Source: Eukaryota sp. GEM-RC1
Lineage: Eukaryota
DNA length: 64,000 nucleotides
Assembly (NCBI GenBank): GCA_040285855.1
Contig: JAUFOQ010000013.1
Location: 682,001-746,000 of the forward strand
Direction of reading: 5' to 3'
Of this stretch, positions 1-64,000 are shown piece by piece. The translations under genes were made by a program, and so were the position numbers. Within the stretch, counting starts at the first letter, position 1. The number at the start of each line of letters is the position of its first letter. Under the pieces are notes generated by a model. The model saw only the letters and a program-made list of their open reading frames with translations. It had not been told where the DNA came from and did no database searches.

Positions 1-115
1 CATTAAACCAGAACTCTCTACAGAACAATCCGCTTCACTCGATCATCTCAAGTCCTTTCAGCCATCCCTGTCTCTCCAACTTCTCTCTATAAAGTCGTTT
101 AAAAGGAATGCTCCA

Positions 116-1530
116 ATGAGAGAGTTTGTGGACAGAGATCACCGACGTTTGTTTCAGATTGCACCAGTAATTCCTGAAGGAAATGAGAATGTGGAGGTTT
201 TTGAATTTTTTAAAAATGCCAAGATTTTTGCTGAGTTGGGAAGTTTGAGAAAATCGCTTTATAACAAAATTAGTGACGCTGAATCGGCAAAGGAAAGAGT
301 TCAATCAAAACTGATTAGTCTTGAGAAGTCAGAGGAAAGTGTCATAATGCAACGAAATGACGTGGAGGAAGTCTTAGAGCAATTAACGCAGTTTAAATCA
401 ATCTATGTTGATATTTCCAGTAAGATTAATGTTGAAGTAATGGATCCCGAATATATTTTTAAAAATGTTATTGATTTTTTGATCTTCTCAAAGGAAACTT
501 TTGAAGCGGTTTATCACAAATTCAGCCTGTCAAAGTTTTTTCTTTCCATTGTTTACTAATATAGTTTTTGTCAAATACTTTGAAGGTTGGGAACCTGTTC
601 TTGACGTTAGTAGAGGATTTGAATTATTTCAAAATTTACACAAAATTTTAGTTGTTGAATCCGAAGCTGACTCTTTTGACGAGATCTTTTCTACTACCAG
701 ATTGTCTACCACCGACACTCACGTTTATAACGAACTGTTTCGAGTTTCTGTTTTTGAAAAGTTTAAAATTTGTCTACTCCAAATTGATTCGACCAATATT
801 TTCCAGTCTTGTCATTTTTTAAAAACATGGAAACCACTATTTCCCTCTACTTTTTTCGGAATTTGCATCTCCCATTTAATTAAAAATTTAAAAAAGTATC
901 TCAACGAGGAACTGTGCTCAATAGACTTTATTGTTCAAGTCTTTGCCAATTGTTGTGAAGTTTTACTTATTCATGAACGTGAAGAACTGTCGTCAATCTT
1001 CTACGACTATTTTCAATCAAATTTTAAATATTTTGTTGCAAATAGCCACTTGTTTCTATTACATTCGACTGATGTATTCTCTTTAAAGTCGTTGTTTACT
1101 GCAGTCCATTGGAAGAAATTCACTTCAGAGGTGTTGATTCCGGTTGTTGACCATCATATAACCAATCTCGACCTAAAACAATCACTGAAATTAGAATCAA
1201 ATTTGATTGACGGATTGATGAGGTATTACTTTGGTTTAGAAGAGATTCGGTCCATTTTTGTGATGTTTTAATCTCGAAATTTTGTGAATATTTAAAAGTT
1301 TGTGATAACGACCTGGCTGATTTGGGAGATGTTTACTGTTTATGGAAGGAGAATTTCTCCTCGATATGGATGGATCAATTCTTTCAATCAAAATTTAAAC
1401 CCGTCATTATTAAATTTTTGTTGAAGTTTTCCAAATAGAAAGCCATTGCATCGTCGACTTTTAAGACCCATTGCTCATCCTGTGATTGATTGTGGTCAAA
1501 ATCGGTCATTTATGAGTGATTGCTCTCATT
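116..1530 (+). CDS. Helical protein, possibly TFIP11/Ntr1-like (GCFC-type) splicing factor; split by frameshifts, boundaries approximate
   Basis: Overlapping ORFs 116..559 and 501..1271 join near a T-run at ~535-545. A coiled-coil is followed by YFEGWEPVLD and FLKTWKPLFP segments, reminiscent of TFIP11 WDP/W.PLLP motifs. Confidence 0.3.
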
Positions 1531-2118
1531 AGTTCTTTTTTCTTTTTTACTAGTTTTTGAGCCTTTCCTTCAAAGAAAACAGACAATCATTTCTAACTGA
1601 TTTGAAATCTGATTGTAGTATTAGTATCAGAATTTGGTGCCCAAAAACCAAAGTATTGTCAGGATCTTGTTTATTGCTCAGACTTTTGTACAGATCGTGT
1701 ATACTTTTCTACCAGTCTTAGTTTTCTATCAAATTAATACATATCATTTTCATGCAATCAAGCTTAACTGTCAAATACACCTAGATACAGTTATCCGATC
1801 GACTCAACTCAGGATACGTGACTCGAGTCTACACTCGAAATCAAGATCAAAACAGTTGCGATCTGACTTTCCATCGAAGTCATCCTTAAACAAAAGTCAA
1901 ATAACGTACTACAATACAATATTTATTTGATCACACTGAGAACTCAATACGAGATTATAATCATGTCAGGGATATTCGTAAAGTCATTCAACGACCTGAT
2001 ATTACCATGTTTGTCATGGTGATGCATCAACATGATCATAACGTCTCTTCTTAGATCGAGATTCAAGTCAATCAGAAGGTGGAACAACACTACTTAAAGA
2101 CTTGAGTCGAGTGCTAGT

Positions 2119-2740
2119 CAGGGATTCCTAAAGTAGTCCACTTTTCAGAATTAAAGTAAAGTAGTGTACACTACTTTACTTTATACTACTTTACTTTACA
2201 CTTTAACATACTTTAAGAATGTATAAAGTGATCCTTCATCTTACAGTTTTGTTCTTCAAACATCTCTTCATTTTTTTGACTTCTCTTCCTTCCTAGGGAT
2301 GGAAGACTCTGTAAAGTAGTGAAAGTAGTCTCTAGAACATGCGCGCGGTTCCGTTTTAAGCGGTGTGACGCCGTCCATTTTGTCAAGTTGTAACAAAAAA
2401 TCTTGCAACTCACCCAGGTGGACAATGGAAGGACATTTCTTGTGTGATCTACCTTCCCAGCGTCCAGTATCACTCTGTAGCAACACTGGACTTCCAGGTT
2501 CACAAGTGAAAACTTGAGTGCTTACCCACTCTTGATATGTATAGTGTAGATTTTGTAGTTTTTGGTGAGTTTCTACTTTTTAAAGTATGTTTTAATACTT
2601 ACTTTCGAAAGTAATAGATGTATATGGGATGGCTCGAGACACCCTAGCAATCAAGAAAGAAAGTGCTTAAAGTACTGAAAATATCTTAAAGTAAAGTAAA
2701 GTAAAGTGCTTAAAGTACTTTACTACTTTAGGAATCCCTG
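2119..2740. mobile_element. Non-autonomous hAT-type element (MITE)
   Basis: TIR CAGGGATTCCTAAAGTAGT / ACTACTTTAGGAATCCCTG. Perfect 8-bp TSD GTGCTAGT (2111-2118, 2741-2748). Subterminal AAAGT/ACTTT repeats. Confidence 0.9.
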
Positions 2741-3083
2741 GTGCTAGTCGAGTACCGTTGAGTCACGGCGGGATTAGCAACTCTAGATGCCAATATCTTC
2801 TTGAGAACCACTTGACATGGGCCATCCCTACAGGGACCGCCTTCTGCATACAACACTTCTACTTCAATCGTGAATATCACATAACCAGAGACTCTACTTC
2901 GGGTAAGTCACAGTAGCGGTGTTCAACTAAAAACAGAACATCATCTGTTTTTGCTTAAGCCTGAAGTAAGTTCGTGTATTGGCTGACAATACCAGTGGAA
3001 CATTGAAACCGCTTTTGGAAGAGGATTTAGATCGAATTGATTGATTGCAGAATTAGACTGGAGGGCGCCCATATTTTTTCCCT

Positions 3084-4151
3084 ATGTACCAACCTCAACA
3101 ACCAATGATGATGGCCCAGCCTATGATGATGGCCCAACCAATGATGGTCCCTGTCCAACAGCCTATGTACCAGCAGCCAGGTTTCGTCCAAAACCAAGTT
3201 CAGCGTATTAAACAGATGCCTCCCAAGAAGAAGGGATGTTGTGGATGCCTTTGCTGCTTACTCCTTATCATACTTATTTTGGCCATCGTTGCTTTGGTCC
3301 TCAAAATCACACAATGTTCTTCCCTCGATTACGACAGCTCCTGGACCGTTGAAGATGTTTCCAAGGGCTTCCGCATCCGCGCTATGAAAGGTACTTTCAT
3401 GACTGACGATTGCTCCAAAATTGACTGTGAAAGTCCCACTCTTCGCTTCACCCACAGAAACTCTCGGGATTTCTTCCCAGATCCGGCTAAGAACAAGAAG
3501 AATGAGGCTGGTATTTATGAATTCGAAGCTACTGAAGATGCTCTAAACTGGGTTGTAGACTGCTACACTGTTGATGTTGTTCTCTACTTACCTTCCGGAA
3601 GACATACCATTGACCTCATTGAACTAGATTTCGACCTCGGCTTCATTACTGACAAGTCTCATTTCACAAAAGACGAACCTTTCTACTTCTCCCATGAGAT
3701 TGTTGTTCCCTCCTTCAAGGTCACTCTTCGAAAGGAAACTACCTATGTCCGCAACCTTTACACAGAAAAAGCTACTCTTGATACCACCGCAGATGCCGCT
3801 GTCACTTTGATGGCTAGTGCTGTAAAAGACCGTGGACTCACAGTTAAGACCAACTACGGAACCCAGAAAATCAGAGTAATGTTTGAAGATCTCGCTACTG
3901 GTCATACAGTTAAAATGACATCTGGTACCGGAAATGTTGCTCTCACTATTGACGAAAGTGTTATTGGTGGTAACCTTGAAGTTTCTCGTCAACGAGGTGA
4001 CGATTACAGACCATTTATTCTTAATTCTGATGAAGAATCAACGCCGTATGATGAAGATTTTGGTGTACCAACGATGAAGAACAACTTTTCAATTGAAACC
4101 AAGTCTAGAGTAGATCCAGGAACGATTACTGTCAAACTGCCCTCCTTGTAG
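3084..4151 (+). CDS. Type II membrane protein: P/Q/M-rich N-terminus, Cys-rich juxtamembrane motif, one TM helix, beta-rich (DUF4097/adhesin-like) ectodomain
   Basis: 355-aa ORF with coding-like composition. KKKGCCGCLCCLLLIILILAIVALVL TM segment; repeated short beta motifs (VKTNYG, MTSGTGNV). Confidence 0.7.
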   Translation: MYQPQQPMMMAQPMMMAQPMMVPVQQPMYQQPGFVQNQVQRIKQMPPKKKGCCGCLCCLLLIILILAIVALVLKITQCSSLDYDSSWTVEDVSKGFRIRAMKGTFMTDDCSKIDCESPTLRFTHRNSRDFFPDPAKNKKNEAGIYEFEATEDALNWVVDCYTVDVVLYLPSGRHTIDLIELDFDLGFITDKSHFTKDEPFYFSHEIVVPSFKVTLRKETTYVRNLYTEKATLDTTADAAVTLMASAVKDRGLTVKTNYGTQKIRVMFEDLATGHTVKMTSGTGNVALTIDESVIGGNLEVSRQRGDDYRPFILNSDEESTPYDEDFGVPTMKNNFSIETKSRVDPGTITVKLPSL

Positions 4152-4324
4152 ATATTTGCACCTTTTTAGATATAAACTTTCATTCATTACGTGTCCTCTA
4201 ATCATCTCTCAAGGCTTATCGAAACATTTGAGAAGGAGGTGAGATGACGAATCAATCACCAAAATTGCATTTCAACTGAACAGCGTAGGCTTAGAACAAA
4301 ACAGTGTTGTTCTGATACTATCTC

Positions 4325-4975
4325 ATGAAAACAACTCCTTCAATCGTCAGCTTCTCTAGTTCTCGGAAGATTCCTCGTTCTAGTTTACCAGTATCAAGAT
4401 CTAAATCTACTAGAACTACCTTCCAACCAGCCCCTTCATTCATTACCACAGCTCCTCCTCTACATGTCTTGCCCACCAATACCTCTCCTACTGTTCTTAT
4501 CGAACCATTTGATTTTGATGATGAATCTCCAACAATCAACATCACTTTATCACCTACACAGTTCTCTCACAAATCTCCTCGCCACCTATCCATTTCTAAA
4601 CCTTCTTATCCACTCAACGTCACTCAAATTGAAACATATCCTGAACACACTGATGATTCCCTCTCTATTGACGAATTCTCTCCATCCTCAGATCCTCTCG
4701 AAGCTACATCTCCTTCCAGATTCAATCGTCACTTCCCTTCCGTCATTGTGACCCCCAGGCCTGACTACCATGAGCCTTTCTCTGATTCACCTGCCTCTTC
4801 TCCCTCTGTAGCTTATGAGCCAGTACGTCATCCAGTTGTTGAAGAGGAGGATGACCTTGATGATCCAGCATTTGGTTCATTTCCTTTCTTGTCGGTTTAC
4901 AGTCCTGCAGCGATTGATTCTTCGTCTTTCCTACCCTGTCAACGACAACTTCAGTCATTGTATAACCTTCTGTGA
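4325..4975 (+). CDS. Ser/Pro-rich hypothetical protein
   Basis: 216-aa ATG-initiated low-complexity ORF. Confidence 0.55.
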   Translation: MKTTPSIVSFSSSRKIPRSSLPVSRSKSTRTTFQPAPSFITTAPPLHVLPTNTSPTVLIEPFDFDDESPTINITLSPTQFSHKSPRHLSISKPSYPLNVTQIETYPEHTDDSLSIDEFSPSSDPLEATSPSRFNRHFPSVIVTPRPDYHEPFSDSPASSPSVAYEPVRHPVVEEEDDLDDPAFGSFPFLSVYSPAAIDSSSFLPCQRQLQSLYNLL

Positions 4976-5759
4976 GTAGTTCTATTTCCGTCAAATTTGC
5001 ATTATGTAGTAATTATTCATCTTAATTTTGATTGAGTCGATTTTAGGATGATTAACTGATGTGATTGTGATTTTGCTTGAATCAAATTGTGTGATGATGA
5101 TAGATTTCGGAACGTCACCATATTTCCTGCATTATTCTAGTGTTGTTATTACATTTTTTTCAAAAGATGACAAACACTGTACTTTCTAATGCTGAGATCT
5201 GGTCTTCTTTTAGGTTGTTTTAAGATCCTTCACATTGGAAAAGCCTCGTCAATTATTAAATTATTACGGTGTTTCATCTGTTCTATCAGTTTGAACTGGA
5301 AGTAATGTTAATGAATGAACGATTTTGGGTATTTTTTCTTTTATGATTTGTTTACTCACTTGTTCTTTAGTTGTTGTAGGAACATTTGTAGTTGTTTTTG
5401 ATAAGAACTGTGGATACCCATGTCTATCTATTACTATTAAGAGATTTTCTATTTTATAATGGTTACTTTATAAATGAAAACAATCGCAATTGCTCAGAAG
5501 TGTTTTTGTTTCCATTATTATCTCAATGATAGTCTCCATAAAAGATCTACGATTGCATCACGAACAGCTTTTTCAGTCAAAAGACAATCAAGTATCGAAA
5601 TCGATTGAGTGTTATTTTGAGCTGATTTTAGGGAGTTTCAGCATACCAAGTGAATACATTTTTTCAATCAATTTTGATTGGTACATAGGTGAGACTCAAT
5701 AATTCAAAATAATTTTACAAGTAATTAATCCCGTTTATATTTATTCACAAAAAATACAA

Positions 5760-6669
5760 TTATTGATTCTCAATAAATCTCTTTGGTAGCGTCATTACAA
5801 TTCTATTAACTTGATGATTCTTAATGATTCTATGCTTCAAATGAGTGAAGAGTTGAGTATTGTTAAAGTTGAGATTGTCCTTAAAGCTAAGTCTTGATTC
5901 CAGCTTGGCAGTGTTGACGTTAATAGTGGCATTAGCTCGAGCTTCAGCGGCTAACAACGTAGCGGTGGCGTCTGCTGTAGCCAACTGGAGGTTGATCTCA
6001 GCATCAATGTCAGCTACGGAGAGTTGTTGTTCCATTGAAATTCTGGTGGTAGCTTGGTTGTAAACAGCTTGTTGGATGGCTTTAGAGGCAACCCGAGCTT
6101 CGTTGATGGCGTCCTGGACCCTGTTAGGAATGGCGAAGTTGATCATATCGAAGTAGGGAACGGTGGCGCCCACGGTTTCCAAAGAGGGTGTCAAGATCAT
6201 CATGTAGAGTTTGCTTGAGGCGAGCGCGGTCTTCAAAGAAGTCGACTACGTTAAATGTTGATGTAGTTAGTCTGACTGAATGGTGAACCATCTTGACAAA
6301 GACTTCTTCGTAATTTTGGAGGAACCGGGTGAAGATGTCAGCTATGGCCTTGCGTTTCAGTTGGTAATGGACTCTAACTGCCATTGTGATAGGTAGTTGG
6401 TCCCTCGATCTTACAGTCATGGAGTTGTCAGGGATAGAGATGGTAATTATGTGGGAAGGGAAGGTGAGGAACTCGGAAAAGGCGCCAATGTAATGCAATC
6501 CTGGACCATAATCGTTTTCGAGATCCACGGTTGCAGACATGGTATCGTAACGGAGCCCATACTCATAAAACTCCAGACGTTCAAAACCAATTAGAACATA
6601 GAAGAAAATCAGAAGGAGAAAGACAATAACAGAGCCTATAAAGAAGCGGATCCTGTCAGTTGAGTTCAT
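5760..6669 (-). CDS. SPFH/band-7 (prohibitin-like) membrane protein, one frameshift at ~6180
   Basis: N-terminal TM helix, YGPGLHYIG, VRSRDQLPITMAVRVHYQL, C-terminal Ala-rich coiled coil (AEARANA). ORFs 6124..6741 and 5760..6236 join. Confidence 0.8.
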
Positions 6670-6708
6670 GAGAATGAGGTCTAGGTTAAATTGTTGGAAT
6701 TCCAAGAA

Positions 6709-7089
6709 ATGGATAAGGCTGGACTGGTTGAACGTTCTCAACGCGAGGGCTTACTGTACATACTCTTCTATGATGATCAGTGCCCACTTTCTGTTCAGAG
6801 TCTTTCCTCTTTCGAAGTTCTGCAACAAACTGATGCAGTTTTTTCAAAGTGTTCCCATGCCATAAATGCTCGTTATTCTTCTGATCTTGCATCACAATTC
6901 GGTATCTATGCTCTACCTTCTGTTGTTCTCCTACAGAATGGCAAACCTGTTCTTTTTAAGGACGGATGTGATCTCCCAAAACCGCTCTATGCTGGACCAT
7001 TGGATGACTCAATTCTGAAGCAAATTACTTCTCAAATGTCTTATATTCTTTCCCATTTGAATGAACACCATTTCGTTGTTGTAGATTAA
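6709..7089 (+). CDS. Thioredoxin-fold protein lacking CxxC
   Basis: LYILFYDDQCPLS, DLASQFGIYALPSVVLLQNGKPV (cis-Pro loop pattern of the Trx fold). Confidence 0.7.
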   Translation: MDKAGLVERSQREGLLYILFYDDQCPLSVQSLSSFEVLQQTDAVFSKCSHAINARYSSDLASQFGIYALPSVVLLQNGKPVLFKDGCDLPKPLYAGPLDDSILKQITSQMSYILSHLNEHHFVVVD

Positions 7090-7328
7090 TGTTTCTCAGC
7101 TTATTCTTTCTCTGTATACCGGTCTTTTTTGTATATCTGTTTTATGTTTTCTGTTGTTGGATTTTTCTCTTCGTCATTTTTTTTTAATTCGTAATTTTAT
7201 CTCACCTTCATGATGTGTACTCAATGAACATTTGTACAAATAATTTTCAATTTACAAAGAAAACAAAAAAAATGCAAATATAATACAAGAAATTGCAAAA
7301 ACTAAATAATTAAAATATCACTGGCCCC

Positions 7329-8314
7329 CTATTTCCAATGCCAGTCACATTTAACCTCAGTAATATCCGTTACTGAAGTACCTAGGGTGGCACTACAAAG
7401 ATTCCTAAACACTGAAACCCAATGGTCATAATCAGGTTCCTCATCATAACCAAGACGTCTAACATAATTCACAAAGTCAACAAACTCAATAGGAATATTC
7501 TTACACCAAATACTGGGAGCGGTACACTTCTTCTTACGTATTTGGTCTAGAAGCTCGTCTCTCCCCATTCTTGGATTAGAATCAACTTCCCACCAAGGGA
7601 GAGTTCCTTTGAGGAAGTAGATGAGGGTGTAGCTTATGCTCTCGAGATCATCTCTCCGACTGAGAACCACGCCGTTGTGACTATTTATAGATGCGAATCG
7701 GGGGGTTCCAATGAGAGACACGTCATCTGATTGACCATACGCCACGTGCTCCTTTGTTGTGGGATCACGCCAGTAGGTTGTTAGACCGAAATCAATCATT
7801 CGTAGTTCATTTTGAGCGCTGTCTAAACCCATGAGGAAATTAGCTGGTTTGATATCACGATGGAGAAAACCATGCTCGTGGAGAGATTTGACGATTTGCA
7901 GCATAAGAACAGCTAGTACGCAGCAAGTGGAGGTAGAGAACTTTTTGTGATTTGTAGAAACATATTCATTAACAAGCTGAAAGACGTCTTCTATAGAAGG
8001 ACCAAGAAGTCGCATAACAAGAGCACGGAAACCGTTCTGTTCACCATACCACAGAAAGTCAGGAGGACTGGTGGGAGGAATTAGGAAAGGTCCGACTTCC
8101 TCATAGACTTTAGCTTCCCAGGCTAAGAGGGACTTACGGCCACGCCGTTTTTTCTCGATTTTGACAGCAATGGCGTCATGGGTATCAATGATTTCACCAC
8201 TGAATACGGATCCGAAGAACCAGAACCAACACGTTTGTTGGTATCACAGAAGAATCGATTGGCAAAGATCAGTTGATTGTCATTAGAAGAGGCTTTAAAG
8301 CAGGGGCAAAACAT
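7329..8314 (-). CDS. Casein kinase 1 family kinase (5' part frameshifted)
   Basis: LLGPSIED, HRDIKPANFL, IDFGL, GTPRFASINSH, SRRDDLES, LPW. GSGS(F)G and AVKIE motifs lie in shifted frames upstream. Confidence 0.92.
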
Positions 8315-8957
8315 TCATGAACAGGACGAAGAAAAATCTTGGTTTCCAAACTCAACTTCCATGAGTTATTTAGAGCCTTACAGCAATCAAATGATCTCAA
8401 TTTCTGATGAAAATCACTAACAGACTGTTGAAATGGTCAACTCAGATTATTCAATTAATATTAGCATTCGGTGTCCCGTTTCATAATGTACTATATGTAG
8501 TGCTATACGTTGATGTTAATACACCCACTTTCTTATTTTGAAGAATCCACTTTAATTATTTGAAATCTAGGTTCTATTAATAAAACGATTTCTATAAAGG
8601 TTTACTAAATGATAATAATCTGGAAAAAAACTATACCATCCCCAACAAGGACTTTTAAATGGAAGAATCAACATCCAATCAATCAAACCTATTTCGGAAG
8701 GTGATAGAATTGGGTTTAAACCTTTAGGTTAAATCCTCTAAATAAGAACAGTAAATGAGATCTTGATTAAAAAATTCGAGTAATTCTTAAACTGTACAAT
8801 TGTGGGTCACCTGTTTCAACTTCCATACAACAATTAGGTCAGATCTTTCTGTTGACTTCCGTTGACTAGTTTAGATCACATAATTTCAAAAGAGAACTTG
8901 ACAGCCACAGTTTGAAGAGTTTTTCAACTTGCAAATGTTTAAAACTGAGAAAAATAG

Positions 8958-9461
8958 TCATGACGTCATCCAATCGATCAAACCATTAAAGCAAGTTGAA
9001 TCATTGGAAAAAGTCCTGACATGAAAAGAATAAAAACAAAGTCTAAACCTCTCAATGACGATGTTGAGAGGATCCCAGTGGGTGACATCACATCCAAAGC
9101 CATTGAGAAGAACAAGAACAGAGAAAGAGAATGAGTTTGGCATTGAACTTAATCCTTGGAGAAAACTCAAACAATCAAAAACTGAAGTATCAAAAGAGAG
9201 ATCATCAACAATGAATAGAAACTTAGAGAAGTTTGAAGAAAAGTCCATCCAAAGAGAAAGAATGGATGAACCAAGTTCAGTTATGTTAATGGAGATGGCA
9301 TTGGAGTGAAGGGTGTAGGACTCTCTGCCAACTGTGGATCTACATCTTGGACAGTCTGAGATGGAAGGAACTTGGTTGTGTCTGAGAAAATACTTGAGAG
9401 ATTCGACGAGTAATGACTTTCCACTGTTTGCTGATCCAAGAAGAAGAATAGAACTGGACAT
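8958..9461 (-). CDS. ARF-like small GTPase, ARL16-like
   Basis: ILLLGSANSGKS P-loop, STVG, ITELGS in place of DxxG (typical of ARL16), FLFIVD. Confidence 0.65.
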   Translation of the reverse strand: MSSSILLLGSANSGKSLLVESLKYFLRHNQVPSISDCPRCRSTVGRESYTLHSNAISINITELGSSILSLWMDFSSNFSKFLFIVDDLSFDTSVFDCLSFLQGLSSMPNSFSFSVLVLLNGFGCDVTHWDPLNIVIERFRLCFYSFHVRTFSNDSTCFNGLIDWMTS

Positions 9462-10849
9462 TGTAAAGGATTGGAATGTTAAATGAGACGGTTTCAAGTA
9501 AAAGGGATGTACTAGACAATGGAAGAGAATTCGTTTTCCAGAATAATGTACCAGTAGTAGTAATTAGAATCTTTAATTTAAGAACACTGTTCATGAATGT
9601 GCCCTCAAGTAGTATTGTTGGAGAAGTTCTGTAATATAAGAGTTTCTTTCAACACTGAATTAATACATACTAATCAATTGGAAGTTCAGACCTTACATTT
9701 CCTGCAAAGATGTGTAGAACTCATATAAAACAGAAGTACGTTATCTAACAACAACCACATCCTGTGAACCACTCACTGTCCCTATAGCTTGCAGAGTAAA
9801 CCTTTTTTATCACAAAGATAATTCATTTTAATTGTATTTCCATTACATGTACTTGCTTTAGATCGTGCTTATTTAAGTCAATGCGGGACGGTGTTTTTCA
9901 ACGGTTTTTTAATACTACTAACATTTTGAATGTTCTTGTCATGAAGGAACATTATTTGTATTTAGTTTCGGTGTGAAGTTCACACTGACAACACACTTTT
10001 AACGATGTTTAGTCGGCAAAAACAAGAACAAACAAAAGCCGGGTTGACATTGGTTTGTATTCTAGTGATGGTTAAAATGGCTTCCCATTTTTTTAACTGA
10101 GTTTTGGACCTATGTGTAAGTTTCAGAATAAGAGACTGAACTTATTAATTTGGCATAACGGTTTGATTTATTCTCTGTTTTTATGTGTTCCCAAATTTGT
10201 GCAATCTATTATTCAGAAGTTGAAGAACTTCGGTACTGTTGACCACGAACTTTGTACGACTAGTTTTTCATAGCTTTTATTTTTGGTATTTCTTTTTGTC
10301 TTTTCATCTACAAACATTTAATAAACGTATATTACTACTCAAGAAAGAAATAGTCTCTCTTAAACAATTCTTATTTGAAAGTGTATAGGACTAGATTAGT
10401 CTCAGTGAGACTAATTACCTGTATTGTTGTAGTTTACTTAGAATTCCTAGGAATCACACTTGCAACTTCTTAGATAGTGCTGTTGTAGCAATGAAACATT
10501 TTTTACTGTGATGTCATCTTTACACTGTTAGTTGGTTTAGAAATTTATTAAATATTCAATTTGAGCACTTGCACAATACAACAAACATTTTATGAAACGA
10601 TGACTAGTAGTTCAGGAACACACAATTACAAATAGTGTTTTCAACATCAAGGTCAAAGTGCTTGAAATCAGTTTCAAGCATAATTGTTGATGACAAAAAC
10701 AATGTCATAACATGTTATAACATATATGAAATATCTTGTGATAACATTGCGTCTGTTTATAGTACAATTTTATATAATTGACTAAGTACACTCAGTACAC
10801 CCAGTGCGAAGTATGTTACCGCACTCACTTACTGTTAACTGTCTCTTGC

Positions 10850-11984
10850 CAATTTTTGAATACAATACCTCAGCATTGTGATTGAATACAGTATTCTAGT
10901 ATTCATTTTGATGCCACGTTGATGCAATTTGCTTCAGACTAAAATGAAACATAACTTTGTGGTGTACTTGTATCTAGGACTGTGCAGGTTCGGGTTTAGG
11001 TTTCAAACCAAACCTTTTTTTACTAAACCTAGCTGAACCTAAACCTTTTTTAATAAAACCAAACCAAACCTAAACCTTTTTTAATAAAACCAAACCTAAA
11101 CCTTCAGTTTCAGAACTGTAGGAAAATGAAACACATTTCATTTCAATAACCCTCTGACTCTTACATTATGTATGAACGATCTTAACGCTTCTTCTCGGTA
11201 TCCAATCAACTTCTGTTTGTTGTGAACAGGTTTTTTCTTCTGCTGGACGCACAGTTACAGAATATAGAGCTTCTCTGTCCGATGAAAGTATACAAGCACT
11301 TGTCAGTCTCAAAGATTGGAGACGGTTTTTGAAAAGAAAAGTAGCACCACTAGTAGTTGTTTGTGATACTCGAGCATTAATAATAAAGCTCATCCAGTAC
11401 TACCGTAAGAACAACTTTATTTTGACAGTGTTCCACTAAACTACAGTGTATTTTTAATTCATAATACATATCGGGTTTACTAGGTTTGAACCTAAACCTT
11501 TTTTTACAAAACCTAGCTGAACCTAAACCTAAAACTTAAAAACCTAGCTGAACCTAAACCCATTTTTGGAAAACCCAAACCTACACAGTCCTACTCTCAT
11601 AGCTCAACAAACTGGAACTGAATTTTTTGAAACTTATAACCATTACTATTACTACGAAGAAAGTTGTACAAAATGCAGGTATCTTGTAGCGATATTTGCA
11701 GTGAAGAGGTGTTTCGCCTTTATTTTTTAAAGAATAACGAACTGTCCTAAAAGGAACGTCACTAAAATTGAATTCAGACGAAGAGTCTGTCTATTTATTA
11801 TCACTCATTGAGTCTTTTGCAACACTAAAATCGAGAAAACACGATTCTTACTCAAACAATGTATTTGGTGCACCAACGTACACACTGTAAAACTACAATT
11901 ACTAAAACACTATTTAACTTTTTGTACTGCACTCAGTGCGCACATACCCAGAGCGAGCAAACAAACGACGTACTTGGTAACTTA
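10850..11984. repeat. Dispersed repeat (degenerate DNA-transposon-like), inverted homolog of ~38185-40210
   Basis: Aligns by eye with the reverse complement of 38185-38540 and 40040-40210 (e.g. AATGCAGGTATC.., GAAGAGGTGTTTCGC, TAAGTTACC.AGT.CG). Confidence 0.7.
10975..11593. mobile_element. hAT-like MITE with AAACC/AACCT subterminal repeats
   Basis: TIR TAGGACTGTGCAGGTTCGGGTTT vs reverse complement TAGGACTGTGTAGGTTTGGGTTT. TSD degraded. An empty-site homolog lies at ~40085-40105 on the minus strand. Confidence 0.8.
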
Positions 11985-13583
11985 GATAATTAATTTGTTG
12001 AATCTGCAACATCATTACTTGAAATCTTTGTGAAGATTGTAAAACAAAAACACCTAGAAATTTTGATCTTAGATTTTGGAAAAATCGAATTGTGTTTGCT
12101 ATCGTTAAAGGTATGGTGACTTTATTATCTAGCGCTTTATTATCTCTTGGCAGACATTATGAGGACAAAGTAGCGTGAGAATTTTCAAACAGTCCATCGG
12201 GACTTTGAGGATATTCATTATTAGATGTATGTACACTGTAGCGTTGTTGTCTATTACATTTAGAATAAATAGTACGTAACTAAAAAAAAGTACAGTACAA
12301 TGTACCAGTGTTCGAAAACACACGTGTCATTCAGAAAACAAGGATCATGGAGTGAAACAAAAAATGAAAATTAATTACCACCAATAAATAGTACATTCGT
12401 GTTTGTGTTTTGTGTAGGATTATTTGTTTGTTTTCGACTGTAGTTTTCACTTAAATGATCTTCCACTAAAATGAAATATTAGAATTAAATGAAGGAAACT
12501 GTTGACCTGCAAACAACACAAATAGTAATACTTAATATTAAAAACATTCATTTGAAATCAGTTTTGACGGATATTCCTCAAGTCCTGAACCTTAGAAGCT
12601 CAATACAGAAACTGAAGGGGAATCTGATGACACTCTTGTTGTTCTTCAGGATTCTATGGGATTGGTTGAAAAGATTGATGTTGAATGGGCAATTCATCAC
12701 AGATAGATCGTGTGTGCAGAACTTATGAGGAAAACAGAGTAGAGGCAATGATCACAACTGATGAATTGCTAACAGTAGTTTTGTTTTTGTGTGAGTTTCT
12801 ACATCACAAATCTGCTTAATAGCAGTTGGTGTTTCATAAAAGGTTATCACAAATATCCTTTGTTATGACACGTGATAGTAGGTTATCACATTGTGTTATT
12901 GTGATTGTGTGATAACGTGTGATCACAAATAGAAGTTGGTTGTTATCAACAGGAATGGTTTCAAGACTTCCTCGGACCTTTAATGTATCTAAAGGAGTTA
13001 GATTTATCTCTAACAATCAAAAAGCGGTAAAACTGTTAATTATACAATTAAATTATCATCAAACAACTTGGCCAAAATGTAATAAACGTATCTATCAATT
13101 GACTTAAGAAGCAGAAGAGTTAATATAATCCTATTTATACAGGTTACATTTTTTAGCAAATTCTGAACTCAGTTTTCCAAAGCAACTCAAAAACTCTTTA
13201 GTGTAACTGCTACAATGATAGAAAAGATAAAAAATACTTTGAGAAGACAACACTATGGTGGATATCTAGAAGTGTTTGTATTAATGAAGGAATTTTGCAA
13301 ATGCAAATTCCTTAGTGTGAGTTGAAGTCTACAAGTGACTTGAGTTGGAGTGAAGTGACACATCACCAAAAATGACTAAATAGGTTTAGGATAGGATGGT
13401 AAGTTGAAACATCATTATAAAACTTGGCAATAGGGCAAACATATCCAAAGATTTCCAGAAGTTTATTGTATGTAAATGAACTTTCTATATTTTATATAAT
13501 ATATCAATAAGAATACATACGGAAGATGATGATGGAAGAAGAAAACGTCATCAATTGACAAGAAGTGAGTTAACAAAAGAGAA

Positions 13584-15257
13584 TTAGCACCTGATCCGAT
13601 TATTTGAGATTCTTATGATGAGTTGTTTAGTCTCAGAGTCAATAGAGTTATCCCAAAGATCAATCTGAGTAACAGTGGAATTCAGTTTCAAAGCATCAGC
13701 CAATGCGATGGCACCTTCATTACCAATAGAGTTATACTCAAGATCAATCTTAGTAACAGTGGAATTCATCTTCAAAGCATCAGCCAATGCAATGGCACCT
13801 TCACTACCAATAGAGTCAATCATCAGATCAACCTCACTAACAGACCCATTCCTCATTTCTTCCAAAACTTTCCTCAATCTAGGTGTTAACTTACTCAAAT
13901 CAATTTCATAATTACTATTAACTTCCCTTTTTACAGGTATTTCTTGTTGTAATTTCTTCTTTGGCTTTGGAATTAAACCTTGAGAACTTTCAATAGAAGG
14001 TGATGCAATAGAATTTTGAGGAATTTGATTATTAGAAGTATTGAATTTTAAACTTTGAGATTTAAGACGGTCATTTTCTTCTCTTAAGGAGTGATTGTCA
14101 GTTGTCAAATTTAAAATTTGTTGGTTAAAAGATGTTTCTTTGTTATGAAGCTCACTGTTTAGAGTAGAAATACTTTGAATTTGATTGACAAGTTCAAACT
14201 TCTCACTTTTCAAGTTCAAAACTTCCTCACTGAGTTCATCAATTTTAGTTTTCAATGATTCATTTTCTTCAATCAAAAATGATTGGTCATTAACACCACC
14301 AGCTTCCAAAACATTCAAAGTATTTAAAATGTCAGTGATTTCATCAATTTGAGGTCGTAATGATGGATCTGGATTTAAACACTTCGTTATTATCTCTTTC
14401 AAACAATCTGGTGTTGACTCATCAAAAGGTAATGGTTTGCCTTGAACTTTTGCTCCAACAATCTGCATCATTAGCAAACCTTCAAAAGCTTCTCGCCCAG
14501 TTAAAAGTTCATATAGTATTAATCCAAGTGAATAAATATCACTAAAAGGACCAGGTCTCGAATCAAACTGCTCAGGGGCAGCATACTTGGGACTCATGGC
14601 ATTTGCTCTAGTCACTAGAGTTGTGGCGGCGAGGTTCTTGGAAGTGCCAAAATCCGCAACTCTTACATGGTCGTCAACCAAAAGGACATTGGCTGGTTTT
14701 AAGTCTCCATGTACAACAGACTTGAGATGAAGGAACTTCACTGCCTGGCAAAGTTCTTTAGCGTACCTGACAGTAGTTGGAGAGAGAAGACTTGGGGAGG
14801 GGGAGAAGAAGCTAATTCCATGACGATACCAATGGAATTAGCAAAGCAGGTGGTACCAAATACACGAATGACAGCAGGATGGTTGAGATTGAAGAGAAGA
14901 TTCATTTCTCTCTGGAGTTCTATGCGTCCTTTCTCTGTGAGGGAGACCATCTTGATGGCGACGGAGAGATCGAACCAATGGGCGGAGTAAACTTCAGCAA
15001 AACCTCCTTCCGCGATCTTCTCTCCGAGAACGATTTGATCTGTGGATTTGTGGGCAGAGTTCTCCATCGCGAGATGCTTTGACCAGGTCCTGCAGAGCGA
15101 AGTTTACTTTCCTCTCTTCAAGACAATCGTTACGGCAAAGAGGACATTGATTTAGTGACTCTGAACATTTGGAACAACAAGTGTGTCCTTCGCAGCAGAT
15201 GAGGAGGGAAACACGGTTGGAGAGATTGAACGATTCACAACAAACGAAGCAGTCCAT
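13584..15257 (-). CDS. RING finger - TKL-type protein kinase - coiled coil - RI-like LRR protein (two frameshifts)
   Basis: CFVC..CCEGHTCCSKC..CPLC RING; IAEGGFAEVY, VAIK, HGDLKPANVLL, DFG, APE; three 28-aa NSIG.EGAIALADALK repeats. Pieces 14994..15257, 14738..15067, 13584..14741. Confidence 0.85.
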
Positions 15258-15820
15258 GTTGTGAAGTGATTTAATTTCAATTTTGGACAACTCTCTCAAC
15301 CAGTTCTTTGTCAAAAAGAACCTCTTATGCAATCCCAGCTCTGATCTTTGTTCAGAAGGATTTTTTTTATCAATTTTTTTCTCCAAACGTTTCACAAAAA
15401 TTGGTGTTTAATATGAGTGTATTAATATTTACTTATACAATAGAAATAAAGCTGTGCGCAATCAAGCATACCTCTGTGTAAATCAAACCCGCAAGTACTA
15501 GACAAACACGGTTAGATGAAATGAAATTCGTCCATCATCAATGGTCAATTGGCCTCAAAACAAATAGGACAATTGGCATTTGTGTAATGAACGGAGAATC
15601 TATACGGTACGTCTTCTCATCGTGTTTATTGTTTCCTATACAAATATGTTGCATCAGGATCAGTTTAGGAAATTACTAGGTATCAATTGTCGGTATGATC
15701 TGTGAACATTTGTATATCAAACTTGACTTTTTGATTGATTGTTAGCTGATAAAACTCTAACAATGAATACAAAAGAAAATAAAATATTAAAATATTCTTT
15801 ATACAAAAACGAGAGCATAT

Positions 15821-17074
15821 TCAAAATACTCCACTCAACATACAACAAAGCCTATACAAACTATTCATCACCAACTCCAGCACATCATAATTCTCAGCAG
15901 ACACTCGAGTACCAAACCAATGCAATAACCCACTAAACCTTCTAAAAACTTCAAAAGGAGGTTCCCCAAATACTCCGTCCTTACAAACCTTCTGTAGTTC
16001 AAGTAATAAAGCAACAGAGTGTACAACTAAGGACCACTCAGAAACACAACCTACATCTAGATCCATTACGGCTAGACTAGTCACAAGTCGAGCTTCCCTT
16101 AGAGTAGACCGATCAGCAGGGAGAATTGTGTGGAAAGGAAGTGTGAATGACTTGGTAACTACAGCACCAACGTCCATTGTCGGATCTACAACATTTTTTA
16201 AAAAACTTTGACAAGGTTGAAACAAGTTCTGGAGGTTGGTTAAAGTAGTATTAACCAAGTCTAATTCTTCCTGAACATCAACATCCACAATCCCTTTTAG
16301 TTTCAACTCGGACAATCTGTTCAACAATCGTTTGCGATGGTGTTCAAACACAGCTATATCTTGCTTACATTTAGGATCTTCTAAAGAATTCCCCCTTGAA
16401 TTGTTGACGTGATCAGTGATGACTTGATCGCGTAGTTTACGTTGCTGAATAGAGGACATTGGATCTCGAGAGGTTATTACCAAGTGAACAGGTATCAAAT
16501 GACTTCGGGAATATACGTCTAATACAGAGACCATCATTGAGGTCTCGTCAAAAGCAATAACCTTGCCCATGGATAAGTATGAAGTAGAAGGATAAAGAAT
16601 GACGTCACCAGGAGATAGGGAAAGAAGGTGGGAAGAGGAACGTTGGAAGTGGAGGAGTTTGGCTTTTTCTTCTTGAATGAATTTTTTAGAGAATAATCTG
16701 GGTTTTGGTCTTGATGGTTGGTGACAAGTTGAGCAAAAGTAAATGGCATCTATATCAGAATAAATAAATTCACCAAATACATAGGCTTTTGTCTCTTGAC
16801 GTAGGTACTTCTTGACATCTGCATTTGAGTAGTAGTAAGGGTGTCCTGGAAGTGAGTGTGAAGAAACAGAAGGACTATCATTCAAAAGAGAATTCACTTT
16901 AGAGGCAAATTGGAGGGCTGAAAACAGTGTTTCCTTGGTGAAACGATAGTCTGAATCGTATAGAGATACGCTATAAGCAAGTAGTAGAGGTGGAAGATGG
17001 TTGAATCGATGGAAGATCCTGTGTGCTGATGTATTTAGTGTACACAGATTGAATAGGTCCAGTAAATCTTTCAT
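15821..17074 (-). CDS. LIN-9/ALWAYS EARLY-like (DIRP domain) protein
   Basis: YVFGEFIYSDIDAIYF and KPRLFSKKFIQEEKAKL match the DIRP motifs (EWFYS.ID..F, KPRRFS..F..EER), followed by a Tudor-like segment. The start may lie further upstream. Confidence 0.6.
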   Translation of the reverse strand: MKDLLDLFNLCTLNTSAHRIFHRFNHLPPLLLAYSVSLYDSDYRFTKETLFSALQFASKVNSLLNDSPSVSSHSLPGHPYYYSNADVKKYLRQETKAYVFGEFIYSDIDAIYFCSTCHQPSRPKPRLFSKKFIQEEKAKLLHFQRSSSHLLSLSPGDVILYPSTSYLSMGKVIAFDETSMMVSVLDVYSRSHLIPVHLVITSRDPMSSIQQRKLRDQVITDHVNNSRGNSLEDPKCKQDIAVFEHHRKRLLNRLSELKLKGIVDVDVQEELDLVNTTLTNLQNLFQPCQSFLKNVVDPTMDVGAVVTKSFTLPFHTILPADRSTLREARLVTSLAVMDLDVGCVSEWSLVVHSVALLLELQKVCKDGVFGEPPFEVFRRFSGLLHWFGTRVSAENYDVLELVMNSLYRLCCMLSGVF

Positions 17075-17323
17075 TAAGCTATGAAGTAATTATCAGTAAG
17101 GGGATATGAACGGAAAGTGTTGGAGGACACTTCTTTTCGGAATAGGATATCTGACGCCACCTTTTTGGTTGAAAGATTCGTTATATTCCGTTTCGGCGAA
17201 CTCTGATTGCTACTGTATGTATCTGGTACATATCCATGTTGTCAGTCAGTTTCGAGGTTGACAAGAATCTACAGTTTCGCATAAATTAACCGAGACTTTT
17301 CTTCTTCTAAAAACCAACTCACT

Positions 17324-17842
17324 ATGGATCTTATTACTCATGCTGTCTCTCTTGTGCTTTCTGAATGGGGTACTTTACATCTCATTGTAAGGGAGAACTT
17401 TGCCGGATCTCGTGATGCCACTAATTCTTCTTTAAAATTTCTTTTGGAAGACATATGTAGTATATGCGCCCCAGACTTTAAGAAAGATAGAGAAACATAT
17501 CTTATTGGTCTTCTGGATGAAGTGCTAGCTGATGACTTCAATGTTGACCTTGAAGATGAACATGAACTCACTGCTATCGCTCGCTACATTCTTACAGTAG
17601 TTGAGCACGCCCAACGGTATTCTACAAATCCTGAAGAGTGCTCAGCTGAAAACAACTTTTACCTAAAGGAAAAAGCCGGCTCTTCTGCAGAAGATCCTAT
17701 GGAAACTCTCTACAACATTGACCAAGCTGAAGGGGAGTCTTCAGATGACGAGGATGATGAAGAAGAAGAAGAGTCTGGTCCTCAAAGATCTGCGTCTCCG
17801 GAAGTTGATGAAGATGGATTTATCACAGTGAAGAGGCGTTAA
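17324..17842 (+). CDS. TSR2: Pre-rRNA-processing protein TSR2 homolog
   Basis: VLSEWGTLHLIVRENFAG (WGG domain), LADDFNVDLED, acidic tail ending DEDGFITVKRR. Confidence 0.8.
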   Translation: MDLITHAVSLVLSEWGTLHLIVRENFAGSRDATNSSLKFLLEDICSICAPDFKKDRETYLIGLLDEVLADDFNVDLEDEHELTAIARYILTVVEHAQRYSTNPEECSAENNFYLKEKAGSSAEDPMETLYNIDQAEGESSDDEDDEEEEESGPQRSASPEVDEDGFITVKRR

Positions 17843-18502
17843 CTGTTTACTGAACGTTCACTTTATTTTCTCTCGTTCTTTTGATTGAAAGAGAAATGCC
17901 CTTTTAGGCTGAGTAACTGAAGGAATTTTCGATTTGAGTTTTTTGATGTAGTTTATTCCTTTGTTCTAGAATATTATTCTTCACTTTATCTTGAACTCAT
18001 AATATAATCCCCGGATTAGATCAATACTTTCATTATACTGTATCAAGGGTTGCGACATGAACTCTGATTCAATACTTCCATCAGTTGATTCAACTACAGT
18101 GCATGTAGTCACTTTTAATGTTAAAACGTATATGGTGTCGCATCAATAATTCAAGTCAATTTCAATTATAACGTACACAAAAGAATGATATTAGGAAAAA
18201 AACTGATCTTTGGGCTCATTGACAGTTTGCAGAATGATATGGAGTTATTCTAGTTATGTAACCGAATAATTGTTGGAAGTACAAGTGTTGTTTTCCATGG
18301 TTTTTAAATTTGGCTTTCCAGAACCGATGCTAATACTGCCATGAATACCAGCATTATGTAGCGTATAGATGTGCCATTACATCGACATCGGTTTGCGATA
18401 TGAACACTCAATTCACAGATGAAGTGTTCTGATTAAATTGGTTTGTTAATCCAATTAGTTTCTGAAGCTCTCTCCTAAAACTCTGCCCCTATTAAACAAC
18501 TT

Positions 18503-19726
18503 ATGCATGAGTTCGATATTCCCGAATTAGACACACACTTCCCCAAAGAAAAAAATCCTTTTAATCCCGCAAAACGCGCTGCTCTTACATCTGCTTTTGA
18601 GAAATCAACACCAGTTCTTTCCACCAGTCAAACCAGGCCTAAAACTGCTCATGCTCGTACCTCCTCCTCATCTTCATCTGTGGATGACAGAATCACCCAC
18701 TTACACTCATCAGATCGTCGTACAACAAGACTACTCTCATTTCTCCAATCCTCATCTTCTTCTGCTCCTTCAGTCAACGAACTTCTCTCCACTGTACGCT
18801 CTCAAGGAAGACTCAACATGATCAACAAACTTACCATTGATGATATCAACGCTGTTGTAGCTTCTAAGGATAGGGAAATTGAACACTTACGCAGTGACTT
18901 CTCGGTGGAAGTTGCAGAACTCAGTTCAACTAATTCATCTCTACAAGAAGAGATTGCTAGATTGAAAGAGGAAGTTGTTGACAAGGAGTTGACCATTGAC
19001 AACTTGTCTACTAAAATAGATCTACTTAGTACTAAGGCTCGGTTTTTTGAACAGAAATGCGTGGAAAAGGACCAGAAGCTGACGTTGTTTTCTGACCTTC
19101 AGCCTGTGTTTGAAACTCTATCCCAAACTTTCTCCTTCACAACCCCGTCAGAACTTGTTGAAAAGTATGATACGCTTCAGGAGCTACAACGACAGCATTT
19201 GGAGATGCTTGACGTGGCAAATGAAGACAAATCAAGACTCCAGGAGACTGTCAATCAACTGACTGGCACAAATGAGCTGTTGAGACATAAACTTTCCAAT
19301 TTAGAAACTGTAAAGCAATCACGACTGGAAATGGAAACAGAGCGATTAAAGAGTCAAATTCGAAACTATGAAGAGCTCATCAAACGTCATGATCAAGAAG
19401 TCGTTAGAAGTCGCCGATTAGAGCTCTCACTGCAGGAGTTGCATGACAAATGGATAAATAAGGACGATACTCTCAGTACTGAATTTAGACCTAATCACAT
19501 CGTGACTGCCATCGACATGTTGTTAACCACACAAGGAGTTTCTGACTCTAAAGATTTGTATTTTAGGAAGCTTACTGGTTTGTCACATCGGTTTTGGCGG
19601 GAGCATTTAAGTGACGAGGAAGAGTTAAAGGGACAGCCTTTGAAGGTGTATGAACGTGTTTTTGAGTTTGTTCTACAGTTAAAAGTTAAAAATTCTAATT
19701 TATTTAAAAAAGTTGGGGGAGTCTAG
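18503..19726 (+). CDS. Coiled-coil protein of unknown function (may extend to ~19889 via frameshift)
   Basis: 407-aa ORF with extended heptad pattern; coding-like sequence continues past a G-run near 19716. Confidence 0.7.
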   Translation: MHEFDIPELDTHFPKEKNPFNPAKRAALTSAFEKSTPVLSTSQTRPKTAHARTSSSSSSVDDRITHLHSSDRRTTRLLSFLQSSSSSAPSVNELLSTVRSQGRLNMINKLTIDDINAVVASKDREIEHLRSDFSVEVAELSSTNSSLQEEIARLKEEVVDKELTIDNLSTKIDLLSTKARFFEQKCVEKDQKLTLFSDLQPVFETLSQTFSFTTPSELVEKYDTLQELQRQHLEMLDVANEDKSRLQETVNQLTGTNELLRHKLSNLETVKQSRLEMETERLKSQIRNYEELIKRHDQEVVRSRRLELSLQELHDKWINKDDTLSTEFRPNHIVTAIDMLLTTQGVSDSKDLYFRKLTGLSHRFWREHLSDEEELKGQPLKVYERVFEFVLQLKVKNSNLFKKVGGV

Positions 19727-19902
19727 GCTTGAGGTAAAACAGTTGTTAGATGAAATTGAAGTTCTTAAACGACGTGAAAGAGTTGAACGACCGAGGATAC
19801 GTAAAACTAGGGTCAAAAAGGTGAAGAAAACTAAGGAAAAGTCAAACGAAGTCAAGGGAAACACGTTTTTAACTGATGGATGTACATAATTTGGGCAATA
19901 TT

Positions 19903-21744
19903 TTAAATTTTTGGTAATTTTATTTCGAGAGAACTTAGTTCTTTCTGTACTATAGCTTGTCGTTGGCTGGGTCTACTGTTTCTTTTTGAAATTTTTAAAT
20001 TTCTAGGAACTTTTGGCAGTGTTGGAACGCTGAATGTCGATGGTAATATTAAATTATGTAAGACCGGACTCAATTGAAATAATGGAAACGATTTCAAATT
20101 TCTAGCAGAATGACGTATTCCCAAAATATTCACAAAATTCTCCCGTGTCAAAATTTTCAAATCCAACGCTGATTGCCAAACTATTTGATAAACTTCTATT
20201 AAATTACGAATCAATTCATTTTCAGTTGGCATGTGAAGCTCCAATCTCTCTTCATCAGACTCGTCATCAGAGTTTTGAGCATCAGCAGCTGAATTAGTTG
20301 AAAGAGACGAGGATGAGCTTGACTTTAGAAGACTTGATTCATCATCACGTAATTGTTTCCTCTTTTTGATTTTTGATCCCCTTTTATGACCTTCGACACG
20401 TAGTTCGGCTCTTATTCCATCAATTAAATTTAATAATGTGTTGCAATTTTCTTTTTTCAATCGGGATGATGGTGACACGCAGAATAGATCTAGAATCGAA
20501 TGCATCATAGCTTCACCTATAGAACACCAAACTGTCGGATTGTAATGACTATCATTTTGGATAGTTGACCTTGTGATTTGATCGGTTTCCAATGGGAAAA
20601 TTTGATTGAAAACGTGACCGTTGTTTGGATTGGATTCGAGTGTGTAGCAATGAATTATTCCGAATTTTTTAAATAGTGCAACTCTGCTACTTCCTTGTTT
20701 AGATAGACCTTGTTTGTCCTTGGCCGTCATTCCTTTGGAGGAAAACATGCACTGTCGATAGTCGAAATATTTGGAATTATTTGAAAAAATCTTACCAAAC
20801 AACATATTTTGAATTTGAAGCTCATCATTTGATAATCTATTTCCAAACATAAACACTCCTCTGCGAGATGCATGGGCATGAAGATCAATAAACATTGCAA
20901 TTTTTGAAATTTTGGACAAATTTTCAATATAATCTTTTAAATACCAAATAGTTGGATGACGATCTTTGTTAGGAAAATCATAAAATCTATTTAGATTGAC
21001 GCCCAATTTGTCCATTCGATAGTGGCCTCGAAAAACACCATCAGGATTAAGACACGGACATATTTTAATTTCAAAGAGACTTCTGATGACGTCAGCGTGG
21101 GTAGAATCAGAGAGAATGGCACGCAGAAAACCTTCTAGCATAAATGAAGCTGATGTTTCTCCAGGATGAACTCTTGCCGTGACAAAGATGATTGGCTTGA
21201 CTTGAGACGACTGATGACGTTTTGTGACAGTCAGAATAGTAACTGGATGTCCATCTAGAGATTCTCCAATGATCTCCTCTTGAAACGACACAAGTGGAGA
21301 AATAGTGGGACTTATGGATGAATAAAGTTGTTGTATTTTAGAGAAAGGGTAAGGATAAGTCCAAGCAAAGAAGTGTGTGTGAGAAGGTGGGCATTTAATG
21401 TGGTGAGAAAAGGAAAGATGGGTGATTGACTTGTTGCGAGACTTAAACAGGACATGAGAATCTATACGATCGTAAGGAGATTGGCATTCTTGACAAGAGT
21501 GAACAGGGCGGAAGTCTTGTTTATAGAGGTTTGCGTGGTTTGAGGGATTTTCTAGAGTAAAAGTAACACGTTTATCAGGGAGAAGTCCTTGTACAGAGAA
21601 AAAGAACCATGATTTTGAAGACAGTGAATATGCATCAGACGCAGCTGTGATGCGATACTGACAATGATCAGTTTGGATGACATTTGCAAGGTTACCAGAG
21701 TCAAAATCAGAGGAAAACAAGACTTGGTCGATTGAGATGGACAT
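19903..21744 (-). CDS. AGBL5: Cytosolic carboxypeptidase (tubulin deglutamylase), CCP5/AGBL5-like
   Basis: FSSDFDSGNL, ARVHPGE, LNPDGV..GHYR.D..GVNLNR, DLHAH, KDKQGLSKQGSSRVA, HCYTLE. Confidence 0.85.
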   Translation of the reverse strand: MSISIDQVLFSSDFDSGNLANVIQTDHCQYRITAASDAYSLSSKSWFFFSVQGLLPDKRVTFTLENPSNHANLYKQDFRPVHSCQECQSPYDRIDSHVLFKSRNKSITHLSFSHHIKCPPSHTHFFAWTYPYPFSKIQQLYSSISPTISPLVSFQEEIIGESLDGHPVTILTVTKRHQSSQVKPIIFVTARVHPGETSASFMLEGFLRAILSDSTHADVIRSLFEIKICPCLNPDGVFRGHYRMDKLGVNLNRFYDFPNKDRHPTIWYLKDYIENLSKISKIAMFIDLHAHASRRGVFMFGNRLSNDELQIQNMLFGKIFSNNSKYFDYRQCMFSSKGMTAKDKQGLSKQGSSRVALFKKFGIIHCYTLESNPNNGHVFNQIFPLETDQITRSTIQNDSHYNPTVWCSIGEAMMHSILDLFCVSPSSRLKKENCNTLLNLIDGIRAELRVEGHKRGSKIKKRKQLRDDESSLLKSSSSSSLSTNSAADAQNSDDESDEERLELHMPTENELIRNLIEVYQIVWQSALDLKILTRENFVNILGIRHSARNLKSFPLFQLSPVLHNLILPSTFSVPTLPKVPRNLKISKRNSRPSQRQAIVQKELSSLEIKLPKI

Positions 21745-22660
21745 CTATTAGTTGGTGAAACTCAAGATATTTTCTGTCAGGCTCCATTAACAGAATTTGA
21801 ATTGTACTTTGTTGATTCAGTACATTAGCACTAGATAAATCAAAGAGATTTACTGAGTGGTCAACGATTTCCCAATTCACTTGTTTCCCTTCTACTACAA
21901 TTACAGAAGAAATGGATGGAATTTCATCTCAAAAAGTGGTTCAAAAAATAATTTTTGTGGATCAATGTAACTGACATTAACTATTAAAGATTCCCAAATT
22001 ATATGTTTCTTAAACAACTCAACTTTCAAAAACTTTCTGAAATATTCTAATTGTTTCTTTGGGGAATGACAGGAGGATCATAGTTCAGACACTCTAGTTT
22101 GTGTCTTTTTGTCATTGTTTTTGCAAAAACAATATTTCATTGTGTTGATCATAAACCCTATTCTTTTCTAATTGTAAATTGACTTTAATAGTGGTTTAGT
22201 GTGAGTCATCACTATTTTTGAGTTACAGAAACAATTTGTCAACTACAATCAAATCTTGGACTTTAAAAGTCATATTAGAGTGAAGACTAAGATCTTTAGA
22301 GTGAATTTATTACCAACAAGGTAAAGGTGAATCTACTACAGTACTACGTGTACAGTACATGTGTCAGAGCTCCTCATAAACAAATATATAAATTCTATTA
22401 ATTTTTATTTAATTTTATTTATATTTATATTCGACACTTTTTGGCGATCTTGTAAATAAAACAAAATTAAAAAATATATAAACAAAGTTCCTTTCAGTTA
22501 TACATGCACTTGAGGTCCGGTATACTCGAACTAAGTGCAAAACTCTCTTCAAACCATAGTCAAATGAACGCGTCTCAAAAGGTCCTGTCTCCATCATCAA
22601 AACAACCCAAAATTGTACTCATTTCAATGAAACTGCCAAATTTTTCTGAACGGATTAGTA

Positions 22661-24433
22661 CAGTGATGCGAAGAAATTAATTTAAATTAAATTATTAATT
22701 CTTGACGCCCTCAATTAATTAATTTTAATTGTGGTGGCCTAAAATTAATTAATGTTAATTCTCCGGTCCCACAATTAATTAATTGTAATTTATTGCAATT
22801 AATTCTATAGTAGCAATACAATAACAGACAACATATTATCAATCAGAATTTTCATCTGTAGTCAATGGTACTGATTTCAGAAACGTTGTCTCATGCAAGT
22901 TCTTGGTCACAATTAATTTGATTACATCAAAGTACCAACAATCAGTGTTCTAGAGATGGAACACTTGCTTTGTTAGAGAATTCAAAGATTCTCGTATTTG
23001 CAAAGATGATATTACGATTATATTGAACCAGGAGTCAATTCTATTGGCCTGTTGTGGAGTTTTTTGTGTTTTGAATCTCAGACACTAAGCATTTTTTGAC
23101 GACATCGTGTGTTTGCTGATCTTTAGCAGTCCAGGTTTGAATGTTGCCACTTTTATACTCAAACCATGTACTTGTAAGGTTCTCATATGCACTAGCTGAT
23201 CATGGTCTGACACATGTAAAAATGAACAATGCCTTCTTGCTGAATATTGGGGGAGATGACATAGTGTGGCTGACAAGAAATTATACAGTTATTTCTACTA
23301 ATTAGCGTCAAAGAAATTCCGTGTCGAAACATTTTGTCTTTAAAGTTTGCTTTAAAAAAGCTACAAAATCATTTATTCAAGTATTTTAAAAGTTTAGATT
23401 TCACAGCCCGTCTTAGCTCGGCTAAGGAAAAAAATCCAGCTTTCGCTAATTTTTTAATTGATTTAAAGGAGAGTTCTGACGTGGCATTAATTAATCAAAT
23501 TCCACAAGTATATGGTTTGTTATTAACTGATCATCAATGGACCACTACAATGAGACTTCGTTGTTATTTATGGCCATATAATTTGCCAAATGATCTTCAA
23601 TGTAGCTGTGGACAACAATTAACGTTTTCTCATCTGTTAGATTGTAATCGCTACATAACTTATCGAACTTGTTTACATGATGCTGTAAGAGATCAAATAC
23701 ATGCTATGTGTAAGTCTTACAAAATTGAGTCATTTGGTGAACCACTTCTAAGATCTTTAGAACCAAGTAATAATTGTAATGTCGAAAAACAGAACCAATT
23801 TTTTGGTAAACGGAGAGCAGATGTTGTTGTCCCTTCTTCTTCAGACAAATTGTTTGTTGTTGATGTAGTGTCAGTGGATGTTTGTAAAAAGACATCTTTA
23901 AAGAACGCTTCGTCTGAAACTTCTCCTTTAGACATTTCTGAACAGGCCAAACAGGATAAGTACAAGAAACCATTGATGGCTTTAAAACATGTAAAACATG
24001 TTGAGTACGAATTATGCCCTTTGCTGTTTCCAATATACGGACGTTTAGGAAAAGTGCATTGAATTTTTAAACGATTTCGGAAAAATCGTAAAAAATAGGA
24101 TGAACAAACGTTTTGATCATATGTTATGGTTGAATCGTGTCGTTTTTACTGTTTTTAAAACAGTTCCCCTAATCATCTCCAAAGCTTTATTAGCAGTGAG
24201 TTCCTTTTATGAGGACAAAGCTGTTGTAAGGTTTGATAGCGACGGGTGTTGTTTTAATGATATCAAATTTTAGTTGTTTGATCTATTACATTTATAATAA
24301 AACTACTACAAAAAAATTAGCGTTAATTACTAGTAATTTTAATTCTAAGGTGTAACAATTAATTAAGTATAATTTTAAGCGGCTAGAATAACTAGCCGCT
24401 TAATTAACTAGAATTAATTTTTTCGCATCACTG
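22661..24433. mobile_element. Non-autonomous hAT-type element containing a non-LTR retrotransposon fragment
   Basis: TIR CAGTGATGCGAA.AAATTAATT / AATTAATTTTTTCGCATCACTG. Perfect 8-bp TSD GATTAGTA (22653-22660, 24434-24441). AATTAATT subterminal repeats. Confidence 0.9.
23310..24315 (+). mobile_element. 5'-truncated non-LTR retrotransposon with restriction-like endonuclease (CRE/R2-like group)
   Basis: CSCG..HLLDC zinc motif, LHDAVRD, RRADVV..VVDV..KQDKY, YGRLG. 3' end ACTACTACAAAAAAA. Confidence 0.8.
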
Positions 24434-25059
24434 GATTAGTAGATAATGATGAAACTTTTTTCCCATCCAACCCATTTGTTGTTCAGGAGTGAACGAAAGA
24501 TACCTTTTAGCAACTAAAATGATGATTAATCTTCATGGCTCTAGATGAAATGACAACAACATTGGAGCCATCACAAGAAGAAAAAAGGTCAGACAAGCCA
24601 AAAACTGTCCCATGAGTTGGGTTTTCCCTCACCATGACTTGAATTTCTTGAACTATGATGTATATACAAATATTTTGTTTTTACTTGTGTTGTATTATGT
24701 TTTATGAGATGGACTGACTATTATGTGTAAATATGATAATATGATCAACATTTTTATATCAAATAATCTAATTCTTTATCACCAATGAATTTGTCTAAGG
24801 AAACTAAAGCAAGTGAACAAATGGTCTTACTACTAGTATGTGTTCCAATTGTATAATTGTGATTATGACTTCAAACATGGCAAGGAATGAAAATCTTTGA
24901 CTGTTTGTAAATTAAGATTGACGTCATAAAGTATGTAGCTTTGTTCAACTAAATCAAGCCTTTTTACCAAGATCAGAGCTATGATTGTATGAGACCTTCT
25001 TTTTGACAAAGAACTGGTTGAGAGTGTTGTCCAAAATTGAAATTAAATCACTTCTCAAC

Positions 25060-26935
25060 ATGGACTGCTTCGTTTGTTGTGAATCGTTCAATCTCTCGAA
25101 CCGTCTTCCCCTGCTTATCTGCTGCGAAGGACATACTTGTTGCTCTGAATGTGCTGCGTCACTGAATCGATGTCCTCTTTGTCGTAGCCATTGTCTTGGA
25201 CAGAAAAAGGTGAACTTTGCTCTGCAGGATCTGATCAAAGCATCTCGCGATGGTGAACTTTGTCCCCAAATTCCCGCAGATCAAATCGTTATCGGAGATA
25301 AGATCGCGGAAGGAGGTTTTGCTGAGGTATATTCCGCCCAATGGTTTGATCTCCCTGTCGCCATCAAGATGGTCTCCCTCACAGAGAAAGGACGAATAGA
25401 ACTCCAGAGAGAAATGAATCTTCTCTTCAATCTCAACCATCCTGCTGTTTTACGTGTGTTCGGTACCACCTACTTTGATGATATCATTGGTATCGTCATG
25501 GAATTAGCTTCTTCTTCCCTCCCCCTCCCCAAGTCTTCTCTCTCCAACTACTGTTAGGTACGCCAAAGAACTTTGCCAGGCAGTGAAGTTCCTCCATCTC
25601 AAGTCTGTTGTACATGGAGACTTGAAGCCAGCCAATGTCCTTTTGGTTGACGACCATGTAAGAGTTGCTGATTTTGGCACTTCCAAGAACCTCGCCGCCA
25701 CAACTCTAGTGACTAGACCAAATGCCATGAGTTTCAAGTATGCTGCCCCTGAGCAGTTTGAATCAAATGCTAGTACCTTCAGTGATATTTATTCTCTTGG
25801 ATTAATACTATATGAACTTTTAACTGGGCGGGAAGCTTTTGCTAGTTATTCAATGATGATACCTTTTGATGATTCAACACCAGAGTGTTTGAAAAAGTTG
25901 ATATTGAAGTGTTTAAATCCAGAACCTTCATTACGACCTCAAATTAATGAAATCACTGATATTTTAAATACTTTGGATGTTTGGGAAGCTGGTGGTGGTA
26001 TTTATGACCAATCATTTTTGATTGAAGGAAATGAATCTTTGAAAACGAAAATTGATGCTCTCAGTGATGAAGTTTTGAACTTGAAACGTGAGAATTCTGA
26101 ACTGTTACAAAAAATTCAAAGTAAGGACAATGAGCTTCGTGATATGAAAAAGTCTTCTAACCAACAAATTTTAAATTTGGAAACTGGCAATTTTTCCTTA
26201 AGAGAAAACAGTAAACATCCTAAATCTGAAGTTGTAAAATGCAAATCTCATGATACTGAAGTTCCTCACAAATCTATTGCACCGAAGCGAAAGAAAAAAT
26301 TACAACAAGAAATACCTGTAAAAAGGGAACTTAATAGTAACAGTGAAAATGATTTGAGTAACTTTAATCCAAGATTGAGGGGGGTTTTGGAAGAAATTAG
26401 GAATGGGTCTGTTAGTGAGGCTAGACTGGATAACCCTTATTTTGGTGATAAGGATGACCATATTGGTAATGAAGGTGCCATTGCAGTGGCTGAAGCTTTG
26501 AAGGTCAATTCCACTGTTACTCAGATTTATCTTCAGTGTAACTCTATTGGTAATGAAGGTATCATGGCATTGGCTGAAGCTTTGAAGGTGAATTCCACTG
26601 TTACTGAGATTTATCTTAATTGTAACTCTATTGGTAATGAAGGTATCATGGCATTGGCTGAAGCTTTCCAAGTGAATTCCACTGTTACTAAGATTCTTCT
26701 TTTGGATAACTCTATTGGTAATGAAGGTGCCATTGCATTAGCTGATACTTTGAAAGTAAGATACACTATTACTGGGAGTAAGCTTGACCCTTACTGTATT
26801 GAGGATTTAATGGCATTGACTGAAGCTTCGAAGTGGAATTCCACTGTTACTACGATTGGTCTTGGGCTTAACTCTATTGACTCTGAGACTAAACAACTCG
26901 TCAAAAGAATCTCGGATAATCGAATCGTGTTCTAA
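25060..26935 (+). CDS. RING - protein kinase - coiled coil - LRR protein, paralog of 13584..15257 (one frameshift ~25520)
   Basis: Same RING and kinase motifs; about six LRRs; short in-frame deletion in the kinase C-lobe relative to the paralog. Confidence 0.85.
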
Positions 26936-27161
26936 TTTCTTCTATTATGTCAATTGATGACGTTTTCTTCTTACATCATCTCCTTAAGTACATGTGAGTA
27001 GTCTTAGAATATTGTATAAACGTTGGAAAGTTCATATACATACAATAAACCTCATGAAATGTTTCAATGTTCATGAATGTGCGGTTTTCATATCATCAAA
27101 CCATATAAATGTACATGTACTAGTAATACACCCAGTATTGTGTGTGTACCCCAGTTCTTGT

Positions 27162-28588
27162 CATGGAACGCAAATGTTCTGTACCGCGGCGATTTTAGGC
27201 GTACCGAAACGTACATACATACGGTACGTGTACCGGTACTGTACTTTTGACTAGACCTTGGAATCGGATCAACTTCGGATCGGATAATCCGATCGGATTT
27301 CTCGGATCGGAGCGATTTTCTTGGTTTTGCTCGGATTCCGATTCGGATCGGATTTATCCTACCAGATCCGAAATATCCGATCGGATTTCTAATGATTTTG
27401 ATATTGTTGTAGACCCAAAATACATTTGATTACTTTACTAATACTAATATAGATACATTAGTTGGTATCATTTAGTTATTATTTTTACAAAAGTAATTAC
27501 TGAATTTCACTGTATTGATCGTAAACCCCGTTTCTGTACTAATATTACTAGTTATATAAAACGATTGATTTGAAAATCTGACTGTTGAACATGACTCCTC
27601 CCTAAGTAAATTCAGTGACTACGTCTGTCTCAAATGTCCTACTATTCCGCTGTAGATGTTCTCTCGGATTCTGCCGCCAGCAACATCGAAGTCCATTAAT
27701 TTGGTGGAAGAGAAATGAAAGCACTTATACCAAACTTGCTCGAATCTTCTTTTATTGTTCAATACATGCATCATCTGTACCATGTGAAAGACTCTTTTCC
27801 CGTGTTGGGTTAATTGTGTCCAAAAAATGAACATCTCTCAAATGTGACACAGTTCAAGTATTGGTTTTACTCAATTCATGAACAAAACTTGGATTTATGG
27901 CTGATGATAGACTTTTCCCAGGAGATGCCAATTAATGTTACTTTTTGACTAATAAAACTTTGTAGAATTTTGTTATCCTTCCTTTTACAAAAATGAAGTT
28001 CATAGCACGTCGTTTCTTTATGGAACTAAAACAGTAATCTTACTGCAAAAACTAAAACAGAATTAATGAAATGTATTAGATAAAAAAGGTCAATCCGATC
28101 GGATCTTTCGGATCGGATTCGGATATTGAACACCAGGATCCGGATCGGATTCAGATTTCGATCAGTCAGATCCGGATCGGATCGGATTTGAGATAAAAAA
28201 TCCGATTCCAAGGTCTACTTTTGACCGACTAAAATACATTAATACTTTTTTGAACATGATAATACAATGTGAGAATTTAACAATTGCCATCGACATACTT
28301 TCTACCGTTAAACATAGCGCATGATATCAAGATCACGACTGTCACACTGGTTCAAATTTGGGGTACATCATTTGCTGACCACAACTGTCCCAAAATGACA
28401 ATGGTATATACGACGCTCAGGAATCGCATTGAAATCAACAATCGTAGTGTCGTCAACTCAAAATGCATGTAACGAGTGACTGATACGATATATAACCATG
28501 ATAATGGACCCAAAAACCCAAAGAGTGTATTTCTAAACGAGAAATATATCGGTACGTACAGTACGTACCAAGCATTTGCGCTCATTGG
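27162..28588. mobile_element. Degenerate MITE-like element with GTAC/CGTAC subterminal repeats, host of the 27252 element; second copy at ~59905-60488
   Basis: Imperfect ends (..GCAAATG / CATTTGCGC..). Sequence on both sides of the 27252-28217 insert is colinear with 59905-60490. Confidence 0.6.
27252..28217 (+). mobile_element. Internally deleted hAT transposon with dimerization-domain remnant
   Basis: TIR TAGACCTTGGAATCGGA. Perfect 8-bp TSD CTTTTGAC (27244-27251, 28218-28225). TCGGA/TCCGA subterminal repeats. PLIWWKRNE..YTKLAR..ASSVPCERLFS remnant. Confidence 0.92.
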
Positions 28589-28967
28589 TTCTTGGACAAT
28601 ACGACTTTGTGATAATTGATTTAATAAACTCAGGCATCGACCGAACCAAAAAAAATAATCGGTCATGCCAAATTGACAGGGACTGTCAAAAATATATTAC
28701 AATATATTGCAGGGGTAAAAAGATTTGCAATACAGTATTGCAATGCTGCAATATATTGCAATAATTGGTAGCAATATAAATAATATTGTGTAGATTGTTT
28801 ATTGTATGAATTCCATCTAAAGATCATAAGATCATCATTAAACATCATCCAAGTTGACTAGTTTCTGATTAACCATCTTGCGAACCAAACTAATGTCCCA
28901 AAACTCTCTGTTTACAGAAAGACATAGTTGTTTGGCAAGTCTTCGATCACATAAAGTATGTCCTCAC

Positions 28968-29058
28968 TGTTGACACCGTAGAGTGACGTGGCATGTAGTC
29001 AATAGTATTGTGTATTCTTGTTATAAATCTTTTCTTGCTTCCTTGACAAAGGCTAACA
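28968..29058 (+). repeat. 5' LTR (91 bp)
   Basis: TGTTGACACC...GGCTAACA; differs from the 3' LTR at one position. Confidence 0.95.
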
Positions 29059-29081
29059 GTGCACTGTCTTAGCACTTTTCC

Positions 29082-32000
29082 ATGAAACCATTTGATGTCC
29101 CTGTCCTTGAATCCCTAAGTGAAGATGCCATACTTCACTTTGTAACACGGTATGAATTGTTAAAAAGGGTATCCGCTGATGAATTACCCTCCTTGCGAAC
29201 ACTCATCGAAGGCAACCTATTGTCTGTGATTATTGCCTACCACCCCGATGCTGAAGAATCTGACTCCGAGTTGCTGAATTACTTGAAACTTGCCACACAG
29301 ATTGAAAGTGTGAGAGAAGCTAGTTCTCTGTTCCAAAACCTAAGAATGAATTTTGAAAAGAAACATGCAAATGACCGAATCGCTGAATATGTATCCAAAT
29401 TTATGACGCTTAAGAATCGTTGCGATAAGCTAGAGCTCAACGAAGACTACTTTAAACAGAAGTTTTGCTACGGAATGCGCCCTTCATGGTTACGACAGAT
29501 GCTTGCAGAAACTGTCAAGGCGAAGACAATTGAACTGAACGAGTTAATCAGATTCGCAACAACCGAATATCTGAAATCGGAACAATACAGAAATGATGCT
29601 TTTCAACGGAACACACGAGTTGACAGATTCCCACGAAAACCTTTCAGAGACACTGATCGACCCCGAAGATCCGGTGGACCCAACTCCAACGAAGAGAGAA
29701 AGGAACAAGACCGAAAGAAAAATGCATGCTTTTACTGCCACCAACCAGGTCACATTGCCGCAAAATGCCCTCAAAAACGTCAAGTAAAGAACGAAGTTAA
29801 CGTTGTAGAAGAACCCGAAGAACTACTGATCTTGAATAAATATGAAGATATCTACGTCGTGGACGAGCCCCAACCAGAAGATTTGAATGTAAGAATCAAG
29901 TGCCGCATCGAAGGAACCACATTAGATGCTCTGCTAGACACAGGAGCTAAAGTATCCTGCATGTCGACCGAAGACGTCGAACGTTGCGGATTGAAGAAAC
30001 TTGACGAAGTTAAGAAAATAAGAACTGCGGACCAATTTACTTATGAGGCCCCAACTTATGAAGGAAACATAACACTACTCCTCGAAACCCCTGTTTCGGT
30101 ATCAGCTCGCTTTGCTGTTCTACCTTCATTTCCTTTTCTGCTTGGACGTGATGTTCTTACAAAACTAGGCATAACCCGGAATAGCATTCTTCAACTAATC
30201 AAACCAAGTCTCACAGATGATCTTTTACCTACCTTTCCAGTCGAACCTCCCTTAAATTCTAAACAGACCTCTGATAATATCAGTCATATTCTAGAATCAA
30301 ACAAAATCGACCTCTCTACTTTGAATGACTCAGAAAAAGCCACCATTCGTGACACTCTCAAAGATTTTGATGATGTGTTTTCTCCCATTTCCCGAAAGAG
30401 GGAATTAAGTGCGAACCCTTTTCGATCCCACTTAAAGACGAAACAAAAGTTTCTTACCAGAAGCCCAGGTACCTGACTCCTCGCAAACAAAAACTGGCAG
30501 AAGATCTTTTCCAAGAGCTTGTGGATAAAGGTTTTGCTGAATATGTGGAAGAACACATGAATTTCCAGTCCCCCATCGTACTCATTGAATAATCTTCTAA
30601 GAAACCACGCCTGGCAGGCGATTACACCAAAATCAACTCTTTATCTGTTTCCCAAACTACAGTACTTCCTTCCCTATCTGAAATCTCAGAGCTTCTTTGT
30701 AAAGCAAAATATATCGCATGCTTTGATCTTCCAAGAGCTTACCATCAAACTCATGTCGCACCCCAAGACAGAGACAAAACAATCATCGCAATTCCAGGCA
30801 AAGCTATTCGTTATATTCGATCTCCATTTGGTCTCCGCAATTTGCCTGCCTATTTTCAAGGCATAATGGATCAGATTTTTGGTTCTGATCACACATTCGT
30901 GTACATTGACGATCTTATCGTAATCGCTGATGATTTTGAGGACTTCGTTGCACGTATCAAATCCGTTCTTTCACAAGCTCAGACTTACCGTGTAAGGTTT
31001 GCAGCCCACAAAACGAAAATCCAAACAAGCGAAACTCCCATCAAGATAATGGGAACAATTTATGAAAAAGGTCTCCGCAAAGTCTGTCCTGAAAGAATTC
31101 AATCTTTGGTCCAACTACCACCCCCTCAAAACCAGAAACAATTGCGGTCCTTTATGGGCTCTGTCAACTGGATCAGAGATTTTATTCCTGATCTTGCAAA
31201 ATTTACTCAACCCTTATCACACTTGTTGAAGAAAAACTGTACATTCCAATGGACACAGGACTGCCAAACCAATTTCGTTCACATTAAAGACATGATCGCT
31301 CGTTGCCCTTTTTCTCGTTCTACCTGATAGGAATCAAAATATCATTGTTATGGCAGATGCTTCTGATAAGGCAATTGGTGGAATTGTATTTGCTGAGTCT
31401 CCACCATTTCACCCAAACAAACCTTTTGACCAACGGAAGTTAAAACCTTTGAGCTTTTACTCGTTGACCCTTACTGATGCCCAAAGAAAATGGAGTACAA
31501 TTGAGAAAGAATTGTTTGCCTTAGTAAGGACAATTACACAACCTTCCCTCTCGACATTCTTGCTGTCCATCCACTTTTACCTGTACACTGATCACCGTAA
31601 CCTCACTTACTTACGAACGGAAGCGTTGAAGAATCCGATGTTGAAACGTTGGGAGATAGCAATCTCCGAATACCAATTTACCATCACAAACGCTTCTGGA
31701 ATCACTAATTGTTGGGCGGATATGTTGTCTCGTGTCATTTCACCAAAAGATTCTGATGTGATCAATCAGATAGAAAATGATGAAACGCTGGAGAACTACT
31801 TAGTTCACCGAGACCAGACAGCACCAGTACCCCCACATCTTAGAAAGCCTTTGATCCATTCGGTGCATTACTCCTTGTTTACTGGACACCCAACTACAAA
31901 GGACACCATCAGTTATCTGAAAAACATTGTTTTCACTGGGATTCTCTGGTTGACGATGTTCAAGACTACATTGCTGTTTGTGATGTATGCCAAAAAACAA

Positions 32001-33102
32001 ATCCTATATCCATTGAATCTCCTCAATCTTCTGGTGCACTTTTCTCTCACAAACCTTTTGCTTCTTTACATTTGGACCTCATACAGTTTCCAACTGATAA
32101 TGACGGAAATACCTACCTTCTTGTTGCTGTGGATAGCTTTACCCGCTTTACAGTACTTTGCTCTTTGAAGCAGTAGCTTTACAACTCTTTGAAAAGGTGT
32201 TTTCAGTTTTTGGTGTACCAAAAGCAATTCATTCCGATAACGAACGAGAATTCACCAATAGGGTGTGGACATCTATTTTGTCGAAGTTAAATGTAAAACA
32301 GAGTTTTTCTATTCCCGATCATCACCAAAGTAATGGCTTGGTCGAAGCTCGAAATCGTGAAGTAGTATCACTGACAAGAAAGCTTTGCATGACCACAAAT
32401 GACCGAAATTGGAGTCAGTACATTCCTCTCATCCAAATCCTCATCAACTCAAAACCTTGCTCTACAACATCATTTTCTCCATACACCTTACTTTTTGGAT
32501 CAAATGGACTTCAGCGGTCCGTTCTTGACGTCTTTTACTCTCACAACGACTCAACTCGACTCAATCTCTGTTCTTTTGCACAGTCCTATTTGTTTAGATG
32601 CGACTTGAACGATTCCCTCCAGAGATTGGAAGAAGAAGCGAAGAAACATCAAGAAAAACGCATTAAGAATGCATCCTCTCCATCTTTCAAAGAAAATGAT
32701 CTAGTTCTACGAAACAATGCCGCTGACAACAAACTACAAAAACACCTTGGCCCATTTATCATCAAAGAAAAGATGAGCAACTCCAAGTACCTCATAAAAA
32801 GCCTCATCACTAATCAAGAATTTGTTGTTTCTTCCTTTGCCCTTGGATCTTATAAGTCGAACTCTATAGAGGAAGCAACTGCTGCAGCTGCCAAAGACGT
32901 TTCTGAATATGTCGTTACAAAAATTCTGGATCATAACATCATTGATGATCAGTATGAGTTCCTGGTTGAGTTTACATCTGGTGTTAAGAACTGGGAACCA
33001 CTCTCATCACTAAAGAACACTCGTACTAATGAAGAACTTTTGAAGTACTGTAAGTCCAAGAAAATTAAGATACCTCCTTGCACACGAAAGAAGAAAGGGT
33101 AG
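29082..33102 (+). pseudogene. gag-pol polyprotein (CCHC knuckle, aspartic protease, RT, RNase H, integrase, chromodomain) with frameshifts and a stop
   Basis: CFYCHQPGHIAAKC; LLDTGA; YIDD; ADAS..EKELFA..TDHRNL; HSDNEREF, SNGLVE; EYVVTKILDH..YEFLVEF..NWEPLSSL chromodomain. In-frame TAA at 30590-30592 in the RT frame. Confidence 0.92.
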
Positions 33103-33193
33103 TGTTGACACCGTAGAGTGACGTGGCATGTAGTCAATAGTATTGTGTATTCTTGTTATAAATTTTTTCTTGCTTCCTTGACAAAGGCTAACA
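33103..33193 (+). repeat. 3' LTR (91 bp)
   Basis: Direct repeat of 28968-29058, followed by TSD CTCAC. Confidence 0.95.
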
Positions 33194-33727
33194 CTCACAA
33201 CTCTTGCGCCAATCGAGCTTTACTGAAAACTCGTGATGTGGCTGGCAAAAAATTGAAATTGCAGTAACCAACAGTTTCACCCCTCATTCGAGTAAAAGGT
33301 CCAGACCGTTCAGCATTTTCTTCATCATCACAACTCAAGTCATTTACTATCAAAGAATTGCATTGATTGAGTTGAGTCCCGGGAGACAGGAGTAAGGTAG
33401 GCTTTCGCCATCTGTTCTCGAGTGGGACTAGAAAAAAACGTCGTGTAAGATGATGTGCAGAATGATAACAGATTTACATTTGTTAGTCAGAACTAGACGG
33501 ATACTACTGGTAGTAAGGACTTTTAAATGTACACAAATCAAATACTACTGTACTCTGTTGCTTAATTCTTTTCAAGTTACAAAAAATAGTGGTCTAAAAC
33601 TATTGTTCAAAATCGAAATTGTTACAGTATATTGCAATACAGAATGATACTGCGATACAGTTTTGCAATACACAATACACATTATTCCAATTATTGCAAA
33701 AGTTCAATATATTTTTGACAGACCCTG

Positions 33728-35190
33728 CCTTAGTCATTGGACGTTCTTCAGTTGATCTGAATTTTGGGGAATCTTCCATTCTGTTTGTCAATTGTTCAGA
33801 TGAATGTGTCAAGTTTTTGGGCAATTATATTGGTAATGATGACAAAATTAAGGAGACTTTATCACATAAGAATATCTGTATCATTCAGCAGCTTAACCAA
33901 ATCGTTGATCTAGATGTAGGCAAACAAGTTTCTTTTGCTATGCTGCAAGTGTGTTTTGGTGGTAAAATTCATCACTTTTTACGTGGTTTACCGCCTGAAC
34001 TAACTCTCGAATTATCTCGTAATTTTAATTCATTGCGCACAAATTTTGTTAGTTATCTGGTTGGTAACAATGACTCTTCACTTCCTTCTCATTGTTTCAC
34101 TTCTACTTCTTTTGGTGGTATTGGTTTCACGAAAGCTAAGTACATGCGTGAGGGTGCCTTTTTGGGGTCTTTAAAGAATTTTTTGTTTGAATTTCAGAAT
34201 CGTTATCCTGTGTTATGGAAAACGAAAGATTTTTTACTTCACTCACCTTGTGCATGGTTAATTAGTCTTCAAAATTTAATTGATAGTCTTGACTCCAATT
34301 TGTGGTCAGATTTATTTCCTGTTGGGTAACAGAAATTCAGCAGAGAAGCATTTTCTCTTTGCCTTTGTGTGTTCGCAAGTTACAGAAGAAGTTTGTTTTG
34401 TTTCACGAAAGCTTGGACCTTAAAAACCGTATTAGCTTGGCTAAGACTAAGAGTTCCGCTTTTTGTGCTTTTTTTGAATGATATTTCTTCAAGCGCTGTG
34501 TCTTCTTTTGTTTCTCGTTCGCCAAGAAAATTTTGTTATAATATTAAGGATCATGAATGGCTTATAAACATGAGACTTAGGTTAGGTTTATGGCCTTCAG
34601 GTCTTTTGAAGCATTCTCCATGTCTTTGTGATCGTTCAAAGGCTTCAAATTTTCATCAATTAATAACTATCATCAAGTTATTCATTTTCGATCAATTATT
34701 CACAACAGTATCCGAGATACATGTTCGGATATGTTTAATGCTAATGGTTTTCATGGAAAAATTGAACCTTTACTTGCTAATCTTTCTGATCAGCCAAAAG
34801 TTGATAGAAGTCGTGGTGATTTGATTGGTGTTTGGTTATCTTGTCAGGAAATTATCATGGATTTCACGACTGTTGATCCTTGTAATTCAAGATCAATTTC
34901 CAAAATTTTTGATGATGATTTTTCTGCTCTTGAAGTGGCTGAAAAGGAAAAAATACAAAGAACTGTCACATAATTAACCAATTAAATGTTGACAGGTACA
35001 ATTCTTTTGTGTTTCAACCTTTTGCGATGTCGATATACGGTAATATTGGACCATCTGCACAAGGTTTTTTTAACCTCCTTTGGTAAATTGTGTTCTGAGT
35101 ATGGTAAAGTTTTCAATGAAAATTTTTGATTGAGTAGGTCAACGTTTGCGTTGTTTCGTTCAATGCACAGATATTTTAATTCAATTTAAG
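33728..35190 (+). mobile_element. Degenerate non-LTR retrotransposon fragment (RT C-terminus plus RLE), related to 23310..24315
   Basis: VKFLGNYIG, IHHFLRGLPP, FGGIGF, MRLRLGLWP..CLC, RGDLIG..MDFTTVDP..AEKEK; multiple frameshifts. Confidence 0.75.
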
Positions 35191-35888
35191 GTAAGTTGTT
35201 CGGTGATGGACAGAAGGATCATAGTTTAGATACTTTAGTTAGTGTCTGTTAGTTATTAACTTCTGCAAATGCATTTATTTCACTGACTGATCATAAACCC
35301 CGTTTTTTACAAAAGTGACTTAAACTACAAACAACAAACATGACAATCCTGGATGACGTTTGGAGTTTCCTCTTCCGTTGATTTTCCTCACACATGTAAA
35401 TGACCCCTTAACAGTTGCTCCACAGAAATACGACGACCTTGTCGAAGACGGAAAGCTTTTAAAATGCACCTGTTACTGTCTATTCAAAGCAAGCTAGTTG
35501 TTTGAGACGAATACTTCTTCTATGTTGACACTGAATGTGTCATTTGGAGATACATGACTGTCACTTACATACACCAGCTGTTTTTCTCTAAATATAGAGT
35601 ATCGATAGGTATTCAGAATTTCCCCAACAGTATACTAAAGCTCTACCAAGTGCTATACCATCATCTCGGATTTCCGTTAAGCGATTTACAAAGACCGACA
35701 AGTAATCAAGATTTGAATGCGTAATAGTAGGTGATTTTCCACATATTCGCTTCTAGCGTTCTTATTGCGAGTGTGCACGTTATTACAAGAGTAGAGTTAC
35801 TGTTGTATCGTCACTATGTAAGTGTATTGTAAGTGACACGTTTCAGTTGACAGAAGTCAATCATTTCAACTTCTCTCTTACAGACATT

Positions 35889-36239
35889 ATGAATACCCAG
35901 CAATCGGAATTCTGGCGTCAGTATATCCAACGAGAACAAAGACAACAACAGCTCTGGACAAGAAATCATGTGGTTCTTACGGATTCCACCCCCATGTCTC
36001 CTCGATCTCCCACTGTCCCCGTAGACAAGAACATCCTCAACGAAACCGGCACCAAGAACTACCTCAAGTTACGTACAACTGTTGACCCTCAGTTGAAGTA
36101 CACTTACAGTCCTACTAGCTCCTGTGTTTACGGTTGGGGCTTAGGTAAATCCACCGACCAGTCCCCACCCTCTCCTCACGCCAGACGTCAGATTTGTAAG
36201 CACAGTTTCTTTTCTACTGGACCCATTTGCACTTTGTAG
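35889..36239 (+). CDS. Small ciliary microtubule-inner-protein-like product (SPMIP1/FAM183-like)
   Basis: FWRQYIQRE and PQLKYTYSPTSSCVYGW motifs. Confidence 0.5.
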   Translation: MNTQQSEFWRQYIQREQRQQQLWTRNHVVLTDSTPMSPRSPTVPVDKNILNETGTKNYLKLRTTVDPQLKYTYSPTSSCVYGWGLGKSTDQSPPSPHARRQICKHSFFSTGPICTL

Positions 36240-36528
36240 ATTACTGCATTCTTTTGTTTCATTTATTAATCAAATAATGAACACATAAATTATTCTTCAT
36301 ATTACTGTTGTCTGTCTTGTAGTCGTCTCGAAATCGATTCTGTATGTTTTGTTTATCGAAATGTTTAGAATCTGACTCAAGACTTTTGATTCCAAAGTAC
36401 ACCTCAGATAGACACAAAAAATGATTCGCTGTGAAGCCTTTTTATGCATTCATATGCTCACATTCTGGATTGATTGGGAAACAAAGAAGTGGAAGACAAT
36501 CCTTGTCAATCTCTTTCTTTAATTACAA

Positions 36529-37818
36529 ATGTCTTGCAATCCTTCTGCTTGTGCTAACTGTCCTCTGACCTGCATGTCAGGGCGCCAAACACCTTCTGAG
36601 CCTGCTGATAAGGCTGAAATAACCCAACAACCCGAAACTATTGAAGAACCTCTTCCCCCTATTGATATTGAGAATCTCCCAGTCAAGCTTCCAAATACCG
36701 GAGAGCCGGCAAAAGTGGTTCATTTGGTTAGTGGTGGACTCGACTCTCTTCTTGTCACACAGCTTCTTGTGAACATGGGTCTTCACGTCATAGTCTATCA
36801 TGGAGTTCATTCCTTTGAACCTCATGGTGCTGAGTATGTATCTTCTAATAACTTACATTAGTCGTCAAGATAGTTCAAAAAGACTTGAAGCAAGACTTCT
36901 TGGAATGGGTGTTAAAGAAGTCGTGTTTGTGGAGACCTCTATGCAAATATTGGACTTCGTACGCAATCCTAAGTTTGGCCTAGGCAAGACCAAAGCTAAT
37001 CCCTGTGTTGATTGTCGTCTCAATAATATTCGTATTGCTATCGATATTTGTAAGGGAGAAGGGAGCTCAATTCATCACTTCAGGAGAAGTTATCGGGTAT
37101 GTACTCTATCTCACATGTTTATCTCAGACAACGGCCCATGTCTCAGCGAAAGGAAGCCATGAATTTGATTGATGCTCACATCAAGAAGATGGGATTTGAC
37201 GGCCTCATTGTTCGACCTCTATGTGCTCAAAATCTCACTCCTACTATTCCCGAAAGATTAGGTTGGATTGATAGATCTAAGCTATATAACTTTTCCGGAC
37301 GTAGCAGAAAGCCACAAATGAGATTGGCAAAGCAACTTAATCTTGGTAAATATCCTTCTCCCGGTGGTGGTTGCCTCTTGACTGTTGATAACACTGCTCA
37401 AAGAGTGTTGGACCTTCTCAAACATGAAACCCCTGAAAATCCCATCACTATGACTCATCTTGATCTTATTGCTGTTGGCCGTCACTTCCGCTTTTCTCCA
37501 ACTCAAACTGTTATTCTAGCTAGAAACGAAGTTGAAGTCAACAAAATCCACAGTCTTGCGCCAAAACACGTAAAGTATTCTGCTTACGGTGTTTCTGGTT
37601 CGATGGCCCTTGTTTTTGGTTCTATTGATGAGAAGTTTGAAATCTTCATCTGTGGGGTTGCACTCTATTACAGTAAGCTCAGAGAAAGTGAAGAAGGAAC
37701 TGTAGCACGTTATGGTGGCGAAGACGAGATTGCTTTTGATCAGGGAGCAATGTTGGCTGGTAAGAAGGTCTCTAAACGTGAAGATTTTCTTGATCAAATG
37801 ATTGGACTCAATCAATAG
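36529..37818 (+). CDS. Bacterial-type PP-loop tRNA sulfurtransferase (ThiI/MnmA-like, DUF814-associated family); two introns and one frameshift
   Basis: SGGLDS, NPCVDCR, (S)GEVIGQRPMSQ after splicing, RPLCA, GRSRKPQ, YPSPGGGCLLT, GRHFR. Confidence 0.85.
36834..36861 (+). other. 28-nt spliceosomal intron
   Basis: GTATGTATCTTCTAATAACTTACATTAG; removal joins ORF 36529 to ORF 36800 in frame (HGAD-RQDSSK). Confidence 0.85.
37097..37127 (+). other. 31-nt spliceosomal intron
   Basis: GTATGT...CTCAG; removal restores the conserved GEVIGQRPMSQ motif. Confidence 0.88.
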
Positions 37819-38540
37819 ATTTAAATTTAGTTTTTTATTGTTTTACTTAATATATTGCTTTATGTTAAGTACATGTATATGTATTCACACACTGAAATTT
37901 CAAATTTCCAGCACTAAGTGCGTATTTACTCATTTAGTTTTCATAGCAGTCATGCTTTGCCGTCATGGCTCTGTTGATAGTGTGATAACAATCACAACCA
38001 CAATTTGTTTAAAAACATACTTGGAAAATACACGGGCCAAAAAATAATACAAATGCAAATAGAAAAATGTAATACATTGTATCTGCATTATTGTTTTTGT
38101 ATTATTGTATTTTTTATATTCTCCAACCATGAAAACTTCTTGATTTATGCTTGGGTACTTATTAACTATTTTTTTACTTTTTTTTAAGTTACCGAGTGCG
38201 ACGATTTCTTGCTCGCACTCGGTCTGTACGCACTGAGTGCGAGTTGGAGTGCAATCTGAGTGCGTTGCATATAATTTAAAAGTATTTGAGTAATTGTAAT
38301 TTTGTAGTGTTAGTGTACATTGGTACTCCAAATACTGTACACTGTTTGCTTAAGATTCATTTTTTCTCGATTTTAATGTTGAAATAGACTCAATGAGTGA
38401 TAATGAATAGACAGATTCTTCATCTGAATTCAATTTCAGAGACATGATTCGTCACTCTTTGAAAAATAAAAGCGAAACACCTCTTCATTGCAAATTTCGC
38501 TACCAGATACCTGCATTCTGCACAACTTTTATCGTAATAC

Positions 38541-40038
38541 CCATAGATGGGAAATCCAGAATACATGTATTCTGTGTATTTTGTATTTGTATTTGTATTA
38601 ATACAAAGCCCTTATTTGTATTTTTTTTTGGTAATTTTACTATCAGTATTTAGTCTTATTTATTCTTATTATTTGCATATTCAATGCTACTTGAGTACCA
38701 GGCTCTCTCATAAGATAATTTAAAATAATTTGAACATCAAAAAGTGCCAAAAATAAATGTGAAATAGATACAATTAAAACCAAATAAAAACCAAATATGT
38801 TATTAGTACATTTTCTCTCAGTCACTATCAATGAATACACAATCCATTTGATTACCCCTGTCTTGTCGAAATGAGTTAGTTGACTTTCCGCTTCATATAA
38901 TTGCTGTAACTGTGTCGCCATTCCATAGAGATCTGTGGATCATCATCAATAGTTCAATATAGCATCGTGGACGACCATGAGAATCGTTCACTGATCATAT
39001 GCCCGGATATAGTCGTTGGACTGGCTTGGAACACAGGTAAAGGCTCGTCTGCATCGGTTAGGTTCGACATAGAAATAGCAAAGTCTGAGCAAAAACGCCT
39101 TGACTTTGATTCGGAGCTGAGCTTGAGTATTTCGCACTTCATGTTTCAAGTCAATCAACGATCTTGAGCACTCAACTAACTCATGAAATATAGAGATCAA
39201 TGAAGTTTACTTTCCAACATCTTATATATAGTTATTCATATTTTGTTGTATTTTGTACCACTTGTATTTGTATTTACATGATCGTAAAAAAGGCTAAAAA
39301 ATTAATAGAAATATAAATTAATAGAAATAAATAGAATTTATATATATTTATGAGGAGCCCTGTTGAGTACCAAATGCAATGTTGCTTCTGCAAAAATATA
39401 TGTACAGGAAATTCCAATTCATCAATTATGTTATGGCTTCTACTGATTCAAAAACACTTGCCTCCTCTCCCACTATGTTGTTTACATCTCAACTGCGCGG
39501 ATATGAGGCCAACAACGTAATCTCCGACAACCTCCTATGGATTCCGTGCTCATTGAAATGGAAATTCAATGGGCATGATGTTCATTCCCCCTTCAATACT
39601 TCTGAAAAGTCAGGGGAGACACTTCACTTTTGGCTTGATTAAATGCACGTTTTTACAAACACCAACTGTAATCACTTCAAAGACCTTAGAAGTTTGAATC
39701 TACCAGTAGATGAAGTTGTATAATTTTTAGTTCGTAATTATCTTGAGTGCTCACGCACTCTCTATCATAATATTGGGTTTTTGGTGAGTTTCTATAGTAT
39801 AAAACCAAAGTTCAACTACTTTCGGCGTGAAAACGATGAAACGGAGAAAGTTTGTCACACTACCACTTCTCAGTATAGTTGATTATTTTAAATGGTCTTA
39901 TCAAAGTAACACATATGTTTCCACCTGAAATACAATTGAAATACACTCACGTGATAGAAATAGTGTATTTGTATTCGTTGTATTTGTATTTGTATTTATA
40001 TTAATACAGAGGCACAAAGTTGTATTTCCCATCTATGG
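38541..40038. mobile_element. TIR element (hAT-like, non-autonomous) with TGTATT subterminal repeats, inserted in the repeat shared with ~10.9-12 kb
   Basis: 15-bp perfect TIR CCATAGATGGGAAAT. Absent from the homologous site near 11645. TSD imperfect. Confidence 0.75.
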
Positions 40039-40496
40039 TAGTAAAAGTAATGGTTATAAGTTTGAACAATTTCAGTTCCAATTTGTTCAGCTATGAGATA
40101 CAAGTAGAGCGCAAGTTTGCGTTATAGTATGGTCTGAAGCAGGTGGCATTAACGCAGCATCGAAATTAATACTAGAATAATGTAATCAATCACAATTCTG
40201 AGGTATTTTCCAAGTATTTTACAACAATTCCCCTAATCATTTCCAAAGCCTTATTAGCTGTGAGTTCCTTTTATGAGGACAAAGCTGTTTTAAGATTTTA
40301 TAGCGACGGGTGTTATCAAATGTTAGTTGTCATTTTCGATAAGTTCACGCTTCTTTTCATTTCATAGATTTAACCAAACAGACTCCAATTTTTTTGATAA
40401 CGATTGAATCAATAACAAACACTTTATTGATTGATGATAGAACTAAGCATACCTATTGATTGTTATTCTCCTCACGATCTACTTGGATTGGTCTCT

Positions 40497-41907
40497 TTAA
40501 CTGACCTGGAAGCACAAAGCCACATGCAGGATCGATAGCAACTGAGAGACAAGGACATCGGTGGAGGTAAAGCTGAACCTGGTCCTCTTGTTCATCATTG
40601 TTGCTGTTGTTGTTGTTTGTTTGTTGTTGTTGTTGTTGTTGTTGTTGTTGCTGTTGCTGTTGTTCTGACGTGTAACAGTGACAGTCATGTTGACGGGTAC
40701 AATCTCTTCATCAAAGGAGTCTCTCAAAGTGAGACATTCAGTTGTGTAGGCTTCAAAAAACACAGGAACTGTGACCTCTTCCTCATCTTCAGGCACTTGC
40801 ACGGTGATTTCTTCCTTCAAAGGTCTCACTTCAATTCCTTCTCTTTGTTCTTCAACGGAAACTTGAATGGTATATTCAACTGCCTCATCAACAGGGGGGT
40901 TCAGGTTCAACAGGCTCAGCTGGTTCAACATCAATTTCTTCAACTATCTCTTCAATGGGAAGGTCTTGGCCGACAGGGAAAGCAATAACACGGAAGTTTG
41001 GATTTGAGTTGTCATTGTTGTTGTTGTTGTTACCATTGGTATTGTTGTTTTCTCCTTCCAGTTGAGAAGCCAGTGCTTCATACTCTTCTTGACGGAATTC
41101 AGGAACAACAAAGATCACAGAAACGTTTTCTGAAACAAGTACTTCACGAAGCTCTTGTCTACGTTGACGGCGGTTTTCACCATTGACGAAATTGAGAGCG
41201 ATTGGGGTGTCACTTATGACAATGAGGTAATTATCTGTATCGTCCTTGAAGTCAGATTCTTGAGCTGCCCATTCCATGTTGTCATAGAGTTGACTTTCGT
41301 TAATTCTTCTGTTGTCAACTGGAGTGTTTCTGATTTGTTCTTTGACACACTCGGAGTTGGTGGTAAGACGTTGGCGGAAAGTGGGTTCAAATCCATTAGT
41401 AGCTAAGCCTTGGCGAGCGTTGTAGGTTTCATCCACTTCTTGGACAAGATCTTGCAAATCTTCACGCAGAGATTCAATGATTCTTGCTTCAGCCAAGTAC
41501 ATAATGTCAACGTCGGTCTCGTTTTCGTTCATTTGCTTCACTCGGAAGTTGACATTGTTTCCGTTGTTGTTTCCGTTGCCGTTGTTGTTTCCGTTGTTGT
41601 TGCCGTTGTTGTTTCCATTGGCAATACGGACAGTGAAGAAGGTTCGAAGAGGTAGCATTTGGCTTCCAGCAACACCATAGATTTCGGGGCGTTCAACCAG
41701 ATCAGCTTTTTGGTTATTGTTCTGGTTGTTGTTGTTGTTGTTCTCAGTACGTTCTTCGCGGGCGATTATGAATCCCTTGCAGTTCGGATCAACCCGATCA
41801 TCAAGTTCCTCAACGCCTCGTTCACAGAGACCAAGTTCGAGATCATTGTTGTTGTTTTGTGCCAAGACAGTGATGATAAGAACCGTAACAAACAGGAGCT
41901 TCAACAT
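40497..41907 (-). CDS. Secreted Asn-rich protein with a vWA/integrin-beta-like domain (frameshift near 40900)
   Basis: Signal peptide MLKLLFVTVLIITVLA; poly-Asn tracts; DVDIMYL, ESQLYDNM, YLIVISD, LREVLVSENVSVIFVV..YEALASQL. Confidence 0.6.
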
Positions 41908-42020
41908 GGGGATAGATAGTGTTTCAGGAGATCAATCGTAGAGTATATAAATGCTACTGTAGACATGCTGTAGATATATCCATGATCACCGTTGTTCATC
42001 ATTCATGTTGTTTATCATTC

Positions 42021-43997
42021 ATGTCATTTGCACAAAGAGTAACAGCAAAAGCCCTGGATCTGATCCAGACTTGTATCGAGATCACTCATGAAGCTGCAGC
42101 TGGTCATCCTTCTTCTTCTGCTTCCTTAGCTCATCTCATGACAGTTCTTTGCTACAAACACATGAAGTGGGATCCTCAAACTCCCGACAGTCCTCTTTCT
42201 GATCGAATAGTTCTCTCAGAAGGACACGCTGCTCCCATTGTTTATGCAATTGGTGCTGATCTTGGGATAAGCATTCAGGACTATACTACCAAAGCTACAC
42301 GTCCAATGACCCGAAGTGATGCTGACACTCTCAGAAGTCTCAATTCTCCTATAGAAGGTCATCCCAACCCTGCTTTTGGGTTTAAATTCTTTCCAGCAGC
42401 AACAGGATCTCTCGGACAAGGTCTCAGCGTTGCACTAGGATACGCTGCTGCGTCTAAGCTTGACAATATACATCGTAGTGTCTTCTGCATAATAGGAGAT
42501 GGTGAATCTCGAGAAGGGCAAATCTCTGAAGCATTGGATTTTCTAGTTGACCACAAGCTGTTTTCGGTTTGTCCAATTTTCAACTGCAATGGATGGGGAC
42601 AAGCCAGTCTGGTTTCACCTCAACAATCCCCAGAACGGCTTGTAAAGAAACTAAATGCATATGGTTTTGAAGTTGCTCAAATTGACGGTCATAATGCTGA
42701 TGAAATCCTCCATGCATTCAAACAACACGATGAATCAGTTAAAAAGGAGGTACCATTTGCTATTGTTGCAAAGACAACTAAGATGTGGGGCTGTCCATCC
42801 CTGTATACCAAAAATCTTCACGGAAAGGTTGTACCAGACGTACAAGCTGCATTAACGGAGTTGAATAGTTTTCGAAAACAACTGAAAGTCGAAGGACTGA
42901 GTCTCAACATGGACTGTGAAAAGCCACAAGGTCAAGTTCCACAACGTTCTCCACAGAAACCATTACCAAACACGTTTCAGGAGCTGATGCAACAGGCTGG
43001 CAAGGACGTTCCTGATCAAATCGCTACTCGTAAGGTTTATGGTTATGCACTTAAAGTGTTTGGTCTGTCTGATGATGATGTGATTGCTTGTGACGGAGAT
43101 GTTAAAAATAGTACTAACGTTCAGGAGTTTGCAGATGATCCGGTTCTTGGAAAGCGTTACTTTGAGGGAAAAATTGCTGAACAAAACATGATTTCTTTTG
43201 GTATGTGATGATATTGACAACTAATCTCAGGCGCTGGAGCTGCTCTTCAGGGGAAAATCCCATTCATCTCTTCGTTTGGACACTTTTTCTCGAGAACTTA
43301 TGATCAAATATCACTTGCTGTATATTCCGAAGCTAATCTCAAAATTGTAGGATCCCATGTTGGTCTAGGTCCTGCTAGTGATGGGCCTTCTCAAATGGCT
43401 CTTACTGACATAGCCTGGAGTACTAGTCTTGGTTTAATGAAACGACATTCTGATGGAAACCCAGCTTTACTAACAATCAATCCTTGTGATGGTCCGTCTA
43501 CTTGGAAGTTACTGTGTCAGGCAAAGGAGTGGAACGGTCCTTGTTACATTAGGGTCTTACGTCAGGATACTCCAATGATTTATCCTCATGATTGTGACAT
43601 TGAACTTACACGTGGCTTTAATGTTGTAAGTAGTGGCAAGACCAATGCTATTCTGGCTTCTGGATTGATGGTACATGCAGCGTTGAGAGTGGCAGCGAAG
43701 ATGTCGGTTCAACCTACAGTGATTGATGTGTACGCTTTTCCTTATTGTGAGAACTCACTGTTTGAAACTTTGAATGTCCTTGGAGTTGGGAAAATACTGA
43801 CACTTGAGGACAATTGTGGTTCATCATTAGGTGCGCTTGTTTCCTCCACAGTTTGTGACAAGTGTCCTGGAATTGGTGTGAGACAATTGTATGTGAGAAA
43901 AGCACCTAAATCAGGTCGCTCAGTGCAGGATTTGCTACAATTTGAAGATTTAGATGATGATACCATTCACTCAGTTGCATTAGAATTTCTTAGATAA
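42021..43997 (+). CDS. TKT: Transketolase (one 30-nt intron)
   Basis: GHPSS, SEGHAAP, ATGSLGQG, GDGE..EG..CN ThDP motif, IAEQNM, DGPSQMA. Confidence 0.93.
43201..43230 (+). other. 30-nt spliceosomal intron
   Basis: GTATGTGATGATATTGACAACTAATCTCAG contains in-frame stops; removal gives EQNMISFG-AGAALQGKIPF. Confidence 0.9.
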
Positions 43998-44062
43998 AGT
44001 TCCAATTCAAATTTTCAAATTTTAAAATGTGGGAAGAACAATTTCTGCTCAGCAACATCTTA

Positions 44063-45052
44063 ATGAATTCTTCAATGCACTTTAAACCCGCAAGCACATG
44101 TTCTATTCTTGATCATGGACCAACGATTAACCATAGTCAATTACGCGATTTGGTGAGAGAACATGCTGGTATAGTGTATACTCTTTGTCGTGACTGTGTG
44201 TTTTCATATAATCTCAGGACAAAGAGAAAGCTGCGGCTACCTTCTTTATCATTTCACCCCCTTTGCTTGGATGTAAACCATGGCTATGTTGTTACTGGAG
44301 GCCAGCGTGGTGAGTTGAATATCTATCATCTTTCCTCTCAACAATCAGTCTATACTGGGCGCATCGCAGAGGACACTGTCAACTCTTTACAACTTGTTTA
44401 CTATCAGAACTCAAATGTCATGTTGACTGTCTCCACCAATGACAGCTATATTTCCATGTATACGCTACCATCGATGGAGCAGCTTCCTGATCTCTCCTTT
44501 AATGCTCCTGTGAATCACACTTCAGTGTCTCCAAATGGCAAATTGCTTGCAACTGTGGGTGATCACAACCTGACATACTTATATGGAAACAACAATGGTC
44601 GATGGACCAAGATTCATGCTTACAATTGTTTCACTGATGCCGGATTCACAACGGACTGGAACTGGCAATCATTGATGTGGGCGTCTGCTTCTCAAGATGG
44701 AACAGCAGTTGTTAACGATGTTAGATACTCTGGAGTTTTGAAGAAGTTGTCTGCTTATAGACATCCTGAAAACCCAGATGGTGTTTCATCTTGTTTTCGA
44801 TCATGTAAGTTCTCCAAATGTGGAACAACTGATCTTTTAGCGTTCTCGCAGCATCGTTCCTATGTGATGGTGTGTGATGCTAGAAACTTTGCTGATACAA
44901 ATGTTCTTAATGTTGGCAGAGGTGTTGATCTAGCTGGTTTGTGTTTTGTTGATCATGATCGTTTTCTTTTTTACGCAACAGAAGACGAAATAGGGACAGC
45001 GGCCATCAATAAGGCTTCACGATTAAGAAGATGTGATCTGGATTTTTTGTAA
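44063..45052 (+). CDS. WD40-repeat protein (DUF2415-like), copy 1; start uncertain (44027/44063/44075)
   Basis: HSQLRDLV, GGQRGEL, VNHTSVSPNGKLLATVGD, ASASQDG, FRSCKFS, DLLAFSQH. Confidence 0.8.
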   Translation: MNSSMHFKPASTCSILDHGPTINHSQLRDLVREHAGIVYTLCRDCVFSYNLRTKRKLRLPSLSFHPLCLDVNHGYVVTGGQRGELNIYHLSSQQSVYTGRIAEDTVNSLQLVYYQNSNVMLTVSTNDSYISMYTLPSMEQLPDLSFNAPVNHTSVSPNGKLLATVGDHNLTYLYGNNNGRWTKIHAYNCFTDAGFTTDWNWQSLMWASASQDGTAVVNDVRYSGVLKKLSAYRHPENPDGVSSCFRSCKFSKCGTTDLLAFSQHRSYVMVCDARNFADTNVLNVGRGVDLAGLCFVDHDRFLFYATEDEIGTAAINKASRLRRCDLDFL

Positions 45053-45401
45053 TTTCTAAGCGTGATTCGATGGTTTTTTTTGAAAAATTCAAATAGTTAA
45101 TCTAACTGATTAATTGTCTGCGTCGTCTTGTTTATTGTTTGTAGCAGATGTTGAGGTGCACAATACATGACTCGAATGTTAAAGTTCTTCAGTTGATGAT
45201 ATCAACGTTTCTAGACTTTTAACTGTTGTTTACTTGATTGTTCGCTTCTATCAGGGAAGCAACAATATGATCACTGTTGCGACCTTATCATCATCCAATA
45301 AATTTTGAATACTACAGAATGGGATCTCTCAAATGATATCTTTACTACAATAGATCTCCTATGTTCCACTAATATCCGATAAGCTTTTTGCTTACTAAAC
45401 C

Positions 45402-46400
45402 ATGCTTATTCTTGATAGTTCCTCATTCTTTAAACACACAAACCCTCGATCTATTCTCGCTTCTGCACCGAAGATATCCCACTGGCAACTACGTGATTTG
45501 ATGAGAGAGTATAATGGAATCATTTACTTCACTCATGCAACAAGAGTATTTTCGTACAATTTGAGAACAACCGAGAAGTTTTTGCTACTTTCCGTGTCAT
45601 TTTTCCCTACTTGCTTGGATGTAAACCATGGCTATGTTGTTACTGGAGGCCAGCGTGGTGAGTTGAATATCTATCATCTTTCCTCTCAACAATCAGTCTA
45701 TACTGGGCGCATCACACAGTCCGTTGTCAACTCTTTACAACTTGTTTACTACCAGAACTCAGATGTCATGTTGACTGTCTCCACCAATGACAGCTATATT
45801 TCCATGTATATGTTACCATCAATGGAGCGGCTTCCTAATATCTCCTTTAATGATCCTGTGAACCACACTTCAGTGTCTCCAAATGGCAAATTGCTTGCAA
45901 CTGTGGGTGATCACAACCTGACATACTTATATGGAAACAACAATGGTCGATGGACCAAGATTCATGCTTACAATTGTTTCACTGATGCTGGAATGACAAC
46001 GGACTGGAACTGGCAATCATTGATGTGGGCGTCTGCTTCTCAAGATGGAACAGCAGTTGTTAACGATGTTAGATACTCTGGAGTTTTGAAGAAGGTGTCT
46101 GCTTATAGACATCCTGAAAACCCAGATGGTGTTTCATCGTCGTTTCGATCATGTAAGTTCTCCAAGTGTGGAACAACTGATCTTTTAGCGTTCTCGCAGC
46201 ATCGTTCCTATGTGATGGTGTGTGATGCTCGAAACTTTGCTGATACAAATGTGCTTAATTTTGGCAGAGGTGTTGAGCTAGCTGGTTTGTGTTTTGTTGA
46301 TCATGATCGATTTCTTATGTATGCCACAGAAGATGAAATAGGAGCAATGGCTATCAATCTTCCGGCGAGACTGAGAAGTTGTGATCTAGACTATTTGTAG
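45402..46400 (+). CDS. WD40-repeat protein (DUF2415-like), tandem copy 2
   Basis: HWQLRDL and the same motifs; central ~700 bp nearly identical to copy 1. Confidence 0.8.
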   Translation: MLILDSSSFFKHTNPRSILASAPKISHWQLRDLMREYNGIIYFTHATRVFSYNLRTTEKFLLLSVSFFPTCLDVNHGYVVTGGQRGELNIYHLSSQQSVYTGRITQSVVNSLQLVYYQNSDVMLTVSTNDSYISMYMLPSMERLPNISFNDPVNHTSVSPNGKLLATVGDHNLTYLYGNNNGRWTKIHAYNCFTDAGMTTDWNWQSLMWASASQDGTAVVNDVRYSGVLKKVSAYRHPENPDGVSSSFRSCKFSKCGTTDLLAFSQHRSYVMVCDARNFADTNVLNFGRGVELAGLCFVDHDRFLMYATEDEIGAMAINLPARLRSCDLDYL

Positions 46401-46722
46401 AGTCAGTGTCTACCAGTTTTCTTGCCTATTTGTTTTTTTTTGGTTGTTTTTGAATAATCTAAATAAATCCGTTATGTTAGAGATTCTAATGGGATCTTCT
46501 TGATAGACTATAACCGTTTCTGTGGTACTTCGAATAGACCAGTAAAGGGACTACAGGTTGTTGTTTTAATGACAATTACCAAAGAGGATGGCCCAACCGA
46601 TAAACATCCGTCCCACCAGCAACATACCATTCAACAAGAAATACATTATATACTTTACAATGTCAACAAAGAGTTCTGGATTTTATTTTTAAATTACAAA
46701 TGGCAATATTTTGTTTGGTCAA

Positions 46723-47428
46723 CTACTTACGCGATGCCAGAGCTTGTTCAAGTTGTGTCTTTAACTGCATGTTAGTCTTTTTCAGACAATTAATCTCCTC
46801 CTGGAACTTCAGCTCAGCCGCATGCTTCTGTTCAGCCATTCTCCTCTCCACTGTCTCTGATCGAACTCTCAAGTCCCCCAACTGTTTAGTCAGAGAGTCA
46901 ATCTCTTCCTTGAGTGTTGTCACCTTTGTTTCAGCCTCTGCTTGTTTCTTCTCAGCGTCAAGAGCCTTTCTGAGTCCATATGCAATAGATGATTCGTAGA
47001 GGGTTTCATAAGCATCCAGGGTCATTTTAAGCTCGTCCCGGATCCTTAGAAGTAACAAACCTCTCTCAGCACAGGTAATTGTTACTTGGCGGATGAGTTC
47101 ATCAAAGACTTGGGAATAGAGTTCTCGTCGAATAGGACAAATGCCCATGTCTAGGGCTTGACGTGCTTTTAACCTATCATCTAGTTCTTGTTGAAGTTGG
47201 ACTACTTCTAATCTGGTTGCAGGTGCAGAAGAAACAGTTTGGATCCAAAGTTGACCATCTTCTTCGAACTCACTGCTATTAGTGAATTGAAGGAGCATAC
47301 CGAGGAGGGAGAATAGAATTAAGAATGTCTTGAGTTTGAGATGCAGGTTCATTTTTCTTAGTTTTAGAAGACACTAGAACAGGTTTTTCATAAGCAAGAA
47401 GAGAAGATTTACTGTTAATCTGGGTCAT
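46723..47428 (-). CDS. DNALI1: Axonemal inner-arm dynein light chain p28 (one 28-nt intron 47273..47300)
   Basis: After splicing: DILNSILPPREFEEDGQLW..SSAPATRLEV..QARxxGICPIRRELYSQ.FDELIRQVTI.CAERGLLLLRIRDE. Confidence 0.93.
47273..47300 (-). other. 28-nt spliceosomal intron
   Basis: Minus strand GTATGCTCCTTCAATTCACTAATAGCAG; removal restores LPPREF. Confidence 0.9.
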
Positions 47429-48558
47429 TTAGGATAGTCAAAGTATGATGTGAAGAATGTAACAGTAGTTTTCATTTTGGGTGAATATCCCCTGTCCATT
47501 TTCCAATCTTTTTACTTATGGGATATACTTTTGGAATGCTTTGGGACTCAAGACTCGACTTAACGAGCATGTCTATCCACGCTTCGGAAGACACCAAAGT
47601 GAGGGATGTTTGGTCCTATCTCTGGATGCGGACGATCCATCTTCTGATGAGTCATCAGAGACTCTGATGATGCTTCTGTGAGGATCCTCTTGCGTGAATT
47701 TTATTCCCCTTCCCTTTCATCTCCCCAACAATTCCCCCATCTCCTCTTCCGTGGTCTGTTGTGTCCTTTTATACATGCCATTATCCTTCCTAAGGTTATC
47801 TGAAGTACAATCTAGTGCAGAACTTCACTTCCTTCGTATTCAATCGAGGTAGCTTCTTTCTTCCATTAAAGTAAGTTGAAGTTGTATTTCCCATATGTGA
47901 TTTTAAATTTCTGAGATAAATATTGTTTATTCGTAATTAGAACCAACCAATGTGTGCTGCAAATAGGGATCATTACCTACCGATATATTTGTCTCGCAAA
48001 GGCAGTTGCTTCTGCAATTTCCAATTGTTTAGTAATATAACCATTGGGTTTTTAAGACTGTATATCATTGGTCTATCGCACAGTAGCAATAATCAGTCAT
48101 ATAGAATGCTTAAAGAGAGGACTGGACGTTGTCACACTTGTTTTCAAGGTGTTTGAGAGAAGTCAAAATGAAGTAAAAGTAGGATCAAAGGAAGATCTGA
48201 TGATGGGGACTGAGTGTTTCTAAAAGGAAGACGAGTCTTGAGTTTCTGGCAAAAGACTTCTGATCATTGTGGCCTGAATAGAGACCGCAAAAGGCGCATC
48301 TTAAAAGATAGAATCGTGAATGAAACTAACATGAAGATATTCTGAGAGAGTGAGGTATAATGACTAAAATTGTTGAGAGGAGGTAGGAAAGTTGTACACC
48401 GTATCTAGAGAAGGAGACAAAGTTTTGCCATAAATTAACCGAGTTGTAAAGTGGAAAGTAAACTGTTGACAAACTAACAATCAAGTTGGAAACTGAATCC
48501 TGCCGAGAGGAAAGTGACGAGAACGAATCACAATGTCGACAATTGTTATTTCCTTCCC

Positions 48559-49527
48559 ATGTCTCCTGTCAGTCTTCCCGAAGTAGTTCACGGCCCGGAG
48601 TATACACTTTATCCTTGTGGTTCATCCTCTCACAACAATGGTGACACTATATTTCCCCCGCCTCTTAAGAAGTCTCACCTGTCTTCTGTAGATGACATCC
48701 CACTGTATTGCCTTATTGATTTTAAAACGGTCATTACCGATAGTGAACGACTTACCCCACTCCTTTTCAATGTTAAGAAGAAATCTCTTCCGAAATGCAC
48801 TACTACAGAATCTTCAACAGAAATTGTTTCTGAAGAACAAGAGGCTGCTGAAGTTCCAACAATCAGTGAAGAAATTGAAGTGTCCAGGCCAGAGCTGGGA
48901 CCAAATGCGGAGGATGATCAAATCATCCTTATTGTCCTCACATTTATTTACACCAATTTCGTTTCTACTGTTGTCATCAGTACCAAAAAAACAAGTGATG
49001 TTGATGGTGTTCAAACAATTACTTTTCCATCAGAAAAAGTCATGATTAATGGTCTTATATCTTTACTGTCCGAGAAAAAGCCTAGATTGCTTATAAGTTA
49101 TAACTCTGAAAAATTATTGTTCCCGTTTTTAATTGCACGATGTAAACTTTTGAACATCTCCACCACATTTAATGTGGATGAGCCATTCAGGCCTTTTATT
49201 CCCATCTGGTTCTATAGATGGTGTAAGCAAAGCGAATTTGGACCATTTATTTCCCTTGATATGGCAAATGTTGTAAAGTCAACCTATGTTTTCAAAGGTG
49301 GTAGAGGTTTAGAAAATGTTTGCTCCAAATTGTTTCAAAAGGCAATACCTAATTTAATTTTATCACCAACTGAATTCAAAACTTACTTCAACCAATTCAA
49401 AAAAATCCTAAAAATATCAACGGTTAGCGAACAGGAGAGGGAGTTTACTTTGCTTGCTCAAAATATTAAAACTTCCAAGTTATGGATGGATGACAAAAAC
49501 GCAACTCTCTGGTTGAAGATTTGCTGA
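48559..49527 (+). CDS. Inactive family-B DNA polymerase 3'-5' exonuclease-like domain; probable N-terminal part of the Fanzor ORF
   Basis: PNAEDDQIILI, GVQTITFPSEKVMI, KPRLLISYNSEKLLFPFLIARC and LDMANVVK..YVF..GLENVCSKLF parallel the Pol delta/zeta exo motifs (PE.E.DPVIQI, F.tE.ELL, PDII.GYN...FD.PYL..RA, D....Y.L..Y.L..V). Acidic catalytic residues are largely lost. Confidence 0.65.
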   Translation: MSPVSLPEVVHGPEYTLYPCGSSSHNNGDTIFPPPLKKSHLSSVDDIPLYCLIDFKTVITDSERLTPLLFNVKKKSLPKCTTTESSTEIVSEEQEAAEVPTISEEIEVSRPELGPNAEDDQIILIVLTFIYTNFVSTVVISTKKTSDVDGVQTITFPSEKVMINGLISLLSEKKPRLLISYNSEKLLFPFLIARCKLLNISTTFNVDEPFRPFIPIWFYRWCKQSEFGPFISLDMANVVKSTYVFKGGRGLENVCSKLFQKAIPNLILSPTEFKTYFNQFKKILKISTVSEQEREFTLLAQNIKTSKLWMDDKNATLWLKIC

Positions 49528-52317
49528 ACAAAATTAAGATGTTGTCCGAATTGAAGAATTATTTTTTTGATGAAGAAATTCAGCTTGTTTTAGACCGCCC
49601 TCCGATTAAAGTCGTAAAAAAAGGATTGGATAAGGTTTTCAGAGAATTGATTAAAATTTGTTCTAAACGAAATCAAAAAAGCAACTGTGAGGGGGAACCA
49701 CCTTCTTGAAGCATTTGCTTCTACGTGAATTTGAAGATTTTGGAAGAATCGAAGCTGAATCAATAGTCAAAGAAAGAGAATTGATGTTACTGCACGATGA
49801 CCCTTCGTTGTCCATGATTGGAAGTGATTCAGAGTCTTCTGAGAATTGTAATATCTGCTATAATTACAAAGACTTTTCGGTTCGCTTACCAGATTTGGAG
49901 TCCTTTTTGGCTCTTGGATCAATAAGGCACGTTCTCCGACGAATGTATGTGGAGAAAAAAAAGGCTTGCGGTATTTCCGACTTGAAAATGTCAAAAATAG
50001 AAGCAGAAGCAGTTTTACAAAATGAAAAATTTGATCATTCTTTGAAACAAAAAATCGCATTACACTACTGTAATAATTTTTATCCAATTCTTGACTCTCT
50101 GTCTCATGAAATTGGAAGTAACAACATTTCTTTTCCTAATTTGGAGTTTATGTCAGGCATTTATCATTATACAGCTAAACAAATTGAAACCAATTATGCT
50201 AACAATTTGGCGAAATACTTCCACAACTATGTCTTTCGCTACTTTAACATTGTTACGTTGAAGAACTATCGTCTTAAACAAATTAAAGAGCAACACTTAA
50301 AGAAGGAATTGAAATCAAAATTAAATTCCATCAGAGAACTGATTATTGATGGGAACTTTGAAGACATTCCAATTGATGATCATATTATTTTCCCCTTCCC
50401 GCAATCAGAATTGACTTTAATCTTTTTTGCATATTTGAAATTCTGTTTGTTCCCTACCAATGCCAAAGGCAAGAATCTTTACTACGCTCAGAAAGTCAAG
50501 CCAATACAATTTCTTTCTCATGCTGTTTATATCAACAGAATCATTCAGTCTTTTTGTTCAATTGATGGAAAACCCTTAAAGGTTAATAATCCGTTCCCAA
50601 TGACCAAGACGTTGGTCCCACAACATATTAGATTAGATACTGCTTGGATAAACCAAAGAGTTTTAAATTTGAAAGGTTCCGCTAACGTTATTCGAAAGGA
50701 AGTATTTGACTCTGTACTTACCGAAACTGCTATTACATCATCACGATCATTTGGTCTGAAGTATTCTTCGATTGTAACAGATGGCATTTCCTGTTCCTTG
50801 GTTATGATTCGAAAAGATTTGCTGGATGAAAACGGTAACACCTTTGAAGATTTTACCGCAAAACCACTAATATCTTCGGAAAGATATATTGACTCTTTAA
50901 CGTCGGAAGACATTGAAAAAATGAACCTGACAGAAAAGCGAATAATTGGCATTGACCCGAATGAATATGACTTGATGTTTTGCGTATCTCCAAAAACAAA
51001 TGAAGAGATATTATTTGAAGAATTTTCTTGTTCCGACAACAGTCCCACGAAAAAACGGCTACCTTCAGAAATGAGACTGAAACAGAAAGGTGGTATTAAA
51101 AAAAGAAAAAAACAATTGAACCAATGGAGACAAACCCCATCTCAACGAGTACGGCTGAAACCAAACCACTTTTTGGCCAGCTTCAGGTACAGTACTGGGG
51201 AGAGATCATATGACCGAAAAAGCAAGAAATATCGGTTGACTGAAAGAAGAAAACTAAAAACTTCCTTCTTTGAAATTACGAAAACAGAAACTGAAAGATC
51301 GCTCCAAGATTATACAGTCGAAAATTCTAATGGTAGAACTGTTTCTGGTCAAAAAATCCTCGACGAATTTGCTCTTACCGTCTCTAGAGGACAACAAAGG
51401 TTCTGTTTCAGTGATGAGTTCGAGACTTACATCAAAGAAGCTGAACGGAGTTGTGTATACCTGAGTGATTTCTATGACGACGATTGGTTTACGAAAAGGA
51501 AGTTTCAAATTTATTCCAACAATCAACAGAGTGAAAAGAATATGTTGGAAAGGTTTAAATTAACCTATGGATCTCCAGAAGACCTTGTCCTTGGTTACGG
51601 GGATTGGAGTTCTAAGGGAAACACAAGAAAAGGTAAAACTCCAGCTATTAGAGGAGCAGAAATCCGAAGAATTTTAAGAAAATTCGGGTATAAGGTATTT
51701 CTAGTTGACGAATACCGTACCAGCAAGTCCTGTTCAAAGTGTGCTGCTCAAGGACTATTTGGATTATGTACAAATGATCCATCTATCAAAGTTTTAGGCC
51801 CAAGAGGACTGCGTCAAATAAGACGGAAGAAGAAGAAACTCAAGGAAAAAGTACTGGTCTACAACAGTAAGGATCCACCGAAAAGAGAAGCTTTGAAGAC
51901 GAGTGGGAGAAGATAAAGAAGTCCGTAGAAGTAAAAGCTAAGTCAACACCATGGGGGCTGGTAAAATGCAAAATGTGCAAGACTTATTGGAATAGAGATC
52001 TCAACTCTTCGATCAATATCTATTCCATTATCGAAGCCGCCATCAAAGGTCAAGCTAGACCATCTATTCTCGAGAGATCAAAAACTTTAACAACTGATTT
52101 CGAGAGTGGTAATGTTACTTTGAAGAGAGATCGAAAAAAGACTGCAGCGAAAAAGACTCGTAAAGAAAGAGAGTGTGGAGAATGTGGACAAACAGGTCAC
52201 GACATACGAACATGTCCACAGCTAGATGAGTCAAACCAGGGTTCACCTAAAACTGGATCGAGAAAAGAAAAGGAGGAACCCCAACGAAGGCAGTCAAAAG
52301 AACAAGATCTCCCTTGA
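49521..52317 (+). CDS. Fanzor (eukaryotic TnpB-like RNA-guided RuvC endonuclease), split by frameshifts at ~49690 and ~51890, with C-terminal CCHC knuckle
   Basis: VPQHIRLDT, TDGISCSL, RuvC-I IIGIDPN (D at 50954), FRYS, GYGDWS, RuvC-II LVDEYRTSKSCSKC (E at 51710), CKMC-x3-WNRDLNSSINI RuvC-III (D at 51997), CGECGQTGHDIRTC. Confidence 0.88.
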
Positions 52318-52460
52318 AGAAATCAGTCCACCATAAACGGTCGGGCAGCGCTATGTGTATGAAGCTATCTCAGTCTCACCGTATCATCTCATAGCATAGC
52401 GTGTCTGTGATGCCTAAATGGATATGACCAAAGTGGGAGCAGGATTTACTTTGGGAGGAT
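52310..52460 (+). ncRNA. Candidate Fanzor omegaRNA scaffold
   Basis: Directly 3' of the Fanzor stop codon. Stems CGCTATG(52349-55)/CATAGCG(52395-401), extended by GGGCA/TGTCT and TATGA/TCATA, and CCAAAGT(52428-34)/ACTTTGG(52448-54). Confidence 0.55.
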
Positions 52461-52498
52461 TATCCTTGTGGAATGAACTTCACAGAAAGTCAATCTTG

Positions 52499-54690
52499 AT
52501 GTCTCTTCTCTTTTCTGCTGCTCCTGTTCATTCTCGTAATGGTGTAGACTCTGCATATCTCTTTGACCTTCATCTTTTAGCTTATTGCGCATCATCATAC
52601 GTTGTTCTAGCTAATGCAGCAAATTCTGAAGTCCTATGTGTCTTCGATTGTGCGTTATCTGCAGCAGATGTCTCCTTTGATGAACTGCTTATACCATCAG
52701 TAGATCACCACTTACATTCCGTCAAATTCATCATAAACGAACATTCAACACCTCTACCATATCTTGTTGTTGGATTTCCCGACAGCAGAGTTCTACTACT
52801 AAACATTGAGTCCACACAGTTCTCTTTCAACTTAGTTAAGTCCTCAGTATTCACTCTACCAGGAGAGAAATCCCCAATCTCTGTAACTTCACTGTGTTCA
52901 TCATCTCTTGACGTGTTTCTATTTGCTGCCACGTCTCTTACTTCCATTTTCCTGTTTGACTCAAACACTGAAGCAGTTTCATCTTGTTATACTTCTACAA
53001 GCGATCTCATTGAATCCTCCCTTCTATTCTATCCCTCTCCCACGTCATCTCCTCTTCTAGCCATCGGAATCACCTCTGGCGATGTCCTGATCTTTTCCAC
53101 TTCCTCTTTCTCTCTCCTCCACAGACTCAAAGGCCACGTCTCCTCTCCTTCTGTTCTTGCCTTCTACAACTCCTACCTTGCCACTGGTGGATCTGAAGGC
53201 TCCATCCGCGTCTACTCCTTCTCCAACTCCTCCTACCATGTTGACACCATCCTCTCCCCCTTCAAGAAACCTGTCGTTGGTCTCTCCTTCTTTCCTTCCT
53301 CTTCCCCAATGCTAACTGCCCTCTCAGTTGAGGGAACCCTTGCTCTATACAAACTCCACCCTCATCTCCCTTGGGAACTGGACCTTTTCCCTCCTTCTAA
53401 GGAAGAGGATCCTTCTCTATTGGTCTCAATGGCTATTACCAAGGGACTTCCCCTAAGAGTTTTCTCTGTGTTTAGAGAGGGGGGAATGAGCCATGTAGAG
53501 GTAGATGTTGAGTCAAAGATTGTAAAAGATTGCTTTTTCAATGGGGGTCATTTGGGTCCAGTGACTTCTCTTGACTGGTCACGTGATTATCCTATGTTGT
53601 TGAGTGGTGGAGCTGATCATTCTGTGAGATTGTGGGCAGTTACTAAGAATAGTAATAGGATGTTTGAATTTTCAAGACCTTTGATCCATGGTCACGTCAT
53701 CAAGAAAGTCTTTTTGATCCAATCACGCCCTTCAGAGTCGTGATTGCTTCTTGTGAGAACGCTGTTCGTGTACTAGATGCCACGTCAGCAGTTACGAAAC
53801 TTCTTGAAAACACGTGTGGGTTTGATATCCCCCGCCTACCCTGGGTAGACCTGAACGGAGTCCTGCAGCAGAACTCCAAGAGTTGGGTCTTTCTACTCAG
53901 TTATCCAGTAGAGATTTAAGTCACTTGACTTCTCTTGACCATCCGCCAGCCGAGCACCAGTTAATGTCTGATACTCTTTGGTTGGAAGTCTGTAGAATTC
54001 CTGGCAGAGCCACTGCTGATGTGGAGACGTGTTGTCTTGCCATATCGGGAGTCGTGATTGTGAGTCATGATGATGGTTATCTATCAGTTCATAAAGCTGG
54101 AGTTCAATCAGCAGAGGGTGAGGATCGGTATCATCTCCTTGGGGAAGGTTTCGCTGGACTTAAGAAGACTGATATCGTGATTGGATTACACGTCATCAAT
54201 CAGACTTGTATGGCAGTCACGAATACTCTCAAGGTTTTTATTTTTGATTTAAACAAGTTGGATGGGTTTTCAACTGATATTACTGGTGATTGTTCGGTCA
54301 AAATTGATTTTAAAGAGATTTCGGTTGATTTCGGAAATAGTCTAGACTTTTCCCCTTGCTGTGGATCTATTGGTGACGTGTTTTTGATTGGTTTGGGCAC
54401 TCACTTACTATTTTTGGAGGAATCAGGACGTGTTTTGAGCCGAGACCGAGTTGATCAAGTTATCTCTACAATCTGTTCGATTGATGATATGATTGTGATT
54501 GGTTGCTCCTCCGGTGACGTCATGTTTGGCAAGTATCACGATGGATTTCAATTAATTCGGTCTGTCAAGATCTGTTTTACTTTAATTACTTCTATTTCCT
54601 GTAAATGGAATAATGATTCCTTCTTTTGACCGTCAGTTCATCAAATGGATTGGTGTATGGGCTCAATTGTGATTGGAATCTGAAAGAAGT
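52499..54690 (+). CDS. ELP2: Elongator complex protein 2-like WD40 protein (frameshifts ~53710, ~53840, ~54625)
   Basis: GGHLGPVTSLDWS..LLSGGADHSVRLW, FEFSRPLIHGH, LGLS, PPAEHQLMSDTLWLE match ELP2 motifs (EIARPQIHG, PP.E..L...TLWPE). Confidence 0.75.
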
Positions 54691-55774
54691 AAAGTCGATC
54701 CCTTTGAATTTTTTGTAAATTTTTAGTTCAGATCCAAATTCACCATTACTAACTTATTTAACTTAGTTTTTCTTCAGTCTTTTTATCATGTCAAAGTGTC
54801 TCTTTTTCAACCAATAGACATGGAGAATCAAGCTAATAAGTAGGATAGCTCGATGTTATAGTTTAGCATTTTGTCCAATAAATTCTGGATGATCATCACT
54901 TAAAATGAACTTTTGTTTAACATTACTGTGAGCTACAACTTACAGCTTCAGTTCTTGTACGACAAGACAACGCCGATCCATTACGTATACTTACGTTCTT
55001 TTCGACTAGTGAAACGATATTATAACAATCACAAATATCGTTTGATCCTTTTACTACGTTGGGTAAATTATATAATTAATTGTAAACTAAAGTAGTTTAT
55101 TTGACTTTAGCTATGAAGTCACTAACTAGTAAACATCAAGAAATTATAATATGATCTTTTTTAAAGTTTTTTGTCATACATTTCCGTATAAACTAACTTT
55201 TACCTTTTCAATGTGATACCAACTTTATTCGGTATTCAAAAAGGTGACCTTCCTACATGAATACGAATTTGCAAAAAAAAACAAATAAAAACTGCTAAGA
55301 CTAAATCCAACCGACTTCATCCATATCAGGTAAAAGATTACATTAACCTTCACACCAAACTTGCCCAGTTTTTCCACTAATCGAGAGAAATAGAACAATA
55401 TACGATTTTCTATATTAACTACAGTAGTACATCTGATGACACGGTCGAGCGTAATCCAGAACTGAAGAAATATTTGGAATGGTGTACTATTGCAGTCCTT
55501 GCAGGAGGTTAGGAATATTAAAATTCTGGTACGCAAAAAAGTTGAAGCAGCAGACATTAGAAAATTCTTATTATGAACGCTTCAATGATTTCATATACCA
55601 TTTTAATGCAATTCCAATATTCTTAGAATAGCTAAATGCTGTTTTTTACATCATTGGTCGGAGTTTTTCTAAAATGAATGACATAAGTAAATCAATGCAT
55701 CCCAAGCCTTTGCAATATATTGGTACAGAGAACCTTGGGCAATAAATTAAAATATGAATAGAGCTGTCGCAGTA

Positions 55775-56660
55775 TCGAAACACTTTTTACTGTGTTGTAA
55801 CCTTCATGGCGGTTAGTTGGTTCAGAAATCTATTAAATATTCAATTTTCAGCACTTTTACAATACAACAAACATGTTATGATACGATTACTACTGTAGTT
55901 GTTCAGGAACACACAATTTCAAATAGTGTTTTCAACCTCAAAGGTCAAAGTGATTGAATCAGTTTGAAAACTTCTTAGGACCTTTAATGCATCTAAAGGA
56001 GTTAGAGTTATCGATAACATTCAAAAAGCAGTAAAAGTGTATATTATACAATTGAATTTTCATCTAACAACTTGGCCAAAATGTAATAAACGTATCTATA
56101 AATTGACTTAAGAAGTAGAAAAGTTAATATAATCCTATTTATACATGTTACACTTTTAAGCAAATTTTGAACTCAGTTTTCCAAAGCAATTCAGAAACTC
56201 TTTAGTGTAACTGCTACAATGATAAAAAAGATAAAAAATACTTTGAGAAGACAACACTCCTACGGTGGATATCTAGAAGTTTTTGTATATCTGAAAATGA
56301 CAACATCGGCAAATTGGAGGAATCTTGCAAATGCAAATTCTTTAGTGTGAAGTAAAGTGTACAAGTGACTTCAGTTGGAGTGAAGTTACACATCACCAGA
56401 AATGACTAAATAGGTTTAAGATAGGGTGGTAAGTTGAAACATCATTATAGAACTTGGCAATAGGACAAACATATACAGAAGAATTTCAGAGGTTTATTGT
56501 ATGAAAATAAACTTTCTAAATATGATACAAAATTTCAATAAGAATACATACGGAAGATGATGATGGACGAAGAAAACGTCATCAATTGTTACGTGGTGAG
56601 TTAACAAAAGAGAATTAGCACTTGATCCGATTATTTGAGATTCTTTCGATGAGTTGTTTA
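55775..56660. repeat. 3'-flank duplication shared with the kinase-LRR gene (homologous to ~10490-10675 and ~12966-13630)
   Basis: Colinear sequence such as GACCTTTAATG.ATCTAAAGGAGTTAGA and CAACTTGGCCAAAATGTAATAAACGTATCTAT in both places. Confidence 0.85.
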
Positions 56661-59600
56661 GTCTCAGAGTCAATAGAGTTAAACCGAAGTTTAATCTCAG
56701 TAACAGTGGAATTGACCTTCAAAGCATCAGCCAATGCAATGGCACCTTCAGTACCAATAGAGTTAAACCCAAGAGGAATCCGAATAACAGTGCAATTGAC
56801 CTTCAAAGCATCAGCCAATGCAATGGCACCTTCATTCCCAATAGAGTTTTCCCAAAGAGAAATCCGAATAACAGTGCAATTGACCTTCAAAGCATCAGCC
56901 AATGCAATGGCACCTTCATTCCCAATAGAGTTTTCCCGAAGACCAATCTCAGTAACAGAGGAATTCACCTTCAAAGCATCAGCCAATGCAATAGCACCTT
57001 TAGTACCAATAGAGTTTTCCCCAAGATAAAGCTGAGTAACAGTGGAATTCACCTTCAAAGCTTCAGCCAATGCAATGGTACCTTCAGCACCAATAAAGTT
57101 TTCCCAAAGATTAATCCGAGTAACAGTGGAATTGACCTTCAAAGCTTCAGCCAATGCAATGGCACCTTGAGTACCAATAGAGTTTTCCCGAAGACCAATC
57201 TCAGTAACAGAGGAATTCACCTTCAAAGCATCAGCCAATGCAATGGCACCTTGAGTACCAATAGAGTTTTCCCGAAGACCAATCTCAGTAACAGAGGAAT
57301 TCACCTTCAAAGCATCAGCCAATGCAATAGCACCTTTAGTACCAATAGAGTTTTCCCCAAGCTCAATCTTAGTAACAGTGGAATTCACCTTCAAAGCTTC
57401 AGCCAATGCTATGGCACCTTCAGTACGAATAGAGTTAAACGCAAGATCAATCATAGTAACAGTGGAATTCACCTTCAAAGCATCAGCCAATGCAATGGCA
57501 CCTTCAGTACCAATAGAGTCCCTTTTAAGACCAATCTGAGTAACAGTGGAATTCACCTTCAAAGCATCAGCCAATGCAATGGCACCTTCAGTACCAATAG
57601 AGTTACTACCAAGATCAATCCGAGTAACAGTAGAATTGACCTTCAAAGCATCAGCCAATGCAATGGCACCTTCAGTACCAATAGAGTTAACAACAAGATT
57701 AATCTGAGTAACAGTGGAATTCACCTTCAAAGCTTCAGCCAATGCAATGGCACCTTCAGTACCAATAGAGTTAACAACAAGATTAATCTGAGTAACAGTG
57801 GAATTCACCTTCAAAGCTTCAGCCAATGCAATGGCACCTTGAGTACCAATAGAGTTACTATCAAGCTCAATCTTAGTAACAGTGGAATTCACCTTCAAAG
57901 CTTCAGCCAATGCTATGGCACCTTCAGTACCAATAGAGTTACTACCAAGATCAATCCGAGTAACAGTAGAATTGACCTTCAAAGCATCAGCCAATGCAAT
58001 GGCACCTTCAGTACCAATAGAGTTAAACGCAAGATCAATCATAGTAACAGTGGAATTCACCTTCAAAGCATCAGCCAATGCAATGGCACCTTCAGTACCA
58101 ATAGAGTCCCTTTTAAGACCAATCTGAGTAACAGTAGAATTGACCTTCAAAGCATCAGCCAATGCAATGGCACCTTCAGTACCAATAGAGTTACTACCAA
58201 GATCAATCCGAGTAACAGTAGAATTGACCTTCAAAGCATCAGCCAATGCAATGGCACCTTCAGTACCAATAGAGTTAACAACAAGATTAATCTGAGTAAC
58301 AGTGGAATTCACCTTCAAAGCTTCAGCCAATGCAATGGCACCTTCATTACCAATAGAGTTTTCCTGAAGATCAAGCTCAGTAACAGACCCATTCCTCATT
58401 TCTTCCAAAACCTGCCTCAATTCAGGTTTTAACTTACTCAAATGTATATTTTTTAATTGTAAAACTTCAGACTTAAGACTTTCAATATCCTCTCTTAAAA
58501 AACGATTGTCAGTTTCCAAATTTGAAATTTGTTGGTTGAAGTTCTTAACTTCATCGGGGAAGTTCATATTTGCTCCCACCAGTTCAACTCTCAACTTTGC
58601 CACGTCAGCAGCGAGTGTGGCAGTCGATGATTGGATTTGAAGAGGGACCATTCGGAGTAAGAATCTGTTAAGTAAAGGCTCAATATCCACGTCATCAAGT
58701 AAATCAGACAAAGTCTCAGAAATGACGTTTGCAGTCTCTAAAGTACATGTGATGGATTTCAAACAGCTGCTAAACTGTGACTTTGTCCAATCAGATTTTA
58801 AATTTTGCCAGGAATTGCGTAAACATTTAGCAAGGAAAACAGAATCAACGTTAAAAGAAGAAAGAATTTCAAATAGATCTGGAGTTACTTTGATTCCATT
58901 ATCAGTAGATTTGATTGATCTGAGACGTTGTCCATGTTTTTTAACAAACATGAGATCATTTAAAGTACTTGCTTGTTCAATAAATCCTACATCAAAGTTA
59001 ACTTCTATAAAGTCATTTCCAGCAATAACTACTGACTCTACTTGAAAATAGGATCCTAAATAGGTCAACTCAAAAGCATTTTCAGTAGTCAATTTGATTT
59101 TACTTCCACTCAAAAACTCAAAAAAGCTTTGAAAACTTTCTCTTGGCACCTTCAGCATATCATCAAAGCTAAGTTCTTGTTCATTTGAATCAGCCCATTG
59201 ACTAGTCCAAAGGTTAGCAAAGTACTTAGAATAACAACATAAGTGAAGCCTATTTGTTTTAGCAATATAGTCTTTATACTTCAGTTGCACTTCATGAGGA
59301 GTTTCCCTCTTCAACTTTTCTAGAATAGTTGATCCTTGGAGAGAGAAGACTTTGTTACTAGACTGTAGTCCCTTTAGTTGAAGGTTGGTGCAGTGGGAGA
59401 TCAAAGGAGTGTACTTTAAGAGTTTTGCGATCACATGAATGTCAAAGAGATTGGTTTCGTTGATGTCTAAAGGAAAGCCGTACATGGACAACATAATGGC
59501 TTCAAAGATCGAGGGATCTTCAACCATTCCCGAAGAGTTGATTTCAACATGATCTTGGCGATCTAGTTTTTCAAGGTATTTGGAAAAGAGAATGACAATG

Positions 59601-59722
59601 GAGAAGTGGCAGTGGAACTCGAAGTCCTCGAACTCAATAACACAGTCAGTGAGATGATTGTTGGATCGGAGATATTGTAGCTGTTCGATGGCTTCCTTGG
59701 CAAAGTCAGATATGGAGAGCAT
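56615..59722 (-). CDS. BTB-BTB - coiled coil - RI-like LRR protein (about 21 LRRs)
   Basis: Intact 1035-aa ORF. LTDCVIEF..FHCHFSIV..FSKYL and LCCYSKYFANLW BTB motifs; 28-aa repeats NSTVTxIxLxxNSIGTEGAIALADALKV. Confidence 0.92.
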   Translation of the reverse strand: MLSISDFAKEAIEQLQYLRSNNHLTDCVIEFEDFEFHCHFSIVILFSKYLEKLDRQDHVEINSSGMVEDPSIFEAIMLSMYGFPLDINETNLFDIHVIAKLLKYTPLISHCTNLQLKGLQSSNKVFSLQGSTILEKLKRETPHEVQLKYKDYIAKTNRLHLCCYSKYFANLWTSQWADSNEQELSFDDMLKVPRESFQSFFEFLSGSKIKLTTENAFELTYLGSYFQVESVVIAGNDFIEVNFDVGFIEQASTLNDLMFVKKHGQRLRSIKSTDNGIKVTPDLFEILSSFNVDSVFLAKCLRNSWQNLKSDWTKSQFSSCLKSITCTLETANVISETLSDLLDDVDIEPLLNRFLLRMVPLQIQSSTATLAADVAKLRVELVGANMNFPDEVKNFNQQISNLETDNRFLREDIESLKSEVLQLKNIHLSKLKPELRQVLEEMRNGSVTELDLQENSIGNEGAIALAEALKVNSTVTQINLVVNSIGTEGAIALADALKVNSTVTRIDLGSNSIGTEGAIALADALKVNSTVTQIGLKRDSIGTEGAIALADALKVNSTVTMIDLAFNSIGTEGAIALADALKVNSTVTRIDLGSNSIGTEGAIALAEALKVNSTVTKIELDSNSIGTQGAIALAEALKVNSTVTQINLVVNSIGTEGAIALAEALKVNSTVTQINLVVNSIGTEGAIALADALKVNSTVTRIDLGSNSIGTEGAIALADALKVNSTVTQIGLKRDSIGTEGAIALADALKVNSTVTMIDLAFNSIRTEGAIALAEALKVNSTVTKIELGENSIGTKGAIALADALKVNSSVTEIGLRENSIGTQGAIALADALKVNSSVTEIGLRENSIGTQGAIALAEALKVNSTVTRINLWENFIGAEGTIALAEALKVNSTVTQLYLGENSIGTKGAIALADALKVNSSVTEIGLRENSIGNEGAIALADALKVNCTVIRISLWENSIGNEGAIALADALKVNCTVIRIPLGFNSIGTEGAIALADALKVNSTVTEIKLRFNSIDSETKQLIERISNNRIKC
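56670..58395 (-). repeat. 84-bp tandem repeat array encoding the LRRs
   Basis: Unit ..ACCTTCAAAGC(A/T)TCAGCCAATGCAATGGCACCTTCAGTACCAATAGAG.. repeated about 21 times. Confidence 0.95.
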
Positions 59723-59904
59723 TTGGGGGAGATTTCATACAACTTTGACTTTGTAATTATGCTCTCTCGAAGACATATCATACGTTTTCTTGTTTCTTTT
59801 AAAAACTTCACAGCATTACATCTCTGTTTTGTGATATGAGATATCAAATCACAATCATCACGATAACAAAAGTGAACTGATATGAAAAATTATGCTGTTG
59901 TGGC

Positions 59905-60488
59905 CGTGTAATGCAAATGTTCCGTACTGATGTGATTTTAGTCGTATCGTACCGTCTGTACTTTTAACTTACTAAGATATATTATTACTATTTTGAACAT
60001 GATGATCCAATGTGAGATTTTACAAGTTACCATCGACATAAATTCTACCGTTAAACATTGGTCAGGATGTGAATATAGTGATTGACACTCTGAGTCATAT
60101 TTAGGGTACGTCATTTGCTGACCACAACTTCAAAATGACATTTCTACGTACGAAGCTCAGCAATCGTTCGACATCAACAATAACAGTACCGTCTTCGAAT
60201 CACAATGTGTTTATTGACTGCACACGACGTAATACAACAATGATAAAGGGCCCAAAAACCCACAGATTGGATTTCTAAACGTTCAGAAGATGCAGAAGCA
60301 ATTTGCACTAGTACTGTGTTTGAATAGTTAATGAACCTCCACTTAAAAACCAGTCTTTGTAAATCCATTTAGATTATTCATAAATAGACTCTATATAAAC
60401 TCAAATGACATCGGTACGGATAAAATTTGTAAGTACGTACCGATCCGTTCCGATCCGTACTGTACGTATCAAAGACTTGCGCACATTG
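59905..60488. mobile_element. MITE-like element, copy of the 27162..28588 family without the nested hAT
   Basis: Colinear with 27165-27250 plus 28225-28588; GTAC-rich ends. Confidence 0.6.
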
Positions 60489-61124
60489 GTTGTGACTTAT
60501 CGCCCTGCAATTTGATCTCAAACAACATTATACCAATTGATATTTTATAATGAAATTTAATAAATGTATGAAAAATGTTCAAGACTGAGCTCATTTACAC
60601 TCTATTTTCCATATTCATTAAAGGAACGATTCAAAAATTTCAGGTTGGTCTTCAGCAGACGAGTAATCATCAAGAAGTTGGAGAAGCAGGAGCATTAGCT
60701 GCATCAAGGATCAGAAGAGGTTCAATGATTACATCAGGTTCACTAGTTGAAGTCATTGGTTGTGGAAATTGACGAAGAAATAGTTGTGAAGGCATGATAA
60801 CATAATTTGGCGATCTAATGCTATCATATAATGCAACTAGAACTATGATACAAATACAATGTAACAGTATGCTATAATTTTCTCAGCAACACATGTACTG
60901 TTCCAAAAGGTTAGCCTTCGATAATGGAAATTAGTCTGAGTCACACTATTTCTCCACTCAGACTAATTACGACCGGCACTGTAGTATGCTGGACAATAGT
61001 ATCAGTTTCTAATAACGATATGAATTTCAATTTATACTTCCAACATAGTACTTTTGCTGTGATTTTATATCGCAGCTGTAACAAAACAAATATAATCGAA
61101 TTCAATGACAAAAAGGTCTCCATC

Positions 61125-61313
61125 ACGAGAGGCATTGACCAGGTACTGCAGAGCATTGTTTTCTGTCCTCTTTTCAAGACAATCGATACGGCAAAGGGGA
61201 CATTGATTCAAGGACTCTGAACATTCGGAACAACAAGTATGTCCTTCGCAGCAGATTAGGAGGGGAACGCGGTCAGAGAGATTGAACGATTTACAACAAA
61301 CGAAGCAGTCCAT
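61125..61313 (-). pseudogene. Truncated RING-only copy of the RING-kinase-LRR gene
   Basis: MDCFVCCKSFNLSDRVPLLICCEGHTCCSEC..CPLC; homology stops at ASRDGD. Shares ~100 bp of upstream sequence with the other two copies. Confidence 0.8.
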
Positions 61314-62204
61314 GTTGAGAAGTGATTCAATTTCAATTTTGGATAACTCTGTCAACGAGTTCTTTGTCAAAAGAAGGTCTTATACAACAATAGCTGTGGT
61401 CTTGGTAAGAAGATTAGAATTGTTTAAATCGTATACACAATCTCTTTTGATCTAAGAACTACAAAGTTCTCGAAATAATTGGTTTCTGGAATGTGCGTAT
61501 TGACCGTCCTGAGTTTTACGAATGTAGTTTTCTTCAACTATCACTTACACACCCATCCATCCTATCTAATGATTGTCTCATTATGTCAATTCTTCTCTAT
61601 CATTTTTAAGGCGTACTGACTGACTTTTTTTATATCACGTGTCATTTTTTCAAAAACAGAGCATGTTTAAGAAGAAACAGTTAGTAACAAGTGTTACAAA
61701 GATTACAAATCTGGCACAATGTTTGTTTTCGAAAAATGTTTCTGTTGTATGCGCTTTCATCCATGTCTTTTAACTCAAAAAGACAAAAGTTCTTCTCTAA
61801 ATTTCCAATGAATTTGTAGAACCTTTCAAATTTGGTCTAATCTTCATACTCGCATTATTCATGTCTCTGCTGTTATCATTCTTATGACTTTTATTTAGAA
61901 GAAGTATTTTATTACAAAAAATAGCACACTGAGAATTTGCCACGCAGTAGGGCTGTCTAAAAATTAATTTACAGCCAAATTACTTTTTAGTTTTGGTTCC
62001 ATAAAGTACCCTAAAATGAGAATTACGGAATGAATTTACGGAACATGTTTCCATCAAAATCAATACATATCAGTTAATCGTAAACAATCAAAAATGTAGA
62101 TAAAGGTGTTGTCATTTCATTGGTTATACAATTGGAACAAAATACATACAATTGTCCAATCCATGAGAGCAGGCAGTAATTGCGAATTTGTATAGTCCTT
62201 CTTC

Positions 62205-63094
62205 ATGACGAGAGTACCAAAACACCACGCTACTATAGCTCACTTCTTCACCCAACATGATAGTTCTGATATCATTCCTTCAGGAAATCATACACGTGAC
62301 GGATCTCTTTTCTACACATGCAAGATATGTGACCCTGTCTATGGTCTGTGGATTTTAAAAGATAAGCGTTATTCCAATCTGACCTATCACTTGAAAGGTA
62401 AACATGCTAAATTGTGTCGATCTAAACATTGTGTAGACTGCCTTTGTCTACGTGTGAAACTAAAAGAATTGAGCTTTTCTATAGGTTTTGTACAACAGCT
62501 ATTGTCATACCTAAGTGCTGATTAATCTATAGTAATGTAGTTGATGGATTCCACTTTGGCCTTAGAAGATCACTCATTACCTTTGTGGACAGGACGACGA
62601 CATTTCAAGCAAGTGTTACGTTTTCTATCGTTAGAACGTAGTCTTCTAGATTCCCGAAAACCAAGGCTTCTTGTAACAAATGAAGTTGCTTTTTTTACAT
62701 CGACATGTTTGAGTTAATGCTTGATAATATGGTAAGTCGTTCAACTACTTTTAAAAGAAGATATTTTATTCGAGCCACCAGCTGTTAAACGTTCAAGTTC
62801 CAGTTTAAGTGCTGCTGAAGAATTCAAAGGTTATCCTTTGCTGAGCCTGTATTGCCTCAAAACTCAAAAGCTCTTGACTGGTGGCAATATCAAGGACGTA
62901 ATCGTTACCCTCAACTGGCTTCAATGGCTAGAAATTTCCTTGTACTTCAAGCCACATATGTTCCATCTGAACAAATGATATATTCTGCAGGCAAGACAGC
63001 CACTGAATTTCAAGCTTCGTTGTCTGATGAAAGTGTTACTTATTTGGTTAGTTTGAGGTCTTTGCTGAAATTGTTTGTTGATGAGCGTGTTTAA
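62205..63094 (+). mobile_element. Internally deleted hAT transposase remnant (BED finger plus dimerization domain)
   Basis: YTCKIC..SNLTYHLKGKH BED finger; ALDWWQ..RYPQLASMARNFLVLQAT.VPSE hATC motif. Possible ends ~61948 (TAGGGCTG) and ~63156. Confidence 0.85.
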
Positions 63095-64000
63095 ATTTAA
63101 TTAATTCTGTACAACTTTGAAAAATAGACCATAAATTCCGTTTTCAACTAGTCCTGAACCTATTGAAACTAATGCAAGTTCAAATTTAAATTAGCAAAAA
63201 TTTGTTCAGTTTCATGGAGCTTGAACCGAACCGAATTTGGACAGTCCTAACCTCATATGAAAAACATCTATATTTGTCTTGGTACGATTTGTTTTTTAAT
63301 AATTCATATGTTTGTAGAAATGTTACCTTTTTAGGGACGAAATACACGCTCTCAAAGATAACAAAGACAATATAGAATAGTTTTTGATAAATAACAATTG
63401 GTATAGAACTCAATTTTTATAATAATTCAGAGTGATGGAAATTGCTTCCACCACTGGTCACAACCATCAAATGAATGATGATAACTAAGACATCACAATA
63501 ACTCTAGACCTGTTGAGGTGAACACATTGATTGAAATCAGTTGTCGTTCGTAACATGTGTCACGTCAGCATTGATTATGTTACAGAAATACCACAACAAA
63601 TCATCGACATCCATCAAGATTGCGTGAAAATTAGAATAATGAGTCGATCTAAAAAAGAAATGGAACGTCAAAAATGGTGACTAGAGGGGTCGATTGATGT
63701 CGTTAACTACCTCAATTCAATAAAGGCAAAGGATCTTAAAGATGGCATGTGTATATAACAGAAACACATTAATGTTTTAAAACAGTGATGCTTTTGCATT
63801 TGTTACTTGATTTGTCGATCGAGAATGTGAAAATTTTGGGTAAATTTTGTTTGTTTTGGAGCAAATGAAGCAGTTTGATAATTAAAGAAGAGAAAAGGTA
63901 AATTGAAAAGTTACATGACAATTAAATCATTCTGAAACTTTGGCGAAATCTTTGAATTTTTAATCATTCAAAAACTGTCAATCAGAAACGACACTCCAAA

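Follow-up and report, generated by a model that had tools for sequence, protein, structure and literature searches.

A Fanzor1 nuclease carried behind a DNA polymerase-type exonuclease domain in a multi-copy, likely mobile gene of Eukaryota sp. GEM-RC1

This work reports that a gene within a 64,000-nucleotide stretch of Eukaryota sp. GEM-RC1 DNA (contig JAUFOQ010000013.1; the window) encodes a Fanzor1 protein, predicted to be RNA-guided, behind a family-B DNA polymerase (PolB) exonuclease domain, that the gene is multi-copy and likely mobile, and that the breaks in its reading frame are probably read errors; we assign to this combined reading a probability of roughly 0.6. While Fanzor1 itself is known, with 1,094 representatives at E≤0.001, its natural fusion to an exonuclease appears to be new, and without the fusion the locus would be another Fanzor1. 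The literature search found no natural Fanzor-exonuclease fusion, and the accessible portions of the Fanzor papers describe none to a second nuclease.

The gene extent (Table 1) is based on tblastn of the sister protein P0010 against the window, which covered 48559-49497 at 97%, 49494-49694 at 85% and 49694-52087 at 94% identity, and the distance from ATG 48559 to the stop is 3759 nt. The first-pass annotation had placed the start at 49521, a position inside the last helix of the exonuclease domain, whereas the gene begins near ATG 48559, so that its first 960 bases were missed. We read the KVVK segment as the start of the Fanzor1 body, as suggested by alignment with unfused relatives. Two host genes flank the fusion gene; the 17 small ORFs of 47469-48641 gave no convincing match in a Pfam scan, and Rfam returned two weak snoRNA matches on the coding region, both below the gathering score.

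Table 1. Positions, in the window, of the fusion gene, its domains, its frame breaks and the structured candidate downstream
Feature	Position	Strand	Remarks
Whole gene	48559..52317	+	PolB-type exonuclease domain, Fanzor1, zinc knuckle; ~1,250 codons; three frame breaks as assembled
Family-B DNA polymerase 3′-5′ exonuclease domain	48700..49570	+	Pfam PF03104, model of sister P0009, motif alignment
Frame break 1, at A5 run	49493..49497	+	Read through in 5/5 sister records spanning it
Fanzor1 body: WED with TDG motif, REC, RuvC, TNB zinc finger	49608..52080	+	
Frame break 2, adjacent A6 and G5 runs	49674..49696	+	Read through in 3/4 sister records reaching it
Frame break 3, at A4 run	51881..51885	+	Read through in 2/6 records; common to 4/6 including the window's own
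C-terminal CCHC zinc knuckle, after basic linker	52174..52215	+	Pfam zf-CCHC_6
Candidate omega-RNA scaffold: 18-pair imperfect stem	52343..52406	+	Begins 25 nt past the stop codon

The gene product is a Fanzor1, and both in sequence and in structure it matches the three solved Fanzor1 proteins best. The ORF 49691-51916 carries PQHIRLDT (50618), TDGISCS (50777), GIDPN (50948), FRYS (51182), GDWS (51599), DEYRTS (51707) and a first CxxC (51731), and the ORF 51871-52317, in another frame, carries the second CxxC (51967) and WNRD (51988), so every motif that had been named for this gene was found; the RuvC catalytic residues are D 50954, E 51710 and D 51997. The general Fanzor motif, D-X(125,275)-[TS][TS]-X-X-C4 finger-X(5,50)-RD (PMC3627910, excerpt), is present, with 255 codons from D 50954 to TS 51719, the finger formed by both CxxC pairs and RD five residues past the second, and it straddles frame break 3. 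The RuvC hallmarks given in the available part of PMC10711439, a DPG-type motif in RuvC-I and a Glu in RuvC-II that precedes the zinc finger by six residues, appear here as GIDPN (DPN, as in SpuFz1) and DEYRTSKSC. A phmmer search of the PDB gave three matches, all Fanzor1 (E 1e-13 to 3e-10), and together with the motif set these are far beyond chance. All seven Foldseek matches at E≤0.001 were Fanzor1, with the Fanzor2 structure 9b0l at E 0.13, and in VIA-align the Fanzor1 structures scored Z 13.5-17.1, with the row after them falling to 6.3. The earlier Fanzor1-type call, for which a profile or structure comparison had been proposed, is thus borne out by all three methods. The TDG motif in WED and the Fanzor1-type REC/WED architecture that define Fanzor1 are also seen, in TDGISCS, in the Foldseek matches and in the Z scores; the FastTree tree was built without a named reference Fanzor1, Fanzor2 or TnpB.

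Compared with the solved set, SpuFz1 (PDB 8gkh, 9ceu-9cez), GtFz1 (9cer) and PpFz1 (9cf0), the protein shares the WED TDG motif, the Glu just before the zinc finger and the RD after it, as well as the overall fold (rmsd 4.5-6.6 Å over 486-546 residues), but the identity in structural alignment is only 17-19%. The solved proteins have ~600-730 residues, whereas the window protein has ~1,250, with the N-terminal PolB exonuclease and the C-terminal zinc knuckle in addition.

The N-terminal domain matches PF03104 (E 2.3e-10; 40.7 bits, above the cut-off of 23). The P0009 model came from an alignment in which archaeal PolB domains abound, and its fold comparison therefore does not stand apart from the sequence match; with this model, the top 17 rows were PolB exonuclease domains (Z 16.2-19.2), and other DEDD proteins, namely TREX1, Cas2-DEDDh and RNA exonucleases, scored lower (Z 10-13). 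It resembles the proofreading domains of Pol epsilon (4m8o), Pol delta (6s1m), T4 gp43 (1noy) and archaeal PolB (4flt) at Z 18-19 and rmsd ~3 Å over ~190 residues, with the same ExoI/II/III layout. The candidate donors archaeal PolB, Pol delta, Pol epsilon and viral enzymes all score alike; in the Atlas, PolB exonuclease clusters appeared at 0.82, which we take as a lead only, and P0182, a complete homologue from the second organism described below, gave no usable match. Unlike family-B polymerases, the protein lacks a polymerase domain, PF00136 having no match in the 14 plus 18 records scanned and the Fanzor body coming straight after the exonuclease; a disordered, acidic insertion of ~48 residues lies past ExoI, and three of the four carboxylates are lost in the window family. 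There the ExoI Asp at 48718 is kept, while the ExoI Glu is replaced by Lys, the ExoII Asp by Leu and the ExoIII Asp by Lys, with IDFKT, YNSEKLL and DLLNK as the aligned motifs; the residues of an active DEDDy site (D and E in ExoI, D in ExoII, Y and D in ExoIII) are therefore incomplete, and the domain is predicted to be catalytically dead. MAFFT paired a different stretch, EEIEV, with archaeal FDIEV as ExoI; this register was not accepted, as the model has EEIEV disordered and residues 50-58 in the sheet. In a second organism the DEDDy set is complete, with FDVET, YNCDKFD and YCxND, all three being present in 7 of the 10 records.

The fusion also appears among these second-organism records. 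In seven of the ten, a single ORF contains the three Exo motifs together with RuvC-I; six of them reach WNRD, and six carry the complete fusion as a single ORF, the DEDDy and RuvC sites both being intact. Between the two families, at ~30% overall identity, the linker aligns free of gaps, and the exonuclease domain (32%) is as conserved as the core (29%). The exonuclease ORF could instead be a separate neighbour gene or a polymerase remnant joined only by gene models, as the two parts lie in different frames in the window and the sister proteins are predictions; against this, the junction is crossed by all five sisters and by the seven second-organism records, the linker is alignable and the polymerase domain is absent. 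We regard this alternative as highly improbable and the exonuclease-Fanzor1 fusion as real with near certainty. The full-length model is mute on domain packing, because residues 1-528 are mostly of low confidence. No other fused relatives were found in viral contigs, the metagenome scan for them returned only three ordinary archaeal-type PolB genes, the search for longer proteins with the window exonuclease ORF gave no match, and the region search with P0018 gave two own-family records and one ordinary PolB; these searches use short words, by which distant relatives are missed, and 150 of the 1,094 Fanzor1 representatives were examined. Among the representatives listed, 149 others are without the exonuclease domain.

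The frame breaks determine how the window copy itself is to be read. Break 3 cuts RuvC-III off, so that the claim of three intact RuvC residues holds in the DNA, whereas in the assembled frame the RuvC-III Asp is separated from the other two. For every break, two or more sister records read through, and the sister P0010, a gene model like the other sister proteins, is one ORF through all three with no residues missing relative to the window. Yet the whole protein stands in one frame in none of the 13 window-family records: the two that pass break 3 shift ~25 codons later, and the fourth sister reaching break 2 shifts at the same G run. All four indel sites fall at runs of at least four, against 25% of gene positions, and the copies differ in which runs carry their breaks. 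Host genes of the window also show indels in or beside C/T runs, in two kinase paralogues and, as read by eye, in the WD40 gene (at 53727 and ~53830), which agrees with the earlier comparison to breaks in housekeeping genes; three other host-gene breaks are, by eye, 28-31-nt GTATG...CAG introns and do not belong to that comparison. True slippage also prefers homopolymers. Read errors are the more likely cause of the breaks in the window copy, while for break 3, given its presence in 4 of 6 records, an inherited frameshift fits as well as a systematic read error. A 32-nt intron from GTAAG at 51867 bridging break 3 was rejected, as the sisters have Arg where the Ser codon of the window gives GT, the segment is part of the protein in two sisters, and the distant relative P0021 conserves it.

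That the family is real and the window copy a dead relic, with true mutations and at most a protein without RuvC-III, is a substantial minority possibility: break 3 is shared, the window copy lacks five residues that its sisters have, and most copies in mobile families decay, but, breaks aside, no in-frame stop occurs over ~1,250 codons, identity to P0010 stays at 94-97% outside the 85% segment, every indel sits at a homopolymer, and the host genes show the same kind of break. As judged from the sequences, the contiguous native gene proposed earlier is supported at the family level; for the window copy, with its shared third break, we lean only slightly towards contiguity. The nuclease is quite probably active in at least some copies.

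Thirteen records form one 90% cluster, 2 of them coming from the window and 11 having well-separated locus tags, so that 12 or more loci of ≥90% identity are spread over 7 contigs, and the same records contain several further multi-copy families. These near-identical loci point to an element that was likely mobile until recently. Terminal inverted repeats, in which the gene seems to differ from the solved Fanzor1 set, were not found above chance around it (the best alignment was equalled by 22 of 200 shuffles), and no transposase was found beside it; a direct similarity of 47511-47539 to 52445-52476 scored above all 200 base shuffles, yet its score was reached by 10 of 212 real-sequence controls, and it was set aside as chance. 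Being multi-copy without its own transposase, the gene resembles the Spu-1 element (PMC10432273, in the part available). A domesticated host gene of fixed role and lost mobility could be imagined from the missing repeats and transposase and from the position between two host genes; the number of near-identical loci and the further multi-copy families render it very unlikely. The omega-RNA scaffold is a weak candidate: z was -2.6 over 52320-52399, where 3 of 25 windows in the scan fell below -2.5, and +0.4 over 52318-52440; Rfam had no match at the stem.

By what is known of Fanzor1 proteins, an omega-RNA made at the element's 3′ end would direct cutting of insertion sites that are empty, and repair templated by an occupied copy would restore or spread the element; its movement would likely depend on a transposase supplied in trans from another locus. 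OMEGA nucleases have been described as homing endonucleases (PMC13565253, excerpt). The extra domain likely helps to process cut DNA ends, as its putative role. Since SpuFz1 cuts 16-21 bases from the TAM (available text of PMC10432273), the TAM-side 3′ end would bear a short tail mismatching the donor copy, and a tethered 3′-5′ exonuclease may trim this tail so that copying can start; we tentatively put forward tail-trimming as the ancestral role of the domain, at somewhat less than even odds. In the window family the dead domain may only hold the 3′ end, or be decaying, and exonuclease activity is not required, because this family still expanded. More doubtful, taken jointly, is that a Fanzor1 lineage captured a proofreading domain to become a natural RNA-guided 'cut and trim' two-nuclease homing enzyme preparing its own break, and that a 2A-like ribosome-skipping peptide separates the second organism's intact form from a leader. 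The exonuclease might otherwise degrade the cut ends of competitors (a virus or rival element) against religation, or trim the 3′ end of the omega-RNA guide. The DEDD fold also includes TREX1, Cas2-DEDDh and RNA exonucleases, Fanzors are reported from giant viruses and their particles (10.1101/2024.09.03.611062, in part), and Fanzor1 guides are trimmed to ~15 nt (PMC10432273, same excerpt), but PolB proofreading domains, which act on DNA 3′ ends, are the closest relatives (Z 16-19 against at most 13), and the 149 unfused representatives listed work without the domain. We consider these other jobs somewhat less likely than the trimming of a homing tail.

A natural exonuclease partner points to the post-cut step, where Fanzor biology is least understood, and this step is testable, as the second organism has the intact form of the domain and the window family the dead one. 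In genome editing, exonuclease fusions are a common means to change repair outcomes, and TREX2-SpCas9 is reportedly an engineered nuclease-exonuclease fusion (PMC13370227). Fusions of TREX1, TREX2 and T5 exonuclease on evoMmeFz2, a Fanzor2, all impaired activity (PMC12923547, in the portion available). Like these, the present protein joins a (here predicted) RNA-guided nuclease to a tethered exonuclease, but the engineered fusions are man-made with other exonucleases, whereas this one is natural and kept across ~70% divergence, and its evolutionary retention may reveal a working geometry. In T4 td intron homing, too, a family-B proofreading exonuclease has a part once the endonuclease has cut, as the efficiency of homing is affected by the 3′-5′ exonuclease of the T4 DNA polymerase (PMC2988022, excerpt). 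There, however, it acts in trans, being a domain of the replicative polymerase, and the cut is made by a protein-guided endonuclease, while here the two nucleases share one chain, and we treat the analogy as a lead only.

The N-terminal exonuclease and the C-terminal zinc knuckle, both overlooked by the first-pass annotation, set the gene apart. The zf-CCHC_6 match to the knuckle has E 0.004, under the curated Pfam cut-off; those second-organism records that are complete lack the knuckle, and its C-x2-C-x4-H-x4-C pattern also occurs in the relatives P0021, P0028, P0059, P0168 and P0185.

The window's gene is a real Fanzor1 with a family-B DNA polymerase (PolB) exonuclease joined at its N-terminus. 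Four overlapping plus-strand ORFs span 48478-52317, and the first-pass annotation, which started the gene at 49521, overlooked the upstream exonuclease-bearing ORF that matches PF03104 (family-B DNA polymerase exonuclease domain) from the ATG at 48559 (E 2.3e-10). An exact cluster look-up at ≥90% identity gave 13 records, two being the window's own and 11 NCBI sisters from Eukaryota sp. GEM-RC1 with locus tags well apart, on seven contigs in all. Among the sisters, P0010 (1,182 residues) is one ORF that matches window positions 48559-52087 at 97, 85 and 94% identity with zero residues missing; therefore, one protein contains both the exonuclease domain and the Fanzor. The DNA is eukaryotic, as indicated by a gene for an axonemal dynein light chain (Pfam E 1e-71) and short GT-AG introns inside the window.

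The earlier Fanzor1 assignment is borne out by both sequence and structure. The 741-residue middle ORF matched three PDB entries, all Fanzor1 (SpuFz1, E 1e-13; GtFz1, 3e-11; PpFz1, 3e-10), and Foldseek with a P0010 model (mean pLDDT 62, with mostly 80-96 in the Fanzor part and mostly <50 over residues 1-528) returned Fanzor1 in 7/7 matches at E≤0.001 and a Fanzor2 structure at E 0.13. Fanzor1 structures scored Z 13.5-17.1, the next row 6.3, and the viral structure library gave 20 matches at E≤0.001, many to giant viruses. Each motif listed in the first pass was recovered, and the RuvC set is complete in the DNA, but the second CxxC and WNRD fall, in a different frame, within the following ORF, on a segment aligning to the SpuFz1 end. 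A CCHC knuckle, matched weakly by Pfam, closes the last ORF; its pattern is also present in five related records.

The fusion is independently supported, at the sequence level, by a family of a second organism. Relatives sought among 1.84 billion representatives numbered 1,094 at E≤0.001, and among the 150 listed P0018 (1,473 residues, Eukaryota sp. TZLM3-RCL) carries both Pfam domains and aligns with P0010 at 27% over 1,202 columns. Its family comprises 10 records in two clusters; ExoI (FDVET), ExoII (YNCDKFD), ExoIII (YCxND) and RuvC-I share a single ORF in seven, and six family records continue past RuvC-I through RuvC-II to WNRD. Between the two fused families the exonuclease-Fanzor linker can be aligned gap-free; their exonuclease domains are 32% and cores 29% identical, and an exonuclease-region profile scanned against 202 proteins matched only these families and one ordinary polymerase.

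The exonuclease part, modelled alone from the sister P0009 with a 68-row alignment in which archaeal PolB domains are abundant, resembled family-B proofreading domains (Z 16.2-19.2, top 17 rows; other DEDD nucleases ≤13.2). In this model residues 50-58 lie in the central sheet and 66-113 are disordered; therefore, ExoI reads D-x-K in the window's family. With ExoII Asp changed to Leu and ExoIII Asp to Lys, three of the four catalytic carboxylates are lost, counting ExoI, and for this reason the domain is predicted to be dead in the window's family; in the second organism it is predicted to be active.

The frame breaks are probably read errors rather than true mutations, because the four single-base differences from the sisters lie at A5, A6, G5 and A4 runs (25% of gene positions lie ≤3 bases from a run of ≥4), other family copies break at different runs, and host genes, namely kinase paralogues and a WD40 gene, break comparably. 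The parallel with housekeeping genes drawn in the first pass holds for these cases, but three inspected host breaks are 28-31-nt introns. Genuine slippage mutations would strike the same run sites, and the proposal of a contiguous native gene meets mixed evidence: other records read through break 1 in 5/5, break 2 in 3/4 and break 3 in 2/6 cases, but break 3 is common to four, the window's own among them, and none of the 13 family records is whole. Read errors nevertheless remain the favoured reading.

OMEGA nucleases have been presented as homing endonucleases, whereby cutting of the empty site leads to gene conversion (PMC13565253), and PMC10432273 called the biological role of Fanzors unknown. 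In SpuFz1, one strand is cut 16-17 bases from the TAM and the opposite strand 20-21 (PMC10432273). A cut of this geometry would leave the TAM-side 3′ end with a tail mismatching the donor copy; this tail would have to be removed ahead of synthesis, and the fused exonuclease could trim it. The 3′-5′ exonuclease of T4 DNA polymerase (family B) influences intron homing efficiency (PMC2988022). Based on the cut geometry, the homing model and the T4 effect, we propose that tail trimming may be the likeliest ancestral role of the domain (probability about 0.4), with end destruction and guide trimming ranking below it. The family with the predicted-dead domain still expanded, which shows that the activity is dispensable; engineered exonuclease fusions weakened a Fanzor2 (PMC12923547).

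A 72-row FastTree phylogeny with zero named references, which added to 12 labelled records the first 60 of the 96 unnamed representatives with a length of ≥580 residues, united the labelled records in one group (support 100). Because the two fused families straddle this group's first split under midpoint rooting, their placement would fit one old capture, although the other families in the group are represented by fragments with missing N-termini. Further Fanzor1 families under the same organism label (P0059, P0017, P0023, P0078 and P0015 clusters; ~30-65% identity, one with 26 members) are fragments and thus silent on the exonuclease domain; a third label, TZLM1-RC, also has fragments.

The fusion gene is flanked by the genes for the dynein light chain and the WD40 protein, with ~180 bases to the probable start of the WD40 gene. 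Neither a terminal inverted repeat above chance at the gene nor a transposase around it was found, and its putative mobility is inferred solely from copy number, some records possibly being haplotype duplicates. A stem after the gene occupies the position where Fanzor1 omega-RNAs lie; in Spu-1, 75 nt separate stop codon and element end (PMC10432273). P0004 and P0026, with consecutive locus tags (007297, 007298), bring exonuclease-bearing sequence from the window's family next to a Fanzor fragment from a different family (40% identity), an arrangement suggestive of nested or tandem insertion.

Full-text searches of the literature turned up no natural Fanzor-exonuclease fusion, including in the accessible parts of 10.64898/2026.06.03.729735 and 10.1101/2024.09.03.611062; subscription papers, patents, Repbase and preprint or other supplements lie outside this scope and could hold one. 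P0018 and its relative P0176 are already annotated with both Pfam domains in a precomputed table, and the architecture is thus visible in databases, even if undescribed. What is new is a PolB exonuclease at a Fanzor1 N-terminus, one that is intact in a relative and, in the window's family, predicted to be dead. Fanzor1 proteins are common and the window copy is broken as assembled; the conserved, directly testable fusion sets it above an ordinary Fanzor1.

Eight of the 10 second-organism records carry a 2A-like ribosome-skipping motif N-terminal to the exonuclease domain (DGDVExNPGP in seven, NLGP in one), at residues 103-112 of P0018 and the equivalent place in P0165, P0167, P0176 and P0179-P0182; a six-frame scan upstream of the window's gene found none. 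Such motifs have been reported from non-LTR retrotransposons (PMC3708506), and the 2A survey PMC12338488 contains zero occurrences of Fanzor or TnpB. Elsewhere in the window, several frame changes interrupt the presumed LTR-retrotransposon-like run of four ORFs at 29073-33102, and the presumed RING-kinase-leucine-rich-repeat and related genes have a common 84-nt repeat unit, both kinase copies breaking within C/T runs.

Features of the window and their positions
Feature	Position	Strand	Remark
Presumed RING-kinase-leucine-rich-repeat and related family	13584-15407	-	
Same family, presumed	24985-26935	+	
Same family, presumed	56615-59734	-	
ORF remnant	23274-24062	+	presumably like C-terminal part of non-LTR retroelement proteins
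ORF remnant	33598-34824	+	presumably as preceding
Presumed LTR-retrotransposon-like run, four ORFs	29073-33102	+	gag knuckle, protease, reverse transcriptase, RNase H, integrase
Very short spliceosomal intron	~37100-37130	+	28-31 nt, GTATG donor/CAG acceptor; by eye
Very short spliceosomal intron	43202-43231	+	as preceding
Very short spliceosomal intron	47272-47299	-	as preceding
Tandem WD40 duplicates	43994-45052, 45399-46400	+	88% identity, 1,348 bases apart
Break 1	49493-49497	+	
Break 2	49674-49696	+	
Break 3	51881-51885	+	separates RuvC-III from rest
18-pair stem	52343-52406		candidate omega-RNA; modest folding signal

Follow-up and report, generated by a model that had tools for sequence, protein, structure and literature searches.

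The window analysed here, a 64-kb stretch of the genome of Eukaryota sp. GEM-RC1, carries a gene in which a PolB-type 3'-5' exonuclease domain precedes a Fanzor1 nuclease (Table 1). The gene is flanked by host genes encoding an axonemal dynein light chain and a WD40 protein, and a scan of 39 ORFs of the window revealed no capsid, packaging ATPase or Polinton-type gene. A suspected frameshift in the dynein light chain gene was rejected, the change of frame being due to a 25-nt intron; the two host genes that we checked are indel-free and change frame at introns. From 48559 to 52314 the fused gene comprises 1252 codons, in agreement with the length of about 1250 residues given in a preliminary description of this locus.

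Table 1. Features of the exonuclease-Fanzor1 locus, in coordinates of the window.
Feature	Position	Strand	Basis or remark
Upstream stretch, 1.1 kb, expected left end	47420..48558		
Fused gene, N-terminal part	48559..49497	+	PolB-type 3'-5' exonuclease domain, to first break
ExoI DFK	48715-48729	+	window copy
ExoII YNSEKLL	49099-49119	+	window copy
Fusion junction, single frame	49494..49681	+	ORF list, alignments
Degenerate ExoIII helix EDLLNK	49515-49532	+	alignments
PIKVVKK, first Fanzor1 strand and helix	49602-49622	+	
Fanzor1 body (REC, WED, RuvC)	49691..51885	+	PpFz1, SpuFz1, GtFz1, E 3e-21 to 7e-15
RuvC-I GIDPN	50948-50962	+	
Basic NLS-like tracts	51098-51112, 51821-51844	+	NLS predicted from sequence
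GYGDW	51593-51607	+	
Alternative RuvC-II glutamate VDEYRTSK with first zinc-finger half CSKC	51704-51742	+	
Fanzor1 C-terminus past last break, to stop	51871..52317	+	
Second zinc-finger half CKMC	51967-51981	+	
RuvC-III WNRDLN	51988-52005	+	
Extra CCHC zinc knuckle	52174-52215	+	
Non-coding gap, expected place of omegaRNA scaffold and right end	52318..52498	+	

The nuclease part belongs to Fanzor1. Its rearranged RuvC-II, in which GYGDW is followed by VDEYRTSK, aligned with SpuFz1 and PpFz1, and a rearranged RuvC-II with an alternative glutamate is a criterion for Fanzor1 (PMC10530073). The Fanzor1 motif D-X(125-275)-TS-XX-C4 zinc finger-X(5-50)-RD (PMC3627910) was found as well: 254 residues separate the D of GIDPN from TS in the paralog P0010, and in the window CSKC...CKMC is followed after 5 residues by RD, across a break in the reading frame near 51882. 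The motif is uninterrupted in six fusions from a second species, TZLM3-RCL, described below. A model of one of these RCL relatives (the Fanzor part of the window being compared by sequence alone) matched three Fz1 structures with Z 22.7-24.9 and rmsd 3.7-4.9 Å over 549-596 residues, the next family reaching Z 11.7, TnpB 8.9 and ApmFz2 8.3. In a joint model the exonuclease domain was unfolded, with pLDDT below 50 over most of residues 42-322, a poor alignment having set the first strand of the Fanzor onto exonuclease residues.

Upstream of the Fanzor, 48559-49524 matched Pfam DNA_pol_B_exo1 (PF03104; E 1.7e-10, 41.1 bits for a cut-off of 23), and a single-sequence search of the PDB with this domain returned family-B polymerases (best E 1.1e-4), which bears out the initial identification of 48559-49527 as a family-B polymerase exonuclease domain. 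In a fold search with a model of P0011, a paralog 94% identical to the window copy, the PolB exonuclease domains scored Z 13.0-18.6 (18 rows) and other DEDD exonucleases 12.1 or less; this match is not independent, because PolB sequences sat in the alignment used for the model. Enzymes of the RNase T, ERI and ISG20 types scored 9.5-10.0, and protein-primed phi29 scored 9.3 as against 13-18.6 for RNA-primed PolB. ExoI, ExoII and ExoIII follow one another in order in a DnaQ-like fold, as in the DEDDy exonucleases of PolB, according to Pfam, the alignment and the model built with PolB rows. An acidic insertion of about 50 residues lies behind ExoI.

ExoII reads YNSEKLL, as had been noticed, and its Asp is replaced by Leu in all seven exonuclease-bearing sequences of the GEM-RC1 family. 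ExoIII had been thought to be missing. We found it in the next ORF as EDLLNK, which aligns with SYCLND in the RCL relatives and KYCVQD in giant-virus PolBs; its Tyr and Asp are therefore replaced, by Asp and Lys, in the window ORF and the five paralogs that cover the motif. Reading ExoI as DFK, with Asp kept and Glu changed to Lys, fits the structural ranges under the catalytic numbering that we take to apply, and to this extent the first assignment stands; sequence alignments permit two other registers. The acids of ExoII and ExoIII are lost whichever register is used. Having lost metal ligands and the ExoIII Tyr, the GEM-RC1 family is predicted to have a dead site. The dead domain retains the structural positions E159, P175, Y181, N182, R194, D234 and L251.

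The junction between the two parts is contained in one window ORF (49494-49709). After EDLLNK, a 26-residue link leads in this frame to the first strand and helix of Fanzor1, whose start was mapped there with an N-terminal profile of 77 stand-alone Fanzor1 proteins. The helix past ExoIII ('RG..LK') was considered as the RGQQ region of Pol delta and rejected: it is Fanzor1's own first helix, so that the family of P0017 offers no evidence of an exonuclease domain. Six named exonuclease-bearing paralogs are 94-97% identical to the window copy, and four of them cross the junction in frame. One of the paralogs, P0010 (1182 aa), runs from the exonuclease through RuvC-II in one chain and is colinear with the window DNA, which makes an intron unnecessary; P0010 and P0014 also read into the C-terminal frame. 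No intron of the host type GTATG..CTAAT..AG was found in 48559-52317, and introns were rejected on this ground as the source of the breaks in the window copy. Compared with the paralogs, these breaks are a -1 shift at 49492-49500, two +1 shifts at 49676-49681 (A6) and 49690-49694 (G5), and a -1 shift near 51882 that splits off RuvC-III, in place of the two single-base shifts at about 49510 and 49690 proposed at first. One residue (3 nt, about 49430) and five residues (15 nt, about 49645) have been lost in frame.

The same fusion was sought in related genomes and found in TZLM3-RCL, where seven of ten related proteins contain the whole exonuclease and Fanzor at about 33% identity and with a linker of equal length. 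PF03104 is above its cut-off in the RCL proteins, as in the window. Every exonuclease and RuvC motif is present, uninterrupted, in six of the ten proteins, and RuvC is intact in six of the seven fusions. ExoI (FDVE) and ExoII (YNCDKFD) are intact in all eight proteins that cover them, as is ExoIII (YCxND, i.e. YxxxD) in the eight that cover it; by its motifs the RCL family thus has the four acidic metal ligands and the ExoIII Tyr that define DEDDy enzymes. The earlier view of a dead exonuclease accordingly applies to the GEM-RC1 family and fails for TZLM3-RCL, which keeps all five catalytic residues. The two families share 32.8% identity in the exonuclease and 33.9% in the Fanzor part. In a FastTree tree, four rows of which were less than half filled, eleven Skoliomonas Fanzor1 rows formed one clade (support 100), and with midpoint rooting the two fused families lay on opposite sides of its deepest split. 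With in-frame fusions in four GEM-RC1 and eight RCL proteins, the exonuclease and Fanzor1 form a single chain, present in multiple copies and bearing the RuvC D-E-D motifs, in two Skoliomonas species, and the original proposal of one fused protein is upheld. Since the catalytic residues are intact in the RCL family, the module was most likely captured and selected in an active state; the ancestral fusion likely held an active 3'-5' exonuclease, the dead form being derived by loss of catalysis in the GEM-RC1 family.

The origin of the domain is less sharply defined. The RCL exonuclease shares only about 27-30% identity with the nearest PolB found. Best single-sequence matches conflict, being an archaeal PolB for the window and yeast Pol delta for P0019, and the best match in the protein database was a DPANN-type PolB. 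Both Atlas searches stayed below 0.9 and the top fold scores were tied: with P0011, HSV, ASFV, delta and epsilon came within 1 Z unit of each other and T4 and RB69 just below, so that the motif-by-motif likeness to Pol delta/zeta first put forward does not single out a donor.

At least 13 near-identical dispersed copies in the GEM-RC1 family and at least 10 dispersed copies in the RCL family imply mobility. The upstream stretch contained neither a transposase, among its eight ORF pieces, nor a 2A motif, and inverted repeats between it and the right side were at the level of shuffled controls only. An N-terminal 2A motif is found in the RCL family and a C-terminal CCHC knuckle in the GEM-RC1 family. 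In the downstream gap, a stem-loop at 52342-52407 was not significant (z = -1.3 to -1.4), folding of the whole region gave z = -0.20, and Rfam returned nothing at gathering score and two sub-threshold snoRNA matches.

We hypothesized that a captured, active 3'-5' trimmer shortens the cut end and thereby favours copying of the element, the dead domain of the GEM-RC1 family likely just binding DNA ends; we consider this explanation about evenly poised between right and wrong. By homology with other Fanzor1 proteins, an empty site would be cut 16-21 nt beyond the TAM under the guidance of an omegaRNA made from the right end. The TAM-side fragment would then end in a 3' strand of about 16 nt to which the left junction of the filled allele offers no match, and re-annealing of this strand could restore the empty site. 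The exonuclease, tethered on the TAM side 26 residues ahead of the first strand of WED, would remove the tail, and repair would copy the element. In the GEM-RC1 family the host would do the trimming and the domain would be retained, folded, to bind ends or to serve a structural purpose; an end-binding role, as originally suggested, appears plausible from the sequence. For SpuFz1, cleavage falls after nt 16-17 and 20-21, and cut-and-copy has been proposed as a possible role (PMC10432273, in part). In gene conversion, Pol delta is able to cut away a 3' tail that lacks homology (PMC9477423, in part), and T4 polymerase's proofreading domain contributes to intron homing (PMC12153337, in part). Several observations count against a homing role. 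Exonuclease catalysis has been lost in the GEM-RC1 family and yet its copies are numerous, so that trimming is dispensable there. RuvC-III was present in none of the 12 named GEM-RC1 paralogs, and all six copies that reach the C-terminal region, the window included, break at about 51882 or 51972, so that the family may be largely inactive. Engineered fusion to TREX1, TREX2 or T5 was detrimental to MmeFz2, DNA-binding fusions being beneficial (PMC12923547, in part), and other Fanzor1s cut elsewhere, GtFz1 after nt 14-17 (PMC10432273, in part).

A bolder and rather unlikely extension of this hypothesis is that the Skoliomonas Fanzor1 genes are single-gene, RNA-guided cut-and-trim homing units, i.e. 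a natural eukaryotic gene drive that would need no transposase for homing. A single protein would cleave the empty allele and then trim the end it had made as far as the insertion junction. Their retroelement-like 2A and CCHC features would leave room for the colonization of new sites by way of an RNA copy, with the trimmed 3' end as primer and reverse transcriptase acting in trans.

We considered the possibility that in both species the exonuclease domain helps the Fanzor to bind DNA or to stay soluble, with exonuclease catalysis incidental in the RCL family and its loss costless in the GEM-RC1 family. Between the families the dead domain is conserved to the same degree as the Fanzor part and keeps its structural positions, and MmeFz2 editing rose with non-specific DNA-binding fusions but fell with exonuclease fusions (PMC12923547, in part). 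Yet the RCL family keeps all five catalytic residues despite its low identity to the nearest PolB, which points to selection on catalysis there, and we regard a pure binding aid as unlikely.

Still less probable, in our estimation, is that the GEM-RC1 domain is a functionless vestige and that the window copy, perhaps along with its whole family, is decaying as a pseudogene. Four indels shift the frame of this copy, in addition to its in-frame losses, in a genome where both host genes checked are free of indels, and none of the 12 named GEM-RC1 paralogs was complete. On the other hand, the positions of the breaks vary between copies, and nine of ten distinct sites (counted after merging two on the same run) fall on runs of at least four identical bases, against a background of 0.19-0.39, the tenth adjoining a T5 run. 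The assembly behind the named copies was made from R9.4 nanopore data and polished with short reads (PMC11316075, in part). The aligned parts showed no in-frame stop, the RuvC motifs have stayed intact, and the copies are 96-99.5% identical across 220 exonuclease residues. The frameshifts of the window copy are either sequencing errors or decay.

Alternatively, the exonuclease might turn cuts into deletions, as in the engineered Cas9-TREX2, and so, in place of aiding homing, destroy the target and block re-cutting, or damage rival elements or viruses. The anatomy would be the same, exonuclease fusions are in use to enlarge deletions, and the genomes of the named relatives are 48% and 28% repetitive (PMC11316075, in part). 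Removal of the empty site, however, would bring the element no gain in copies, and we think this improbable. Trimming of the omegaRNA 3' end by the exonuclease, which would set guide length and had been suggested as omegaRNA processing, seems very improbable: RNA trimming by DEDD exonucleases occurs in other systems and the omegaRNA has to be released from a longer transcript, but PolB exonuclease sites favour DNA and the domain is of the PolB type, RNA-specific DEDD enzymes scoring only about Z 10. Finally, we give next to no credence to two separate adjacent genes or a Polinton or giant-virus polB relic beside the Fanzor, to which the stops at 49525 and 49707 in the window sequence as given and a separate viral polB near four of 160 other Fanzor1 loci might lend support, since the uninterrupted RCL proteins already refute it at the family level, the junction lies within one ORF, host genes flank both sides, the exonuclease is of the RNA-primed PolB type and no polymerase domain (PF00136 or PF03175) was found in the six fused proteins scanned with Pfam.

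The architecture appears to be new among Fanzors, as initially supposed. It was absent from 149 other search matches and 160 other Fanzor1 loci, and no natural exonuclease fusion to Fanzor or TnpB was described in the openly accessible papers searched. The word 'exonuclease' does not occur in the main text of 10.1101/2023.08.09.552727, PMC10530073, PMC10432273, PMC3627910, PMC11423790 and PMC10691335 or in the supplements of PMC10432273 and PMC10530073. A literature search for Fanzor with Skoliomonas gave no papers, and neither 'Fanzor' nor any of five paralog locus tags had a match in the searchable supplements of PMC11316075. What Fanzors do biologically has been stated to be unknown (PMC10432273, in part). 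A natural fusion in active and dead versions points to the events that follow the cut, and offers a comparison for cut-and-copy homing in a eukaryote. As engineered exonuclease-Fanzor fusions lost activity (PMC12923547, in part), an exonuclease-Fanzor made compatible by evolution could be a means of biasing repair, toward defined deletions or templated insertion. The window copy being broken as given, the practical objects for tests are the six uninterrupted RCL proteins with all motifs. KAL0211645.1 is an example of an uninterrupted RCL protein.

With the known Fanzor1s SpuFz1, PpFz1 and GtFz1 (PMC10432273, PMC11423790; PDB 8gkh, 9cf0, 9cer) the fusion shares profile, fold, rearranged RuvC triad and multi-copy dispersal. 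It differs from them in being about twice as long, in its N-terminal PolB exonuclease domain and basic zinc-finger insertion, and in the extra CCHC knuckle (GEM-RC1 family) or 2A motif (RCL family). The proofreading domains of RNA-primed PolBs (Pol delta, Pol epsilon, archaeal PolB, T4/RB69 gp43, herpes and giant-virus enzymes) have the same order of ExoI-III and the same fold, and their catalytic D-E-D-Y-D is also intact in the RCL family, with residues lost in the GEM-RC1 family; unlike them, the fused exonuclease has no N-terminal, palm, fingers or thumb domains and carries the acidic insertion. In homing of the T4 td intron, the endonuclease of a selfish element (I-TevI), together with DexA and the PolB-type 3'-5' proofreading exonuclease of gp43, promotes copying into an empty allele (PMC12153337, in part), and the fusion is proposed to act in a similar way. 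The phage exonucleases are separate proteins and the endonuclease is protein-guided, whereas the Skoliomonas fusion would be one RNA-guided chain and is not a member of that system. In the engineered Cas9-TREX2, exoCasMINI and MmeFz2-TREX/T5 (PMC12923547 and PMC12337685, in part) an RNA-guided nuclease is also tethered to an exonuclease. Those fusions are man-made and their Fanzor2 versions lost activity; the Skoliomonas fusion, in contrast, is natural and uses a polymerase proofreading domain.

The fusion gene (window 48559-52317, + strand) is spanned by four reading frames in the window ORF list and is flanked by host genes for an axonemal dynein light chain and a WD40 protein. Its first frame matches Pfam DNA_pol_B_exo1 (E 1.7e-10) and, in a single-sequence search, family-B DNA polymerases (PolB) of the PDB. 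The Fanzor motifs GIDPN, GYGDW, VDEYRTSKSCSKC, CKMC and WNRDLN are in the third and fourth frames. A profile of 77 stand-alone Fanzor1 N-termini placed the first strand of the Fanzor, PIKVVKK, at 49602. Since this strand and the degenerate ExoIII helix EDLLNK both lie within the short frame 49494-49709, the window's own sequence carries the junction between the proofreading-exonuclease (exo) domain and the Fanzor without a frame change.

One 90% cluster contained the window's exo ORF, its Fanzor ORF and 11 named GEM-RC1 proteins, and a separate search yielded a twelfth paralog. The locus numbers of these 12 are non-adjacent, and there are therefore at least 13 copies including that of the window. 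The exo domain is present in half of them (6/12). Of the exo-bearing paralogs, five continue across the first break of the window copy and four reach the Fanzor's first strand from the exo domain; the double break at 49676-49697 is crossed by three, and P0010 (1182 aa) extends as far as RuvC-II. As the paralog proteins align colinearly with the DNA of the window, no intron joins exo and Fanzor; no short GTATG..CTAAT..AG intron of the host was found in the fusion gene. The preliminary description had proposed one gene, not two, encoding a Fanzor chain that opens with a PolB proofreading-exonuclease domain. Both points are borne out by the database matches, the in-frame junction and the paralogs crossing it, and we regard the single-chain exo-Fanzor1 architecture as close to certain.

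The window copy and its paralogs have 10 distinct break sites between them. By script, nine of these fall on runs of at least 4 identical bases (background 0.19-0.39 for 10-20-nt windows), and the tenth adjoins a T5 run. This concentration on homopolymers fits consensus errors in repeats, as does the origin of the named copies in a short-read-corrected R9.4 nanopore assembly (PMC11316075, in the part consulted). The alternative, decay of the copies, has to be weighed because several observations speak against errors: the window copy also has in-frame losses of 1 and 5 residues, every one of the 12 paralogs ends short of RuvC-III, the six copies extending into the C-terminal region are all broken near 51882 or 51972, and two host genes examined have no indels.

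The exo domain had been described as catalytically dead, and its sequence predicts as much for the window's family, where the ExoII Asp is replaced by Leu, the ExoIII Tyr by Asp and the ExoIII Asp by Lys. In the model of the paralog P0011, a strand covers residues 50-59. From the ranges aligned with T4, RB69, epsilon, T7 and archaeal exonucleases, we take D54 to be at the ExoI Asp position and K56 at the ExoI Glu position, assuming the usual catalytic numbering and no gap. Sequence alignments permit further ExoI registers as well, and the site is predicted to be dead in every one, because the acids of ExoII and ExoIII have been lost. The model scored Z 13.0-18.6 against 18 PolB chains and at most 12.1 against other DEDD enzymes, a match to be read knowing that its alignment contained PolB rows. 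As modelled, the PolB-type fold is retained despite the predicted loss of catalysis.

The same fusion occurs in a related species, Eukaryota sp. TZLM3-RCL (RCL). Among 1.84 billion representatives searched there were 1094 matches; of the 150 listed, one also has the exo domain, P0019 (1473 aa). Its two clusters hold 10 proteins, seven with the whole exo and Fanzor in one chain and six with all exo and RuvC motifs. ExoI (FDVE) and ExoII (YNCDKFD) are intact in 8/8 proteins covering them, and ExoIII (YCxND) in all eight covering that motif. Between RCL and the window's family, identity is 32.8% over exo and 33.9% over the Fanzor portion, with the same spacing of 26 residues from ExoIII to the Fanzor. 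The intact site in RCL makes the dead form in the window most likely the derived state. All eight RCL proteins having the N-terminus (P0019, P0166, P0168, P0177, P0180-P0183) carry a 2A/StopGo-like GDVExNPGP motif (NLGP in one) about 30 residues past the likely start, followed by about 165 Ser/Pro/basic residues and then exo; the window has no such motif. 2A motifs are found in viruses and non-LTR retrotransposons, their activity not being universal (PMC3708506), and the portions of the 2A literature searched contained no report of one in a Fanzor element.

Sequence comparison identifies the Fanzor part as Fanzor1, and the RCL model matched Fanzor1 by structure (Foldseek E 2e-21 to 2e-15; Z 22.7-24.9). 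The element is thus a Fanzor1 by every testable feature, plus an added enzyme domain. In a midpoint-rooted FastTree of 79 rows, four of them partial, the 11 Skoliomonas rows formed one clade (support 100), whose deepest split separates the two fused families. This suggests a single early capture of exo, the clade's other families being known only from fragments. Outside the clade, no fused exo was found at 160 Fanzor1 loci of metagenomic or viral-contig origin (best 80 of 357 and best 80 of 126), many of them short or redundant; their longest Fanzor ORF was 821 aa, and four had a separate viral polB. Against database proteins of 810-2578 aa, the RCL exo region had no match beyond the two RCL clusters and a single archaeal-type PolB, in a word-seeded search that distant relatives can escape. 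PDB, protein-database and fold searches singled out no donor. Folding statistics and Rfam gave no omegaRNA signal above chance, and neither terminal repeats around the fusion gene nor a transposase upstream of it were found.

GEM-RC1 contains at least three more Fanzor1 families (P0002/P0169, P0017/P0187, P0027/P0199), with fragmentary gene models and one cluster of 26 members; TZLM1-RC has the Fanzor1 fragments P0022/P0025. P0005 and P0027 have consecutive locus numbers (007297, 007298) yet belong to different families, possibly through insertion of one element into another. The C-terminal CCHC knuckle of the window gene recurs in further GEM-RC1 and TZLM1 Fanzor1 fragments (P0169, P0187, P0022, P0029) and is lacking in the RCL fusions.

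Features of the fusion gene and of the rest of the window
Feature	Window position	Strand	Basis or remark
Degenerate ExoIII helix EDLLNK	49515-49532	+	Alignments
CCHC zinc knuckle, C-terminal, after RuvC-III	52174-52215		Sequence motif
Frame changes in downstream WD40 gene	53711-53715 (T5 run); ~53829 (C5 run)		Likely sequence errors
25-nt intron, dynein light chain gene	47269-47293	-	GTATG...CTAAT..AG; branch point adjoins 3' splice site
30-nt intron, transketolase gene	43201-43230	+	GTATG...CTAAT..AG; branch point adjoins 3' splice site
Ty3/gypsy-like retrotransposon	29082-33102		Zinc knuckle, protease, RT, RNase H, integrase over at least 4 ORFs
Near-identical tandem WD40 genes	43994-45052; 45399-46400		Both open; second matches DUF2415
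Kinase-LRR genes (one with N-terminal RING) and BTB-LRR gene	24985-26935; 13584-14741; 56615-59722	+; -; -	Look like an expanded receptor-like family
Weak inverted similarity	48006-48076 vs 60232-60301		72% over 71 nt, E 0.007; may be chance

What might exo do? In the parts of the sources consulted, Fanzor guides derive from sequence past the right end (10.1101/2023.08.09.552727), SpuFz1 cuts the non-target strand after nt 16-17 and the target strand after nt 20-21 (PMC10432273), and WED helps TAM recognition (PMC11423790). With such cut positions and a right-flank guide, a Fanzor cutting the empty site would leave the TAM-side fragment with about 16 nt of right-flank sequence at its end. Because this sequence lies beyond the element on the filled allele, it would form a non-matching 3' tail, which could re-anneal and restore the empty site. 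An exo with 3'-5' activity, tied to the chain immediately ahead of the WED strand, would sit in a suitable position to remove this tail. In the window's family, trimming would be left to the host, and the inactive exo would either hold on to DNA ends or play a structural part. The T4 polymerase proofreading domain is described as an aid to intron homing (PMC12153337), and Pol delta as able to excise such tails in yeast (PMC9477423), again in the parts consulted. We give this cut-then-trim mechanism an even chance. Its rival, that exo serves only for binding in place of trimming, is favoured by MmeFz2, which the consulted part of PMC12923547 reports to be impaired by engineered exonuclease fusions and helped by DNA-binding fusions; these results would also fit the loss of exonuclease catalysis in the window's family.

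The preliminary description knew of no such architecture among described Fanzors, and the portions of the Fanzor/TnpB literature searched agree, containing no natural fusion of this kind, a point on which closed supplements may bear. What is new here is the exonuclease domain added to a Fanzor1, Fanzor1 itself being already known. From what was consulted of two further reports, TnpB is known adjoining PrimPol genes, as neighbours with no fusion of the exo-Fanzor1 type (PMC10691335), and the DEDDh nucleases that Bao and Jurka mention for P and piggyBac transposons are separate accessory proteins (PMC3627910), unlike the single-chain exo-Fanzor1 of GEM-RC1 and RCL.
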